Of a stretch of 64,000 nucleotides of DNA, positions 1-64,000 are shown piece by piece. The number at the start of each line of letters is the position of its first letter. Positions within the stretch are counted from its first letter, which is position 1. Both the position numbers and the translations under genes were made by a program. This DNA comes from Cladosporium halotolerans (lineage: Eukaryota), in NCBI RefSeq assembly GCF_011745625.1, contig NW_027191489.1, positions 1 through 64,000 of the forward strand, read 5' to 3'. The notes below the pieces were generated by a model. The model searched no databases. It was not told where the DNA came from and saw only the letters and a program-made list of their open reading frames with translations.

Positions 1-26
1 ACGGTTAGCGCCGCCTTAGGGTTAGT

Positions 27-99
27 AGGAGATCAGTGTTCTCCTCCGTTGCCTTTTGGCGAGGAGATCAGTGTTCTCCTCCGTTGCCTTTTGGCGAGG
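27..99. repeat. 35-bp perfect tandem direct repeat (2 copies + 3 nt), each unit with an AGGAGA/TCTCCT hairpin
   Basis: AGGAGATCAGTGTTCTCCTCCGTTGCCTTTTGGCG at 27-61 and 62-96, then AGG; preceded by TTAGGGTTAG at 16-25. Confidence 0.95.
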
Positions 100-267
100 G
101 TGGGCTAAATGTTTCGAGATCCAACGGCTTATGTGATGCTGGAGCGCGTCAAACCCTAAGATGAGTTTGATGAGGTCAAGAAAGAACAAATATTTGGCAT
201 TAACCGGCCTCACCGCACGAAATGACTTTGTTGAGCCCTAAAACCTCAATCCTATCGATCCTGCAAA

Positions 268-2082
268 TCAACCATGGAGTCTTTGATACTCCCCAATCAA
301 CGATTTCAATCTTGACGAAGATACGGGCGTAACAAGATCGCTCCACCAGCTCGATCCACGATGGCTAGAAAGACCCAGCTGCTCCAAGAGCATATCCGTG
401 AACGGAATACTATCCCAAGGAAACCACATTGCCTGCCACCCTCGGCTCGGATACCGCTTACGGGACCACGCAACTGTCAAAGCGATCTCACGCTCCATCT
501 CTGGCACCGAGGGCAATGAAATATTCTGGTCGAGAGCTGCGACTGCCCAGATCGCTTCGACTTCTGCAACCGCAAAGGAATGCGCGAACAGTGTCTTTCC
601 GAGTAGCACGATCGACTGGTCTGTAATTGGCAGCATAGACTTATATAATCGTAAAGGGCTACGCTTGGTATCTGGTTTCCAGCATGCGGGTCTGTGAGAC
701 AGCATTGGCATCTCAGCTGTGATTTGAACTTCAGCTTCTTGATCGAGCACTTGCCACTTCTGCTGGCTCTTTTCATCATGCGCCTGTTGTGTAATAGGCA
801 GACCGAGCTTTGAAGCCAGCGAAGTGTCGTAATACGACATTCCAGCCGTCCAGCCAGTGGCATAGACTATGGCATCTGCTTCAAGCTCTGAACCATCACT
901 GGTCTCGATCGAAGTTTCCCCGATGGAGTGGATATCCTGGCGATAGACATGGACATGTCTCGCAATTGTGTCCAGGAAATCGGGTTTATTGAGATTGCTA
1001 GTACTGTCGTTTGCCCAAAATGGTCCAGTCTCGGGCTTGAGGTTGTGAAAGCCATTGGCACGACCGTCCTTGCGCTCGTAGTCCGTCATATAAGACAACA
1101 TGAACGCGACGAAGGCCCAGAATCTCCAATAGATTGCTTGTCCAATCGGGGAGCAATACAAAAATCTCAGCACAGGACCAGGCTTTGCAAAAATGCTCGC
1201 CAACAGCGGTGTCATCAGGCGAATCCACAGGCCATGGGATGAACAAGTTGACATTCCACCCAAACCATAGGCAGGCACAAACCACGAGGGCCCAGTGCCA
1301 GACTTCCGGATTATCCAATGTACGGTCTTACCAGCCTTTGCTGCGGCGTAGGCCACATCAGCCGCTGATTTTGCGCCTCCGATTACAGCAACGCTGCGCA
1401 CGTCCGGTCGCTCTAGGATGTTGAGTTGACCAAATTCCTTGTGATGAAGCTGAATGCCACGGAAGCTTGCTTTGCCTGGTATGTCTGGAATCTTCGGCAC
1501 ACTGGTCATGCCAACTGCATCAACAATTTTGGGAACCTGGAAAGTGGCCCCGTGTGCCGTCGAGACATTCCAGACCCCGTCCTGTTTCATGACACGCTCC
1601 ACGCGGCTGCAGAACTGAATTCTGCTTCGCAAGGCCTTGCCAGCGTAGACATGCTCGTCAATATACTCCTCGAGGTAGTTCGTGTAGTACTTTGCTGGAA
1701 AGTGGCAGTAGTACAGCTCCTTGCTTGGAATGCCGGTCAATGGCTTGTCCGAGAACTCAACAAAATCTACTGGGGATTGGGTCATGAATGTTTCGTAACC
1801 TCGATCTGACCGATGTCAGCTGTAGCAGTCAGCGAAGAAGTGTCATGATCGCTTACGGGCTGCCCATGGGCCTCCAACGTGGGCATCTGCTTCCAACACA
1901 ATCACTTCATGGTCAGGATGGATTTCGAGGTAGGTCCTAGCAAATTGAATTCCATATGTGCCTAGGTCGTCTTAGTTTGTTTCTTTATTCAACAGAAACA
2001 AGACGAGTATGGACATACCGGCACCGATAACGACAACATCTGCTTTAGTTGTCAAATCACCTTGCTGTTTTGGTTGTGACAT
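268..2082 (-). CDS. Flavin-containing monooxygenase (FMO-like, class B), 3 exons
   Basis: Spliced model MSQPKQQGDLTTKADVVVIGAG|TYGIQFART..., introns 1962-2018 and 1806-1856. FAD Rossmann VIGAGTYG, FMO motif FRGIQLHHKEF, NADPH motif VIGGAKSAAD, YATG. Confidence 0.9.
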
Positions 2083-2409
2083 CTTTTTTCAATGGTATGG
2101 CACTTCAGAGTAAAAGTACTATACGTCGGTCGTTTGCTAGACGCAGAACAAAGAGAGAAGCGGCGCACCACAACATGCGCCATGACGCGCATAAGTATTC
2201 CACTGTCCAAGGAGCTAATCCACAGCTGTCAGTTGTATCAGACCATCTCGTGAGACCCGTTCGGTCAGTGAGCGCCATTGAGGCGTTCAGTGGCGAGTAC
2301 ATCAGCCCACTGCATGAAGGTCTAGAAGTCTTCCCCACTTCAAGCACGGACACACTTCAAGCACGCTCGTCGCGACCCCGACGAGCTCTCTTGCTCGCGT
2401 AATACCTCG

Positions 2410-2560
2410 ATGATTACTAGCTTAATAGAAGTAGCGCTTTCAGATCTGAGATCTTCTAGGTCCGTGAATATATTTGATACCGCGAGAAAGCATAGTATTA
2501 CTAGATCGGCGCTTAGTAAACGGTTTTACCTTAGGGTTAATTCCCGATACAAATTCAAAC
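2410..2560 (+). mobile_element. Degenerate N-terminal fragment of a pogo/Fot1-like DDE transposase (HTH_psq-like)
   Basis: IEVALSDLRSSRSVNIFDTARKHSITRSALSKRF resembles the first HTH of fungal pogo/Fot1 transposases. The DNA is TpA-rich (RIP-like). Similarity stops near TTAGGGTTA at 2531-2539 and no DDE domain follows. Confidence 0.6.
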
Positions 2561-2889
2561 AAATCGTGTCGATTTGTTTGTCTTCTAAAGGTAGGTCGCT
2601 AGACGACGACAGCCTCTATCAAGGATACCTTCACTTCGAGAATCTTCGTGGATTGATTCTTCCCATATTTCGGCCAGAGCTTAATCATGCATCTTATTGT
2701 GAAAACCACGGAGAGCGGCAAAATGATCGGCGGTCTGCCCATACCCAAGCGGTTTAACGATGCAATTCAAAATCACCAGGCAATGCAGCTGGCAAGGCGA
2801 GCAGAAGATGGAAGCTTGCATCGCTGGGATCGGCATGCCTGGCCTTGACCTATCTTTGTATCAGGTAGACCTGCATGCTACAATCCACT

Positions 2890-4872
2890 TCACTGTCGCA
2901 TCGAATGTAAATACATGACCAATCTCGGCTCTTCCCTACCCACCTCATCCGCAACCATCATCATGAATCCTTCATTCTTTAGTGCTCTCCCTCCAAAACC
3001 AGCAATGAGCTTTTCACTCCACCTCTGGTCTTCCCACACCAAACCTGGTAATCTCTCAGCAGCCCTTCTTACAATTTCCATCATGTCGCCCGCCTCTGAG
3101 CTTGCCTCTCCTTGCGCAACGCTCGAAGCTGGCTTCAGAAGCTGACCAGGCTCATACTCAGCCTCAAGCCCCTCAATCCATTTCTCCAACCGTCCATCGC
3201 CCGGCGATTTCGTCACCGCGAGCCAAGTATAGCACAGCAGCAGCACCCACGCGTCCTCCTCCCACCCTGCCAAGCGAAGCTGCTCTAGGTCCGAGGTATT
3301 TGCATTGGCCTGAACGCCAGCCATAAAGCCCTGCATTACATCGCTATCCTCCATGAAAAGCGTTACCGCTTCTTCAAGGGTCGCGAGGCGGGAGCCGGTC
3401 GGGTTCAGACGAAGAATATCCGCTTGCGGAAATTCCGTGGAGGCAGGCCGGAAGACACGTAGAGAAGTACGTAGGCTGTTGATTGTACTGAGGAGGATTC
3501 GTGTTTGGCCGTCGCGGTAGATCTTTGCTTGTTTCTGTTTTGCGTTCTGTGGTGATGATGGCAGGGTTGTTGAGCCGCCCTGCAGTTTCTGGTACTTGGG
3601 AGCCAGAGATGTCACGATCATGCGGGCGATGAAGGGGAGGTATCGCCTGCCGTGACTCCTTGGATCCATGAGGTACTGCGAGATGGAAGGCAAAGTCGCG
3701 AAAGGTAAGCCACGATCAAAACGGACCATCTGAGTCAAAAGCTCCAGCAGCGGCTCCGGTAAATGTTCGAACGCGCTCGTGGCCGATATGAGATTTTGCT
3801 CTGCAGGTCGGAGCTTGAAAGTCGCTTTGTCACCATTCCACGTGCCGTCCTCGAAAAAGAAACCCGAGTGCGCCTGTCTGAGCGTGTGCTGCAACTCCTC
3901 AGGCGGCGGCTTTAACGTCAGCAGCACTGTGTCACTTGGATTGTCGGCCAAGCAGAAGCCGTAGCCAATGAAAAGCTCATCGTTAGCTTTAGGTCCATAG
4001 TTATTGTGAACCTCTTGACCAGGCTCGATGCCCTGAATGCAAGTCAAGCTGAAACGTCCTGGATCGAAAGTCCAGTCGACCTTGGCAGTGTGGTGATGGT
4101 TTGCTGCGTCCATGGCAGGGAACAGGACAGAGAAGTCCAAGTCCGCTGAAGGAACATGTGACATGTCCATTAGCACCGTTTGCCTGCGCCCGTCGGACCC
4201 GGTCTTATAGGTGGTCCAGTATTTGCTATCCTGCGGAGTGATGGAGCGAGAAGAAAAGGACCGAGAGGTGAACATAGTGATGGCCCAGCGGAAAAGATCC
4301 CTGGTGCATATGAATTAAGAAATGACCAGCCTACCAGTACGTGCTGAGTATTCTACCACTTACCAAGTGAGAGGCTCGGTGTCAATACCGCTGGCCTTTA
4401 GAATGGAAACGCCGGAGGAATACTGCTCTTCGTAGATGGCTTTTAACTTCTTGGTAGTGAACAGCGCATCAGTGTCCCTCAGCCAAGCTTCATCGGCAGG
4501 CTCATCGAACCAGAGCGGTGTCGTATATTCCTCTCCCGGCTGTGGCAAAGTCTCGATATAGGGCTTCCAGAACGACGTAGCGCTGTTGACATACTGCAGC
4601 ATCAGGTAGAAGAAGCCAATGGCCTCAATCTTGAACTCCTTACGACGCCGCTGGAAGACCGGAAGTGATTCATCGGCCAGCGCATTCAAATACGAAAGCG
4701 CAATTGAATGCGGCACAGTGGCAATCCTGGAGCCAGGCTCGACGGCGCCCGATGCCCGCCAGTGCACGCCGTGGGTCTCATCGCTTTCGATGTGCACATT
4801 GGGATGCAAATAGCCGCCAGGCTGACCGCGCAGCCAGTCTTCCAGCACCTGCACCGGCTTGCCCAATGGCAT
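2890..4872 (-). CDS. SET-domain protein lysine methyltransferase (Rubisco LSMT/RKM-like), 2 exons
   Basis: Intron 4301-4363 joins ...EPLTW|DLFRWAITMFTSRSF. SET motifs SFWKPYIETLP, LFPAMDAANH, EVHNNYGPKANDELFIGYGF. Confidence 0.88.
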
Positions 4873-5199
4873 GTTGCTCGGATGCGCCGTGATCAGTTAG
4901 GTTTTGCGGCTGGAAGACTCACCATTGTGGCATCTGAGGATTGCAAGCCTCCAAGAATTCGGAACTTCTCGGCCGATGCCGTCGACGACCCACGGCGGAA
5001 GCTCGAACGCCAACCCTAACCCTTGAGATCACCCAAGTAGCGCAACGTCAGAAGGCATCTTCAAAGTCTTGAGCGAGACAACTGGGGTATCCCTCTCATG
5101 TAGATTATAGTAGAAGTAATATTGTACATACAAATAATGCATCCGCAAATCCAACCCACCTCGTTCCATTCAGCGCGATCATATCCCTGCTGCTCCCAT

Positions 5200-7113
5200 T
5201 CACACGGAGTACAATTCTCTCCAGACATTGGAATTGCGCGCCATGGAGGCCTTGTACAGCAGGCCCTGCTGATCGTCGTAAAGGGTCCAGCCCATGTAAT
5301 CGCAAATATCGTGGGCCTCGTTGATCAAGCCGTCGGACTCCGCCGCCCACATCTCGTACACGTCCATATTATTCAAGAACCTTATTGTCGACGGGTGGAT
5401 TTTCCGAATATTCCCCCTGTCCTCAAAGTCAAGGTCTTCCCAATCGACGTTCTTGGTGCCTGTGCGTTGCGCGTGTCTATCGATGTTTTTCTTTCGCTGT
5501 CGGACGGCATTTCGCGCGTGGCAGACCTCGACAAGGTTTTTCTTGGCATCGTCGAGGTCGTAGAATGGATTCCGCGGGTCTTTCTCGCCCTCGGGAACCT
5601 CCCACGTTTTGAGCTCTCCCGAGAAATGGGCATCCGCCTCGTCCTCTTTGCTTCTGTACAGATATCGTTTGGAACTTAAGCCGAGGGCCTCTGTAGGAGC
5701 TCGGGCGCCCGCCCAAAGTGTTTCCTGCATGCATAGTTTCGCCATATAAAGGTAAGCGGGAGCATAGCAATAGCCCTGGGCGATCTCGAGCCAGTAGTGG
5801 GCGAGACGAGCGCGCTTTTCCGGTGTCTCCGGCCAAGAAGCGGTATGGAAAATCTGTTCTCGCTCGATCTGTATCGCTGAGGGCGGGGCTGCAAAGAGCC
5901 GAGAAATGATCCCCCAAAATCCTTCAAAAGTGGTGGCGCCAGAACCAGGATAGGTGTCGAAAGGGGTGGGCTTGACATGGTCCGGTGGTTCGTCTTCGAT
6001 ATACTTCCATCCACTTTCCGCATAGTACACCCCAAGCTCGTACGCCGCCTTGGGCACACCAGAAGCGGCAGCTTTGGTCATGTAGTACAGCCAGTCGCTC
6101 GTGGGCAGGTGCGTGCCATCCTCATGACGCTTCTTGTGATATGTCGCGGCGTAATAGAAGGCAGTTGGATCCTCTTGTTCCAGACCAATCTGAATGGCCT
6201 TCTCGCACAACCCCCACTCGTCTCTACCCTTCAACGACCGGTCAAAATGTGCCTCGATCAGCTCGATCCAGGGCGTTGAAAGATCGCTTCTATCAATGCG
6301 GGAGACATCCCTGGCCATCGATTTGTTGCCAGCCACTATCATGCTGATGTCGCTGGTGCTTTTCTCGACGGCTCCCTCGATAGCGCGCCACCACCACTTG
6401 ATGGCAGTGTCGTGATCGCCGAGGAAATATGCGACCTTCCCTTCCAATACCATCGCACGAGAGCTGAGACCTTCCCTGGCGGCCTTCTGCAAGCGCCCCC
6501 GCTCGACAGCCACGCTCGCATTCCGAAGAAGTCCGGGCTGGTGCTTGGCCGAAAGCAAGGCGTTATTCACAATACGGATGGTCGCTTCCAGGTAACCCGC
6601 GGCCGACATGGCGTCCAGAAGCTTGCGGCCCCAATAACGATCACCCTCGGACAATTCGTTTGCGAGAAGCACGAATGAGAGGGTCAGCAAGTCCATTGGC
6701 GTCATGCTGTGGTCTTTCGCCAGGTCTTGAAAGGGGAGCGGGGCTTCAGAGCCGACGCGGAGTTTGTTGGTTTCGGAGAATGTAGCGAAACTCGTCAAAA
6801 AACTTTCCACCTGGGCCCCGTCCTTCCTAAGAAAGCCTTCCCTTTGGGCCCACCGGAGTTGCAGCTGGCGCAGCTGAATTTCGAGTGATCGCCTCTCCTT
6901 CCTGTTTTCCTGCCATTTCCGGGCATGCTCAGGCGACAAGGCCCGCCGCGTCCTATCCTTGTTTCTCGTTGAAGGTGCGGCTTGCGCATCTGATGCACGC
7001 GAGGTCGAGAAGGGGCGGGCGCGAAAGGTCGAGCCGCAGCGGCAGGCACAGAGGGAGCATGCCGCCGGGGCGGAAGAGCGCCATGGGGACAGCGCGAGGC
7101 GGCCGGGCAGCAT
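5200..7113 (-). CDS. Uncharacterised helical-repeat (Sel1/TPR-like) protein with probable mitochondrial presequence
   Basis: 637-aa ORF. Arg/Ser/Ala-rich, acid-free N-terminus with RPFSTSR. Sel1-like segments YMTKAAASGVPKAAYELGVYY and WLEIAQGYCYAPAYLYMAKL. Confidence 0.75.
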   Translation of the reverse strand: MLPGRLALSPWRSSAPAACSLCACRCGSTFRARPFSTSRASDAQAAPSTRNKDRTRRALSPEHARKWQENRKERRSLEIQLRQLQLRWAQREGFLRKDGAQVESFLTSFATFSETNKLRVGSEAPLPFQDLAKDHSMTPMDLLTLSFVLLANELSEGDRYWGRKLLDAMSAAGYLEATIRIVNNALLSAKHQPGLLRNASVAVERGRLQKAAREGLSSRAMVLEGKVAYFLGDHDTAIKWWWRAIEGAVEKSTSDISMIVAGNKSMARDVSRIDRSDLSTPWIELIEAHFDRSLKGRDEWGLCEKAIQIGLEQEDPTAFYYAATYHKKRHEDGTHLPTSDWLYYMTKAAASGVPKAAYELGVYYAESGWKYIEDEPPDHVKPTPFDTYPGSGATTFEGFWGIISRLFAAPPSAIQIEREQIFHTASWPETPEKRARLAHYWLEIAQGYCYAPAYLYMAKLCMQETLWAGARAPTEALGLSSKRYLYRSKEDEADAHFSGELKTWEVPEGEKDPRNPFYDLDDAKKNLVEVCHARNAVRQRKKNIDRHAQRTGTKNVDWEDLDFEDRGNIRKIHPSTIRFLNNMDVYEMWAAESDGLINEAHDICDYMGWTLYDDQQGLLYKASMARNSNVWRELYSV

Positions 7114-7202
7114 GGCCGCAACGGCGCGGTCGACGCGATGCGCGCGCTGGGGTGATCAGAGGGCGTGTGGGTGGGGAGGGAGGTGATGGAGGGGTGATGG
7201 AC

Positions 7203-7217
7203 GTTCGAGAAGCTTCA
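7203..7217. promoter_or_regulatory. Candidate heat-shock element (nTTCnnGAAnnTTCn)
   Basis: gTTCgaGAAgcTTCa, a perfect three-unit HSE in the divergent promoter about 400 bp upstream of the CCT8 ATG. Confidence 0.55.
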
Positions 7218-7616
7218 AAGCTACCTCACCTACCTACGTAGGTACATGCTTCAGATTCAGAACACCACTGCAAGGCACCAACCTCAGGCACCCCCGCGGA
7301 ATGCCCTGATGCCACGCGCCTCAGGGTGCCGCTGCAGGGCCCGGCAAAGCTTCCCCGAGCGCCGAGGGGCAGCCAGCTGGAAGCTCCGCCGCTGCGTGGT
7401 GGCCGTGGCTCAGGTGGCTGCTGCGTGCTGCATGTGGGCTGCGGGCAAAAAAGCGCGAGCGCGCTCACGTCAAGCCAAACCAACCCGCCAAAGGTCAAAG
7501 CACACACCACACGCCGCCGCCAACACCGCCGCGCAACCCTCCTCACCACCCGACACATCTGGCTTTCGCGCCCGCGGCCGCTTTCCTATCTCCTCTATCG
7601 ACGTCCGGCCGCCGCG

Positions 7617-9365
7617 ATGTCTCTCTCCGTGCCCGGCGCCCCCAACGCCGGCCTGTTCAAGCCGGGATATCAGAAGTAAGTGCTCCCCTCCTGCATTCGA
7701 GCACTCTCGCGAGACAGCCACTGACAGTCCACCAGCCACGACGCAGAGGACGGCGCTGTCCTGCGTAACATCGATGCCTGCCGCACCATCGCACAGACGG
7801 TCCAGACCTCGCTGGGCCCCTACGGCCGCAACAAGATCGTGATCAACCACCTGCAAAAGATGATCCTGACCAACGATGCTGCAACCATCCTGCGCGAACT
7901 TGAAGTCGTGCACCCCGCCGCGAAGCTGCTCGTCATGGCCTCGCAGCAGCAGGAAGCCGAGATGGGCGACGCGACAAACCTCGTCATTGTGCTGGCCGGC
8001 GAGCTCCTGAAGAAGGCCGAGGACCTGCTGCGTATGGGCTTGAAGACGAGCGAGATCGCGAAGGGCTACGAACGTGCACAAGGGTTTGCGCTGAAGGCGC
8101 TGGAGGAGCTGGAGGTCGAGAGAGTGGAGGACATGAGAGATCAAGCCGAGCTGGCCAAGGCGCTCAGGACAGTCATTGCGGCCAAGCAGTCAGGAAACGA
8201 GGAGTTCCTTGCCGACTGCGTGGCGGAGGCCGTACTTGCGGTCATGCCCAAGAACCCTTACAACTTCAATGTGGACAATGTGCGAGTGGTCAAGATCATG
8301 GGAGGTGGTCTGGAGCAGAGCAGGGTGGTCAAGGGCATGGTCTTCGGACGTGAGCCCGACGGAAGCATCAAGAAGGCGACCAAGGCCAAGGTCGGCGTCT
8401 TTAGCTGCCCCATCGACATTTCCCAGACTGAGACCAAGGGCACTGTCCTCTTGAAAAACTCCAAGGAGCTGCTCGATTTCTCGAAAGGCGAGGAGGCACA
8501 GATGGAAGCCGCAATCAAGGAATTGCACGACTCCGGCATCCGCGTTGTCGTTGCTGGCGCCACTGTCGGTGAGCTCGCCATGCACTACCTCAACCGTTTC
8601 GGCATCATGGTCATCAAGATTCTGTCAAAGTTCGAGCTTCGCCGTCTGTGCAATGTTGTCGGCGCTACCCCTCTTGCTCGTCTCGGCGCGCCGATGCCTG
8701 ATGAGATGGGAGACATCGATGTTGTTGAGACTCTCGAGATTGGCGGCGACAGAGTAACAGTGTTCAGACAGGAGAACGACTCAACCCGCACTGCCACCAT
8801 CGTCCTCAGAGGCGCAACTCAGAACCACCTCGATGACGTGGAGCGCGCCGTCGACGACGGCGTCAACGCAATCAAGGCCATCACCCGTGACCCCAGGATG
8901 GTACCTGGCGCAGGCGCGGCGGAGATGCAGATCATCGACAAGGTCAACTCGGTTGCCGAGAAGACGCCCGGCCTTAGCCAGTACGCGATCAAGAAGTACG
9001 CCGAAGCCTTTGAAGTCATTCCGCGCACGCTCGCCGAATCTGCTGGCTTGGACGCCACCGAAGTCCTCGCCCGCCTCTACACTGCACACAACTCCTCCCA
9101 GCAGCCTGCCAAGAAGCAAGCAGAGTCATCATCAGAGGACGAGGCGCCGGCAACCATGGGTGTGGACATCGAGAACGGCGACGGCACCGGCACTCTCGAT
9201 GCTGAAGACGAAGGCATCCTCGACCTTATGGTCAGCAAGTCCTGGGCCATCAAATTGGCGACCGAGTCTGTGAGGACCATCCTCAGCGTCGACCAGATCA
9301 TCGTGGCGAGACAGGCTGGCGGACCGAAGCCGCCTGGCCCCAATCCCAACTGGGACGAAGACTGA
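7617..9365 (+). CDS. CCT8: T-complex protein 1 subunit theta (CCT/TRiC chaperonin), 2 exons
   Basis: MSLSVPGAPNAGLFKPGYQN|HDAEDGAVLRNIDAC, intron 7676-7735. SLGPYGRNK, TNDAATIL, EMGDATN, C-terminal QAGGPKPPGPNPNWDED. Confidence 0.97.
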
Positions 9366-10207
9366 TTTCAGAAATAGATTCACGTAGACGACTTGCGCCG
9401 AATGGCTAATGGAAATGCAGATTTATGCTGGGTGACAGAGTTTGCCCCTGGTTGTGAAACATTCTGTTTCATCGTGTGCATGTACCTTCTCTCATAGAGG
9501 TTTGATTGCGTTGGCTGTTTTGGCTGCTCTTTGTCTCCATTCTGTACACGCGTAAGTGCCTTTTTCCTAGATGACCTCCCTGATGCTTCAGGTATACGTG
9601 CGCCGGCGACAAATTCAACATGCTGCAAGCTGACACGTTTTGTCGCCAGATGTCTGCTCGCCCTTTTACGATGGAACCCTCAATATAATTTGTGACATGT
9701 CGCCAGACCCAAGCGGGCGGCTAGCCCTAGGCCTGAAGCCTTTCTCACTGGTTGACTGGATGCAGCAGTGTAATTACAGCTACTTGCATACTTTCTGTTG
9801 ATTCGAAGGAGGGCTGCTAGGCTCCCACTCGCAAGCGCGACAGTGACTTCGCGACACCCTCGCTTCAAGTTCAAGTCGCACAGAGCACACGCTGCGCGCG
9901 CGCCTGCTCCCGCTGAGACGCGATGGCCTAATGTCGCAGGCAGCGCTTGAAGTCACCTCACATCTCCTCCACCTTCACACGCTGTGCCAAATCCTGGCCG
10001 ACGGGCACTGAGACATCCGCGTGACCCTGCGACTGCCTACTGCTCAACCTTGCCTCCTCTCTGCTCATACTGCACCGCGCTTCCGCTTCTTCTGCTCGAC
10101 AACCGCACCACCGCCTTCCATATCTCCAATCCCGCCGGCGCACTCTCCCCGCCGCACATCTCTTCGGCATCGCCAGGAGATTCTCGTCTGCCTCGAATAC
10201 CGCAAGC

Positions 10208-11341
10208 ATGCGCGCCGACTGTCTGCCTTTCGCCAGCATCGTCGTGCGCGTGAATGGGCAGGACGTTCAAGAGCATCAAACGGAACCGACCAGTGCCGAT
10301 AATGTCAAGACTGCAGTCACCTACATCGAAGCTGTTGATGGTGCTGCATTCGGGCTACATCTGATCCTCGAGAGAGGCTTTGCTTACACCGTCGACCATC
10401 TCATAATGCAAGTCTCTTTGGACGGCAAGTGGGTTACAGGGCGATTTGTCGAGTTGCAACGCCTTAAATACGGCCGGGAATGCTTGAACGTCACGAATGT
10501 CCACGAGACTGTAAATGGGGTCACCACTGCAAGGGACTTTCTATTTGCGACACATCAAACCAGTGAGTGTCTTGGGCGTGTCCGAGAGAGTATCTTGCTT
10601 ACACTCACTTCTTAGCGGACCAAAAGCTCGACAAAAATTTGTCCAAGGACGAATTTGCCAGGCTTGGCGAAGTGAAAGTCCATCTCTATCGATGCCGGAA
10701 AGGCAAGCACATATCTTCTTACGGGCGACTTGGGTTCACGGCAACTGGGAAGGACGGCATTCCCGAGAAGGCTTTGAAAGGTCGAGCTATTTCTCATCAC
10801 ACCGAGTGAGTTCTAAGCGTCAACCTCAAGAACTCGATGAAGCACGGAGTCTGATTATGGTTCTAGGCTCGGTCCTGCTAAACAAGCCACTGTCGGGGGG
10901 ATTTACGATGCATCCTATCCCTACGGCAGTGACCCGATCGCAACTTTCGTCTTCAAGTATCGTTCACACAGTATGTAAGGTGCATCCTCGAGAAGGTTTA
11001 CATGATACTGACCGTTATCAGAGGATCTGCAGGTAGAAGGCATCATCGAGCGCAGTCCGTCGCCTGTCCCGCTTGAGGATCGTGACCCAGAGACTCTGAC
11101 ACCGGAGGAGTTGCGTGAGCAGAATCGACTTCTTCGCGCCAGACAGGAGGCAATCAACAACATCAAGTCTGAAGTCAAGCAAGAAGCTCGCAAGCGCAAG
11201 CGCCAGCGCTCGGTGACTGTGGGCAGGGAGCAACATGATGATACCGATGAGGGAGACGAGGGCGATGTGACCTTTACAGGCGTGTCTGGCAGGCGCAAGG
11301 TGCCGAGGCCGGAGGACATAATTGACCTCATCGACGACTGA
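10208..11341 (+). CDS. DUF7918-like fungal protein, 4 exons
   Basis: Introns 10563-10615, 10806-10866 and 10971-11021 give a continuous frame with TYIEAVDGAAF, IPEKALKGRAISH, PIATFVFKYRS, LQVEGIIERSPSPVPLEDR, and a basic/acidic tail ending IIDLIDD. Confidence 0.8.
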
Positions 11342-12030
11342 GGCCGCTTCGCGTGGGCTATGATGAACAGATGTGTTGGTTGGGATATGCTTAGTGCAAG
11401 AGCACGCGAAACGAACACGGTGATTGCTGCTGGTTGAAACTCCGAGGCAGAGGATCGTCGCGAGACATCAAGGGCTGCTCTGCACCACGCCTGCCCTGAA
11501 ACCACCACACAGCCACTGGTCAAATGCGAATGAAAACTGGACCGTTAGGTGTCGGGCACAACGATATGCTGCATTGAACGATAGTGACGGAAGAACAAAC
11601 AATGTACTCCGATCCACGTGTCATTTTCTCAGTGTGCTGTTCAACCTTTACCATATACCCAAGAACGAGCTTCCGATTGTGCCAGAGTACATTTTACCTT
11701 ATCAATGCAAACGTCGTCATCGTGGTTTGGCGACGATGGCATGCCGGTCGTCACACGCGGTGATCCAGCCCTGTCAGTGCCCCACTAAGGCACGGCTGCC
11801 GCTCCCGCCTCCGCAGACCCTCGTCTCACCCGCAGCCGCCCCAGGCAGGCCCGACCAAGGACCTCCCCAGCAGCTCCCTCCCACAACAAGCCCCAATGGC
11901 TGACGTCTCTTCCCAACCAAATGCGCCGCCTTGCAGCGAGCGGGGTCAATGCTGTCCTTGCACGCAGCACAGCCGTTGACACCACCTCGGCCACTCCGTC
12001 TATGATACACGGCTCCGCCCATCCACTGCA

Positions 12031-13665
12031 ATGAAGGAGAACCAGAACCCAGCGTGGGCGACAGCACACCAGCCAAACGGCGTCAATGGAGCCATCAAGC
12101 CCGAGCACACGAACGGCAACGGCCATACACAGCAGCTGTTGCCGGATGCGCATCAGACACAAGGCAAGCCCTCAGACATGCTCCACGCCATCCAGCCGAT
12201 TGCGCGCCCACGGACTCCGAGCATCTCAGCCTCGAAAGAAGCCCGTGCCGCGGCCAGGAAGTACAAACACGCTTTCGCGGTACACGCCAGGAATCGCAGT
12301 TCTTGTCTGAGCCGCGACTTCACCGAGCCCGTTTCGCTCCAGGGTTTCAAAAACCTCGCTTTCGCAGTCCTCGCCTGCTCCATCCTCCGTCTCATGATCG
12401 AGAACTTCAAAAAGTACGGCATCCAAGTCACAATCTCCTCCAATGGTCCTTCGAGGAGTGATATTGTTTACGGCACCATCTTGTACATTTCAGTGCCCTG
12501 CCACCTGTTCGTCGCCTACGGCATTGAGCTCCTTGCGGCTTGGTATGCTCAAGGTGCCGTCGGCAGGGTAAAAAAGAGCGAGGCAAGAGACTACGACAAG
12601 CAGCTTGAGGCAGAAAGAAAGAGGTTGAAATCTCTCTGGTGGGTAATCGCTGTCCTGCATGGATTGAACGCAACATTCAACTTGCTAGTCTCGACCTTCG
12701 TGGTATACTGCTACATTCACAACCCTGGCATCGGCACCATCCACGAACTGCATGCAGTGATTGTCTGGCTGAAAGTCTGTTCGTACGCTTTCACCAACAG
12801 AGACTTGCGACACGGGTTTCTGAAGCCTGACCCGACCGGCATGACAATTCCGCCGCTCTACAAGACTTGTCCATACCCGCAGAACATCACTGTCTCGAAC
12901 CTGTGTTATTTCTGGTGGGCGCCCACTCTAGTCTATCAGCCAGCATATCCTCGCACAGATAAGATTCGCTGGGACTTCGTGGCAAAGCGCATCTGTGAAG
13001 CAATCCTGGCCTGCTTTATCATCTGGATCGCGTCAGCTCAATACGCCGTACCACTTTTGCAGAACAGTCTCTCTGACATCTCCCAATTGCATCTGGTCAA
13101 CCTACTTGAGCGCGTCCTCAAGCTTAGCACGATCAGTGTCATCTGCTGGCTGGCCGGCTTCTACGCTCTCTTTCAGGCGTCTCTCAATGCCCTCGCCGAG
13201 GTGATGAGGTTTGGTGACCGCGAATTCTACGGCGACTGGTGGAACTGCACCGACATCCGTACCTACTGGACAACCTGGAACAAACCCGTGTCCCAGTTCA
13301 TGAAACGTCACGTATACGCCCCACTGGTCGGGCGCGGCATGCACCCTGCTGCCGCGCAGATCTTGACCTTCATCTTTTCCGCCAGCCTGCACGAAATCCT
13401 TGTCGGCGTGCCGACGCACAACGTGCTCGGTCTGGCATTCATGGGAATGATGTTCCAGATCCCGCTGATTCTGCTAACGGACGTTTTCCGAAGGAGGGAG
13501 GGGTACTGGCCGAAGCTAATGGGAAATCTGATCTTCTGGTGTACGTTTTGCCTGGTCGGGCAGCCAGTGGCAGCGCTGGGTTATTATTTCGCGTGGCAGG
13601 CGAAGTATGGACAGTATCGGCCTGAGTATCCGGTCCTTTGGCCAGGTAGTGAGAAGGGCAGCTGA
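12031..13665 (+). CDS. MBOAT O-acyltransferase (DGAT1/ACAT-like diacylglycerol or sterol acyltransferase)
   Basis: Intronless 544 aa. RLMIENFKKYG, YFWWAPTLVYQPAYPR, FGDREFYGDWWN, WNKPVSQFMKRHVY, catalytic SASLHE. Confidence 0.93.
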   Translation: MKENQNPAWATAHQPNGVNGAIKPEHTNGNGHTQQLLPDAHQTQGKPSDMLHAIQPIARPRTPSISASKEARAAARKYKHAFAVHARNRSSCLSRDFTEPVSLQGFKNLAFAVLACSILRLMIENFKKYGIQVTISSNGPSRSDIVYGTILYISVPCHLFVAYGIELLAAWYAQGAVGRVKKSEARDYDKQLEAERKRLKSLWWVIAVLHGLNATFNLLVSTFVVYCYIHNPGIGTIHELHAVIVWLKVCSYAFTNRDLRHGFLKPDPTGMTIPPLYKTCPYPQNITVSNLCYFWWAPTLVYQPAYPRTDKIRWDFVAKRICEAILACFIIWIASAQYAVPLLQNSLSDISQLHLVNLLERVLKLSTISVICWLAGFYALFQASLNALAEVMRFGDREFYGDWWNCTDIRTYWTTWNKPVSQFMKRHVYAPLVGRGMHPAAAQILTFIFSASLHEILVGVPTHNVLGLAFMGMMFQIPLILLTDVFRRREGYWPKLMGNLIFWCTFCLVGQPVAALGYYFAWQAKYGQYRPEYPVLWPGSEKGS

Positions 13666-14096
13666 TGTTGTGGGAGATCGCGTCAATCTTCGTCCGTGAT
13701 CATAAAATTATATTCGCACGGCTCTCCGCATCATGTACTACGCATCACGGCTCTGTCCTCACTCTTCATTCAACATGGTTCTGTTATGCCGCCTTTCCAT
13801 GCCATCGACCTCGAGTACCCCAAGCACAAGTTGCAATCATTATCACTATAAAGTTACCACGATTTCCCCGGATTTCTTTTGTCTCTCGTGCTCCGCCGTT
13901 CTTCTTGCACTGCCCGAATTACCCCGCTTACGCGAGGATCGACTGCAGCCGGCTCCGAGGCGGCGCACGCCCACGTTTCTTATCACGAGGCTTATCTGCT
14001 CAACCCACCGGGGAACCGCACCAAGTACACCTCTACCAGCCATCCTGTCAACTTCATGCACTCTCTATCGCCCGCTGCATCTCGCGACGGATCGGC

Positions 14097-16512
14097 ATGA
14101 AGACGCATTCACGTACTCGAGGTATGGCTCCTTGCGTATTGACCACACAGAACGCCGAGCTAAAGGTTGTTGCAAGGCGGATGCATCACGTGCAAGCGAA
14201 AAGTAAGAACAATGCGCAGCCAGTCTGTTTTCCTCTTCGCTCACTGATCAAACACTTTGCAGCACATCAAGTGCGATGAGACGCGTCCACAATGCAAGAA
14301 TTGCGTTTCAAAGCAGATCACCTGTCCTGGCTATGTCAAACCTTTAGTCTGGAAGACAACTGTCAAACAAAATGTTCCATGCGATAGTGCGAAGAAACCT
14401 GAGGCAGTTCGTCGGCCTTATACTCGCAGTGGAGCAGAATGTCGCAGCATTTCACCAACTGTGCAGGAGTGCGAGAGGCCAGCTCTGGACGAGCAAACTC
14501 TACAACGGCAAAGCGACCAGGGCTCAGATACGGCATCCTCTTCAGATCAGGTTGTCTTGGATCTCAACGGCCAGCAAAATCCAGATTTTCAACTTTGCAA
14601 TGATGACTCGATCTCATCGGGAACTGTGATCGAAGATACGATAAATCTCCTCCCGCCGTCGAGGAAAAGTAAGACGCACTCAAAGCGGCTAGAAAGACTT
14701 CAACACGCTGACAGTCTTTCGCAACTTGACGTGATTCGGAATGATTTCTACCGAATTGAGGGATCACCCGTCTCTTTGAACTGTGCCGAGTCATCCGGGA
14801 GCCCAACCTTTACCGCCACTAGCAAGGGCATACCCGAACCGCCTTCCATAACAACATTCTCTACTCAAGATGGCATCGGTGACGCTATGTCGCTCGCCGT
14901 TTCTCAAATGCAGGTCCCATTTCCGCCATGCGATGACGCCGGTGGAAACGAACTCCCTCTATTCGTCAACGACAATGAGCAGCACCCACGAGCACCGTGG
15001 GACTTTGTATCCGCAGACGACTGCAGTTTAAAAATTACATCTCTCAATAACGGTCTATTGGACGGGATGACGAAGCACGACTTAACAATGCATTACTTTG
15101 ACTCGGTCTGTCAAATACTTTCATGTTTTGATTCGCATGAGAATCCATTCCGATACGACATACCCCGGGTAATGCTCACTTGTGATTATATTCACGACTG
15201 TGTCATTGCAATGTCGGCCGCTCACTTGGCGAATTCCCGGATGGGGATGGAGAGTACGGCTCTGAAGTATCAAGCCAGAGCAATGGCAGGGCTGTCGTTT
15301 GTCATACAGTCGATGCAAGCGCCTGCTTGCGCGGATGACGCCCAAATTGCATTATGCAGCTCTTATGACCGGTCCACTCGATACCAAGCACTTTTGACTG
15401 CCATGATGTTGGGTATAAGCTCGGTAAGTCAAAATTTCATGCCCTCCAGTCCTGCAATTCTTACTGTGACATAGGCTTGGTATGATCCTTCCGCGGCTAG
15501 CGTAACGCATCTGCTAGGCGCACGAACTTTATTCAAAGCTTGGCTACTTGACGAAGGAATTTGTGCCTGTACGGACGAATATCAGTTACTGAACCGGCAA
15601 CAAAGTTTCTTGGTGGGTGCCATGGCCTATCTAGAATGCCTCGCATCTTTCATCATTGATCAGCCATTCGAAGCCCTGGGATACTTGCGACAATTTGGTG
15701 CACTAGCTGAACGACAGCCAGTTTACCCTAACCCTTGGACTGGCGTGAGCACTCCGCTTTTTGTACACCTGGCCGAGACGGCAATCCTTATGAGGATGAA
15801 GCGAAAAACCAATGCAGTCCATCCTGTAGGGCCGCAGTCTAGATCCCATGCCGACGTATTGACTGGGCTTTTAACTCACGCATCGAGACTTTATCAGAAC
15901 ACACTTGCTCACTCTGCGCCCGCGGCTGCAATGGTAGAAGACACGAGAGACGCCAATACGCCGACTGAAGACCTCATAAGTATAGACAACATCCACCGCT
16001 TAGTGATTCTCATGGAGCTTGTGCAGGCCTTCCCAAATCTTGCAATGGAGAACGATCAATTCCACCGCGCAACCGTCAAGCTCAATCATGAAGCCAGTGA
16101 GATGGTCTTAGACTGCGCCATCGCCATTCTGACAGTCGTTTCCCGCCTTCCCGAAGCATCAGGGACGAATGTGATGCTCTCAATCCCTCTCATCGCAGCC
16201 GGCAGTGCCCTGCAAGCCCTACCGACCACGCCAAATAACCCTACTGTACCACCAAGCCTGCGAAGTAGTATCTCCGCAATCACTCATTCCGAGCCCATAC
16301 TGCAGCACTGGCGCGAACGAACCCAGTCCCGACTTGAGCGTACGCTCTCCCGAGTTGGAGTGGCTCCGCTACGTTGGGCAAATCAATTGGTGCAAGAAGT
16401 CTGGCGGCGCGCGGATGTGGTAGTATCAGAGGAGGGTTACCCGACGTCGCCCGGAGCATTGCATTGGATGGATATCATGATTGAGGGGAAGTATGAGACG
16501 CTTTTCGGATGA
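14097..16512 (+). CDS. Zn(II)2Cys6 transcription factor with Fungal_trans_2-type C-terminal domain, 4 exons
   Basis: Introns 14122-14176, 14203-14262 and 15424-15474 assemble RTRGGCITCKRKHIKCDETRPQCKNCVSKQITCPGY. Also FDSHENPFR, AMSAAHL, PNPWTGVS, HWMDIMIEGKYETLFG. Confidence 0.88.
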
Positions 16513-17323
16513 GAAAAGTGGTAATGATGTGGACGGTCGGTCAAACCCCCACGAGATGGCATGTGAGATGGGCATCGTAGTCTGATTGACCAGGGCAATA
16601 GCGCGTTCTATTCAGCATGCTGATGATAAGCTTGCGCATAGATATCCTCAAATCGGAAAGCCATCTTTTGCCCGTCTTAATATTAATGAGTTAGCCAATG
16701 TCTGAGTCATCAGCCTGAGGCAATATCAAACAATACCCGAGGTCGCTGCAAACAGCCCAGTATCTCAGCCGCGGTCACTACGTCTATGGTTTCCGCTTTC
16801 GGAAAGGATAGGCGCGCCACGGAAGCAGGCGGGACTCAAGTCAATGTTGCCTGCCGCCATCTTGAACAAGTGATCTAGTCCATCGACTGAGTTCTCCTTT
16901 CTTGTGAGTCAGGTGATGTTTCCGTCATCCTTCTCATACTTGAAGGGTGTATGATTGTGTGGAAGTGACGAGGCGGTTTATAATGATGGCAAGAACTTGA
17001 CTCGGCCATGGACCCAATTCGGAATCGACTTCACAACATCTGCCCTCATGCCTTACTATCGCAAACCTTTTGCAAAGCATTTCGAGGTGAAATTCGAGCC
17101 TGGAGGTCCGTGACCTTAATCTGACTATGCATGGAACGACTCTGAATAAGCTTCGGGTGTCTCCATGTTTGGACTGCAGTAGATGTTCCTCGTAACATGT
17201 GAATGAACCATAGACGAATATCGAACAACTATCAAAATACAAATGCAATCTAGATTTTAACACTCGCTTCCTCGAATCCCGTGTAAATCATTACACCACA
17301 TCTGTTCTGCGGTCATATTTGTC

Positions 17324-17794
17324 TCATAGTTTCCCCATCGGTCGGGCCGCGCATTTGAAGCAAACGCCATAGTCGCTCGATGAGAACTTGACTGTGCTTC
17401 CTCTGTGGATGAAGAAGCTATCACCTGGTCCTAGAGTTCGCTTATGACCAGTTTCATCGCTCAGAGTGACGGTCCCTAAAGTACAGTGAGCCACCCATAC
17501 ACAGAATGTTCTCAAGATTATTCGCGATTACCTTCCCAAACAACGCCGCTTTCATCGTACGAATGCACCCCTGGCCCTACCTCGGGGCCCTTCTCGATGC
17601 GAAACCAAATGCCGGCGAGACGGTCCAGGTTGGCTTCTGCTTTGGTGCCGAAAATATCGCCTGGGAAATGTCGTATCAGCCTGGTCTTCGCAATGTGCAA
17701 GCAGATAGCGGTAGAGCATACGGAAGAAGACATAATCCCCAACGGCTTCAGGGATTTTGAAGCGTTCTGTGGCTGAATGGTATTCGACGACCAT
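17324..17794 (-). CDS. Small cupin, EutQ/DUF861-like (117 aa), 3 exons
   Basis: Introns 17661-17721 and 17476-17531: MVVEYHSATERFKIPE...DIFGT...GIWFRIEKG...YDESGVVWEGTVTLSDETG...LGPGDSFFIHRGSTVKFSS...RPMGKL. Confidence 0.8.
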
Positions 17795-18418
17795 AGCGGC
17801 AATAAGATTGGCTGTAATACAGCATCAGATGCTGCAATCTTAAAAATACTCGCACCTCAAGACAGGCGACGACATACTTGTACAATGAGAGCCAATGTGG
17901 GGTTCAAAGCAAGGTTGTCCGAAATGTGGACCATGTCGTGTCATTTGATTCTCGGAAACTTCCAAAAGTGGTAAATCTTGCCGTAAGGATTGGCGATCTC
18001 CGTGGTTGGTCATTAACGTCGAGAGCATCGTAAGTCAATGGCGTCGCTCGGAATTGGTTGGTTGAGCTCAGGGAGGGTAGATAGGCGTGATACAAATGTT
18101 GTTACTGGAATGTTGCAAGATAGATTCTCGTTCACTATGTGAGAGGGAATTGTCTTGATCCATTTCGATAATGTGCTTTTGAAAATCGGTACCTTACCTC
18201 TGCGAAAGGTTCAGCCATCTCATGATATCCCGAAAGTCGTGGTGTTTGTGCCGACATTCCTGGGCCGTGATCTAGGGCAAATATTTGTGCAGTGGAAGAC
18301 CCATGGTGGACGGTTTCAACAGCGAACAAGACGGATACGCAGCACACGAGAGAGATACGGAATCTCAACCATCATATGCCAAGCTCTATATGCAAATGCT
18401 GACGTGCAGATCGATTCT

Positions 18419-20026
18419 TCAGATCTTTGCGGTCAGGCCCGCATGGTCCTGCTCTAAGGCGAGCTTCACTTTCGCAGCAGCCCTAGTCCCCTGCTCGATG
18501 GCCCCGTCAATGAAACCCCTCCACCCATTGGCCCAGTCCGCACTTGCCATAAAAATCATACCATGAGGCTCCTGCAAGACCTTCAAGTTCCTTGTCGTCA
18601 TTCCGGGGCCTGCACAGTACCACGCTCCTTTAGCGTACGGATCCTCCGACCAGCAGTGGGAAAGATAACCTTTGACATTTCCGTCGGGCTGGAGCTTCTT
18701 GAACTCAGAAATGACTTTGGCGTTGCTGGTAAAGTCGCGTAGTCTTCCATTGTAACCGAAGCACATTGCGTATGTATTCTTTTGCGAAGGCGACTGCGTA
18801 CCTGCTATCGGTCAGCGGTTGATCGAAGCCAATCATTGGTGAAGAGATCTTTACCATTGTGATCCTTCAAGCCGAATACAAAGTCGCTTGCGTTGCTGTC
18901 TGCAGTATTTGCAAACCAGTTTCCCTGCTTTTCGTCAATGGCGAAATGATACTTTTCACCGACGTTGATGTGGCCTTCATTGATGGCGTCGCGCTTCATT
19001 GGAGGCAACGGCGGGTCAAATTCGACATCGCCGAGACAGTTCAATGGGATGGTACAGATCACCCGGCTAGCGTTGTAGCTAGAGCCGTCCGTGCAGCTGA
19101 CCGTGACCCGAGAAGCAGCAGTCTGATCTAAAGAAGAGACTACTTTGTGCAAGATGCGATCGCCACGGTATTGGCTCAGAGCATGCCGTGCGAGATTAGT
19201 CATACCGCCGTTGCCAAGTTTGAACGCAGCAGCTGCGTCGTACATTGTCGGCAGGCTGTAACCTCCTAAAGCAAACCAGCGCAATGCATCTGTGTATGCG
19301 ATATCGGACGGTGTCGCACTCCCGAATGAGTTCGTGTGGGCAGCGAAAAGGTCTTTATCCTCTTTTGGCATGTCGAGCTGATCGAGACGATTTTGAACGC
19401 TCATGAGGTCGAACTTCATCCACGGCTGGGATCGCGAAGGGTCGTGTGGGTACGGCATCAGCTCTCGGGGTGTCATGCCATCGATACTGAAGAGCTTCTC
19501 GGCGACCTCGGCCAACTTCGCGTTGTATCCTCCGATATCGTCCAAGCGCTGCACAGAAGAATTTTGGGGTTTGTATAGGACAAAATCCATATCTGTCGTC
19601 CCTGCTGATGTCTTCAGATCTTTGACCAAGTCATGCCGGTGCATTTCGGCATAGACATGTGGCTGGCTCCTGCCGATAATGGTCAGCCACCTATCTCATG
19701 TCCGCAAACAATGGATCGAATCACCAATGAACATATGTCCCACCCATCTCGAACTCTTCACCCCATGCTTTCGCAGTCCAAGTACGACCGCCGATGCGAT
19801 CGCGTGCTTCGATCAAAAGTACGCGCAGGTTGCGGTCGAGTGCAAGATCACGAGCAGCAACCAGGCCCGCAAAGCCAGCGCCAATCACGATCACATCGTA
19901 CGAGCTTCTTGTGTTGGGAGAGCTCGAGACCACAGCATCTGTCGGCAGACCACTGAACGACGGGCCCGCGGAATCGAATTGGTAGCCGTCCGTCGTGCGA
20001 GTTGTCTGTGAGTTGCGTGCCGACAT
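18419..20026 (-). CDS. Flavin amine oxidase, MAO-N-like, 3 exons
   Basis: Introns 19670-19724 and 18802-18854. DGYQF N-terminus, [63 protein letters not shown] (W/F aromatic cage as in Aspergillus MAO-N). Ends AKI. Confidence 0.92.
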
Positions 20027-20584
20027 CGTGTCGAAGACTGAACGAGAAAAAAGCCAACTGGTATTAGAGTGACTTCAGATACGTAATTTCCGCAGCCAGA
20101 AATCGGTTTCTTTACATATTGTCCACGGCCTTGCAATCATCGTGGCACTGTTCATGTCGACATGACTCGCGTCGGCGCCGATGCCGTGGGGCCTACGGGT
20201 CAAGTAGCCGCCTTCGGCCATGACAGCCGGCCGCTACGCCTGTTTCGTTTAGCATAGCCGGGGCCACGCCTAGACTCGCGTCGCTGGATGCCGCAGTTGC
20301 AGACGGTGATAAGCCTCGAGCCCCATGCGGGGAAATCGACAAGATAAGGTACGCCAAACCGCGACTCGAACATGCCATCACAATCTCGTCGACATAGATG
20401 CGGGCAGCCTACCTTGTCAGCTGTCCTGACATACAATGGCTGCCGCGAGATTGGCTGGCGATAGCTGGAGGTTGCATCGAAGTCTATATCTCAACTCGCC
20501 GCCCAACACATAAAACGCTACACACATCCAAATGAATCTACACCACTCCCACTCTCTCGCACCGACCCTTACTTCCGAGACACT
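20027..20584. promoter_or_regulatory. Divergent promoter of amine oxidase and permease, with GATAAG, SYGGRG and repeated GACTCGCGTCG motifs
   Basis: GATAAG at 20308-20313 and 20343-20348. GACTCGCGTCG at 20164-20174 and 20273-20283. Several SYGGRG hexamers and CGG/CCG triplets. Confidence 0.45.
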
Positions 20585-22636
20585 ATGCCAGTGGAGATGT
20601 ATGGCGACGAAGACATTCAGCATGAGCCTCTCGGCCCTTATCCCGCGAGCAACAAACCACTAAAAGACCTCAAAGACCTCACAGTTTTCCCTTCTTCGAA
20701 ACGTTCGTTATCCTGAAAGCCACTCCAGCACCATCCCATCCATTCTTGAAGACTGACTGATCAACACAGAGTCAAGCTCGTTTTCGGAGCATGCCCAGAA
20801 AGACGTCGAGCCATGCGATCAAGACAGCGTGCACGGCAACTACGACTCCCATGTCACCCGACACATTGGAATGCTCGAGATCGTTTCGATCGGATGGAGC
20901 ATTTGCAACAGCTGGGTCGGCGTCTTGACGACGTTCACTTTCGTCATCAATCAGGGAGGATCTCCAACACTTCTTTTTGGGCTTCCCGTCGTCTTTCTCT
21001 TCTACGGCTGCATTGTCTGCACTCTAGGAGAGCTTGCTAGTGCCTACCCTTCAGCTGGTGGCCAGTAAGTCATGACGCGAGCAGTACAATATCCAGCTGA
21101 TCAACTACTTAATCGGGCATTAGGTATTACTGGACCGCCATCCTCGCACCGAGGCCGTTTGCAAAAGCTTTGGTAAGTGAATAGTTTTTATGTTCCATCA
21201 GTATTACTTGCTTACCAAGGCCTCTCCCAGAGTTACACATGTGGCCTGATCAATGTATTTGCATGGATCGCTCTCGCCGCCGGCGTCGGTGTCATCATCC
21301 CACAGATCCTCCTAGCAATCGTCGTCCACTACGACACGACCTACGCCCCGCAGGCATGGCACATTTTCCTCATTTACCAAGGAGCATCTGCTTGTTGTCT
21401 GCTACACAACATTTTCACACTCCGAAGCACAATGTGGATCTTCAACTTCATCTGTAGGTAGGCCACAGTCGAATACAAAGCCCAATGGCTAACCGCCTGA
21501 AACATAGTCGCCTTGTCGGTAGCAACCTTCGTAATTGTCACAGTCACCTGCCTCACACGGGCTCCTGGGTTCCAGTCTAACCAATCGGTCTGGATCACGT
21601 TCACCAACCGAAGCGGCTGGAGCAGCGATGGCGTCGCCTTCCTGGTGGGCATGCTGTCGCCCGGATACATGTATGCCGGCCTTGACGGCGCAATCCATCT
21701 GGCCGAAGAAAGCAAAAATGCCTCAGTGGCCGTGCCGCGGGCCCTTATGAGTACCTGGATCATTGGTTCCTTGACATCGATCATTGTGTCGATTGCAGTG
21801 ATGTACAGTGCACAGGATTTTGAGGCAATCGCGACGACTCCAACAGGGTATTATCGCGTTTCACTATTTATAAAAGCTGCAACTGATGAATGAGTTGTGA
21901 CAGGCTCCCGATCTTCGAACTCTTCCGTCAAGCCATGCGATCTGACGCTGCAGCTGTTACAACATTAGCCGTCATGTTGGCCGCAGGAATAATGGCTCTT
22001 GCAGGATGCCAGCAGGTACGCTTTCTTGTAACGATCAGACACAGCTCGAACGACATTACTCACTGATGACCACAGACTGCTTCGAGATTGACATGGGCAT
22101 TCGCTCGTGACAAAGGATTCATCGGATCCTCGAAACTCTCCCAAGTCAACAGCAAGTGGGATGTCCCGGTTTGGGCTCTTTGCGCCAATGCGTTCGTCAT
22201 CTTTTTGATCGGCTGCGTATACCTGGGCTCCTCGACTGCATTCAATGCTTTCATTGGCACCGGCGTGATTCTCCAGCTCATTACGTTCGCGTTTCCCGCT
22301 GCCCTCCTCATCGCGAGAGGTAGATCAGCCCGATTCTTACCAGCGACACGAAAGTTCAAAGTGCCATCAGCACTCGGCTGGGTAGCCAACATCTTCACGA
22401 TTGGCTTTGCCTTGGTATGCACAATCTTCTGGAATTTACCTGCGCAGCTTCCCGTGGAGCCAACGAACATGAGTAAGGGAAAGACACTCGGAGCGCTTCT
22501 GCCTTGAAACTGACAAGTACCAGATTATTCCTCTGCTGTGATTGGCATCATGGGTATCTTCATTCTCGTCAATTGGTTTTTGTGGGCTAGGAAGCATTTC
22601 GTGAGGCCAAACATACAGATCCTCGCCGGAATCTAG
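20585..22636 (+). CDS. APC-superfamily amino acid/amine permease (choline/GABA permease-like), multi-exon
   Basis: IGWSICNSW, LGELASAYPSAGGQYYW, GLDGAIHLAEE, SRLTWAFARDKG, PVEPTNMNYSSAV; stop TAG 22634-22636. The first exon (20585-20702) is inferred and less certain. Confidence 0.88.
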
Positions 22637-23167
22637 CAGCTCAACTAAGACTTCGAAATCACTGAGTGCATAGGGAAAGAAAACACGAGTAACATGTGGA
22701 TACGCAGTAAAAAGCAAGTGTTTATATGTATAAGTGTCGTTCTTCGAAAGACCGAGGGCAAGAAGGCCCCGAGATCGTTGCGTGCTTCGCGTCCAGCTGT
22801 CAGCTGTCAAGGAGATTCCAGTCGTCCCACAGCAGAGAAGAAGGTCCAGGGAAAATTGAGATATTTTCCGGGATCAGGCGATGATACTTGTATGGTAACA
22901 AGAGCAGACTGTGCGCGATTTGACTAAAATCTGGCAGAACAAAATGCAAGTGTGGCAAATTGATGCCCCCGGGCGGAAGTTTGGGAGGCCACGGAGGCGT
23001 CAGCCGGCCGCGGGGAAGAACAGCGGCCCCCTCCAAAGACCTCGGATGCTGCCCTGCAGCGTATCACATGCTCTATTTGCATTGTCATTCCGAGGCTATA
23101 TATCATGCTTTCGCGTCTCTGGCTCCGACCGGGTGCCGGTCTGCGAACAGTGAGATGCTCATCGACA

Positions 23168-23627
23168 ATGGCGCCTTCATACGTGAAACGGGTGACGCTG
23201 TTCAAAGTACCCGAGGAAGAGCACATTGATCAGGCATGCCGTCCCGCGGCCACGACGACATGTCTCATGCACTGACTCTTCAGGCACAGGTGCTGCAAGC
23301 ATACGAAGTTCTCAGGCAGAGCGCCAAACGGGTATGTTGAAGTGAGGCTGGGATGCCCATGATTGCTGTGACGCTAACACGCTGTCACCACAGGATGGCA
23401 AACCGTACATCATATCCAACGCTGCTCGCAAAGTCCTGAACGCATCTTCTCCTCTCAGTGAAGGCTACACTATCATGTCGCAGTCCATCTTCAAGGATCA
23501 CAGTGACCACGACTTTTACGACAAGGAGTGCCCGGCTCATAAGGAGCTCAAGAAGACGACCAGCAGGGTTCGGACCGGTGTCATGACCGTAGTCACCGAA
23601 GGCGAATGGCCGGAAGCTAAATTGTGA
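23168..23627 (+). CDS. Stress-responsive alpha/beta barrel (Dabb) protein, about 113 aa, 3 exons, ends AKL
   Basis: Exons 23168-23233, 23290-23331 and 23394-23627: MAPSYVKRVTLFKVPEEEHIDQVLQAYEVLRQSAKRDGKPYI...SEGYT...FKDHSDHDFYDKECPAHKELK...WPEAKL. Not in the ORF track. Confidence 0.82.
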
Positions 23628-23878
23628 GCTGTTGTTATCCGAGAGCGACCATTGCCTATACAAAGTGTCTTTGGATCTTTCGGGCCATGTACCACATACA
23701 GCGTACACCGCGGCATGTAGCCATCTTTTTGCTGTCATCAAACTTGCAGTGTCATTCGCACATCAAACTATCGTAGCAGCCTGCGTCATTCTTGGGCCCC
23801 CTTCACAATTGTTTGTTCGATATTATCAGTCCGTAATTTTCTACTCCAACCAGCTTGCACAGGAATGACCGAGCCACC

Positions 23879-24712
23879 ATGAGCGCCCAGATCACCCAGC
23901 AAGACCGGATAGCCGTCGCCACGCATCTGCGCCAATGGTCGCTCACCCGAAACGTTCCTCAAATCCAAATTGATCGCATGATCAATGACTTACTTGCTGG
24001 CCATCACGACGAGCAGATTCAGCGAGCAGCAGCTGCGAGCCAACCTCCCTCAACGGAGCAGCAACCGCCAATTGCGAGCCCCGTACCAACATTCAGCTTT
24101 CAAACGCCATTCGGGACGTTCCTCGTACCACAAACTTTAGCACCGGTTGCGATGCCCCATGTACCTCCACTCTTCTCGGTGCCAGCAGTAATTGCGTCAA
24201 ATCAAAGGCCGAGCCTGACATTCCTATCGACTGTCCCAGCACCAGTAACGCTGGTGGCAAGAACAACGGTTCCTGGCAGACGTGAGTCCATCCAGCATAG
24301 CACATCCTACTCCGGTCAGCAAGGCAACATGAGCTTCTCATATAGCTCAAGCAGCACCTCAACGACCTTCCCAGCCTATGTCCATCATGTAATCCGCCCC
24401 ACACCCACGGTCTCCCCGATGCACGCACTCCTACCCGCTCCCTCCATTGCTCCAGCCCCAATACCCCTGGCACCGGCGATTCAGCCGATACCTCAGGTTC
24501 TTCCGCCGCCTCGCATCGCGACGGCGGCTCCTGTTCCCTCTCAAGCGCCATCGCTCCCGGTGCCTGGACTGCAAGTCTCGGCCACCAATAATGCAGCCTT
24601 GCCTCAAGCGCCGCAGAACCCCAGACTAGCTCAGGCGTTTGGACAGCAGCTCAGGCAGCAGACATATTTCAGCAGTCCTCCTGGCCTGCCGGACAGGAGT
24701 GTCCGCCGGTGA
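23879..24712 (+). CDS. Hypothetical Pro/Ser/Gln-rich low-complexity protein
   Basis: About 277 open codons from ATG 23879. Helical-looking N-terminus followed by a Pro-rich tail. No domain recognised and the 3' end is uncertain. Confidence 0.45.
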   Translation: MSAQITQQDRIAVATHLRQWSLTRNVPQIQIDRMINDLLAGHHDEQIQRAAAASQPPSTEQQPPIASPVPTFSFQTPFGTFLVPQTLAPVAMPHVPPLFSVPAVIASNQRPSLTFLSTVPAPVTLVARTTVPGRRESIQHSTSYSGQQGNMSFSYSSSSTSTTFPAYVHHVIRPTPTVSPMHALLPAPSIAPAPIPLAPAIQPIPQVLPPPRIATAAPVPSQAPSLPVPGLQVSATNNAALPQAPQNPRLAQAFGQQLRQQTYFSSPPGLPDRSVRR

Positions 24713-25247
24713 GGCTGTGCGGGTTGCGCAAGAGAACTTGAATCGATCTTGAGCTGGAATTGAGCGAAAGGTTGAGTTGGACTGGAGCCTCTAGTCATCT
24801 GGAAGAATAGCTCTACGATCTGCCTTCCTTTTTGTACATATAGTTACTTAATTGGCACCAATGCAAGCCTCCGGTTGATAATGCTGGACACGTTCACTTA
24901 CCGTGTTCGCTGAATGCAAGCCGGGCTTCCGCCGCCGTTGGATCCCCCGAACGAGAAGCCATTCTGCCCCTGCATCACTACGTCAGCTGACAAGATTGGT
25001 TGGATGAGTCGTGAAGGACAAGACATTACAGCAGCCATAGAAGCTGCGTTCCAGGAAGTCGCGATCACTTTGATGTGCTGGAAAAGGTACGGGTGCTCTG
25101 GGTGGCCGTCGAAGATCCCGGCAGCTGTACAAGTTTGCATGAGGTGCAATGGGCATGTCACCACAAGGGCGAGGAATAGCGAGCGTTTTGATACAAGTCT
25201 CCGGAGCGAGACAACCTAATCCATCACGAATCACGTCACCACACTGT

Positions 25248-27560
25248 TCACAAGACTCCCGAGCCCGCCGCCTTCGGTGTTGCACTGATCGAGCCGTGCG
25301 CGCTGTCGCCTTTGAGGCTTCCGTTCTCCGGAGAAGGCTGCTTGGTAATCTCCTCCTCTTTTTCCACGTCTCCACCATCTCCACTCTCGGTAGTCTCGTT
25401 CATTTCGTCGGGGTTCTGCGTGACCATGGGAGCGTACGGGATATGGCCTTCGTTGCGGCGGTGCGGAGGAATGAAGACGTTAAACCAGCGCGGGACCATA
25501 AAGCCTAGCAGAAAAATGAGGAGCACGACGTGGCCGACGCCGAAGCCAAGAATGTGCAGCGGATTGGTCTTGCCGGAGAGTGGAGTGCCTGACGCGACAA
25601 AATTGGGGTATGAAAAGGAGAAGACGATCGCCAAAACGGGACCGGAGACATATTTGACCAGGGGACCCCAGAAGACAGGGATGTTCCAGTTTTTGCCTGT
25701 GCCAACGATCACGTTCAAGTCGCGGCGAAGTTGCTCGCCCTAAGATGCTTATGTCAGTATATCTCCCTCGACTACATCAATGGTAGAAACTCACGGAATA
25801 GAAGACGAGGTAGAACACCTTCGAGAGGAAGACGTTCGACCCAAACTTCCACGGAGCGCGAATATCAGGCGTCTTCGCAAGGGCCAGTGCAAGAGCGGTG
25901 AAGACAATGAAGATTGCAAAACCAGTAACAGCGCCTGCCCAAGCACTCACGCCTTGGCCGATGGCGCACCCGAGGATCTGGCCAGCAAAGAAGGCAATTT
26001 GGTAGAGGATGAAGGACACCTTCCCGACCTGGCCTTCGACATCTCTCCATCGGTAGACCGTGGTGGAGGTAACGCATTCGGTCCAGACCACAAACACAAG
26101 GGCAACATTGTTAGTCCAGACATCGACTCCATCCAGCAGCCAATATCCGAATTCTGTGCAGTAAGGCAGCGAAAGCGCGAGGGAGAGAAGCGTGAGCGCC
26201 GTCACGACGATGGGGCGAGAATACTTGATGCCGGAGTCCATGGTCAAGGTGACAACTGCGTCAAGCATGGCAAAGGCGGACGAGAAACCGAGTGTCATCA
26301 ATGTAAAGAATAGCAAGACCGCCCAGAAGTTGGCGGCGGGCATCTGTTCGATCGCAGTCGGCAACGTCTGGAAACCGATTGAAAAGCCTCCGACGTCTGG
26401 CACGTCGGGTCCGGGGAACATTCTCGTGAATCCGACAACGCCGTACACGGCGAAGGCGGCAATGTTCTCAAAAGCGACGTTGCTGCCAACGATTGCCATT
26501 GCATCCACAACGGCATTGGAATGCTTCCGATTGTAGGAGGCGTACGAAGTAAAGTAGCCGAAACCAACACCGGTGGAGAAGAAGACTTGACCACATGCAG
26601 TCTGCCAGACTTCACCCTTCGCAAGCTCGGAGCCTCTCCAGGTGGCCCAGAAGTATTTGATACCCTCGCCGGCGTTTTCCAGAGAGACCGATCGCCCGAC
26701 TAGGATAATTGTGACCACGATGGGGAGGCCTTCCGCAACATTAGTCGTGTTTCGCTCAACACTGCCAATCATTCACTTACCCATGGTCCAGTACACAACC
26801 TTTCCTGTCAAGCCGACGCCCTGCGATCGCAAGTTAGAATTGCGCTCTTCCCTTCAATGTAGAATGATCGTACCCTGAAAATACAAATCCAGACCAGGAA
26901 CCAGGTGAAAACCATCCATCCAGTGGTTTCGCCGCTGCGAGCCATTGTCAGCAAACGTTCGAGCACGCAGAGAGCCGGGCTCGGGTCTTGAGCGGCTGTG
27001 ACCTACACCATGCCAACGCCGGGAAATTGAACATAGCCAGTATCATTTCCACCCTCCCCAGGCGGGATCGGATCCTGATTCGCGACTACGTTGGTCATGA
27101 AGTAGTCGGCGGCATCGTCCCGCCAAGGCAGAGGATTGATGAACGACCGGCGGAAGTACGACATGATCCAGGCAAGATTGACGGCAAAATACGGCCCCAC
27201 CACAAATCCAACGTAGATCAGATTAAGTCCCGTGGCCTTCAGGCGGTGATGCATGGTGTTGTACGCGACGACAGAGCCTCCCCGGTACGCTTGGCCAATG
27301 GCGATCTCAAGCATGAGCACGGGAATAGCGATGAGGAAGACGGTCATCAGATACGGGATGAACCATTGTAAACCATAGTTGTTGTACACCTGGGATGGGT
27401 ATCGGATCAAATTTCCCATACCGGCGCAACCTCCCATTGCGGCCAGCAGAAAGGACGCGCGCGACGGCCATTGATCGCGGCCATCAGCAGACTTGTCGGG
27501 CGGCGGCGCAAGCCACCTGCCGACCTTCTTGATGCCGTTCATCGCGGTTGCCATTTCCAA
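25248..27560 (-). CDS. Sodium:neurotransmitter symporter (SLC6/NSS/SNF family), 5 exons
   Basis: DGRDQWPSRASFLLAAMGGCAGMGNLIRYP, LEIAIGQ, WQTACGQVFFSTGVGFG, YASYN, LGFSSAF. Four GT-AG introns join the ORF pieces. Start may be 27542. Confidence 0.92.
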
Positions 27561-28814
27561 TCGCGGGCACGGTCACAATGCAGCCGCAGGTCCAGATCCA
27601 GGTACGTGGGGAAAAGATCGAGCCAAAAAGAGTAAAAGTCCAGACACGTCCGTCAAGGCACCACGAGCAGTTGTGCTTAAATGCGACGGGCGAGCCTGCC
27701 TCTGCGTGGCCATCGTCAGAGCGTAGCTTGGCGACTTACCGAGACCCGGTGTTCTTCTGTTCTTTCTTGCTGACCGGCGGAGCTGCCGACACCCACGACA
27801 GCGGGCCAGGCGGGATCTTCAGCATGGTTGCTTCCGCTGAAATCACGCTGTCGCTGTGGCAAACCTATTGGAAGTAGATCTAGCTGGGTTGAGAGAGGCC
27901 TAGTTCCGACGAAGGAGCGCTAACAATCAAGACGCGAAATGCCATGCAGAAGCCATGGCAAGATGACCTCAAGCCAAGGACAAATGGCACCTGGTGGTGT
28001 TGGGATGCCCAGCGCGGCCGGAGCAGTGTCCTTTGCGTGCCGCTCCAGCAAGATCTCACATCTCGTCAAGACCGGCAATTACCCGCGACTCGCCACCATG
28101 CAGGCCAGGACCAGACGGATGATGATCGTTTGTTGAAGTTGGCAATGGTATGTCAAAGGGTTGTCGGAGATGGCAGCCGTAAGAGCAGCACCAAGTCTCT
28201 AGCCTCTTGGATGCTTGGCACGGCCAGAGCGCCCCCGGCACAGCCAAGTCCGCCCTGCCGTGTCCGCGGCGCATCTGCCCTTGTGCCTCTCTGCCAGCCC
28301 TACCAGATAGACTTGCGAGCTTAATGCACCCACGACCGGCGTCAGTGGCGCTTCGTGCACACAGGACAATCCTAGAAACTCTTCGACGCAGGATTTTGGA
28401 AGTTTAGGGTTTTGATTGTAGATCTTCCAGGCCGTGGTGGGTTGTCGCCGGGGCTCGCCCGACGAAACATCCAAGGAGTCCGAGGCCTTCACAACACTAC
28501 CATCCCAGGAACCACCTGCAAGGGTGCAAGGGTGCCCATGGCCATGCTGTGGCCAGAATATCGAGCGCACATGTCGAAGTCCATGCCGATGAAGCCTCGA
28601 CCAGAGCGGATCGCCTAATGCTTGTCGGCACCGAAGACCTGGCTTGCGGCCAGTGATCAACCACGACTGAGTGCTCAAGCCACGTCTTGTCGAGAAGAAA
28701 GATTCATAAATATCGTTATGTGATCAATGTACTAATTGCGATCCCCAATAAAAGCATCCCATCATACTGTTATTATTGAACCGCCTTTGTATCCATTGTG
28801 GTTCAACAACCAGT

Positions 28815-30128
28815 TCAGAAGGCCTCCGCTTCTTTCATCGGGACCTTGACTGCATTGACGGCGTGCACCTTAGTCACGTTGGTGACCGCAAGTGTCTTTC
28901 CTTCCTCCTCTTTCGGTGGTGTAGTCGCGCGTCCAATCGTCCATCCAATCAGGATCATACGAATGGTGCTCTCAGCGGCATCCGCCAACAATTTCTCCGC
29001 CTGCTCAATCGCGTTCTCAAGGGTGGTCGGCCCCTGTACGATGCTAGCGTAGGCGTGAATGCCGGCTTCATAGTTGACGCCGGCACCCTCGCCAATCGTA
29101 CCAGCCAAAGCCACAACAGGTACACCGTGGATGCGTGCTCGACGTGCAACCTCGCTGGGAATTTTGCCGCGCGGCGTCTGATAGTCAATACCGCCTTCGG
29201 CAGTGACAATGAGGTTGCAACCAGAGATCAATGAGTCGATGTCCAGGAAGCGCATGATGATGTCGTAGCGCGGGTGCAAGGAGGCGCCGATGAGACGAAG
29301 CCCAGCTCCCAGGCCTCCTGATGCACCGCTACCGGGCGCGAATGAGATGTCCTCGCCCAGCGCCGACTTGGCCACAGCGCTGATGCGGTCCATCGCGTGT
29401 GAGAGCTCTTCAACTTCAGTTGGAGACGCACCCTTCTGTGGGCCGAACACACGCGCGACACCCTTCGGGCCGCAAAGCACATTGTGCCAATTGACTGCGG
29501 CATCGATGGTGACTTGTGCCAGGCGTGGGTGCAGGTCGGTAAGGTCGACGCGCGACAAGCTAGGTAGAGCCTTTCCACCAGAAGCTTTTGGCACAAGGCT
29601 GCCGTCAGCATTGTAGAAGCGGGCTCCCAGTGCTTGCGCCATGCCAACACCTCCGTCGCATGTGCCCGAGTCGCCGCAGCCCATAAGAATGTGCTCTGCG
29701 CCGGCGTCAAGGGCCTCCGCGATCAGCTGACCAACACCATAGGTAGTTGTGTACAAGGGGTTCCTCTTGTTTCTGGGGACAAGACTCAACCCTGCCGCCG
29801 CTGCCATCTCAATGACAGCCGTGCCATCCTGGTCACCGCCCAAAAATCCCCAGTGGGATTGAACCATGTCTCCGACAGGGCCAACCACTTCCACGTGATT
29901 GAGCTCTCCATCTGTGGATGTCACCAGAGCTTTGGTGAAACCCTCGCCACCATCCACCAGGGGAGCTTTGTCGATGCTTGCGTGCGGCATCACTCGCTTG
30001 ATGCCAGCTTCAATGCAATCCGCTGCAGTGTTTGGGTCAAGAGACTCCTTGAATCCCGAAGGACAGACCAGGATGCGTGGAGCCTGAGAACGATTCTGGA
30101 AACTGATACGTCTGAAGAGCGCGAACAT
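28815..30128 (-). CDS. Glycerate kinase, class I (GlxK/GarK-type), intronless
   Basis: ILVCPSGFKESL, PLVDGGEG, AVIEMAAAAGL, TTYGVGQLI, GDSGTCDGG, GVARVFGPQKGA, GSGASGGLG, TAEGGIDYQTPRGKIP. Confidence 0.93.
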   Translation of the reverse strand: MFALFRRISFQNRSQAPRILVCPSGFKESLDPNTAADCIEAGIKRVMPHASIDKAPLVDGGEGFTKALVTSTDGELNHVEVVGPVGDMVQSHWGFLGGDQDGTAVIEMAAAAGLSLVPRNKRNPLYTTTYGVGQLIAEALDAGAEHILMGCGDSGTCDGGVGMAQALGARFYNADGSLVPKASGGKALPSLSRVDLTDLHPRLAQVTIDAAVNWHNVLCGPKGVARVFGPQKGASPTEVEELSHAMDRISAVAKSALGEDISFAPGSGASGGLGAGLRLIGASLHPRYDIIMRFLDIDSLISGCNLIVTAEGGIDYQTPRGKIPSEVARRARIHGVPVVALAGTIGEGAGVNYEAGIHAYASIVQGPTTLENAIEQAEKLLADAAESTIRMILIGWTIGRATTPPKEEEGKTLAVTNVTKVHAVNAVKVPMKEAEAF

Positions 30129-31696
30129 ATTGGCTGTTGCCGACGTCGTGAACGTATTGGTGTTAGGCTGATGAAGGTGGGTTGATACGAAACCTCAGAA
30201 CGATCGTATCAGTGTGTAAATGTTGTAGCGACTGAAAGTAGCGAGAGACTAGGTGTTTCGTCTGCTGTGAGACTGATGGTTGATATTCGATGATTGAGAT
30301 GATTATGGCAAAGGTGCCGGCCTGATTCTTATAGCCTCTCGCCTCTGTTCGGACTATCATTCCCATCTCTCAGGATGTTAAAACGCCGAATGAGACGACA
30401 CAACAAAGCCGGCGCAGGCAAAGTTTCCTCAGCGTTGTCTCATTGTTTGATTGTTACTAAAGATGGAGTCACTGCATTGCTCCCGCTCGTTTCAGATCCA
30501 TTCGAGTAACACAGCACGCGAGCGTCGTCATCATTCAGAGATGAAAATGTGTCTAATGACATTGTGGCTGCAGCTGAACCGCGACCTCGGCGAGTGAAAA
30601 GTGACCAGTGCTGCGCCTGCCTCTGGCAAGCAAATGGGCTTCAGCGCGGATCTGACCGCCTGGCACGTGGCGGTCGGGTCTAAATTTGTCCTGCAGCTAT
30701 TACCAGGAAACGCCTCGTAGGGTAGTGACGAGAGATAGGGTGCAACTATTGTCGAGTAGCGCAGGCTGGCCTATGGCGTTCACGCACAGCCTTCCAGTCT
30801 CGAACTTTGTCGTCTCCGCTAGACCGCAGAAGACGTCGATCTCATGGCAAATGTTGCACCTAGGCAAAGGAAAGAGTTCAGGTACGGCCTGCGGCACTCA
30901 AGTGAGGAAACCGAGCACGCGACCCTCGAGACCCAAGAGATAGCCAGTGCCTTGCGCCTCAACTATAATCGTCCAATCTGCTTGCCTGAGGGTGTCATTG
31001 TACTCTTCCAGTGACGCAAGGTCAAGAAAGTCTAAGGATGCCGTGCCTTGAGGCGATCCGGTGTTGGAGGAAGTGCGCTGAGGGCACGTTTGCTCCCTGA
31101 GACAGGCATCAACGTGATCGCTTGCTGTGCTGGCCATCAGTACGGGCTGACCTGCATCTCAGAGCGCAGCAATGCTATTTTGGAGGGAGTTGTCGAATGA
31201 ATGCAGATGGAGAGTCGGACATCCAAGAGATGAGGTGGCTCGGCACGCTCTCGGCACGTGCTCGGCGAGGCGCTCCGCCACCCGAAGACGTAACCTCACC
31301 TCCCGACCTGACCCTCTTGGTGGTCAAAGTCAATGAGGCACTGCCATGTGCTCTGAATCTTAGGAAAATATTCTCCACCACGTGAGAGCGGCTGATCTGC
31401 AAGCATCCGAGGCGCAGTGCATACTTTCTCCCGTGGGCTGGAGTTTCCCACATAGTTCAGCCCGTGGACGCCGCGATGCTGGCTGAGCACACGGAAACGG
31501 CACGGCGCAAGCCACTTTCGACAGCACAGTGACAGCCCAAGCGTTTACGCTCCTCAAGGGGATATGTTGTCGGTGAAAGGTCACGGTATTAAGGCAAGTC
31601 GGTGGCAACCCCGGTGCAAGAGATATCTGCGCCAACACTTTCGTTTAGTTCATCTCAAACCTCCCAGGTTTCCTTCCTGTCGTTCTCATACTTGTC

Positions 31697-33797
31697 ATGT
31701 CTTTCGCTCCAACATCTGAACACAACTCTTATGATGTTGAAAGTAACCCATCCGAAGATCGGCTTTCGAGAGATTCACTTCAGTATACACTTCCCGAGTT
31801 GAATCTCCCAAGCGAGTTGAGGGTGGACGACGTGCTGCGACCTCATGGCATCGAGGCTTACATCGACGAATCTGACTACTCATACGATACCGACTCAGAA
31901 TACGATTTCGAGGACGCCGTCAGTCACTTCAGCCGAGATACTAGCTATGGAGGGATTGACGATCCCACTTTCGAGCAGATCCTCCCATCTGACATCCCCT
32001 TCACATACTCTCAAATACCACGGACTATGACGAACTCGTTCTGGACGCCATCCGCCGACAGACAACAAAGTTTGACCAAACCATCTTCTCGGCGCACTCT
32101 CAGAGCATCGCCCGCCAAACTTGTTCACTCTCCAAGTAGTCGGTCAATTAGGGACCCGAACCTGGTGACCTGGGACTCAACCGATGATCCGGCAAATCCA
32201 CACAACTGGCCTCGACATCGGCGATGGGCTTCTACCATTCTGGTAGCAATGTTCGCGTTCATAGCACCCATGGCGTCGACCATGGTCGCGCCAGCGCTCG
32301 ACACGATAGCAGACGAATTCGACATCGAATCGGACATTGAGCAATTCCTAGTCATGTCGATTTTCTTGCTCGCTTTTGCCATCGGCCCTTTCGTTTGGGG
32401 TCCAATGTCAGAGGTCTTTGGTCGGGTCCGGGTATTGCAGTCCGCGAACCTGATATTTCTCCTCTTCAACACAGTCTGCGGCTTTGCGAAAACCAAGCAG
32501 CAGATGATGGCCTTCAGATTCCTCAGCGGTATCGGCGGAAGCGCTCCGCAAGCCATCGGTGGAGGTATCCTGAGCGACTGCTTCAGAGCAGGGGACCGCG
32601 GAGCGGCCACAGCCATCTACAGTTTGATGCCGTTTTTATCGCCGGCTGTTGCGCCGATCATGGGAGGTTATCTCACACAATTCACTACTTGGAGATGGGT
32701 CTTTTGGGCGACCTCCATCTTCGACCTCGCTGTCCAAGTGGCCTGTGTCTTCTTATTGAAAGAGACTTTCGCACCCGCCATTCTGACTAAGAAAGCAGCC
32801 AAGCTCAAGAAGTTGACAGGCAACAACGAGCTCCACACAAAATGGCAGGGCCCTGACCATTCGATGAAGAAGCTCATCATGAAGAGTCTGGTCCGTCCAC
32901 TGATAATGCTTTTCACTCAGCCCGCCCTGCAGGCTATGGCTCTCTTCCGCGCTTACCAGTACGGCTTGATGTACCTGGTGTTGGCAACATTCAACCGCGT
33001 CTTTGAAGGTGCCTACGACCAGAGCGTTGGTCGTGCAAGTTTGAACTACCTATCTCTGGGTGTCGGCTTCGTAATCGGTCTACAGATTTCTGGCATCATG
33101 CAGGATAAGGTCAGTTGCAATTGTAGCCTTACTTACAACATAAGAACCCTGTCTAATGCTGAAATAGATTTACACTTGGTGTAAAACCCACCAGATCGAC
33201 CCATCTGCCGCGGTCTTTTCGCGCCACACATGGGCTCGCATCCGCATGCTTCGCAATGCAGACAAGACTAACGACCAAAAGTCCCTCTTGACATCCAGCC
33301 CGTCTATCAAGCAAACTTTTGTGATCCCACGTAAACCCCTCCCATCCCGCGGCACCAACCGCAGCCTCACCCACGATCCGACCAAAGGCCTTCCGGAATA
33401 CCGACTTCCGCTGGTCCTCCCCTTCAGCCTTCTTATTCCCATTGGCCTCTTTATCTACGGCTGGTCAGCAGAGAAACAAGTGCACTGGTTCGTGCCAAAC
33501 CTGGGCACCTGCATTTTCGCCATAGGGTTGATCGTCTGCTTCAACTGTGCGCAAGCGTACGTCGTCGACACCTACACGACCTATGCTGCGAGTGCGACGG
33601 GCGCCGCGGCTTTTGTGCGGACCATGGCGGGTTTTTCATTCCCGCTGTTTGCGCCGCGTATGTACGATGTGCTTGGTGTCGGATGGGGCAATAGCTTGCT
33701 GGGTTTCGTGAGTCTGTTCTTGGGGGTGGTTGCACCGCTTACTCTTTGGAGATTTGGAGGCTGGCTGAGGAGCAAGAGCACATACTGCACTGATTGA
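31697..33797 (+). CDS. MFS transporter, DHA1 drug:H+ antiporter-like, 2 exons
   Basis: VTWDSTDDPANPHNWP, GPMSEVFGR, WRWVFW, ETFAP, PEYRLP, YAASATGA. Intron 33110-33167. Confidence 0.92.
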
Positions 33798-34054
33798 TTT
33801 GTGTTTCATTTTCGTGGCGAATTAGCATGGGGCGCAAGGCTGTCTAGGAGGAAGCAGTACAATAAATCTTATTATACGATCAGATGAATATAGAGATTAG
33901 TACCACGAAATAAAGTACGTGAAGCATGATGGCTCCTATTGTCTATATTGGTGATAAATATGTCCGAGGTGTCGTTTAAAGGTTGCTGCGAAAGATGATC
34001 TCGACATTGCGATGTTCTCTGACAACAAACTCTCCCTTCGGATCAGTCTTCTCG

Positions 34055-34600
34055 TCATTCTCCGATGTGTCCCAGACATCTATCATCAGTACGTGAACTC
34101 GGCTCCATTGGAAAGCCCGGGCAAGAAATAGTGAAGCTGTCAGTGCTTGGATTGTCAAATCCATGTGCGAGGCAGAAGTTCTGGGCCTGGTCGCCGTACT
34201 GCGTCTCCCTGCAATCATTCATAGATTTGGCATGAGTGCCGCCCCAATACGACGCAGTGATCTGGTGTGTGCTGAGGTCCAAAGCGCAGACGACTCCCTC
34301 TCCGTGCTGTGTGTAAGGAGCGTCACTCTGTATCGAACCACTCCGCAGGGCAACAATTAGAGATTCACCGAAGAGGAGTTGATTCCGTCCGCCGGATGCG
34401 CCGACGTCGCAGAAGCCTATAACAGTAAGGTTGATTTGAGCACAATCCCTTGCGAATTCCACTAAAGTACCTTGTATGCTGCGTGGAAAAGCGACTCCGT
34501 CCACTTTGGACCGGCAAATTGCTATGTTCACGGCAGAGCCTGCTGTCAAGGTAGTCATGGCCGCGATTAAGGCGATATTTAGAACGGTTTGTCCAAGCAT
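34055..34600 (-). CDS. Small secreted cysteine-rich protein (effector-like)
   Basis: 181 aa, signal-peptide-like MLGQTVLNIALIAAMTTLTAGSA, 8 Cys, no family recognised. Confidence 0.6.
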   Translation of the reverse strand: MLGQTVLNIALIAAMTTLTAGSAVNIAICRSKVDGVAFPRSIQGTLVEFARDCAQINLTVIGFCDVGASGGRNQLLFGESLIVALRSGSIQSDAPYTQHGEGVVCALDLSTHQITASYWGGTHAKSMNDCRETQYGDQAQNFCLAHGFDNPSTDSFTISCPGFPMEPSSRTDDRCLGHIGE

Positions 34601-35371
34601 TTTGGGTGGTTGAGTCGTATGGACCAGTGTATCGGGTGGCAGTATGGAGATCGGTAAGACACTGCTGTAGCTTAGTGGTCAATCCAAAATTGTGCTTTGA
34701 ATGGGAAGAGACAGAAAGGTATCCAGGAAGCAAACGATAATTTATAGAACGCTACCCTCCGGTGACGCGAGGCTGTGAAGTGTTCCAAGACAGCCTCGAA
34801 GTACTTCATGACCCCGTAAGAGGAGTTTGCGACCAACCCGTGAGACCTGCAGGTAGGTATCGGATTCGCGCAGTGATCATGATATTTTCGCAAGGCAGAC
34901 CGGTCAATGTCGCAGCCAAAAGGAAGTCTTAACCTCGGTGACACCAACACCGTTCGCATTCACAGCCTCAAAGACCGTCGCACCGATCACAGCCGCAGCT
35001 GGCATAAGAGCCTTACCGATCCTAAAATTGAGCAGATGCCCAAGCCGATACTTCCGGGACTCAGACTGTGGACGTCATGCGATCTTTTTCAGGCTGCATC
35101 TTTACGCCCTGGCCTTGATCGAGGCAACTGGTATTTGAAACGCCACCTTACACAAGGGCTGCTATTTCGGGCGAGCTGCGGCGCAATCGCAGTGATTACC
35201 GTCGATGGCATGTCGTCTCATGCGACTCCAGATTTTAAGAGGTCAAGGTCCAATGACCAAGCAAGAGACTTTGCGAGCCCAAACGGGAACAGAATGACTC
35301 GACGACACGGTGAGTCTAGCAGCAGCTATTATACATCAAAGTATGTACATCTTCAGATCTTGATACGAGAT

Positions 35372-37363
35372 CTACCCATCATTCATATTCTTCTCCAACA
35401 GCCTCGCTGTCTCCCTAACCTTCGGATCAAAATGCAACCTCAGCAGCTCGCCCTCCCAAACCGTCGCAGCCATTGGGTTTGCGCTCTCCAGCTTGGCCAG
35501 CGGATCAAACACGCCGTCGCCCTTCCTGTCCTCCGTGTGCCACAAAGCCATCATCTTCTTAGAGTGCACTTTGCTGACCTGCTGCAGCAAGCCGATAGTA
35601 GCTACGGAGCTTTTCTGGGGCAGGTGCAGCGCGGCGGTGCATAGCTGCTTAACGAAAGCGGCGATGCGAAGCGGAGGCACAGAGCGTGTGTTGGTGGGTG
35701 GGAGCAGGACAGACTGCAGGGAGCGGAGAAAGAGAACTGTTGTTGTCGCCACGTTGACCTTCGTGCCAGCGGCGGCGGGAATGGATAGGCCATTGGGATC
35801 GCGAGCATGGCCATTCTTGGCGCTAAGCTCGAGGTCTGGGTCCTGAGATAGAGGTAGGATGATGTTGTAGAGGTGCTTGATGAAGAAGTCGAGGTCGAGG
35901 TGGAGGGAGGAAGCGGACTTGATGACATCCATTTGGCCGTGCAGCAAAGCGAAGGCTGTCGTGATGCAGAGAAGAGTCTCGCGAGTGGCGTTGCGGTTCT
36001 CATCGATGTCATCGCCGGTCTCAGTGTGCAGGTCGACAGATGCCTCGTTGATCAGATCCTTCAGCACTTCGAGAATATCACCGAAGAATTCCTGGTTGAT
36101 CAAATGTGCATAGCGAGCCAGGCCTTCCAATACAGCGCCCATCAGGTGATCAACTCGAGCCTTGAGAATGCGGAAGTAGGCAACGAAGACCAATTTTAGC
36201 GTCTCTGCCTGATTCTTGTCGCGCTCCTCAAATGAAACAGCAGCATCGGCGACGGACATCTCTTTCTCCACTGCCTTGCGCTCCTTCATCACCTTGCGCT
36301 CACGCTTTGTTCGGAAGACTTTCTTCTGCGCAGGTTTCTTGGCAGGCTCTTCCTCTCTCGCAGCTTTGTCGACGCGCTCGTTAGATGCCTTACCGCTGAA
36401 CTCATTCAGAAGTCGGAGGTGAAGAAGCGAGTTGAGCACACTTTCGTGGAATTGGTAGTTGCGTGATTTCATCATTTTCGTCAGTTGTGTGACGACTTCC
36501 AAGCTGATGTAGCCATCATCATCTTCCCGAAATGTATGTTCCAGCGCGTTCAAGCAGCGAGTGTAGTCCTGGTCCTTCGCAGAAGGCATCCGCAGAGAGA
36601 GCTTTCCCACAACAATGGCGACGAGCACACTCCGCTCGTTAAAGTGCGAGACGTTCTCCAGCAGTGTGCACGCACAGGAAATAGCGACGCTAGCGAGGCC
36701 TGCCGCGTCCTTGTCGTCAGAAGAGCTGCCCTTTGCTAGTCCTTTCAAAACCTGAAGATAACTCTTGTATCCATTCAAAAGACCCTGCTCGAAAGAGCGG
36801 AGTTTCCTGACATCCTTGCTCACTTTGGCCGTCAAGTCGTCCCGTCCAAGAGGTCTGATGCGGTATCCGGGGATGATGTCCTTGAAAATTGCCAGCATTG
36901 TACCTAGTCCCAGCTTCTTGACTGTGACGTTCTTTGACATTGTGATCTCAGCCAGCGACGCAAGCAAAGCGATGTTGTCTTCCGGATCCTCGCTCATAAC
37001 ACTGGCTATCCGCGCCAATTCTTCCTTTGCCTGCAGGATCTCTTCCTTGGACGACAGCTTCGGTCCGGTTTCCTCAGGCTTCTCCTGTACCTCTGCCTCC
37101 TCCTCCTCTCCGTCATCGCTTGCAAGAAAGCTGTCCTCGTCATCATCTTTTTGTACAGGCGCAGGCGCCTTCTCCTCTGGCTCCACTACAGCGCCCTCAG
37201 CGGTCTTGATGGGCAGCTTCTGGTTTTTCGCCTCCTTCTTTCCTTTGCGCGCTCTCTTCTCATAATCCTGCTCCAGATTCCAGCGAGCGAATCCAGGTGC
37301 GCCATTCGCCTCATCTCCAGGAGGACTCAAGCGCCTCTTCTTAGCCGCCGGTTCTCTCGCCAT
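35372..37363 (-). CDS. NOC3: Nucleolar complex-associated protein 3
   Basis: Likely start MAREPAAKKRR. KLPIKT, KEELARIA, FKDIIPGYRIRPL, VLEGLARYAHLIN, WEGELLRLHFDPKV. Confidence 0.93.
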   Translation of the reverse strand: MAREPAAKKRRLSPPGDEANGAPGFARWNLEQDYEKRARKGKKEAKNQKLPIKTAEGAVVEPEEKAPAPVQKDDDEDSFLASDDGEEEEAEVQEKPEETGPKLSSKEEILQAKEELARIASVMSEDPEDNIALLASLAEITMSKNVTVKKLGLGTMLAIFKDIIPGYRIRPLGRDDLTAKVSKDVRKLRSFEQGLLNGYKSYLQVLKGLAKGSSSDDKDAAGLASVAISCACTLLENVSHFNERSVLVAIVVGKLSLRMPSAKDQDYTRCLNALEHTFREDDDGYISLEVVTQLTKMMKSRNYQFHESVLNSLLHLRLLNEFSGKASNERVDKAAREEEPAKKPAQKKVFRTKRERKVMKERKAVEKEMSVADAAVSFEERDKNQAETLKLVFVAYFRILKARVDHLMGAVLEGLARYAHLINQEFFGDILEVLKDLINEASVDLHTETGDDIDENRNATRETLLCITTAFALLHGQMDVIKSASSLHLDLDFFIKHLYNIILPLSQDPDLELSAKNGHARDPNGLSIPAAAGTKVNVATTTVLFLRSLQSVLLPPTNTRSVPPLRIAAFVKQLCTAALHLPQKSSVATIGLLQQVSKVHSKKMMALWHTEDRKGDGVFDPLAKLESANPMAATVWEGELLRLHFDPKVRETARLLEKNMNDG

Positions 37364-37573
37364 TTTTGGTGTTCTTGTCTGTGAAGGTGTCGATCCAAAA
37401 ATTGTTGAAGCTTTGCGCGACGCGAAATCTTGCAGCCGCGGCATTTGCGGGGGAAGAAGGGCAGGGACCTGGAATTTTTCTGGAGCAGGCGAGCCGCAGG
37501 GCGCCCAAGTTCGAAGGCCGCGCCTGTCTTTCTCGCCGGAACAATACACACACAACAGCAAAAACACCTCGCC

Positions 37574-38209
37574 ATGCGTCAATTAACAGACACCGAGACG
37601 AAGACGCTCTTCGAGAAGCTGGCCAACTACACCGGCCGCTCGCTCAACAACCTGCTCACCGACACCGCGCCGTCGCCCGGCGCCAAATCGCAACCGGAGC
37701 GCTATGTCTTCCGCGTGCAAAAAGATCGCGTGTACTACGTGCGGGAATCGCTAGCGAACCTTGCGACCTCGGTGGCTCGCGAAAGCCTTCTCTCTCTCGG
37801 AACGTGCATTGGAAAGTTCACCAAGACCGGCAAGTTCAGGATGCACATCACGGCGCTGGACATCATCGCGCCGCACGCGAGGTACAAGGTGTGGGTCAAG
37901 GCGAACGGCGAGATGCCGTTCCTGTACGGCGGCCACGTTGTCAAGGCGCATGTTGGTCGCTGGAGTGAGGACTGCCCCGAGCACCAGGGTGTGATTGTGC
38001 TTAGCATGAACGACACTCCGTTGGTATGTCAAATTTGAAACCGCCCTGCACAGAGACATCACAGGACTGACGAATCATTGCAGGGCTTCGGTGTCACTGC
38101 GCGCTCCACTGCTGAGGGTAGAAGGCTGGATCCGACCGGTATCGTTGTGTTTAGGCAAGCAGACTGCGGCGAGTACCTGCGCGAAGAAGACACGCTCTTC
38201 ACCACGTAA
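37574..38209 (+). CDS. NIP7: 60S ribosome biogenesis protein Nip7, 2 exons
   Basis: [48 protein letters not shown]. Intron 38024-38083. Ends [17 protein letters not shown]. Confidence 0.97.
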
Positions 38210-38745
38210 ATTCGTGCTAGCGAGATTTTCCGCGCTCTAGCGTTGGAAATGCAGAAAAGGGAAAAGAAGGCACGCCGCGGCAACTGGGGATACCATGATC
38301 GGCAAATAAAATGACGCAAGCTGGAGAGACTGATACGGAGAATATACTGCGCATGGTATTCCAGGAAAAACCATTGTCATAAAGTGCGACCGGAGGGATT
38401 CGCAATCAAGCTTTTGCAGGGTGAGACAAGCTTTTGCAGGTCTCCAGAGAAAGGACATGAAGAGATGGCGAAGTTGGGCCTACTTTCGTCCATCACAACA
38501 TAGTGACGGCCGGGTAATTAGAGCTGAGCGGCTTGTTTAGCCGCAAGAGCAGCTTCCAGTAACGGACACCGAGGGCTCGTCTAGCAGCAAGCCGTCTTGA
38601 AGACCCCGCATGTACTATTATGCGAGAGGAGCAAAGCAGGAGAAGATATAATGCTACCGATTTCTTGAACCCGTCACATTCTACTTCATTCTCCAGCGTC
38701 AAAGCCAGCCATCTTTCTCAAACACACCATCAGACATCCCACAAA

Positions 38746-39537
38746 ATGCCCGTCTACGTCGTAACCGGTTTGTACACCTCATTCCACAAATGAACACCCC
38801 CTAAACCCCCCTCTAACAACCCCCCCACAGGCGCCAACCGCGGCCTCGGCCTCGAATTCACGCGCCAACTCGCCTCCAACCCCTCCAACACCATCCTCGC
38901 CACCGTCCGCGCTCCAGAAACCGACCTGAGCGACCTCCACTCCATCGCCTCCGCAACAACGCACATCCTGCCCTGCGACACCAGCTCGGCGACCTCAATC
39001 AGCGCCTTCGCCACCTCCGCCGCGACCCTTTTGACTCCCAAGGACCTCAACATCGACTACCTCCTCAACAACGCCGGGACCAACACGGCGCCCTCGCAAA
39101 CGAGCCTGAGCATGACGGCCGAAGCGCTCTCCCAAAACGTGCAGATCAACGTCCTCGGCCCCGCGCAAGTGACGGCACACCTGCTGGCGCAGAACCTGCT
39201 GTCGCCCACTGTGCGGATCGTGAACATGTCGTCCGGGCTCGGCAGCATGAGCGTGTCGCTCTCGATCACGCCGCGCAAGTGCGCGCCGTACAGCATTTCG
39301 AAAGCCGGGCTGAATGCTCTGACGGTGCAGCAGAGCGGGGAGGTGCGGGAGAAGCTGGGCGGCGGGGCGGTGGTGGTGTGCATGGATCCCGGGTGGGTGA
39401 AGACGCGGATGGGAGGGGAGGGGGCGGTGCTGGAGGCGGAGGAGAGTATTGGGGGGATGCTGGCGTGCGTGCACGGGCTTGGGGAGGGGGATAATGGGCG
39501 GTTTTTCACGTATACTGGGAAGGAGGTTCCATGGTGA
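38746..39537 (+). CDS. Short-chain dehydrogenase/reductase (C-factor/CsgA-like), 2 exons
   Basis: MPVYVVTG|ANRGLGLEF (intron 38768-38830), LLNNAG, YSISKAGLN, DPGWVKTRMGG, ends EVPW. Confidence 0.9.
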
Positions 39538-39649
39538 GGGCGGGTGGTGTTGATTTGTGGTCTCTGTTGGACTGCAAAGAGGCGGGTATCGAAGTTCGTG
39601 AGGTCGTAGTTGACGGCCTTGGTGTCGAGAGCCCTGGGACATCAATATT

Positions 39650-39663
39650 AAAAAAAAAAAAAA
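39650..39663. repeat. A14 homopolymer between convergent genes
   Basis: Run of 14 A between the SDR and FAD monooxygenase 3' ends. Confidence 0.9.
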
Positions 39664-39692
39664 GAAACTTTTCCCATGCACACCAAGCCACC

Positions 39693-40838
39693 TCACAGCT
39701 TAGCCGTCTCACTCTCATCACCAGAATGCACTTCTCTCAAGTACTCCTCCGCCACCCTCCTCCCCTCAAGCCATGTCTGCTCCCTCGCCTCCAAAAACCC
39801 CTCCACATCCACCTCCCCGTCGTCCCCAATCCGCGCCGCCAACTCCAACGCATCTTCGATAGCTAAGTTCGCCCCATTGCCAGGAACGGGCTGCGCGTGA
39901 GCCGCGTCGCCAATCAACAAGACGCCCTTCTCCCTCGCAGCTCGCGCCAGGACGGCTCGATCCACGACAAGCGAGCGCATGAGCCAGTGCAGCCAGCGGT
40001 CATCGCTCGCTTTGCCGATAGAGAAGAGGGATGCGAAAGGCGGAGGCAAGGGAGCCAGGGCTTCGATGTCGTGCTTGAAACACGCTGCTTTCGCTCGAGC
40101 ATCGGAGACGTCGCGGTCGAGAAGAAATTCATCGCCGGGGCGTGCGGGCCGGGAGAGGGTATAGCTGACGCCCGTCTTGCGCGTGTAAGGGTTGTATGAG
40201 TCAGCGGTGATGGTGAGAAGGACGTCGCCCTGGGTGTGCGAGATTCCGGATGGGCGCTCGAAGGCTTGGAGAAGGCTGGGCGGGACGTCAAAGCTTTGTA
40301 AGCGGCGTCGACCGTTGAAGACAACGTACGGGAGAACTTTGAGCTTGGTGGATGGGTCGGAGAGTTGGAGGTGAGAGCGAGCGGTGGAGTGCACGCCGTC
40401 GGCGGCGACGAGGAAGCGGTACGGTTGAGAGAGGAAGGGAGCACGCAGGGAGTGATCGAATTCCATAGTACCGACGCCGTCGTCGAGGTCACGCAGATGC
40501 TTCAGCTTGCTCGCCCACCTGATGTCGAGCCCGCGGCGCAGCTCCCTCTCGAGGGCCATGCGGTTGACTCTCAACGTGTCGCGGTCGTGCACCGTGCCGC
40601 CGCGATCAGGCGCCTCCAAGGCAACACGCTGAAAGAAATCGTTTTCCGTCATTCCCAAAGCGGTCAGGAGCGGCCGGTAGACACGTTTGTGCAGAGTGAT
40701 GCCGTATGCGGGCCGGTTGGCGTCGTGCGAGAGGCGCTCAAAGACGACTGAAGGGATGTTTCTGTGGCGAAGGCATTGAGCTAGGGAGAGGCCGGCGATG
40801 CCAGCGCCAAGGATGTAGATGGGCTGCTGCGGTGGCAT
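39693..40838 (-). CDS. FAD-dependent monooxygenase/oxidoreductase (class A aromatic hydroxylase-like), ends AKL
   Basis: Start MPPQQPIYILGAGIAG, LVAADGVHS, LLIGDAAHA..GNGANLAIEDA. C-terminal AKL is a canonical PTS1. Confidence 0.88.
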   Translation of the reverse strand: MPPQQPIYILGAGIAGLSLAQCLRHRNIPSVVFERLSHDANRPAYGITLHKRVYRPLLTALGMTENDFFQRVALEAPDRGGTVHDRDTLRVNRMALERELRRGLDIRWASKLKHLRDLDDGVGTMEFDHSLRAPFLSQPYRFLVAADGVHSTARSHLQLSDPSTKLKVLPYVVFNGRRRLQSFDVPPSLLQAFERPSGISHTQGDVLLTITADSYNPYTRKTGVSYTLSRPARPGDEFLLDRDVSDARAKAACFKHDIEALAPLPPPFASLFSIGKASDDRWLHWLMRSLVVDRAVLARAAREKGVLLIGDAAHAQPVPGNGANLAIEDALELAARIGDDGEVDVEGFLEAREQTWLEGRRVAEEYLREVHSGDESETAKL

Positions 40839-41566
40839 GGCCGCAATTTTGAAGGTGAGTTGGGTGGACAAGCGTGATGTCGGCGTGAATGAGGAGGACG
40901 TGGTGGTGATGGTGAATACTTGGATGGCGTGGGGTTTGGGAGCGGAGGTTGTCGTTGCGCTGCTTCCTGCGTGCGGGGCTTGGACGTTGTCAAGCGAGGA
41001 GGTTGGCGACAAGAAGAGCGGCGACCGAGATGCTTACAGCGCTGAGACGGTGGTGAGTTGACAGTGAATGCCAACATCAAGTGATGCTAATATCAGAAGG
41101 TGTGCCTCATCTGAACGACTTTGTCGATGGCACCGAACAAGCGGACAACGCTGTGCCAGCCGTGCCTTATCTATTACCTTGTGTTCTCACGTGTTGGACG
41201 GTCCTCTCCGGAGCGCCCTCTTGATGTGACCTACCTGTAGGGCAGCGAGGCTCGAGATGCGTTGTGTGTTATCTTACGCCGGCATGAGAAAACGCAGAGA
41301 CCGTTACATGGTGTCGCATCTTACAAAGACAGTTGGCATGCTGGTGAGAAGCAGAGCGGGTGTCTCCCTGTCAGGGATCGGAGAACGGGTGGGGTTGACG
41401 CCGCGGCTCCATTCGCCTGCCGCAGGACTCGACGAGATGTACCGGGCGTGTGCCTGAATCCTCCACCACGCCGGGTGTGAGTCGCGACTAGACGCAGATC
41501 ACGATATATGCGTGCATGCGCCAAGCATAGCAGGAGGCGCGGAAGGCTTGGAGATGCACGGCGTCG

Positions 41567-41611
41567 GGAGGAGGAGGAGGAGGAGGAGGAGGAGCAGCAG
41601 CAGCAGCAGCA
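41567..41611. repeat. Compound microsatellite (GGA)9(GCA)6
   Basis: Read directly, about 300 bp upstream of the carbonic anhydrase gene. Confidence 0.95.
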
Positions 41612-41909
41612 GGCGGGGTGCCTTGTGCGTCCTGCCTGAGGCGGCTGATAAGCCATACCGATCGACGGCCAAGTCGGCGTGGGGAGAATTGGGGAGCGGC
41701 AGCTCAACCAGCGAGAGGCTCCAACTCCCCAGCCCGATCACCGCGCCGCAGTCACCCACTATAAGCCCGTCTGCCCTCTCTTCCCGACCGGCCGGCAGCC
41801 TCGCTCGACTCTCATCTACTCACATCGTATACTGTATCACAAACACCACCAAGCGAAGACTCCCCCCCTCCAGCCCTCCCACGCTACACCAGCGCAGCGA
41901 CCACCGACC

Positions 41910-42931
41910 ATGGCATCCGCAGGCGGTACGTGAACGGAAGTTTATCCCTTGCTCGCTCCCGCCCAATCCCTACCCGCCCTCCACCACCTCCCTCTGCACC
42001 CTGCAACCCCCCCAAACACCCCAATGGCCTCGCTCGCTCCGCTGGCCTGGCGCGCAGCTCGCCGACCGGCACTCCAGCAGTTCGGAGCCGCCCTCGCCCA
42101 CCCATGCAGCGCCTCCACCGCGCCAAAGCATCGCCAAACCCAACCCTGTCGCCCATTCCACGAGTCATACGCGCGCAGCCGTACGCCTCCCAATCCTTCA
42201 AACCCACCTCGCACCGCTGCACCGCTGCACCGCTGCACACTCACCATCCACGGTCGCCAGCACCGCTCCTCCCACCCACGCTAACCCGCCATGCCTCCCC
42301 AGATGACACCTTCAAGGCCTCCCTAGCCGCCAACAAAATCTGGGCCAGCGACATCGCCTCCAAGGACCCCGAGTTCTTCAAGAACAGCGCCAAGGGCCAG
42401 ACCCCCGAGATCCTGTGGATCGGATGCTGCGACTCGCGCGTGCCCGAGACCACCGTGCTGGGCAAGAAGCCCGGCGAGGTCTTCGTGCTGCGCAACATCG
42501 CCAACGTCATCAACCCGACCGACGTCGCCCTGCTGTCCGCCGTCGAGTTCAGCGTCAAGCACCTGAAGATCAAGCACATCGTCCTGTGCGGCCACACCTC
42601 CTGCGGTGGCGTGAAGGCCACCCTGGCCAACAACAAGCTGGACATCCTCGACGTCTGGCTGCAGCCCATGCGCCACCTGCGCGAGCAGCACGCCGAGACC
42701 CTGAACAAGCTGAGCGGCGAGGACAAGGAGGACGCGATGGCCAAGCTGAACGTCCAGCTCGGCGTGGACAACCTGAGGCGCATCCCGACCGTCGTCGATG
42801 CCATCAAGGAGCGTGGCCTGAAGATTCACGGTCTCCTGTACCGCCTCTCCAACGGTCATCTCGAGGAGGTCGAGACGGCCGAGGACGCCAAGACTTGCGA
42901 GGGCAGGGAATGTACTTTTGAGCTGAAGTAA
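41910..42931 (+). CDS. Beta-class carbonic anhydrase (Nce103/Can-like) with alternative first exons
   Basis: Main exon 42303-42931: GQTPEILWIGCCDSRVPE, GEVFVLRNIAN, CGHTSCGG. First exon either 41910-41925 (MASAG) or 42024-42180. Confidence 0.93.
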
Positions 42932-43560
42932 ACTTCGAAGTAGCTTGGAAGACTTAATCAGAGGAAAAGGGTCGTAGACTGCAGAAGCGTACGAGCGGCG
43001 GAGTTTGAGGGGTGACATTGACGAGACAACGATTCAGATACTGAGGGTATAGCACAAGTGGACATACAAGAGTGTGTTGAGGTAACTTGACATAATCGCG
43101 ATTCGCGAACCGCAGTCACCTGACAGAACGCAAGACCACACAATCCGATCGACAAACAATCTCCGCTCAGCGCTCACACCTGCCCTCCTGATCACCACGG
43201 CACCCTCCTCACACCCCCCTCCTCCACCTCCTAAAACCCCTCCCATCGTGATCTCCAGCCGCAGACCATGTGGGTGCGGGAAATCTGCAATTGAGCATCA
43301 AGCATACATCGGCTTGAGAGACCTGTCGTTTCGTGTAAACCCTCACAGGAAGCCACAACAGGAAAATGAGCATTTCCATGCGGTGCAATATGCCCTACAT
43401 CGAGGAACGAAACAAAACAGCCCCAAGTGTAATGAAGTCTATGCCATCATCCTCATACCCTAATTAACCTTCGTAAGTCTCAGTCTCCCAGGATTTATGA
43501 TGTAGTAGTATATTATCATATGCCAAAAGTGGAAACATCCAAACCCCAGAAACAAACAAA

Positions 43561-45390
43561 TCAACTCCCACCCCTCCTCCACCTCCAATCCAACCCCTCA
43601 ACCCCCTCTCCCTGCCCCTCACCCACCCCATCCCCCAAACCCCTCTGCACACACAACCTCACATCAGCCCTCTGCTCCACACAAGCCAGATCGATAACCT
43701 CCCTCGCCCTCCACCCATTCCAGTCCGCACAATCCCCTCCCTTGCCCTTCTTGCCAGCCCCCCTCCAAGGCCTAAAATAGCTCGGATCCGGATGCCCGTC
43801 GCGCACGTCCGCGAACGCCATCTCGACGACGTTGTTCTCGATGCCGGCGAAGACGTGCGGGGACGTCGGCGACGCGGACGCGAGGGTGTAGACGCTGCTT
43901 TCCGGGGCGCGGCGGGGGCGCTGGCCCCAGGGCTGGGAGTGGGAGTTCGAGTGCGCGGAGAAGGATGAGGAGGCGTGAGGTTTGAGGAAGAGAGACCAGT
44001 CGCTGGAAGGCGGAGGGGCGGCTGCCGAGGGCTGCGCGGCGAGGTAGGAGTAGCATTTTGCTCCCAGGCGGAGGTCGAAGACTTTGAGGAGGTTGTGTCT
44101 GTTTGAGCCGACGAGGAGGGATTCGCGGCCGTGGGGGAGGAGGGAGTAGATTGCGCTGTCGTCGGTGGGGTCGGTGTAGGTTGCTTCGACGTCGCGGGGG
44201 GAGCGGAGGTCGTGGAGGCGGACGATGCCGTCGTAGGCGCCGGAGAGGAAGGTTTGGCTGTCGTGGGTGCTGGTTGCGGAGGAGGGAGGGAGAGGAGCTA
44301 TGGGGTAGACGGAGCTGAGGGGCTTTCTTGCGACGCCGCCTGGGGCGATTTCGTCTGATCGGTCGTCGAAGTCGGTATCGGAGGCGAGAGTGAATTTGCG
44401 AACGTGTTCGTTGGAGAGGCCAGAGGGTGTGACGGTGTAGATGTGTATAGGCTCTTCGCTCGGGCCCAGCCCGACTGCCAGATGGGATTCAGAAAGAAAG
44501 TTGGTAGACCAGGGACGATATGCTTTGCTCAGCACATTGCCGTTCTCCAGAGCGGCGCTTTTGATATCTATCTGGCTGCTCGGCGCGATCTTATGCTGGC
44601 CGTCCTGCAAAGGATACAAGCAGATCTTCGAATCGCCCACCTCAGCAGCCAGCAAACCAGGCCGGCCTTCCTGCTGCAGCAGACTCGAAGACCTCACAGC
44701 CTGCCCTTGAGTGGTAAGATATGCCTTCTCCACATCCTCCCCTTCGCCCTCCAGCAATCTCAAGACCTGCAAATCCCCATTCGCAGTTCCCGTCACAACC
44801 CTCACATCCAGCTCCTCGCCCTTTGGCCTGAGCAAATGCACAGTCGTGATGTCATCCCGCCCCTCATACGCCGACAAAGGTCTATACGTCCGCCACCTGA
44901 CCTTCTCACCCTCCTTGCCCAGCCTCCCAACGCGCCACTCGCGGATGCGCACACACACTTCCGCGCCAGCACTGTACGCCAGCACCTCCCTCTTCCCGCC
45001 CCGAGTGAGGTCCTGCTCGTAAACATCCAAGTGTGGTGTGAAGCCAATCGTCTGCCCCCTTGGCCTTTTCCATCGTTCGACTTTCTTCCTCCCAGGAAAC
45101 GACGTGATGTCTCCGTGGGGCTCAATGTATCGGGCGACGAAGGCGCGGCGATCCCATGCTCGCGATAGGCTTGTAAGGGAGCGGGCGGTGAGTTTCCAGG
45201 AACGTGAGGAATGCGGACAGAGGGATGGGAAGCGCTGATCGGCGAAAGTGCGCCAGGCGTTGGTTTCGACGAATGTATGGAGGGTTTTGGAGGTGCGGCT
45301 GAGGTTTGCGAGGGAGTTTGCGGTTGGAAGGTAGGTCGTGATGTGGTCTAGTAGTTCAGGTGGGAGGTCTGTCAGGGCGGTGGTTGGCAT
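43561..45390 (-). CDS. F-box and WD40-like repeat protein
   Basis: N-terminal F-box LTDLPPELLDHITTYL. WD-like segments FLSGAYDGIVRLHDLRS and LLKVFDLR. Confidence 0.85.
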   Translation of the reverse strand: MPTTALTDLPPELLDHITTYLPTANSLANLSRTSKTLHTFVETNAWRTFADQRFPSLCPHSSRSWKLTARSLTSLSRAWDRRAFVARYIEPHGDITSFPGRKKVERWKRPRGQTIGFTPHLDVYEQDLTRGGKREVLAYSAGAEVCVRIREWRVGRLGKEGEKVRWRTYRPLSAYEGRDDITTVHLLRPKGEELDVRVVTGTANGDLQVLRLLEGEGEDVEKAYLTTQGQAVRSSSLLQQEGRPGLLAAEVGDSKICLYPLQDGQHKIAPSSQIDIKSAALENGNVLSKAYRPWSTNFLSESHLAVGLGPSEEPIHIYTVTPSGLSNEHVRKFTLASDTDFDDRSDEIAPGGVARKPLSSVYPIAPLPPSSATSTHDSQTFLSGAYDGIVRLHDLRSPRDVEATYTDPTDDSAIYSLLPHGRESLLVGSNRHNLLKVFDLRLGAKCYSYLAAQPSAAAPPPSSDWSLFLKPHASSSFSAHSNSHSQPWGQRPRRAPESSVYTLASASPTSPHVFAGIENNVVEMAFADVRDGHPDPSYFRPWRGAGKKGKGGDCADWNGWRAREVIDLACVEQRADVRLCVQRGLGDGVGEGQGEGVEGLDWRWRRGGS

Positions 45391-46101
45391 TTTCTATTAG
45401 GTGAGGACATGGGTTTGTTTAGGGATTTTGATCGAGAGAGTGTTGATCAAGAGAGGGCAGGTCGATCCTACTTACAATCATCCATGTGGAAAATCGCATT
45501 CACTACGTCACGCCCTCTGATCGGAATCCGGGGAATGTGGACCTCACGTGCTCTCCATCTCATTACCTAGGCTTTTTGGTCACCATTCAGTGCTCGAAAT
45601 CATCAGTCGATGTCGAAGGCTACGAGAGAGAATCCGACGTTGTTAGTCTAAAGCCAGGGCTAGCACTTGAACAATTCTTTTTCATACTCGAAAGATACAA
45701 TTCCTGGTCATATGGTCAAAAGGGAGAACCTCAAATGCTGGGTTAAGCGATGGCTTGTTTCACCCCGCCTTTGCGCCCCGCAACTGCTTTCCTCATCGGG
45801 AACGTGGGTATTGACAAAGATAGCGATACGATAGGGCGTCAAAACGTTCCATTAGCGAACATCAGAGGGAAGTCTGATCGTAAGACCTTCCATTAGGAAA
45901 TACCGAAGCAAAGCCTGAGCACACCTCGGATGAGTCAACTGCTCAACGCGGATGTACTTATCACTCCCGACGCCCTTTCGTGGTCACACCTTGCAGATAC
46001 ACCTGGACATCTAAGTGTCTGATCAAGACTGCGAAAACAACCATTTCAATTGTCTCGAGTTCCTCCATCGCCCTCAAAAAGCACCCACCACCGTAGCCAA
46101 G

Positions 46102-47694
46102 ATGTCTCTCCCCATCATTCCCACCATAGCTTTTACTATCCTATCCGCCCTATTCCTCTACCGCTTCATCATCCACCCAATATTCCTCTCACCACTCCGC
46201 CACGTCCCCTCAGCCCACTGGACCGCTCCTCTCAGCCCCCTCTGGATTCTCTCTCACCGCCTCCGGCAAACCGACACGCCCACCGTCCATGCCGCGCACC
46301 AGAAACACGGCCCCATCCTCCGCCTAGCCCCCAATGAACTCTCCCTCAACAGCGTCTCCGGCGGGCTCCGCACAATCTACGCAGGCGGCTACGAGAAAGG
46401 CGATTGGTACGCCAACGTCTTCAGCAATTACGGCGTGCAGCCCATGTTCGCCATGCCCGGGCGGGCGGAGCACAGCAAGCGCAAGCGGATGCTGAGCAAC
46501 GTGTACGCCAAGTCGACGCTGCAGGGGAGTAGCGCTGTGGCCGAGATCTCACGCGTGCTGCTTGGAGAGCGGATGGGGCCGCGGTTGGAAGGGTTTGCGA
46601 AAGGTGGAGAGGCTGTCGAGGTGTATGATGTGTTCAGCGCGTTTACGATGGATGCCGTGGCGGGGTATGTGTTTGGGCTGGAGAACGGGAGCGATTTCCT
46701 CCGACAGCCGGAGCACGCGGCGAGGTTCCTGAAAGACTACAAGGCCAGGCAGATCCATACGTTCTGGCCGCAGGAATTGCCTAACTTCACGAACTTCATG
46801 GGCAAGATTGGTTTGCTGGGCTTGATTGTGCCGCCTTGGGTGGCGAAAGCGAATCGTGACATCGAGGCTTGGATTCTGAGTATGTGCGACAAAGCGGAGA
46901 GGAGCTTGAAGGAAGTCGATGCGGGCATGAAAATCGAGTATGTGGCCGACACGCCGACGGTGTACGCACAGCTGCGACAGGCGCTGGTTAAGGAAGCGGG
47001 CAAGTCTGATAAAAATGCGTGCGCGGAGCAGGTGGTACAGTCAAGCAGGCTGGAGATGGCGAGCGAGATGCTGGATCATGTACTCGCTGGGTTCGACACT
47101 TCAAGCATCACTCTGACCTGGCTTGCATGGGAGCTCAGCCGTACCGCGAACAAGGCTGCCTGGCAAACGAAGCTTCGGGAGGAGATAGCTGGGCTGGAAG
47201 GTAACACCGACGCTAAGCACATCGACGGTCTACCTGTTCTTCACGGTTGCTTGATGGAAACGCTCCGTCTGCACGCCGCAATCCCCGGAAACCAACCGCG
47301 CATGACACCCTCTGCAGCTAGCCTCGGACCCGAGGGACAGGCAGTCTCCGACCTTCCAGCAGGCATCCGCGTGCAATCTCAAGCCTGGTCTCTGCACCGC
47401 AATCCCGAAATCTTCCCCGACCCGGACTCATGGCGACCGGAGCGATGGATAGATGCCTCTGAAGCTCAGCTGAAGGAAATGGGCAAGTGGTTCTGGGCCT
47501 TTGGCAGCGGTGGCAGGATGTGCGTTGGCAGCAATCTGGCCATGCTGGAGATGAAGAACGTGATGGTTGCCATCTGGGGTCGATTCGATACCGAGGTTGC
47601 TGATGACGAGGGCATGGTGCATAATGGCGGGTATTTGGCTGAGCCCGTGGGAAAGAACGGGAAATACTTGAAGCTGCGGTTCAAGGCTCTGTAG
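46102..47694 (+). CDS. Cytochrome P450 monooxygenase, intronless
   Basis: N-terminal TM helix, HGPILRLAPNELS, AGFDTSS (I helix), ETLRLH (ExxR), PERW, FGSGGRMCVG heme motif. Confidence 0.95.
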   Translation: MSLPIIPTIAFTILSALFLYRFIIHPIFLSPLRHVPSAHWTAPLSPLWILSHRLRQTDTPTVHAAHQKHGPILRLAPNELSLNSVSGGLRTIYAGGYEKGDWYANVFSNYGVQPMFAMPGRAEHSKRKRMLSNVYAKSTLQGSSAVAEISRVLLGERMGPRLEGFAKGGEAVEVYDVFSAFTMDAVAGYVFGLENGSDFLRQPEHAARFLKDYKARQIHTFWPQELPNFTNFMGKIGLLGLIVPPWVAKANRDIEAWILSMCDKAERSLKEVDAGMKIEYVADTPTVYAQLRQALVKEAGKSDKNACAEQVVQSSRLEMASEMLDHVLAGFDTSSITLTWLAWELSRTANKAAWQTKLREEIAGLEGNTDAKHIDGLPVLHGCLMETLRLHAAIPGNQPRMTPSAASLGPEGQAVSDLPAGIRVQSQAWSLHRNPEIFPDPDSWRPERWIDASEAQLKEMGKWFWAFGSGGRMCVGSNLAMLEMKNVMVAIWGRFDTEVADDEGMVHNGGYLAEPVGKNGKYLKLRFKAL

Positions 47695-47910
47695 CCGTAT
47701 AGGAGGCTGTCCCTGGCCGTGCCGGTTTAGAATATCAGTTTTGCTGTTCCTCGCGGGCCGTTTTCGTTGGGCTTGACTTTTGTTTACTGGTAGAGATTCC
47801 AATGAAACCAGTCTTGCAAGCAAGAACGTAATAAAGCATGCCTGCTCACGCATTGCCGTACTCACATCCATGAGATCGCGGCGCTGATGCCGTTGACGAG
47901 CCACCCGGTC

Positions 47911-50190
47911 TCAAGCAACACCAAAAGGCATGCCATAATCCAGCAAACCGTCCCCAGCATCAGGCAGCACATCTGGTAAAAACGCAAAATCATCCAAAAC
48001 ATCCATGGACCAAAACGGCGCTGGCGCATTTTCCCCAAACGCTTGCTCGTCAACATCCTGCGCAACAAACCCCTGTCCCTCGCCCGCACCGGACTGCTGC
48101 CATCCCGTAAGCGTTTGCGTAGCGTGCACCTGTCGCGGCGGGCCCTGCGGAAGCTTGCGAGTGACGGCGATTTTGCCAATGAGCGGGATATTGAGAGTCA
48201 TCTCGCCGCGGCTGGCGTTGTCCGGCGGGCCTTGAAGGAGTGTTTTGAGCGAGCGCAGAACGACGACGGCTTTCTCGGCAAAATCACCACCAGCTTTGCT
48301 AGAAGCGACGTCGAGGGCGGTCATGAGCTGGTCAACAAGGGTGCTGCTGGCGGTGGCCTGCTGAAGAGGCTTAGGGTGTGGAAGAGTTAGCTTGCTCGAG
48401 TCGAAGAGGAGGAATACTGCAGCGGTGAGAATCTGGAAGTCCAGCACGCGGCAGGCAAAAAAACCAGCTGGAAGCAGTGGTCGTAGGCTCACATAACGCC
48501 ATGCCATGCTCTGGGAGGCACTGACGCAGGTGTTGTAGCTGAGGCGATAACGGCCGGAGTCATCATCGGCCATGGCGAGTCGGAGGTGAGTTCGGACGGT
48601 AAAGTAGTGATGCCAGTATTGAACCAGGCGCTCCGGGGTCATATTTTCTACAGAGATATTCCACCAGTGAGCCGGGACTAAATCGGCAAGGCTGCGGAGT
48701 TGCTCATCCACAGCGAAAACCTTGGGAAGCTGTTCAAATCCTGGTCGCTCCGACGTTGAGATACTGTCAAGATCCTGAACACTTAGTGCGATCTCTGTAA
48801 GTCGACCTAAATAGCTTTTCACGTCCACACTACCATCCGGGTGTATGATCTCGGAACGCTGTGGCGCATACGTCCGCGTCGCACATGGTAAGTTGAACAT
48901 CATGCCAGCAAGACGGTCAACGATGCATATAGACTCCCATACTGCTGCTGCAGACTTTTGTGATTGCGTCGCTCCATCTGCCAAAGACTTTGAGGCGCGT
49001 GGTAAGCCGATCAGTTCTGCAAGGGAGATAATCCGTCGTAATCTGATCCACATCTTCCTGATATCGACTGAAGCTAGTGCGCTGTTGGACAACATTAGCG
49101 GGTTGGGAAGAGAAAGATATCAACGGTCCACAGAGCGTTTGCAAGCGTGCATTCCTCAGAACACATCGAAGGCAGAGAGACTAGGCCACTTACAGTCGTA
49201 CAAACAACAGGGATGTCTCGATTCCATCCAACGTCGCAGCCAGGACATCGTCACTCACGATGAGACAATCCACAGCATCTGTCACCTCATCGATGAATCT
49301 TGGAACATCTTTGATCCCCGGCACCAGTGGTACTACATCTCCAGGGGGTATCTGACGAACGGTCAAAGCCAGCGAGATGAGTATGTTGGCGATAGACATA
49401 GGATTCGCGTCTGTGGTGCAGAGAGCATCATACTGAGACATAATCTCTCCAGCCGTCGCCGCCATGCGCACGCGCGGGAATAAAGCAAAGTATATGCTCA
49501 TCCATGGGAATGAGAAGCCTGTGATGGTAGCGACATCGGCTGGGGGAGGGATGAGCTTTTGCAATTGACGTCTTGCCGCAGCCAGATGTGCCTTAATGAC
49601 TGAATGCGGCCCGGTGTAGTCGTTAGCATCCCAGGATGTGCCTTGGGTCGCGCGAGAATTGAGCAGGCCATTGTCGAAAAGCTGCCTCAGATGTGCCGGC
49701 TGGTTTGACGGCGACAGCCCGAGGCTCTCTGAGTCTGAGTCGGCTGGGTTTAGAGGATCTGTAGCATCCTCGAACCGCTGCTCTTTTCCTCCGACGTGAG
49801 TTTGAGCTGCTGGACCAGCTCTTCCGGCTTCCTGGCAAGTCCCTTCCCCTGGCGTTGCCCCGTTCCTATTCCTGGCGTTCGACTCTAACCGGCGCACGAC
49901 ACTCCACAGAGACGCGACTTCATTCTCCAGGTCGTGGATACGATCGCGCGACGATGGTGCGGGATCAGGCACGGGTGAGGTGGGCCCTTGCGCAACACAA
50001 GCCCGCGATCTGGCAATGCAGTTGTCGCAGGCGTCGGATCCGCTGAAGATGCAGCGGACCTGGAATGGTTGTCAGAACGAGAGTTTCACGGTCCGCGACA
50101 CAGCTCTCACACGGATACAGAGCCTACCTTGCGCTGCCTGCATTCAATGCAGCTTTTTGTCCCTTTTCGAAGGCGTCCCTCTTTCGGCAT
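47911..50190 (-). CDS. Zn(II)2Cys6 transcription factor with fungal-specific middle domain, 3 exons
   Basis: MPKEGRLRKGTKSCIECRQRK|VRCIFSGSDACDNCIARSRAC, introns 50060-50127 and 49082-49193. AELIGLP, WESICIVDR, IPLIGKI, acidic tail. Confidence 0.88.
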
Positions 50191-50211
50191 TCTGGAGGCA
50201 GAGTTCCGTTT

Positions 50212-50696
50212 CGGACGAAGGAATCACTCGACCGAGAGGGCTGCCGCAGATGATATCGTCGCCAGCCTCAGTGTCTCCACGCCACGACTGGCCATACCGG
50301 GACTTGTCAAGACCCCCAGCACCCGGCGAGTCGGCAAGTCAGCACTTTCGGTCAGACGATATGTGGTGTGAGCCCTGCGTGGGCCAAGTTGTGTGGTACC
50401 TACACAAGCTTACAAGCTTGAAGTCTTCGGACGAAATCGAAAAGCGGAGCCCGATCTGTGGAGGACATCGAACGTTGGTAGCGCCAGCTCGTGCCTCTCA
50501 GCCGCAGCACACGGACGAAAACCTCCGACCATGAGCCAAATGCGTGAGATCGTCACAAAGATTACAGACAAGCCTTCGGGGACTTGCGACGACGCCCCAC
50601 ATGGCGTCGCTCCCACCGAAACGCCTATTGCGACTTCTTCACGTTTCGTCCGTCCGATCGCGCCAGTTCGTCCGAAAGCTCGCCCCTTCGGACGAA
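50212..50696. promoter_or_regulatory. Cluster of six CGGACGAA motifs, including a 10-bp inverted repeat
   Basis: CGGACGAA at 50212, 50428, 50512 and 50689; reverse complement TTCGTCCG at 50645 and 50667. Confidence 0.7.
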
Positions 50697-50819
50697 GCAT
50701 TAGCATCCGTGGGAATGTGCAACGATAGTATAAACACTCGCGGCCATGTCGTATTCGATCCAACCTCTTCTGCAGTTCAAGATCAATCAGAAACGACTTT
50801 CTTTGGACGATAAGTAACA

Positions 50820-51829
50820 ATGTCTGGTCACAGCATGCAGGCGAAGCCTCTGGGGGTAAGTCACTTAATACATCCAACACACTATATGAGCAACGACAAT
50901 CTAACACCACCACGCAGCCGCCCTACCCACCCCAAACCGCAGCTGTGGGCGGCATACCCACCATTGGCGTCGATGTGCCTATCACTTCGGTCTTCATGGC
51001 CATTTATCTATGCAGCGCAGCAACCAACATGGTGATCTTCCAACGCAATCGCCGGCACGGGCACAAGTTTCTCATCAGCGCAATCCTCTTCGGCTTCAGC
51101 ATGGCTCGCGTAGTGACCTGCATCATGCGGATCGTGTGGGCCGTCTACGCCCACAATGTCAAAATCGCCCTCGCCGCGCAGATCTTCAACAACGCAGGTG
51201 TACTGATCGTGTACCTGGTGAACCTGCTATTCGCCCAGCGCATCTTGCGCGCCACGCACCCAAAGCTCGGCTGGAACAAACTTCTCGCCCACGCTTTCCA
51301 CGCGCTGTACGCCCTCCTTGGCGGCGCCCTGGTCATGGTCATCACAGCAACAGTCGTGATGTCCTACACCCTCAACCACGACACCATCCAATCCTGCCTC
51401 GACTGCCAGCGCGCAGCCGTAACCTTCCTCTTCATCCTCACGACTCTGCCTCTCCTCATCCTAGTGGCAGCCTTCCTCCTCCCCCACTCCAAAGCAACGC
51501 TCGAGCCCTTCGGCGCGGGATCGATCAAAGCGAAATCGCTCGTCCTCGCGACTACCGCAATCCTCGCGACAATACTCTCGGGCTTCAAACTCGGGACGAC
51601 CTGGGAGTCGCCACGGCCGAGATCCGATCCGGCATGGTACGATTCGAAAGCGGCATTCTACTGCTTCGGGTTCGTGCTGGAAGTGCTGATTCTGGCCGTG
51701 TACGTTGCTGGAAGGGTGGATCAGCGGTTCCATGTGCCGGACGGCAGTGCGAAGCGAAGGAGTTATCTGGGCATGGAGCAGCTGGCGGAGCAAGGGAAGG
51801 AAAGCAAGGGTTTCGTAGAGACTCCTTGA
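50820..51829 (+). CDS. DUF3112-like multipass membrane protein, 2 exons
   Basis: MSGHSMQAKPLG|PPYPPQTAAVGGIP (intron 50856-50917), GHKFLISAILFGF, NLLFAQRILRATHP, PAWYDSKAAFYCF, RVDQRFHVPDG. Confidence 0.85.
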
Positions 51830-52080
51830 AGTCTAGGAACTCCTTGGTTGGCGTTTCGGTGCTCCAGTTTCGAGTTTCGAGAGACATGCCTTGTTCTTGC
51901 GGAGTAGCGTGATTTGAGCGGGCGTTTTTGCAGGATCAGGTCTGTACGACATATAAAATCAGCATGCTTCGAGATCGAATCCCACAATCAGACTTCGCCA
52001 AACTGGGCGGCAATGATCTCTCGTACTGGTGATCGCTTTCCGTTTTGTAACGCTGCTTATTTTCGTGTTATAAATTTGAG

Positions 52081-53880
52081 TTATCTCACCCTCCGCCTCT
52101 TGAGGTCCGGCTGGTGTTCAGGCTCCAAATCCTCAACAAGCAGCCATGAGTCCTCGCTCGGAAGCCTCGAAGCCTCCTCACCTTCCTCATGGACCGCCGG
52201 TCGCGACTCATCGCCCTCCTTCTTAGCGTGCTGACTCTCACCAGCATCAGTCTTCTCCCGCATCATATAAGTCTCCTGCAAAAACTCGCCCAGATACATA
52301 ATCGCATCCACGACCTCCTTACCGGTAGGAACAATGTGCTCCTTCGGCAGCAAGAAGCCATAGGTGCCACGATCGCGCAGCTTGAGCTGGTACGCCCAAC
52401 GCACGTGCAGTTCATGATAGAACCAGTCCAGCCCAGAGCCGCCGCGGTTCTCCATCTGCGGCAGGTAAGACTTCTTTTCGCCACTAGCGGCCGCGACATT
52501 GCCTTCGCAAGCAGGCAAGACTTCGTAGACGTGTCCATGCGCGCGACGGATGGCCTTTTCAAGCCCGTAGCCGAGCTCCTCGAGATCCTCGAGGCCCGGT
52601 GCGAGGTCGTTGCAGGAGTAGGTGTAGGGGTAAAGGATCTGCTGCGAATAAGAGTGGAGGTCCAGAAGGCCGATGAACTCTACGTTGTTCTGCGAGGTTT
52701 CGTTCAGAGCCCAGTCGGCGAGGGCTTTGGCCTCGACGGCTTCGAAGGCGCTCTCGCCCGCGTAGCTTTCGGAACAAGGGTTGCCGGCCGTAGAGCTGCC
52801 GTCCCACTGGAAGCCGAAGGAGTGGTCGAGGTCCATGCCTTGGCAGAAGCGGATGGTGGTCTGCTGGCGGTTCTTGCGCCACAGGCGATCGGTCTCCCAG
52901 GTGTAGACGTAGCCGTCAGGGTTCATGGTCGGCACGATAACGAAGTCGAAATCCTGCAGCAGGTTGGTGACGCTGGGGACCTTACCAAAGCCGGTGATGA
53001 GCGTATAGGCGATGTAGTTGGCCGTGCTGGTACTGATCCATTCGCGCGCGTGGAAGCCAGCGGTTATCAAGACAGTCTTGCGGGTAGATGGCTGAGGGTC
53101 GTCGTCGTTCGTAGGGTGCACGCCGATGCGAAGGGCCGGGATGTCGCGGCCTTGCGCACTCTTACCGATGTTGACTAGACGCACATGGGTGGTGAAGAGG
53201 GAAGAGAGCAAGCGCATCCAAGGGTGAATGACGTTGAGGGGTTGGTAATCGTCGAAAAAAATATTGGTTTCTGCGCCTTTGGGCTGCGGTGCCGGACCGA
53301 TAGGTCGCTGATTGGGCGGTAGTGGGACTGCAGTAGCAGCCTGGAGGTTATGCGCATGCTCGCGAGGTGCCGGGTACGTATCAAAGATCGCTTGCGCGAG
53401 TTCTCGCTCACGTAGGAGCGGGACATGCGACCGTTGCATCGATTTTGGCAGCAGGCCGAGTAACGAAGGGACAAGCTCTTGCGCAAGTCGAATGTCCACC
53501 CAATCGTCTGTAAACTCCCATACGTCCAGCAAAAGCGTATCCGAAGCCTCCGCTAGACTCTTTGCTTCCTCCGCGGTGCTTATGTTGAAGCGCAGAAGCA
53601 CATCGCCGCCATACATCGCAAGCGTGTGCGCCGGCAGCAGCTTCGCATCTGGACGCGAAGAACTCTCCGATGCGGTTCTTTTCTCCTCGTATTTAGGCGG
53701 CTGGCTCCAGATCCGCTCAATGAACCGCTCGGACAGGCGCCTCCATTTCCCTAAGAAGGGCTGCGGTTGCCGATGTGTGGATGTGTGATGATATTCTCCG
53801 AGCTCCGGCGATGGTGCGGCAATCGCATGCGGGAATGAAGCCAAAGAAATGGCCCAAAGGGTCGCGTGGTAGAAGCGCAT
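52081..53880 (-). CDS. ECM14: M14 metallocarboxypeptidase-like Ecm14 (pseudopeptidase)
   Basis: Signal peptide and prodomain. [33 protein letters not shown], and YQLKLRD with Lys at the catalytic Glu position, as in Ecm14. Confidence 0.9.
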
Positions 53881-54202
53881 CCTGTTTGTGCGTTGTGGTG
53901 CGCAGTGGAAGTGGTGACCATGAAGGTGGAGAGTGAGATGTCATTGGGAATTCGGAAGCCTGCCCAGTATCAGCTTGGGCTGGCATGGGGAGGGTTTTGG
54001 CGCTAACCGATCTGCGGGGAATCCCACCAGGGCTCGCAGAGAACGGCGGATCGGGTACGTACATCCCAGTACCTACAGTAGGTCGAAAGGCAAACTGGGT
54101 TCCAGAAGCAAGGGATTTGAAGGATTATGTTTGCACGTCATGATTATGGTGACAATTCGTCTATATGGTACCAAGTCATCGCATTTCAAGCCCTACCCCT
54201 CC

Positions 54203-56794
54203 CTATGCCCTCGCCCGTCCCCTGCCTCTCTTTCCTCTCCCAACACCAATCCCACCTCGCCCACCTCTACCTCCAACAGATCCCCTCCCTCTAGGCCGAC
54301 AAAGCGTACAGAACCAGCTCTCCTCTTCTCCAGGCATGATCTCCAGATCCGTACAGCCCAAGTGGAACCACTCGCGCTCGCATTTCGGGTTGTCGCACCC
54401 GACCATATCGCCATACGAACCGCGCAGGCAGTAGCAATACTTGGGCTCTGAAGGGTCGTCGGGGTCGGGATCGTCGTCGTCTGAGCCGGCGGCTTCGCTT
54501 CCTGCGCGCGCCGATGGAGAGTGCGGTCTGGACTGGCCGGTGGGTGATTGCGGGGCTGAAGCGGGTGATGATGGAGGGAGAGAAGACGCTACGTCTTGAT
54601 CGTTGTCGTTGCCGATCGGTTGATCCGGTTGCTGATTGGCGGCGTAATGTTCAGGTGAGGGCTGTGTGGGCGATGGCGGTTGGGAAGAAAGTGACGGCGA
54701 AGGGGAGTGCGTAAGAGCAGGGGCTGGTGGGGGCGAAGTGTGATGCTCTTTGGATGACACGACGTGATTCTCGTTCGAAGCGTCCGCCATTTCCGTGTCT
54801 CGGTCCACACGCTCTTCTGCCTCAAATTTCTGTCGCGTCGGAGATCCATTGCCACTGCGCTTGCGGATGCTCGTTTGTCTGCTGACGTTACGGCTGTTCG
54901 TCTTGCTGCGTCGAGCACTGCGAGCTCGGAATCGTGGCTCGCCATCGCTGTTGCTATCGAGATCTTCATCAGGATCGTCTTCGTCACGACCGTGATCCGG
55001 ACTCCTGTTGAAGGGTGCAATCTGCCTCATGAGACCACTCATACTTCCGCCGTGTCCAGCTCGTTTGTGATTGGCTCGCGGGAAAGGTGTCTCACTACCG
55101 GATTGATCGCCATTTCCGCGTGTAGAGCGTGTCGAGCGGGTGCGTGCCATGGCAGTATCTGACCCGGCATTGTCTTCGGCGCGAGGAGTACCTGCATTTG
55201 ACTGGCGTCCGGATGTCTTCTTGGAGGAATCTGATCGCGACGGTGCTGGACGCTGCGCGGAAGATTCGACCTCTTCCCGCTTCATTGTAGTCTCCGTGAC
55301 CGGCTCGTCCTGGGCCGGCTCTGCAGCTTCCGTTGGCTGTTCCTCTTCTTCCCGCGCTCGTTTCTTACCATTCGCTTTCTCGCCATTGCTCTTACCAGCA
55401 GCAGATGACGGTCTACTATCCTCTTGTTCCATTACCCGTTCATGCCTGAGGTTTGTGCTGCTCATTTTCGTCATGCGCGCGCTTTGTGGCCTCCCTGAAG
55501 ATGCTTCTGTTTGTGCCGCATTGAAGGTGGCTTGAAGCGGGCTGTTAGCGACCGCCGGGGTCGCTTGTGCGCTGTTGACGCCCTTCCGCTTGATGGGCGG
55601 TGGAGGCGCAGGCTTCGCTTTGGCTGTTTTCTTCGCAGGCTCGGCTGCGGGTGTACTTCTTGGTGTCTCCTTTGCGGCTTTGCCCTTAGTGCTTGCCTGT
55701 CTCTCCATTCCAGTACCACCAGTGGCTTTCTCGACTTTCCTCTTCTTGACAGGCTCGCCGTTTGTAGATATGCCCAACCCGGTAGCCGATGCTGCTGCTG
55801 CTTTCCCTCTTACAGTTTTCGCTGTCGTCTTTTTGGGTCTATCCTCAAATTCGGAATCGATGTGCTCCCGATGCCTGCCTCTGCCTGTCTTCTCTTTGCC
55901 ATTCTCCTTGATGGCTTCTCGTCGCGCGGCGGCAATCTCAGTTTCGTGCACGGCATTCGCGGCAGCAGCCAGGCTGTTTGTAAGAGCAACGTCTCTACGA
56001 TTCCTCTCGTTTGCGGCCGGTGCAACGGGTTTCGATTTTTGCCTGTTGTCGCTGTACGCCCAGTGTGTCATGCTGCCCAGGCGAGCTTCTTCGGGGATTT
56101 CCTCCTCTACATGCGGCATGACGCTATCCAGTCGCGACATTTGCAGGTTGAGCACCCGGTTCGCTTCAGTGAGCACGACATTTTTCTCGTCCAAGTTCGC
56201 GAGCAAGTTGTGCGTGATCATTCGCAAATCGTGGTATTGCCGCCTTCTTTCAAGATCGCCTTCACTGTCCGGTGCAACCTCCTCACCGGTGATAGACCCA
56301 GCAGTGCTGTTTTGCCCGCTAGCACCATAGGGCGCAACGCCGTTGACCAAACTGACATTGGCGCTTCCAATGGCGCTGTTCGCAGCAGTGAAACTAAGCA
56401 TCCCTCCGTGGGTGCCCCCGGCTGTGTTGTTGCGCCTCGGGACCGGCAGCTCGAGAAGCGCATCTACAGCTTGGCCGAGCTTCTCACTTGGGCCGTGAAT
56501 CTTCGCCTCCACCTCTTTCATAAGCGTAAATTGGCGCATAACTTCTTTAGGCAGAGCAGTGACCGCATCGCTGAAGAATGTGATGGCTGGAAAAAAACCT
56601 GCGGGCGCGCTATCGTCTATAGAGGCGTCAGGGCCTTGATGCGCGTAGGGTCGCGCGTAGTAGTTCGTCGGTCGGGTGGTGTTGGTGCGCACGGCGCGCC
56701 CAGAGTTGGTGCGGCGCACGTTATTGCCACTTGCGAGGTCGCCGGCATTGCTCGATAGCAAGGACGTCTTGCGCATTGCTGCGGAGGAGGGCAT
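54203..56794 (-). CDS. ING-family chromatin protein (Pho23-like) with C-terminal PHD finger
   Basis: N-terminal ING region (FSDAVTALPKEVMRQFTLMKEVEAK, LDEKNVV). PHD EPKYCYC..SYGDMVGCDNPKCEREWFHLGC..WFCTLC. RG-rich tail. Confidence 0.9.
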   Translation of the reverse strand: MPSSAAMRKTSLLSSNAGDLASGNNVRRTNSGRAVRTNTTRPTNYYARPYAHQGPDASIDDSAPAGFFPAITFFSDAVTALPKEVMRQFTLMKEVEAKIHGPSEKLGQAVDALLELPVPRRNNTAGGTHGGMLSFTAANSAIGSANVSLVNGVAPYGASGQNSTAGSITGEEVAPDSEGDLERRRQYHDLRMITHNLLANLDEKNVVLTEANRVLNLQMSRLDSVMPHVEEEIPEEARLGSMTHWAYSDNRQKSKPVAPAANERNRRDVALTNSLAAAANAVHETEIAAARREAIKENGKEKTGRGRHREHIDSEFEDRPKKTTAKTVRGKAAAASATGLGISTNGEPVKKRKVEKATGGTGMERQASTKGKAAKETPRSTPAAEPAKKTAKAKPAPPPPIKRKGVNSAQATPAVANSPLQATFNAAQTEASSGRPQSARMTKMSSTNLRHERVMEQEDSRPSSAAGKSNGEKANGKKRAREEEEQPTEAAEPAQDEPVTETTMKREEVESSAQRPAPSRSDSSKKTSGRQSNAGTPRAEDNAGSDTAMARTRSTRSTRGNGDQSGSETPFPRANHKRAGHGGSMSGLMRQIAPFNRSPDHGRDEDDPDEDLDSNSDGEPRFRARSARRSKTNSRNVSRQTSIRKRSGNGSPTRQKFEAEERVDRDTEMADASNENHVVSSKEHHTSPPPAPALTHSPSPSLSSQPPSPTQPSPEHYAANQQPDQPIGNDNDQDVASSLPPSSPASAPQSPTGQSRPHSPSARAGSEAAGSDDDDPDPDDPSEPKYCYCLRGSYGDMVGCDNPKCEREWFHLGCTDLEIMPGEEESWFCTLCRPRGRGSVGGRGGRGGIGVGRGKRGRGRARA

Positions 56795-57406
56795 GGTGTG
56801 TTCTGGTGTGGGTTGTGTCCGAAGGGGCGCGTGGATGGTTGTCTAGGTTGTGAAAGGCACGCTCGCACGCTGGAACTATAAGACAGCCATAACAAGTAGG
56901 ACGCTAGGAGGATCGTGACAAAGTTTTGGTAAGTGAAGTTGTGATTGTAGGTGTACGTGGTGAGGAAGACAGAGCCGGCGGATGGCTGCGAGAGAGAGCT
57001 CCTCTTAGCGCTAGCCGCCTCGTCCAAAACCCGATCACCGCGGAGGATTTCCGCGCTAACGTCATGGCCCTGAGGGCAGCATTCAGCATTCAGGGCCTCT
57101 CGCGCTGTCCTTGCCTGCCTTGGCCGTAAGCTTCTATAATAACTCATCATCAATTCAGTGTCACCAAAAATTCACGCGCTCTCCTTGATCGCACGTTTTC
57201 TTCTACCGCGCTTTACATCGAATCGTCAACCCCTTCCAACAATGCTTAACCGTCGAAACTACGAGACCGTGAATCCTTGACTGGCACTTCAGTCTAAGCT
57301 ATCATGTTTATGCCAGGTCTGTAGTGCCACATTCTTGGGCCCATTTATGTGCGAGCACATTGCTTTTGGGCGCTCCTTCGAACCCCCGTGCTACAGTCTA
57401 AAATTT

Positions 57407-59235
57407 CTAGGTCATCCTCCCCAAAGAATCGCAGCACCTTTGAAGACGCTGCACCACGTTTTCTGCGAAGTCTCGCCGCCAGCTCTGATCTACTGCTTCC
57501 AATGGGCTATTCCTCAATGTCCAGGATACCGCCAGTGCATAATTTTCACCAGTGGTACCCTGCATCTTTTCAGCCCACGCTTGGGCTATAACCATCCGGG
57601 TCATCGGGTCTTTCTCTCTGCAGGGGAACTGCTGCCAACGCGGATCTTGGGTGAACCTCTTGCCAAACCCCAGCTCCAAGAGCACAATTCCCAAAGAAAT
57701 GAAGCTGAGATCCATTCGCGGCAACGATGCCGTGGGGTTTGCATCGAAATCGGCCAGGACATACGGATCAGGATGTATGGTTTGGGCATTCGAGGCATCG
57801 ACGGTAGTTGGTAGGAGCACGCTCCCAGAATCCCACATCCAATTGATCCAGGGCGAAGAATGTAGCTGCAGATGCGTGGACGCTAATGCCAGTGCAATAT
57901 GGCAACGTTTCTGCCGGTGCAGGTCCTCTGACCCTAAAGCATCAAGAAGACTTATTCCGGGCGTTGCCGGACTGACTCCCGCTGCGCAATGGACGAGATA
58001 CTGGTCGTTGCCTCTCCGAAGACAGCAAACGCATTCGCTCACGGAGGCGCCCTGGAACAGTTCGCAGAGGTTTGCCGCTGGGTTTGGCTGCGGTAAGTCC
58101 ATGGAAATCGTCTGAGGTGCGGGACGAAGAGGTAAAAATGGCAAGGGTTGGACTGCTTGGGTCACAACAGTTGTCGAGGTACCCTGAAGTCCACTAACAT
58201 CGTTTTAGTTTCACTGGTAAGCAGCAGTGACATGCATTTATCTTGCCCTTGAGTGACACTGGAGTTTGGTTGCGATGTGATCCTGTGTCTCGAGGATGCT
58301 CGTGATCGGTCACTAATAGGCACCAAATTTTGGCTGCTCCCAGAGCCAGGCAAGCTCAGTGTATGCGCTGCATGGGTCGACTCCCGCTGTCCAACTTTGA
58401 CTTGCGTCGCTTGTTCCCCATGGCACAGGTAGAGGCGCATGTTCATGGAGTCTATGACCGTGCGATGGTGTTGTAGTGTCAACTGGGCCTTGCCACGACA
58501 GTTGCAGCTCCAGGCAAATTTCAGAAGCTTGAAGATGCTCTCTCCGTGTTTCCAGAACTCGAGAAGGCTCCTATGCGTTCGTCGGTTCGGAAAGTCCCTG
58601 CGATTTCTTGTGCAATCTAAGAGGTATGCACTACCCTCGAGGAGTTCGCTCAGTCTTCGAATGCACTCGTACACATCATCCAACAGCTCCTCACGGCAAG
58701 AGCTCTGCAGACTGTACTTAAGCTTTTTGCCCTGAAATGCTATCTTCGCCTGGATCATCAGAATCTTCTCTGCTTTGGAAATTGTTTTGGTGCCACGAGA
58801 CGTAAGAACACCTCCATGTTCCAAAAGCGACTGAAATGCAGAGTCGTCCACTTTCGCCAATTTGCAAAGTTTTGTCATCGCATCCGCGAGCTCGGCCATG
58901 ACGTTCAAGTATAGCCGGTATCTGTCTTGCATCCTGTCCGTCAGGGCTTCCTCAACGCACGCCTCCTTCCATCCTTCCCCTCCTGGATTGGCAAGGAGCT
59001 GTGCGTACTGCTGTGAGTCCACGACTCCATCATCTAGCAAGGGAAATAGGAGCATTTGAAGTTGATGCTCGTATCCCATTTTCAACTCCTGGAGGCGGTT
59101 GCAGACTTTGGTATGCTCTCTATTCACGTTGCGAGAGATTTTGATTAGTTTGCTCGTGGTTCGGTAATGCTCCATGGCAGCAATGGCCAGCGGGAAACTT
59201 CCCAGAACTAGACCGGCCACTTCGATGCCGCTCAT
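57407..59235 (-). CDS. DUF7580-like protein (HeLo-like hydrophobic N-terminus, kinase-like helical C-terminus), probably 2 exons
   Basis: MSGIEVAGLVLGSFPLAIAAMEHY, LLANPGGEGWK, WSCNC, RCHIALALASTHLQLHSSPWI, SLGIVLLELGFG, GENYALAVSW. The two ORFs join via a short intron near 58195-58247. Confidence 0.7.
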
Positions 59236-59653
59236 CTTGTTGCCAGTGCGCGCTCGAGGTTCGACGACTCGCGGGTCTCGCTATTGTGAGATGGGAAACC
59301 TTGTGTGAATGAGATGGTGCACATGGATGCCCTCGACAAGCATCAGGCTGCACTTGAGGGGACTTCCCGGTGTGCAGCAATACACGACTCCTCCGTGCAG
59401 GAGGTGGGGCATAGCTACGTGCATTATCGTCTCATCTGCAAGCCTGACGCCCAGTGCTACAAATCTCAGCCTGGTCTTCATCTAAGCGAGCTAAGCTGAC
59501 CTGCCTTGGTCAGCTGCCAGCCCTTCATGAATATGCCAATACAATAATTGATCATGATCTGTTTCTCACGTCCTTGTACTGAGAAGGCGAACTCTTTTAC
59601 CTGCTCATATCTTGCGGTATCTGTTTGGATCACCTCAGAGGCGGTATGATGCG

Positions 59654-62129
59654 ATGTCAGACGCAGAGGTCGGTAAGGAAGAGATCGATATTACTATCAG
59701 CAAGGCTGTGATACGACCGGACGCAGCACGATGCTCAATTTACCAAGCCCTGAAAGATGTCCTGAAAACATTTGATCTCGTGGAAAATGAGCCTGAAATC
59801 GAGCGGTTGACGAAGAATATCGTCATCGACAACATTGCTCGAATCTCGATTTGGGCGGGAGAGATGGGAGCGGGCTATCCGCAAAATCACACTAGGTCCG
59901 CTGACCACAAGTTGAGGTCGCATCCCATGGTAGCAGAGCTCATTTTGGAGCGCTTGTCGAACATTGAGGAAGATAATCAGGCATTACTGGCAATTGCCCG
60001 CGGTGAAAGCCGGGACACAAGCCAGGTGTCCTCGCCTATCGAAGACGAGCTCACTGCACTGGACGAGATCACCGCGCTCGATAGCGTTGGCGGGCTGAAT
60101 ACTGAAGCCGACGTGATTGCTTCTACCGTATCTGACTCTATCTCAAGCCTTTTCAGGCTGACTGCATTGCTCCGGCAATCGATTGAGAGTCAAGGCATGG
60201 TAAAGGCAGCGGCTCGCTCATCATCCTTGCCTGCCACTTCGGCTTATAACTTCGACCTTGTCTTGGAGACATTCCCCAAGCTGGATCATCATCCCGCACT
60301 TCTGGATGCACTCAGCAGAGCAGCAACCCAACGTCAGAATCTCCTCCGAGACGCACAAAGGACTAGATCCAACATCCAGCCATCAGAAGTTGCTGATGAT
60401 GATGACGACGATGCTTCTTCTGATGCTACGTCTGAAAGCTCACTAGGGCTTTTTAACATGAAGCATGTCAGGCTGGAAAGGTTGTCTCTCAAAGAAGCTT
60501 CGAAAGATAAGCTTCCGTTTGAGTGCCCCTACTGTCGGCAAACTGTGGCTTGTAAGCAAAATGTCTCTTGGAGGTAAGTCCGCCACAGTCTCACACTATC
60601 TATTCTCTACAATGTCATTCGCACGTCTTGCGACGGAAAACTTTGTTGACTCTTGAACAAGAAAACATGTCTTCCGTGACTTGATTGCCTATGTCTGCAC
60701 TTTCGCCCCTTGCTCGAGTTCACTCTTTGACAATCGTGAGGACTGGTTCAAACATGAGCTCCAAAGCCATCGCAGAATCTGGCATTGCCTTTCTTGCAAT
60801 GGACTCGAGACCTTCCAATCAGCAGAGTCGCTGAAGGAGCATGTGTTGGCGACGCATTTTTCATCCGCAGACATTGGGTTCAACGTAGATTCCCTGGTGG
60901 ATGCTTGTTCGTGGCCTGTTTCAACTGTCCCAGCAAAAGTCGCCTGTCCGTTCTGTAACGAGTATACACAGACGTCTGAAGATTAGGCCGTAGAGAAATC
61001 GGTCCTTCCGGTGCGTGATGTCAAGAGACACCTTGCTAGTCATATGGAAGATTTGGCTCTGCTGTCAATCACAACATCGGCACAAGACGCTGCGGAAACA
61101 ACACCACAGGTCTCGCACAGTACTGTGCATTGGGAAACATTTGCAGACAATCTACGCCAAACGAAATCATCCACCGGAACTTTCGTATCTGAACAGCTGC
61201 GGGGCGCCTCGGATGAGACAGAAGAGACGATAATATCAGACGTGCTTGCAAGAAGTTCCGCATCCAGAATCAAGGGTAACAAGAGTCTAGCGCCGCCCAT
61301 CATGTTCGTGAGGCATAATCACATCGTAGACCGTGAGCGCAGACTCGATGCGAGCGAAGATTATCAGCCCTCGAAAGCATTTGGGCGGAAAGCGAAAGGA
61401 AGACTTGTTTCAGCGGAAATAAGAGTATCAAAGCAATCGAAAGAGGCCCAACACACGGTAGGGAGTTTGTCAGATTTTGCGATGGAATGCGCAGACCAGG
61501 GGCGGTGGGAAGCGGCCGAATACACCCAAGCCAAAGTTGTGCAGGCATGCCGAGACGTACTCGGCCGAGATCATCCTGACACTCTGAAGAGCAAGGCCAG
61601 GCTGGCAGGCATATACTCATGCCAAGGGCGGTTGTGGAAAGCAGAAGAGCTACAACGTGAAGTCGTATTGAAAGCGAGAGAGTTGATCGGCAAAAATAGT
61701 CTGTTCACCTTGGAGGCCACGAATCACCTGGCAATGGTACTGCGAGAGCTCAGGGGATATCGCGAAGCAGAAAGACTATATCGACGAGCATGTGATGGCT
61801 TTAAGATGACGCTTGGGAAGATGCACGCGCACACGCTCGAGGTACTCAGCGATCTTGCTCTAGTTGTCCTAGTGCAAGAACGGTACGATGAAGCCGAAAC
61901 ACTTATTAAATCGGTGATTGTCGGGAGGGAACAGGTCTTGGGAAGGAACCATACCAAGACAGTGGAAAGCATCCGTGTCTTGGAAGACGTACGAGAAAAG
62001 CGGATCCAGAGCCAACAGCCTGAGGTCACTGGAAAGGGACATATGTTCACGCCTGACATGAGCAACGATCGTCCCGAAAAGTCGGGAGGGGCGTCATCTG
62101 ACCATGAAATTTATCTACCGTGGCATTAG
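59654..62129 (+). pseudogene. AcuF-like N-domain + C2H2 zinc fingers + 42-aa TPR repeats, interrupted by in-frame TAG (60984-60986)
   Basis: RISIWAGEMGA..ADHKLR; PFECPYC..WR|KHVFRDLIAYVCTFAPC (intron 60574-60661); WFKHELQSH; WHCLSC; CPFC..*..RHLASHMEDLAL; about 4 LGxDHPDTL-type TPRs. The same frame continues on both sides of the stop. Confidence 0.65.
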
Positions 62130-62641
62130 TCGCCAGGTTTGGCTTGAATTATTCCCAGGGCATCCCATATTTTCAAACGACCGGGAAACAATCGTTGATT
62201 GAACACGAGTCGACACCTCTTCATCTCTGGTCAGGTCAATTACAGTGTAGCACCATGTTGTCGGCCTTGCTCTCCTGCCATCGTCAGTACAAGTATAATG
62301 AAATCTGCGAATGCGCAAGAATCGCACGACTTAAAGCTTCCACGTCTGCGGGCGCACCGACTGCGTGCAGCCATCTTGAATTCGATGCCGAGCATCTGGA
62401 GATTCATTTGACACGAGCCGTCCAGGGGATCTTGCGGTATTTCTGATACATTCCATCTGTCTTGGCTGTCTAACTCACACGCTTCCCGCTATTCAATTGG
62501 TACACCAGCTCGAGCACTTTTGTCAGAACCAGACAGCCGCGTGCTTTCGTCTGTTTACAGGGACAAAGAAGAAACTCCAGACACCGGGTATGTGAACACT
62601 GTACATGACCATCCAAATCAATCGCCCGAAGTCTCTCCCGT

Positions 62642-64000
62642 TCAAGAATCAGTGATGCAACCGTGGCTAGCATCCTTGACCAGCTTGGCGTACTTGTAAA
62701 GCGTGCCCTTCTGGTACTTGAGCGGCGGAGCCATGAACTCGAGCTTCCTGCGCTGCAGCTCCTCGGGGCTCTGGTCGATGATGTCGATGACGTTGTTGTC
62801 TGCGTCGATGGTGATGGTGTCGCCGTCGCGGACGAGACCGATGGGGCCACCCTCCTGGGCCTCAGGCGTGACGTGGCCGATGAGGAAGCCGTGGCTGCCG
62901 CCGGAGAAGCGGCCGTCGGTGATGAGCGCGATGTCCTGGCCGAGGCCGTAGCCCATGATGGCCGAGCTGGGCTTCAGCATCTCAGGCATGCCGGGACCGC
63001 CCTTGGGACCCTCGTAGCGGATGACCACAACGGTCTTCTCGCCCTTCTTGAAAGTGCCAGCCTCGAGAGCCTCGATGAAGAGGTCTTCAGCGTCGAAGCA
63101 GCGGGCCTTGCCAGTGAAGACGGTTCCCTCCTTGCCGGTGATCTTGCCAACGGAGCCTTCGGGGGCGAGGCTGCCACGGAGAATCTGGATGTGACCGGTC
63201 TCCTTGATGGGGTTGGAAATGGGGCGGATGATGTCCTGGTCGGCCGGGAAATCGGGCACGAGCTCGGCGTTCTGCTTCAGAGTCTTGCCAGTGACGGTCA
63301 TGCCGGAGCCGTCAAGGATGCCCTCCTTGAGGAGGAACTTGATCAGGCTGGGCGTACCGCCGATGTTGTACAGGTCCTCGAAGACGTACTTGCCGGAGGG
63401 CTTGAGGTCAGCGAGGAAGGGTGTGCGGTCAGAAACGGCCTGGAAATCGTCAATGGTGAGGTCGATGCCGACGGAGTGGGCGATGGCGATCAAGTGGAGA
63501 ACAGCGTTTGTGCTGCCACCAGTGATGTTGACAAGAATCATGGCGTTCTCAAGAGCCTTGCGGGTGATGATATCGGAAGGCCTGATGTCCTCCTTAAGCA
63601 GGTTCTTGATAGCACCGCCGGCGGCCAAGCACTCCATCATCTTCGCCTTGCTCTCAGCTGGGTTGGAAGAAGAACCAGGAAGAGACATTCCCATGACCTC
63701 AATAACACTGGCAAGGGTGTTGGCAGTGTACATGCCACCGCAGGCGCCGCTACCAGGGCAAGCGTGCCTAATGATATCGAAGCGCTCCTCCTCGTTGATC
63801 TCGCCAGAAATGAATTGTCCGTAGGCCTGGAAAGCAGAGACGATGTCGAGTTTCTCGTTGCGCGGCTGCTTGCCGCATCCAGCCGCGATCGTGCCACCGT
63901 AAACCATCAAACTCGGCCTGTTCACGCGACCCATGGCCATAATGACACCAGGCATGTTCTTGTCGCAGCCCGGAATGCTGATGTTGGCGTCGTACCACTG
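62642..64000 (-). CDS. ILV3: Dihydroxy-acid dehydratase (5' end outside window)
   Basis: [67 protein letters not shown]. Strong codon bias. Confidence 0.97.

What the first reader, a model, noticed from the sequence alone, without database searches (positions are those of the whole stretch)
14097..23627. Candidate self-regulated, peroxisome-compartmentalised amine catabolism cluster (TF - EutQ-like cupin - MAO-N-like oxidase - amine permease - Dabb protein)
Seen: five contiguous genes, with the oxidase and permease divergent. The three soluble non-regulatory proteins end in AKI (oxidase), GKL (cupin) and AKL (Dabb). Known: MAO-N-type enzymes release aldehyde, NH3 and H2O2 and carry PTS1. AKL is canonical; AKI and GKL are weaker variants. 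Bacterial EutQ belongs to ethanolamine-utilisation microcompartment loci, and this permease class carries choline, ethanolamine or GABA. Inference: an import-oxidise-process pathway in which cupin and Dabb proteins of unknown function act on the reactive aldehyde/imine inside the peroxisome, a functional analogue of the bacterial microcompartment. I do not recognise this combination as a described cluster.
Basis: partly seen in the sequence, partly recalled or inferred. Interest (0 to 1): 0.75.

Follow-up and report, generated by a model that had tools for sequence, protein, structure and literature searches.

The report
Conserved fungal amine oxidase gene cluster
A regulator, a small cupin protein, a flavin amine oxidase and an amine-type permease have stayed next to each other in several orders of Dothideomycete fungi and probably import and oxidise an unidentified amine in the peroxisome, while the fifth gene of the original finding (the Dabb protein) looks like a local neighbour and not a member.

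Summary
The five genes are real.

The cluster idea holds for four genes.
- Cupin and oxidase are neighbours, by consecutive GenBank accessions, in Hortaea, three Bipolaris species and Curvularia, and in one metagenome contig that also keeps the divergent permease.
- Orthologues of the transcription factor sit beside them in Hortaea, Curvularia, Bipolaris and Aureobasidium.
- PTS1-like ends are conserved: 10 of 10 cupin orthologues, and 38 of 56 (strict motif) or 53 of 56 (broad motif) oxidase relatives.
- In 10 of 80 bacterial loci with MAO-N-like oxidases a Cupin_3 gene also lies nearby, in four of them directly downstream.

Two parts of the interpretation fail.
- The Dabb protein has a different species distribution and never shares a contig with the cluster elsewhere. 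It carries a conserved presequence-like N-terminal extension, and its C-terminus is often not PTS1-like.
- The cupin scores below Pfam's EutQ threshold, so the microcompartment analogy rests on a name.

The substrate, the compartment, control by the transcription factor and the cupin's chemistry are all inferred. My literature searches found no description. Verdict: a new variant of a known kind, of moderate interest.

The parts
14097..16512 (+). Zn2Cys6 transcription factor, 749 aa; exons 14097-14121, 14177-14202, 14263-15422, 15474-16512
   Evidence: Pfam Zn_clus and Fungal_trans_2. The two short 5' introns are my prediction and restore a complete six-cysteine motif. Intron 15423-15473 is confirmed by an RNA joint. 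Orthologues lie beside the cupin/oxidase genes in other genera.
17324..17794 (-). Small cupin, 117 aa, ends GKL; exons 17794-17721, 17659-17531, 17474-17324
   Evidence: Identical to P0002. Both introns are seen as RNA joints. Cupin_2 scores 29.4 and Cupin_3 27.4 bits, both above cut-off; EutQ scores 17.8, below its 21-bit cut-off. 10 of 10 orthologues end [AG][KR]L.
18419..20026 (-). MAO-N-like flavin amine oxidase, 499 aa, ends AKI; exons 20026-19724, 19668-18852, 18798-18419
   Evidence: Pfam Amino_oxidase and NAD_binding_8. Both introns are seen as RNA joints. The orthologue P0018 matches MAO-N (2VVL/2VVM) at E 1e-78 over nearly its full length. Family C-termini are PTS1-like.
20027..20584 (.). 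558-bp divergent intergenic region between oxidase and permease (presumed shared promoter)
   Evidence: Gene models. The same divergent arrangement is in L002. I found no shared motif.
20585..22636 (+). APC-superfamily permease (AA_permease_2), 548 aa, 8 exons
   Evidence: Pfam. All seven introns are seen as RNA joints. A 53%-identical permease sits in the same divergent position in L002.
23105..23627 (+). Dabb (stress-responsive A/B barrel) protein, ends AKL; 134 aa from ATG 23105 or 113 aa from ATG 23168; exons to 23233, 23290-23330, 23393-23627. Probably a neighbour, not a cluster member
   Evidence: Pfam Dabb on orthologues. RNA joints include a GC-AG intron at 23234-23289. Its species range and contig lengths differ from those of the cupin and oxidase.

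Best explanation
This is a conserved Dothideomycete catabolic cluster of four genes: a Zn2Cys6 regulator, a 117-aa Cupin_3-type protein, an MAO-N-like flavin amine oxidase and a divergently transcribed APC permease. Most likely the permease takes up an exogenous amine. The oxidase then converts it in the peroxisome to an imine/aldehyde, ammonium and H2O2. The co-targeted cupin carries out or assists a step tied to the oxidase reaction; my best guess is handling of the imine/carbinolamine or the aldehyde product. The adjacent regulator switches the genes on. Shown here: gene structures, protein families, transcription of all genes in a relative, conserved gene linkage, conserved PTS1-like C-termini, and recurrence of oxidase + Cupin_3 pairs in bacteria. 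Inferred: substrate class, peroxisomal location, regulation by the TF, and the cupin's chemistry. The Dabb gene is a lineage-specific neighbour whose product is more likely mitochondrial or dual-targeted.
For: Linkage by consecutive GenBank accessions, cupin|oxidase: Hortaea werneckii KAI7081983|84, KAI6855889|90, KAI6937327|26 and KAI7319509|10; Bipolaris zeicola EUC30524|25; B. sorokiniana EMD68567|68; B. oryzae EUC49662|63; Curvularia kusanoi KAF2993858|59. TF orthologues (40-58% identity): C. kusanoi KAF2993857, next to the cupin; H. werneckii KAI6855891, next to the oxidase; B. zeicola EUC30528, three accessions on and on the same 60,822-nt contig; Aureobasidium melanogenum KAG9674974, next to oxidase KAG9674973. 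Of 13 cupin homologues, 8 share an identical longest-contig length with an oxidase hit and 1 more with a TF hit. The other 4 are the protein identical to the window's own, two on ~1-kb contigs, and one without contig data. Metagenome contig L002 reads cupin 10001-10465 (+), oxidase 12544-10994 (-), permease 13243 to the contig end (+). PTS1: cupin 10 of 10 [AG][KR]L; oxidase family 38 of 56 strict and 53 of 56 broad. -AKI and -PKL were shown to be sufficient for peroxisomal import in Histoplasma (PMC13343957, passages read). MAO-N is the best solved relative. RNA contigs exist for all five genes. Bacteria: of 80 loci with MAO-N-like oxidases, 4 have Cupin_3 directly downstream and 1 within 0.8 kb, and 10 of 80 have one within 6 kb. 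About 1.7 would be expected from 34 Cupin_3 matches in 21 Mb. L025 and L076 carry permease, TetR, oxidase, Cupin_3 and aldehyde dehydrogenase together.
Against: There are no expression data across conditions, so co-induction and TF dependence are untested. Permease linkage outside close relatives rests on one contig (L002). In that contig the cupin is inverted and no orthologous TF lies within 10 kb on the cupin side. GKL lies outside the experimentally derived Histoplasma consensus [ASPHC][KR][LI]. No aldehyde dehydrogenase or catalase gene lies in the cluster. I found no shared promoter motif. The bacterial Cupin_3 proteins are only 21-27% identical to the fungal cupin. They sit beside oxidases at 2-3 or more separate places in the tree, so common ancestry of the pairing is not shown. 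The baseline comes from genomes chosen because they carry such a cupin. The 10 bacterial loci are not independent, and 5 of them trained the HMM. Accession order is a proxy for gene order, because I could not read those fungal genomes.
Confidence: 0.6

Rival explanations
1. One reading: all five genes form one unit, and the Dabb protein acts with the cupin on the aldehyde/imine inside the peroxisome, as a functional analogue of the bacterial ethanolamine microcompartment.
For: The Dabb gene lies about 470 bp downstream of the permease on the same strand. It ends in AKL and is transcribed in the same RNA run. 12 of 16 relatives with an intact C-terminus end in [KR]L, and -PKL is a working PTS1 in Histoplasma. 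The arrangement is collinear in a ~93% relative (X2 record 9).
Against: Dabb homologues come from Mycosphaerellales/Capnodiales genera (Dothistroma, Cercospora, Zasmidium, Ramularia and others) that gave no cupin hit. Bipolaris, Curvularia and Hortaea, which have the cupin-oxidase pair, gave no Dabb hit. No Dabb hit shares a contig length with any cupin, oxidase or TF hit. 13 of 19 homologues with a modelled N-terminus, and the window itself (ATG 23105), carry an arginine/serine-rich, acid-poor extension of presequence type. 4 of 16 end in PEL. The cupin fails the EutQ gathering score. EutQ itself links cargo to the shell rather than acting on aldehyde (PMC12487888, abstract).
Confidence: 0.12
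2. The four genes are one unit, but its role is detoxification or modification of a specific host- or competitor-derived amine (an alkaloid or an amine-bearing toxin), not nitrogen assimilation.
For: Many carriers are plant-associated (Bipolaris, Curvularia, Parastagonospora, Zymoseptoria, Aureobasidium, Cladosporium). Solved relatives of the oxidase include nicotine- and pseudooxynicotine-type enzymes (5TTJ, 7U6L, 7E7H, 6CR0; my reading of which entries are NicA2 and Pnao is recalled). No aldehyde dehydrogenase is encoded to carry the carbon further.
Against: The halophilic, non-plant Hortaea also keeps the unit. An import permease suits assimilation better than self-protection. No substrate information was obtained.
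Confidence: 0.18
3. Chance neighbourhood: unrelated genes happen to lie side by side, and the PTS1-like ends are coincidental.
For: Fungal genomes are gene-dense. The Dabb adjacency does look fortuitous. No regulatory motif was found.
Against: Linkage of TF, cupin and oxidase is kept across Cladosporium, Hortaea, Aureobasidium and three Pleosporales genera, with rearranged order and orientation. The C-terminal tripeptides vary only within PTS1-compatible forms. The pairing also occurs in bacteria.
Confidence: 0.05

Closest known systems
Aspergillus niger monoamine oxidase N (MAO-N; PDB 2VVM/2VVL/3ZDN)
   Same: It is the best solved relative of the orthologue P0018 (E 1e-78, residues 12-483 against 4-482). 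It has the same Amino_oxidase fold and N-terminal dinucleotide-binding motif. The Trp and Phe that align with MAO-N positions 430 and 466 (my count on the alignment) are invariant in alignment A2; their role as the aromatic cage is recalled. The C-terminus is PTS1-like. MAO-N's ARL end and peroxisomal location are recalled, not checked here.
   Different: The window enzyme belongs to a separate, well-supported Dothideomycete subclade (9 rows, support 100). It is 41-51% identical to its Aspergillus, Penicillium and Fusarium relatives. No cupin, TF or permease partnership has been described for MAO-N as far as my searches show.
Bacterial amine-catabolic operons built around MAO-family flavoenzymes
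   Same: They share the module logic of regulator + APC permease + MAO-family enzyme + Cupin_3, with aldehyde dehydrogenase added in L025 and L076. Cupin_3 lies directly downstream of the oxidase in 4 of 80 loci.
   Different: The bacterial enzymes are 31-38% identical. 10 of 80 have a cytochrome c gene directly downstream instead, which suggests dehydrogenases and not oxidases (the NicA2-CycN precedent is recalled). They have no organelle targeting. The fungal cluster lacks the aldehyde dehydrogenase. The bacterial cupins are only 21-27% identical to the fungal one.
EutQ of the ethanolamine-utilisation microcompartment
   Same: It is a small single-domain cupin of about 115-150 aa. The nearest clusters by protein-language-model features are short bacterial 'EutQ family' proteins (score 0.96-0.97). 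There are weak sequence matches to 4AXO and 2PYT (E 0.02 and 0.46).
   Different: The Pfam EutQ score (17.8 bits) is below the 21-bit cut-off. There are no shell proteins and no ethanolamine ammonia-lyase. EutQ's shown role is tying cargo to the shell (PMC12487888, abstract), which has no counterpart in a membrane-bound peroxisome.
Peroxisomal amine oxidation in yeasts growing on amines as nitrogen source
   Same: An H2O2-producing amine oxidase is placed in the peroxisome and released ammonium is assimilated (recalled textbook knowledge, not checked here).
   Different: Those enzymes are, as I recall, copper amine oxidases and are not described as part of a TF-cupin-permease cluster.
Yeast carnitine acetyltransferase Cat2 type of dual targeting (for the Dabb protein only)
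   Same: An N-terminal presequence, an in-frame internal Met just before the folded domain, and a C-terminal AKL (window: ATGs at 23105 and 23168; homologues). The Cat2 mechanism is recalled.
   Different: Nothing is known about the localisation or function of this Dabb family. 4 of 16 relatives end in PEL.

Membership tests
Flavin amine oxidase, MAO-N branch (Pfam PF01593) | Amino_oxidase domain over the whole protein with an N-terminal dinucleotide (FAD) binding motif | tested here: met
   All three exons hit PF01593 (E 9e-12, 2e-16, 4e-12) and exon 1 hits NAD_binding_8. Orthologue P0018 scores 183.8 bits over residues 52-482.
Flavin amine oxidase, MAO-N branch (Pfam PF01593) | Closest solved structure is MAO-N, aligned over the full length | tested here: met
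   P0018 against 2VVL/2VVM, E 1e-78, residues 12-483 against 4-482. Next come 7E7H and 7U6L (E 1e-67 to 1e-66).
Flavin amine oxidase, MAO-N branch (Pfam PF01593) | Amine oxidase activity with O2 as acceptor and H2O2 as product | not testable with these tools
   Needs an enzyme assay. 10 of 80 bacterial relatives have a cytochrome c gene directly downstream, so the acceptor cannot be assumed from homology alone.
PTS1-targeted peroxisomal matrix protein | C-terminal tripeptide that fits an experimentally derived fungal consensus | tested here: inconclusive
   The oxidase's AKI fits [ASPHC][KR][LI] and was shown sufficient in Histoplasma. The Dabb's AKL fits. The cupin's GKL does not.
PTS1-targeted peroxisomal matrix protein | The tripeptide is conserved as PTS1-compatible among orthologues while the preceding linker varies | tested here: met
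   Met for the oxidase family: 38 of 56 strict, 53 of 56 broad. Met for the cupin: 10 of 10 [AG][KR]L. Not met for the Dabb: PKL 5, PEL 4, AKL 3, PRL 2, TKL 1, ERL 1 of 16.
PTS1-targeted peroxisomal matrix protein | Pex5-dependent localisation in peroxisomes | not testable with these tools
   Needs fluorescent fusions or proteomics.
EutQ (Pfam PF06249) | Score at or above Pfam's gathering threshold | tested here: not met
   P0002 scores 17.8 bits and P0007 19.6 bits against a 21-bit cut-off. P0009 has no EutQ hit.
EutQ (Pfam PF06249) | Encoded in a microcompartment locus with shell proteins and ethanolamine ammonia-lyase | tested here: not met
   No such families appear among the ORFs of 130 aa or more that I sent to Pfam from window positions 1-37582.
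Cupin_3 / DUF861 (Pfam PF05899) | Score at or above the gathering threshold; small beta-barrel | tested here: met
   P0002 scores 27.4 bits (cut-off 23.5) and Cupin_2 29.4 bits (cut-off 27.2). The AF2 model is an all-beta core, pLDDT 64-82 for residues 41-100. Foldseek's top rows are small cupins, but none reaches E <= 0.001.
Dabb (Pfam PF07876) | Score at or above the gathering threshold | tested here: met
   The window's last exon alone scores 17.8 bits, below 25. Full-length orthologues P0123 (31.9) and P0124 (29.8) pass.
Zn2Cys6 fungal transcription factor | Six-cysteine binuclear cluster plus a fungal TF middle domain | tested here: met
   Zn_clus 25.5 bits (cut-off 21) and Fungal_trans_2 in both large exons. 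The spliced N-terminus shows C-X2-C-X6-C-X6-C-X2-C-X6-C. The two 5' introns are predicted, not RNA-confirmed.
Amino acid/choline/GABA-type (ACT) branch of APC permeases | Membership in that subfamily rather than APC in general | tested here: inconclusive
   Only AA_permease_2 is established. The Atlas gives generic 'amino acid permease' clusters.
Fungal catabolic gene cluster | Gene linkage conserved beyond close relatives | tested here: met
   TF, cupin and oxidase in Hortaea, Curvularia and Bipolaris; TF and oxidase in Aureobasidium (no cupin homologue was found there); permease in L002. Not met for the Dabb.
Fungal catabolic gene cluster | Co-induction by the substrate and dependence on the cluster TF | not testable with these tools
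   Only presence of transcripts in one run was seen. Contig depths cannot rank genes.

The most novel reading that the evidence does not exclude
Small Cupin_3 proteins are a dedicated and so far unrecognised partner of MAO-family flavin amine oxidases/dehydrogenases, recruited repeatedly in bacteria, archaea and fungi. In fungi the partner is co-targeted with the oxidase to the peroxisome. It would catalyse or chaperone a step treated as spontaneous in textbooks, namely release of ammonia and aldehyde from the imine/carbinolamine product, or capture of the reactive aldehyde.
Probability: 0.3. Interest if true: 0.65.

Novelty: new variant of a known kind. Interest (0 to 1): 0.48.

Why it matters
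Fungal nitrogen-source clusters and peroxisomal amine oxidases are well known. A conserved cluster that ties an MAO-N-type oxidase to a dedicated small cupin, a regulator and a permease has not been described in the papers I could search. The same oxidase-cupin pairing in bacteria, and in three earlier notes of this scan, suggests an overlooked accessory function in flavin-dependent amine oxidation. MAO-N is widely used as an engineered biocatalyst (listing only), so a natural helper protein could be useful. The cluster also gives a tractable four-gene system for finding the substrate in plant-associated and halotolerant Dothideomycetes.

Tried and rejected
- Complex prediction of Hortaea oxidase P0018 with cupin P0165 gave no verdict (score 0.00, controls not run). 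It says nothing either way.
- The first AF2 model of the cupin (6 sequences) was unusable, pLDDT 46. The second (18 sequences) reached pLDDT 60. Foldseek against the PDB gave no match at E <= 0.001, only small cupins at E 0.01-0.15.
- Promoter comparison (TF upstream, cupin upstream, oxidase-permease spacer, and the same regions of L002) found no shared CGG/CCG-type site and no shared k-mer above shuffled expectation.
- No whole genome is held for the window, so paralogue and genome-wide synteny tests were impossible.
- The look-up of sequencing runs listed no holder on record as RNA. Run X3 nevertheless proved to be spliced. Contig depths were not used to rank genes.
- A scan of bacterial genomes with cupin-derived patterns found no relative. 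The oxidase-derived scan was used instead.
- The Atlas search for the permease exon gave only generic amino-acid-permease clusters.
- Gene identifiers of orthologues appear in no searchable paper.
- Earlier-findings look-ups by place, by relatives and by sequence gave nothing.
- I first modelled the cupin with a wrong start (ATG 17733). This was corrected from P0002 and the RNA joints.


Full report
**What is there**

The window is fungal. Stop-to-stop ORFs and Pfam show five adjacent genes between 14097 and 23627:
- a Zn2Cys6/Fungal_trans_2 transcription factor (+ strand);
- a small cupin (- strand);
- a flavin amine oxidase (- strand);
- an AA_permease_2 transporter (+ strand, divergent from the oxidase across 558 bp);
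- a Dabb-domain protein (+ strand).

I built intron-exon models by hand and assembled them in scripts. The spliced cupin is letter-for-letter the protein annotated as Cladosporium halotolerans WHR41_07919 (P0002), which corrected my first, wrong start.

Contigs of public runs were laid on 13600-24000. Run X3, about 95% identical, holds spliced RNA contigs with joints at 14 of my 16 introns:
- one in the TF;
- two in the cupin;
- two in the oxidase;
- all seven in the permease;
- both in the Dabb gene, one of them a GC-AG intron (23234-23289).

The first two short TF introns are predictions only. They do restore a perfect six-cysteine motif. The proteins end in AKI (oxidase), GKL (cupin) and AKL (Dabb).

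**Is it a cluster?**

I could not read fungal genomes directly, since none is held. I therefore used three proxies.

*Shared contig lengths.* Of 13 cupin homologues:
- 8 have exactly the same longest-contig length as an oxidase homologue. These are 60,822, 143,227, 61,577, 42,703, 11,636, 10,951, 9,702 and 8,759 nt;
- 1 more shares its length (29,994 nt) with a TF homologue;
- the remaining 4 are the protein identical to the window's own, two on ~1-kb contigs, and one without contig data.

*Consecutive GenBank accessions.*
- Cupin and oxidase are neighbours in Hortaea werneckii (four assemblies), Bipolaris zeicola, B. sorokiniana, B. oryzae and Curvularia kusanoi.
- I searched with the TF's last exon and looked up the best representatives. 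This placed TF orthologues next to the cupin in Curvularia (KAF2993857/58/59) and next to the oxidase in Hortaea (KAI6855889/90/91).
- In B. zeicola the TF lies three accessions beyond the oxidase, on the same contig. In Aureobasidium melanogenum it is next to the oxidase (KAG9674973/74).

*A readable contig.* Metagenome contig L002 has cupin 54%, oxidase about 62% and permease 53% identical to the window's. It reads cupin(+), oxidase(-), permease(+), with the same divergent oxidase-permease pair. Two differences from the window:
- the cupin is inverted;
- the genes beyond the cupin are unrelated (zf_UBZ, an SDR, a PF04082-type TF, a monooxygenase).

So TF, cupin and oxidase are linked across Cladosporium, Hortaea, Aureobasidium and Pleosporales despite rearrangements. 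The permease is linked in the one distant case I could read. In a FastTree of 135 oxidases, all six fungal rows known to be cupin-linked fall in one Dothideomycete subclade of nine rows (support 100).

**The Dabb gene does not belong**

- Its 45 homologues come from Dothistroma, Cercospora, Zasmidium, Ramularia, Sphaerulina, Neohortaea, Extremus and relatives. These genera gave no cupin hit.
- Conversely, Hortaea, Bipolaris and Curvularia gave no Dabb hit.
- No Dabb hit shares a contig length with any cupin, oxidase or TF hit.
- The reading frame extends upstream to an ATG at 23105, adding 21 residues rich in Arg, Ser and Leu and free of acidic residues.
- 13 of the 19 homologues whose N-terminus is modelled have a comparable extension. 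It often ends in Ser/Thr followed by an internal Met a few residues before the first strand.
- Among 16 intact C-termini, the tripeptides are PKL 5, PEL 4, AKL 3 (all close relatives of the window), PRL 2, TKL 1 and ERL 1.

This is the layout of a mitochondrial or dual-targeted protein, not of a dedicated peroxisomal one. The word-based searches have limited sensitivity, so the absence of hits is weak evidence on its own.

**Peroxisomal targeting**

- Ten of ten full-length cupin orthologues end in [AG][KR]L: GKL 6, AKL 3, ARL 1.
- Of the 104 oxidase hits, 56 are at least 470 aa long. Of these, 38 end in [SAC][KRH][LM] and 53 fit a broader pattern. AKL (22) and ARL (11) dominate, and AKI, ARI, SRI and SKI also occur. 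The preceding residues vary freely.
- In Histoplasma, -AKI, -HKL and -PKL fused to a fluorescent protein were sufficient for peroxisomal import. The derived consensus is [A/S/P/H/C][K/R][L/I] (PMC13343957, passages read).
- AKI and AKL fit this consensus. GKL does not. Its alternation with AKL and ARL among orthologues nevertheless argues for selection on a PTS1.
- Localisation itself is untested.

**What the proteins are**

- The oxidase orthologue P0018 matches MAO-N structures at E 1e-78 over nearly its full length. It matches bacterial nicotine-pathway-type amine oxidases/dehydrogenases next.
- The cupin passes the Cupin_2 and Cupin_3 thresholds but not EutQ (17.8 bits against 21).
- Its best solved sequence relative is an uncharacterised DUF861 bicupin (3MYX, E 1e-6). 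EutQ structures match only at E 0.02-0.46.
- Protein-language-model features place it near short bacterial 'EutQ family' cupins. This is a lead, not membership.
- Real EutQ ties cargo to the microcompartment shell (PMC12487888, abstract). The microcompartment analogy therefore has no mechanistic basis here.

**A wider pattern**

Scanning one genome per bacterial species with oxidase-derived patterns returned 80 loci with oxidases 31-38% identical.
- An HMM built from the fungal cupins alone picked small ORFs right beside five of these oxidases.
- Pfam confirmed Cupin_3 directly downstream in L025, L033, L038 and L076, and 0.8 kb away in L072.
- A combined HMM found such an ORF within 6 kb in 10 of 80 loci; five of them had trained it.
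- About 1.7 would be expected from 34 Cupin_3 matches in five of these genomes, 21 Mb in total. That baseline is rough and biased.
- L025 and L076 encode APC permease, TetR regulator, oxidase, Cupin_3, aldehyde dehydrogenase, FolD, PurU and ETF. This is the same logic as the fungal cluster.
- On the tree the bacterial cupin-linked oxidases need at least 2-3 changes. The bacterial cupins are only 21-27% identical to the fungal one. This is therefore recurrence, not shown common descent.
- Three earlier notes of this scan independently describe small cupin + flavin amine oxidase pairs in an Amylibacter lineage, an archaeon and a Neisseria. These are unchecked AI notes and count as leads only.

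**How it most likely works**

The permease imports an amine. The PTS1-bearing oxidase converts it in the peroxisome to an imine/aldehyde, ammonium and H2O2. The co-targeted cupin acts on or with that step. The neighbouring Zn2Cys6 factor controls the genes. The substrate, regulation, compartment and cupin chemistry are all inferences.

Against a complete pathway, no aldehyde dehydrogenase or catalase is encoded nearby. The flanks are housekeeping or unrelated genes: TCP-1, MBOAT, an SNF-family transporter, glycerate kinase, an MFS transporter and NOC3.

**Novelty**

Full-text searches found no description of this cluster or of a cupin partner for amine oxidases. The searches covered:
- monoamine oxidase + cupin + cluster + peroxisome;
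- MAO-N + peroxisome;
- orthologue identifiers;
- DUF861 + amine oxidase;
- PF05899, Cupin_3 and DUF861.

Only listings and abstracts were seen for those searches. Subscription journals are not covered. I rate it a new variant of a known kind, namely fungal catabolic clusters and peroxisomal amine oxidation, of moderate interest. Most of the interest lies in the conserved cupin.

Noticed in passing
window 23105-23627: The Dabb protein has a presequence-like N-terminal extension, an in-frame internal Met (23168) just before the folded domain, and a C-terminal AKL. Many homologues show the same layout. This suggests two isoforms with mitochondrial and peroxisomal/cytosolic destinations. The RNA contig of run X3 seems to begin between the two ATGs, but its 5' end is not reliable.
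   Followed up: partly
window 23234-23289: A GC-AG intron (donor GCATGC) in the Dabb gene. It is supported by an RNA joint once the ambiguous cut is shifted by 3 bases.
   Followed up: yes
window 25248-27572 (- strand): A sodium:neurotransmitter symporter (SNF, PF00209) family transporter lies two genes beyond the Dabb gene. Whether this second amine-type transporter belongs to the neighbourhood elsewhere was not tested.
   Followed up: no
window 23837-24712 (+ strand): A 291-codon open frame rich in Pro, Ser and Ala, with no Pfam match, lies between the Dabb gene and the SNF transporter.
   Followed up: no
L018, L034, L036, L044, L049, L053, L055, L060, L065, L077 (about 7215-7790 in each): 10 of 80 bacterial MAO-N-like genes are followed directly by a cytochrome c gene. 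This fits flavin amine dehydrogenases that pass electrons to cytochrome c and not to O2. 7 of the 10 lie in one 21-row clade of the tree.
   Followed up: partly
L025 468-12988 and L076 471-13098: A Rhizobiales cluster: PaaX-like regulator, chemoreceptor, APC permease, TetR/BetI-type regulator, MAO-family oxidase, Cupin_3, aldehyde dehydrogenase, FolD, PurU and ETF alpha/beta. The one-carbon genes suggest an N-methylated amine substrate.
   Followed up: partly
G002 contig C3, about 2.56-2.74 Mb (genome behind L038): About 9 of this genome's 14 Cupin_3 matches fall within roughly 180 kb around the oxidase locus, next to PQQ alcohol dehydrogenases. This may be a large catabolic island.
   Followed up: no
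window 13600-24000 against run X2: A run labelled metatranscriptomic holds an unspliced 23,222-nt contig, 90-95% identical, that spans the whole stretch with all introns. It therefore carries DNA of a close relative, and the locus is collinear in it.
   Followed up: yes
P0219 and P0074 (Aspergillus undulatus): A 35%-identical TF homologue and a 43%-identical amine oxidase of A. undulatus share a longest-contig length of 204,031 nt. This hints that TF-oxidase linkage may reach beyond Dothideomycetes. Their distance on the contig is unknown.
   Followed up: no

What the first reader, a model, noticed from the sequence alone, without database searches (positions are those of the whole stretch)
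57407..62129. Head-to-head DUF7580-like and C2H2/TPR genes: candidate NTPase-less sensor-effector (non-self recognition) pair
Seen: two divergent genes about 420 bp apart, in a block with weak codon bias between the core ING and ILV3 genes. One begins with MSGIEVAGLVLG, a hydrophobic helix of the type found on HeLo/HeLo-like/SesA-type N-termini, and ends in a kinase-C-lobe-like segment with no evident catalytic motifs. The other joins an AcuF-like helical N-domain and C2H2 fingers to about four 42-aa TPRs of the kind that end fungal NB-ARC NLRs, but I see no P-loop. Known: fungal immune receptors and cell-death effectors are often encoded as adjacent pairs, and a helical death domain plus pseudokinase is the MLKL layout. 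Inference: an undescribed two-gene immunity or incompatibility module.
Basis: partly seen in the sequence, partly recalled or inferred. Interest (0 to 1): 0.7.

Follow-up and report, generated by a model that had tools for sequence, protein, structure and literature searches.

The report
Conserved fungal pseudokinase and swappable-sensor pair
Two back-to-back fungal genes, one built like the animal cell-death protein MLKL and one a helical-bundle/zinc-finger protein whose tail domain is swapped from lineage to lineage, stay together across many fungi and are predicted to bind, which points to an unstudied sensor-and-executor system (the sensor copy in this strain carries a stop codon).

Summary
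The pair is real and not chance. Gene A (591 aa) is an MLKL-shaped protein: a HeLo-related helical domain plus a dead kinase fold (DUF7580). Gene B is a four-helix bundle, four C2H2-type fingers and TPRs, but an in-frame TAG (codon 415; Gln in two relatives) cuts off the TPRs in this strain. In fungal metagenome contigs, 43 of 43 distinct A-type loci with enough upstream DNA carry a B-type gene head-to-head (fingers downstream in 0 of 25). The two genes have congruent trees, and 21 of 40 shared promoters carry the 7-mer AGGCTGA. B's tail is interchangeable: TPR, ankyrin, WD40, HET, phosphatase, RING, ARID and others; a P-loop follows in only 1 of 26, so B is not a decayed NLR. A related intact pair is predicted to bind through B's bundle (ipSAE 0.72, best control 0.36). 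Best reading: B clamps A and releases it when its bait or sensor tail is hit; cell death is inferred, not shown. I found no paper on the pair; this scan noted it before in other genomes.

The parts
58247..59235 (-). Gene A exon 1 (329 codons): hydrophobic first helix, HeLo-related all-helical domain (about residues 1-212) and first part of the kinase N-lobe
58194..58246 (-). Predicted 53-nt GC-AG intron of gene A; not among the RNA joints listed
   Evidence: gives a 591-aa frame; single-exon gene calls of two relatives end at this donor position (P0003, P0004); one search lists no such joint (one joint was not shown)
57407..58193 (-). Gene A exon 2: rest of the pseudokinase (DUF7580), catalytic Asp and DFG absent
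59501..59600 (-). 5'UTR intron of gene A (alternative donor at 59569); puts A's first exon within about 55 nt of B's start codon, so the two 5' ends meet or overlap
   Evidence: joints 59498-59599 and 59498-59568 in runs X2/X3; GT/AG ends on the minus strand
59466..59472 (-). AGGCTGA, a 7-mer enriched between the two start codons across the family
59654..60573 (+). Gene B exon 1: four-helix bundle (about residues 16-179), helical hairpin, acidic linker, first half of finger 1
   Evidence: family profile hit E 7e-10 without being a seed; fold from the related L023 protein
60574..60661 (+). Predicted 88-nt GT-AG intron of gene B
   Evidence: canonical ends and frame; run X4 has indels inside it; not seen as an RNA joint
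60662..61060 (+). C2H2-type finger array of gene B
60984..60986 (+). In-frame TAG, codon 415; Gln in relatives P0001 and P0002
   Evidence: contig 13 of run X2 (60774-60994, no differences) reads the same letters, 8 bases from its end
61074..61454 (+). Hypervariable linker between fingers and TPRs
   Evidence: 35% identical to P0001 against 83% (fingers) and 91% (TPRs); run X4 does not align over most of 61095-61559
61455..62129 (+). About four 42-aa TPRs and tail, downstream of the stop
   Evidence: Pfam TPR_10, 4 stretches, E 1e-26
57162..58750 (+). Spliced antisense RNA over the 3' two-thirds of gene A, with a plus-strand GT-AG intron at 58093-58208; ends approximate
   Evidence: joint 58091-58208 in X2 and X3; GTAAGT donor, CTAAC branch, TAG acceptor, longest ATG frame 155 aa, no Pfam hit in the two long plus-strand frames tested

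Best explanation
A two-gene sensor-executor unit for danger or non-self sensing. Gene A is an MLKL-shaped executor: a hydrophobic first helix on a HeLo-related bundle, tied to a catalytically dead kinase fold that acts as a switch. Gene B is its dedicated partner: a conserved head (four-helix bundle, hairpin, zinc fingers) fused to an exchangeable tail (repeats or pieces of ordinary cell proteins) that serves as sensor or bait. Both are expressed from one short two-way promoter. B's bundle binds A where helix 2 of the HeLo-related domain meets the pseudokinase C-lobe and most likely holds A off; when the tail is bound, modified or destroyed, A is released, oligomerises and damages the membrane. 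Shown: anatomy, obligate head-to-head linkage, co-divergence, tail swapping, shared promoter motif. Predicted by a model: the A-B interface. Inferred: direction of control (hold-and-release about 60:40 over activation), membrane damage, immune role. This strain's copy is probably a blind sensor: the stop removes the last finger half and the TPRs but keeps the bundle that binds A.
For: Linkage: 33 of 34 distinct loci with >=2.5 kb upstream have the fingers on the opposite strand 1.26-1.71 kb from A's start, 0 of 25 downstream; the first-round profile was seeded only from this genome and one relative; 42 of 43 have the bundle and the one miss has the fingers; this genome's second A-type gene also lies about 2.3 kb from its second finger gene. 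Co-divergence: 18 of 34 tree splits shared, at most 2 in 1000 label shuffles. Tails: 11 Pfam types in the finger reading frame of 12 loci, more in the next frame. Folds: kinase-like, Z 10-12, MLKL 4btf Z 10.2 (rmsd 5.0, 177 aligned); catalytic motifs replaced; A's N-domain vs HeLo hhalign 72%, 166 columns, score 38.8 vs 24 reversed and 21.6 best shuffle; B's bundle best matches potato Rx-CC, Z 11.8, rmsd 2.5, 102 of 107 residues. Binding model on pair L023: 0.72 vs best control 0.36; the mark was reached by 51 of 78 solved and 2 of 108 mismatched pairs (eukaryotes 39 of 65 and 2 of 126); runs share at least 36% of contacts, partner pLDDT at least 65; interface includes B's most conserved motif and leaves A's first helix free. 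Two-gene sensor-executor clusters are the rule for fungal cell-death systems (PMC12881547, passages).
Against: No functional data. The HeLo link is moderate: no Pfam HeLo hit on gene A, 1 of 27 family members at E 0.13, hhalign 0.6% with first-sequence match states, and A's N-domain was never fold-searched alone. B's bundle Z is in the range that generic helical bundles reach (GCP4 10.5, HIP1R 10.3). The complex was folded for a relative, with A cut in two chains and without alignments; 7 of 44 blind neighbours pass this test. A's first-helix hydropathy is borderline for a transmembrane helix (1.6; family median 1.7). The locus is present and syntenic in both related DNA runs laid (X4, X10), so no presence/absence polymorphism was seen. 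14 of 34 tails have no Pfam hit. Only A-to-B linkage was surveyed, and only for the MSG[IL]E[VI]AG subfamily (best 80 of 119 hits).
Confidence: 0.5

Rival explanations
1. Same unit, but non-lethal signalling or transcription: B is a zinc-finger regulator (possibly binding AGGCTGA in its own promoter) and A a pseudokinase scaffold or membrane anchor that gates it; the tails place B in different pathways.
For: Four C2H2-type fingers, weak Foldseek matches to DNA-binding finger arrays (best E 0.34); a conserved promoter 7-mer; several tails are nuclear or RNA domains (ARID, SET_assoc, RRM).
Against: Closely related heads carry unrelated tails (clade L023/L024/L025/L030/L032/L034: DUF6590, DUF7104, TPR, kinase-like, phosphatase), hard to square with one regulatory job; HET and NB-ARC-TPR tails are immune-type; the 7-mer also resembles the yeast Crz1 element GAGGCTG (PMC2873923, passage).
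Confidence: 0.2
2. Sensor-activates-executor: A is self-inhibited by its pseudokinase and B's bundle is exposed only after sensing, then binds and switches A on (as NLRs do for HET-S by amyloid, or RIPK3 for MLKL).
For: Same linkage, folds and interface; this strain tolerates a truncated, eroded B (25 of 40 family-conserved columns kept, against 31-39 in other rows that span the region and 24 in the C46 paralogue) beside an intact-looking A (22 of 26 in its 90%-identical relative, median 23).
Against: Strict one-to-one linkage, a shared promoter and pair-specific interface residues fit stoichiometric restraint better; the truncated B keeps the predicted interface.
Confidence: 0.17
3. A selfish toxin-antidote element (addiction or meiotic drive) in which B is the antidote and the tails are passengers.
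For: Tight linkage, co-divergence and duplication as a unit; two pairs in this genome.
Against: Intact, diverse tails kept in frame; no mobile-element features among the long frames scanned; stable position between housekeeping genes in related runs.
Confidence: 0.1
4. Chance or merely promoter-sharing neighbours with no joint function.
For: Head-to-head pairs can persist through shared promoters (general knowledge).
Against: 43 of 43 linkage at about 30% identity, survival of the link through rearrangement in the C46 paralogue (tandem, with a gene between), and a passing complex model.
Confidence: 0.03

Closest known systems
Animal MLKL (and plant MLKL-like proteins)
   Same: N-terminal helical membrane-targeting-type domain plus a pseudokinase; A's model matches MLKL 4btf at Z 10.2, among many TKL-type kinases.
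   Different: N-lobe is split by a ~60-residue disordered insert and lacks recognisable ATP-binding motifs; the partner is not a kinase, so RIPK3-type phosphorylation is not the evident trigger.
Fungal HeLo/HELL + kinase or pseudokinase fusions (one sentence in PMC12881547, passage read)
   Same: Same layout; this genome has a classic HeLo + DUF7580 gene on another contig.
   Different: A's N-domain is below Pfam HeLo detection; no partner of the B type is described there.
Fungal gasdermin-protease clusters (PMC12881547, passages)
   Same: Two-gene cluster; a constant coupling domain fused to variable sensor domains (TPR, WD40, ANK, NLR) controls a separate executor.
   Different: Coupling here is a four-helix bundle/zinc-finger head predicted to bind, not a protease; the executor is MLKL-shaped, not a gasdermin.
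het-S/nwd2 and HELLP/PNT1 amyloid NLR-effector pairs (PMC12881547, passages)
   Same: Adjacent sensor and HeLo-type executor.
   Different: No NTPase in most partners (1 of 26); A ends in a kinase C-lobe, not a prion-forming tail.
Plant head-to-head NLR pairs with integrated domains (PMC12258605, passages; RGA4/RGA5-type repression recalled)
   Same: Head-to-head, shared promoter, sensor with integrated foreign domains, coiled-coil-like bundle.
   Different: Neither protein is an NLR as a rule; that paper found head-to-head NLR pairs rare in Sordariales (13 of 225 two-gene clusters).
Podospora het-V (het-Va methyltransferase + het-Vb MLKL/HeLo-Tudor; PMC9262711, passages)
   Same: Two linked genes, MLKL/HeLo-type executor without an NLR.
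   Different: Different partner and no pseudokinase; restricted distribution.

Membership tests
Pfam DUF7580 (PF24476) | Score above the curated cut-off | tested here: met
   31.3 bits vs 27 on exon 2; 25 of 27 family members hit
Active protein kinases | Catalytic-loop Asp (HRD) and DFG | tested here: not met
   Aligned to BRI1 and BRAF the loop reads PW-x-x-x-W-x-K-x-D-I with a variable residue at the Asp, and DFG is replaced by x-P-[YF]
Protein kinase fold (pseudokinase) | Two-lobed kinase fold | tested here: met
   Model of orthologue P0005 (34-40% identical to the two exons), pLDDT 83: best Z 12.3 (rmsd 6.6, 202 aligned), C-lobe-only Z 11.4 (rmsd 3.9, 157); all listed rows are kinases
HeLo / HeLo-like superfamily | Pfam HeLo, PigL_N (HeLo-like) or SesA hit | tested here: not met
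   No hit on gene A exon 1 at E 0.1; 1 of 27 members at E 0.13
HeLo / HeLo-like superfamily | Remote homology: hydrophobic helix 1 and collinear helical bundle | tested here: inconclusive
   hhalign 72%, E 3e-5, 166 columns, equal to the HeLo vs HeLo-like control (68.5%), but 0.6% with another setting; Atlas HeLo cluster 0.91, 169 of 256 features; domain not fold-searched alone
MLKL | Activation by RIPK3-type phosphorylation; membrane permeabilisation | not testable with these tools
   No kinase partner at this locus; needs experiments
Fungal NLR | Central NB-ARC or NACHT domain | tested here: not met
   No P-loop in gene B, none by Pfam; P-loop within 3 kb behind the fingers in 1 of 26 relatives and in the C46 paralogue
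Fungal NLR | C-terminal superstructure repeats | tested here: met
   TPR_10 x4, but behind the stop in this strain
zf-C2H2_AcuF (PF26082) | Hit to the family model | tested here: inconclusive
   Model not in the library; nearest Atlas cluster (0.97) has it on 16% of members
NLR coiled-coil / MLKL 4HB bundles | Four-helix bundle of Rx-CC/MLKL type in gene B | tested here: inconclusive
   Rx-CC Z 11.8 (rmsd 2.5, 102 aligned), Sw-5b SD 10.3, MLKL 9.1, NRG1 9.0, HET-S 8.0, but unrelated bundles reach 10.5; no profile match to HeLo types
Amyloid-coupled NLR-effector pairs | Matching amyloid motifs at sensor N-terminus and effector C-terminus | not tested
   No motif scan run; both ends are folded domains in the models
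het/vic incompatibility loci | Alleles under balancing selection that trigger incompatibility | tested here: inconclusive
   Two linker types among relatives; no population data, no crosses
Stop codons rescued by A-to-I editing or conserved readthrough | Trp in orthologues or a conserved stop; edited RNA | tested here: not met
   Gln in 2 of 2 relatives; the one spliced-type contig covering it shows no change, near its end

The most novel reading that the evidence does not exclude
Filamentous ascomycetes have a large, NLR-independent class of immune receptors: a four-helix-bundle/zinc-finger head that captures pieces of host proteins as integrated decoys and directly clamps a cognate MLKL-shaped executor encoded head-to-head, the pair being co-induced through a shared, Crz1-like promoter element. 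The list of captured tails would then name the cell proteins that fungal antagonists attack.
Probability: 0.4. Interest if true: 0.92.

Novelty: new variant of a known kind. Interest (0 to 1): 0.78.

Why it matters
What fungal immune sensors detect is an open question (said so in PMC12881547, passage), and head-to-head sensor/helper pairs with integrated domains were reported as rare among fungal NLRs (PMC12258605). Here is a very large family (10,146 clusters at 50% identity hit the A profile at E<=0.001, 1,755 at 1e-30) in at least four fungal classes (10 of the hits looked up) that shows that logic outside NLRs, with a concrete interface and simple tests. It would also give functions to two orphan families and a third way, besides phosphorylation and amyloid templating, to control an MLKL-type protein.

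Tried and rejected
RNA editing or readthrough of the TAG: rejected, relatives have Gln. An intron removing the TAG: every frame-keeping candidate listed would delete finger cysteines or histidines or has a poor donor, and relatives align straight through. Gene B as an NLR that lost its NTPase: rejected as the family default. Presence/absence of the block: suspected from the 0.39-0.40 word shares but runs X4 and X10 hold both genes. Word-index search with exon 2 among long proteins found nothing. BLASTP of B exon 1 against the C46 paralogue was not significant; only the profile links them. B's N-domain against HeLo, HeLo-like, SesA and A's N-domain: no match. No HeLo/4HB row appears in the fold search of full-length A, where kinases fill the list; this is no evidence either way. 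No fused B head in the 160 proteins held, including the 1164-aa P0112. Low or missing contig cover behind the stop in X2/X3 cannot be read as decay. Locus L094 was dropped from the survey (it matched only A's C-terminal part). Paper searches without a description of the pair: DUF7580 alone, 0 papers; (listings). A. fumigatus het genes do not include it (PMC11138114, passages); PMC4986451, PMC9815663, PMC10197012, PMC13449251 (passages) do not mention it; 11 supplements of PMC9815663 gave no DUF7580 or pseudokinase hit, two files were not searched and only 2 of 236 C2H2 rows were seen. PMC7023320 was irrelevant. The library lacks most subscription papers.
Full report
Observation. The window is the start of contig C296 of a 27.9-Mb fungal genome. 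Gene A starts at 59235 on the minus strand and gene B at 59654 on the plus strand, 418 bp apart. With one predicted GC-AG intron (58246-58194) A gives 591 aa; single-exon gene calls from two relatives stop at exactly this donor position, but the joint is not among those listed from RNA-like contigs (one joint not shown). B has one predicted intron (60574-60661) and 795 codons, of which codon 415 is TAG. It lies inside the last zinc finger, ahead of the four TPRs. Two relatives, 75% and 94% identical, have Gln there, and a contig of run X2 (same sample as the best holder; judged RNA from its splice joints, kind not on record) reads the same letters, though only 8 bases from its end. So it is a nonsense allele, not editing. 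Codon bias is weak, but no weaker than in the neighbouring ING-type gene.

Gene A. Exon 2 passes the Pfam DUF7580 cut-off. A profile of nine sequences finds 10,146 clusters at 50% identity; the 10 looked up come from lichen-forming, dothideomycete, sordariomycete and geoglossomycete fungi (names; class assignment recalled). AlphaFold2 on the closest full-length orthologue (P0005, 136 sequences, pLDDT 83) gives an all-helical domain (1-213), then a kinase fold whose N-lobe is split by a disordered insert; all rows listed in both fold searches are kinases or pseudokinases, best Z 12.3, MLKL Z 10.2. The catalytic Asp and DFG are not kept. The N-domain has no Pfam HeLo hit, but its profile aligns collinearly with six HeLo domains of this genome over 166 columns (72%, score 38.8; reversed 24, best of 20 shuffles 21.6), as well as HeLo aligns with HeLo-like (68.5%); with first-sequence match states the same test failed. 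The Atlas puts a HeLo cluster at 0.91. I rate this as probable remote homology.

The pair recurs. This genome has two A-type genes among four DUF7580 hits and two hits for B's fingers; they lie together both times. In the second (contig C46) the genes are in tandem with a small gene between, and the partner continues into a P-loop before the contig ends. A scan of metagenome contigs for the A start motif gave 119 relatives, of which the best 80 were kept. A finger profile seeded only from this genome and P0001 made 53 hits in them, all on the opposite strand upstream of A. After merging loci over 90% identical and dropping L094, 33 of 34 with at least 2.5 kb upstream have the fingers 1.26-1.71 kb from A's start (window: 1.43 kb), against 0 of 25 downstream flanks; at 50% merging 15 of 15 and 0 of 10. 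A profile of B's N-domain, seeded from these loci and so partly circular, finds 42 of 43 with at least 850 bp upstream; the miss (L026) has the fingers, and the finger miss (L073) has the N-domain. It also hits gene B (E 7e-10) and the C46 paralogue (4e-8), which were not seeds. Start codons lie a median 344 bp apart. Across 37 pairs at about 30% identity, distances correlate (rho 0.52; 0 of 2000 permutations) and 18 of 34 tree splits are shared, at most 2 by chance. Linked genes co-diverge anyway, so this shows lasting linkage, not contact.

Gene B's family. A model of the L023 partner (58 rows, pLDDT 83, pTM 0.71) shows a four-helix bundle, a helical hairpin, a disordered linker and four fingers. 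The bundle's best match is potato Rx-CC (Z 11.8, rmsd 2.5, 102 aligned), with Sw-5b, MLKL, NRG1, MLA13 and HET-S lower, but generic bundles reach 10.5. Behind the fingers the proteins differ. Of 34 loci whose tails were scanned, 20 have a Pfam hit; in 12 it lies in the finger reading frame and falls into 11 types (TPR, ankyrin twice, WD40, HET, tyrosine phosphatase, ARID, CBM21, SET_assoc, ULD_2, RING_4, DUF7104); in the next same-strand frame, presumed exons, lie ankyrin, DUF6590, SH3 and HET, NB-ARC-TPR, RRM, C2H2 and a weak kinase hit. One tight clade of six carries five different tails. A P-loop follows in 1 of 26. So the TPRs here are one tail among many, and several tails look like pieces of housekeeping proteins, as integrated decoys do (inference).

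Binding and regulation. ESMFold2 on pair L023 (A cut into 1-288 and 353-590, B 1-472; alignments not used) scored 0.72 in three runs; unrelated partners 0.03 and 0.00, and 0.36 when A's C-lobe was kept. The mark was reached by 51 of 78 solved and 2 of 108 mismatched pairs (39 of 65 and 2 of 126 for eukaryotes), and by 7 of 44 blind neighbours; runs share at least 36% of contacts, partner pLDDT at least 65. B's bundle contacts helix 2 of A's N-domain and the C-lobe; A's first helix is not in the confident interface. B's side includes its most conserved motif (Arg 43 of 45, Trp 41 of 45, Asn 41 of 46 rows), A's helix-2 side varies between pairs. This supports binding and does not show it, and it is not the window's own pair. 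Between the start codons, AGGCTGA occurs in 21 of 40 regions (2.6 expected; z 11.4, best null 5.5), 2.0 per kb against 0.18 in the rest of the loci and 4 of 81 other upstream regions; the loci are related, so the count is not of independent events. It resembles the yeast Crz1 element GAGGCTG (PMC2873923, passage); self-binding by B is the alternative.

This copy. Runs X4 and X10 hold both genes at the same place. B's linker comes in two types (35% identical to P0001 between 83% and 91% flanks). B here keeps 25 of 40 family-conserved columns, against 31-39 in the other rows that span the region and 24 in the C46 paralogue, while A looks normal. RNA-like contigs of two samples show minus-strand 5'UTR introns that bring A's first exon to within about 55 nt of B's start, and a plus-strand GT-AG intron at 58093-58208, which means a spliced antisense RNA over A. 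A decaying sensor beside a damped executor is a consistent picture, but it is inference.

Mechanism and comparison. I favour hold-and-release of an MLKL-shaped executor by a bait-bearing partner (0.5), over non-lethal regulation (0.2), sensor-driven activation (0.17), a selfish toxin-antidote (0.1) and chance (0.03). It works like fungal two-gene sensor-executor clusters and plant head-to-head pairs with integrated domains, but it is not an NLR pair, not an amyloid pair by anatomy, and has no kinase or protease trigger. HELL-pseudokinase fusions are mentioned in one sentence of a review (PMC12881547; passages and sections 7 and 18 read). I found no paper on the pair (supplements of PMC9815663 partly searched). 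Earlier notes of this scan report the same pairing in two other genomes and kinase-partnered cousins; I met them after my own survey and do not count them as evidence.

Noticed in passing
window 57162-58750 (+), intron 58093-58208: Spliced antisense RNA over gene A in two samples, with canonical splice signals and no long frame; may start from the ING-type gene's promoter.
   Followed up: partly
G000:C46:604842-611102 (L006, L007): Second A-B pair, in tandem, with a small oxidoreductase-like gene between (label from recall, no Pfam hit); its B has fingers followed by a P-loop and runs off the contig.
   Followed up: partly
L008:5551-9111 and L009:288-1693 (G000:C246): A HeLo + DUF7580/kinase-like gene lies tail-to-tail with a kinase-ankyrin gene, and a HeLo-like (PigL_N) gene is about 2 kb further: a second kind of candidate cell-death cluster.
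   Followed up: no
L010:41-4902 (G000:C18): A SesA-domain gene next to a 1278-aa weak HeLo + DUF7580 protein with a long C-terminal extension of serine-protease-like look (from reading, no Pfam hit).
   Followed up: no
L008:1579-2232: Orphan frame with HCEK and PCxDC motifs typical of deaminase-like proteins (motif recalled), about 3 kb from the HeLo-pseudokinase gene.
   Followed up: no
window 58723: Run X3 shows a one-base insertion in gene A exon 1 in one contig, 26 bases from a chimeric end; allele or artefact.
   Followed up: no
intergenic regions of the pair family: A second enriched word, ACCCCGC (12 of 40, 1.6 expected), resembles the CreA/Mig1 site (recalled); absent from the window's own intergenic region.
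   Followed up: no
window 58549-59498: Run X10 differs at 53 of 950 bases over A's N-terminal part, against 43 of 3046 over the ING-type gene: faster divergence of the HeLo-related domain.
   Followed up: no
L030:8364-8571: Another family member has a frameshift inside the finger array ahead of its TPRs; broken sensors may be common.
   Followed up: no
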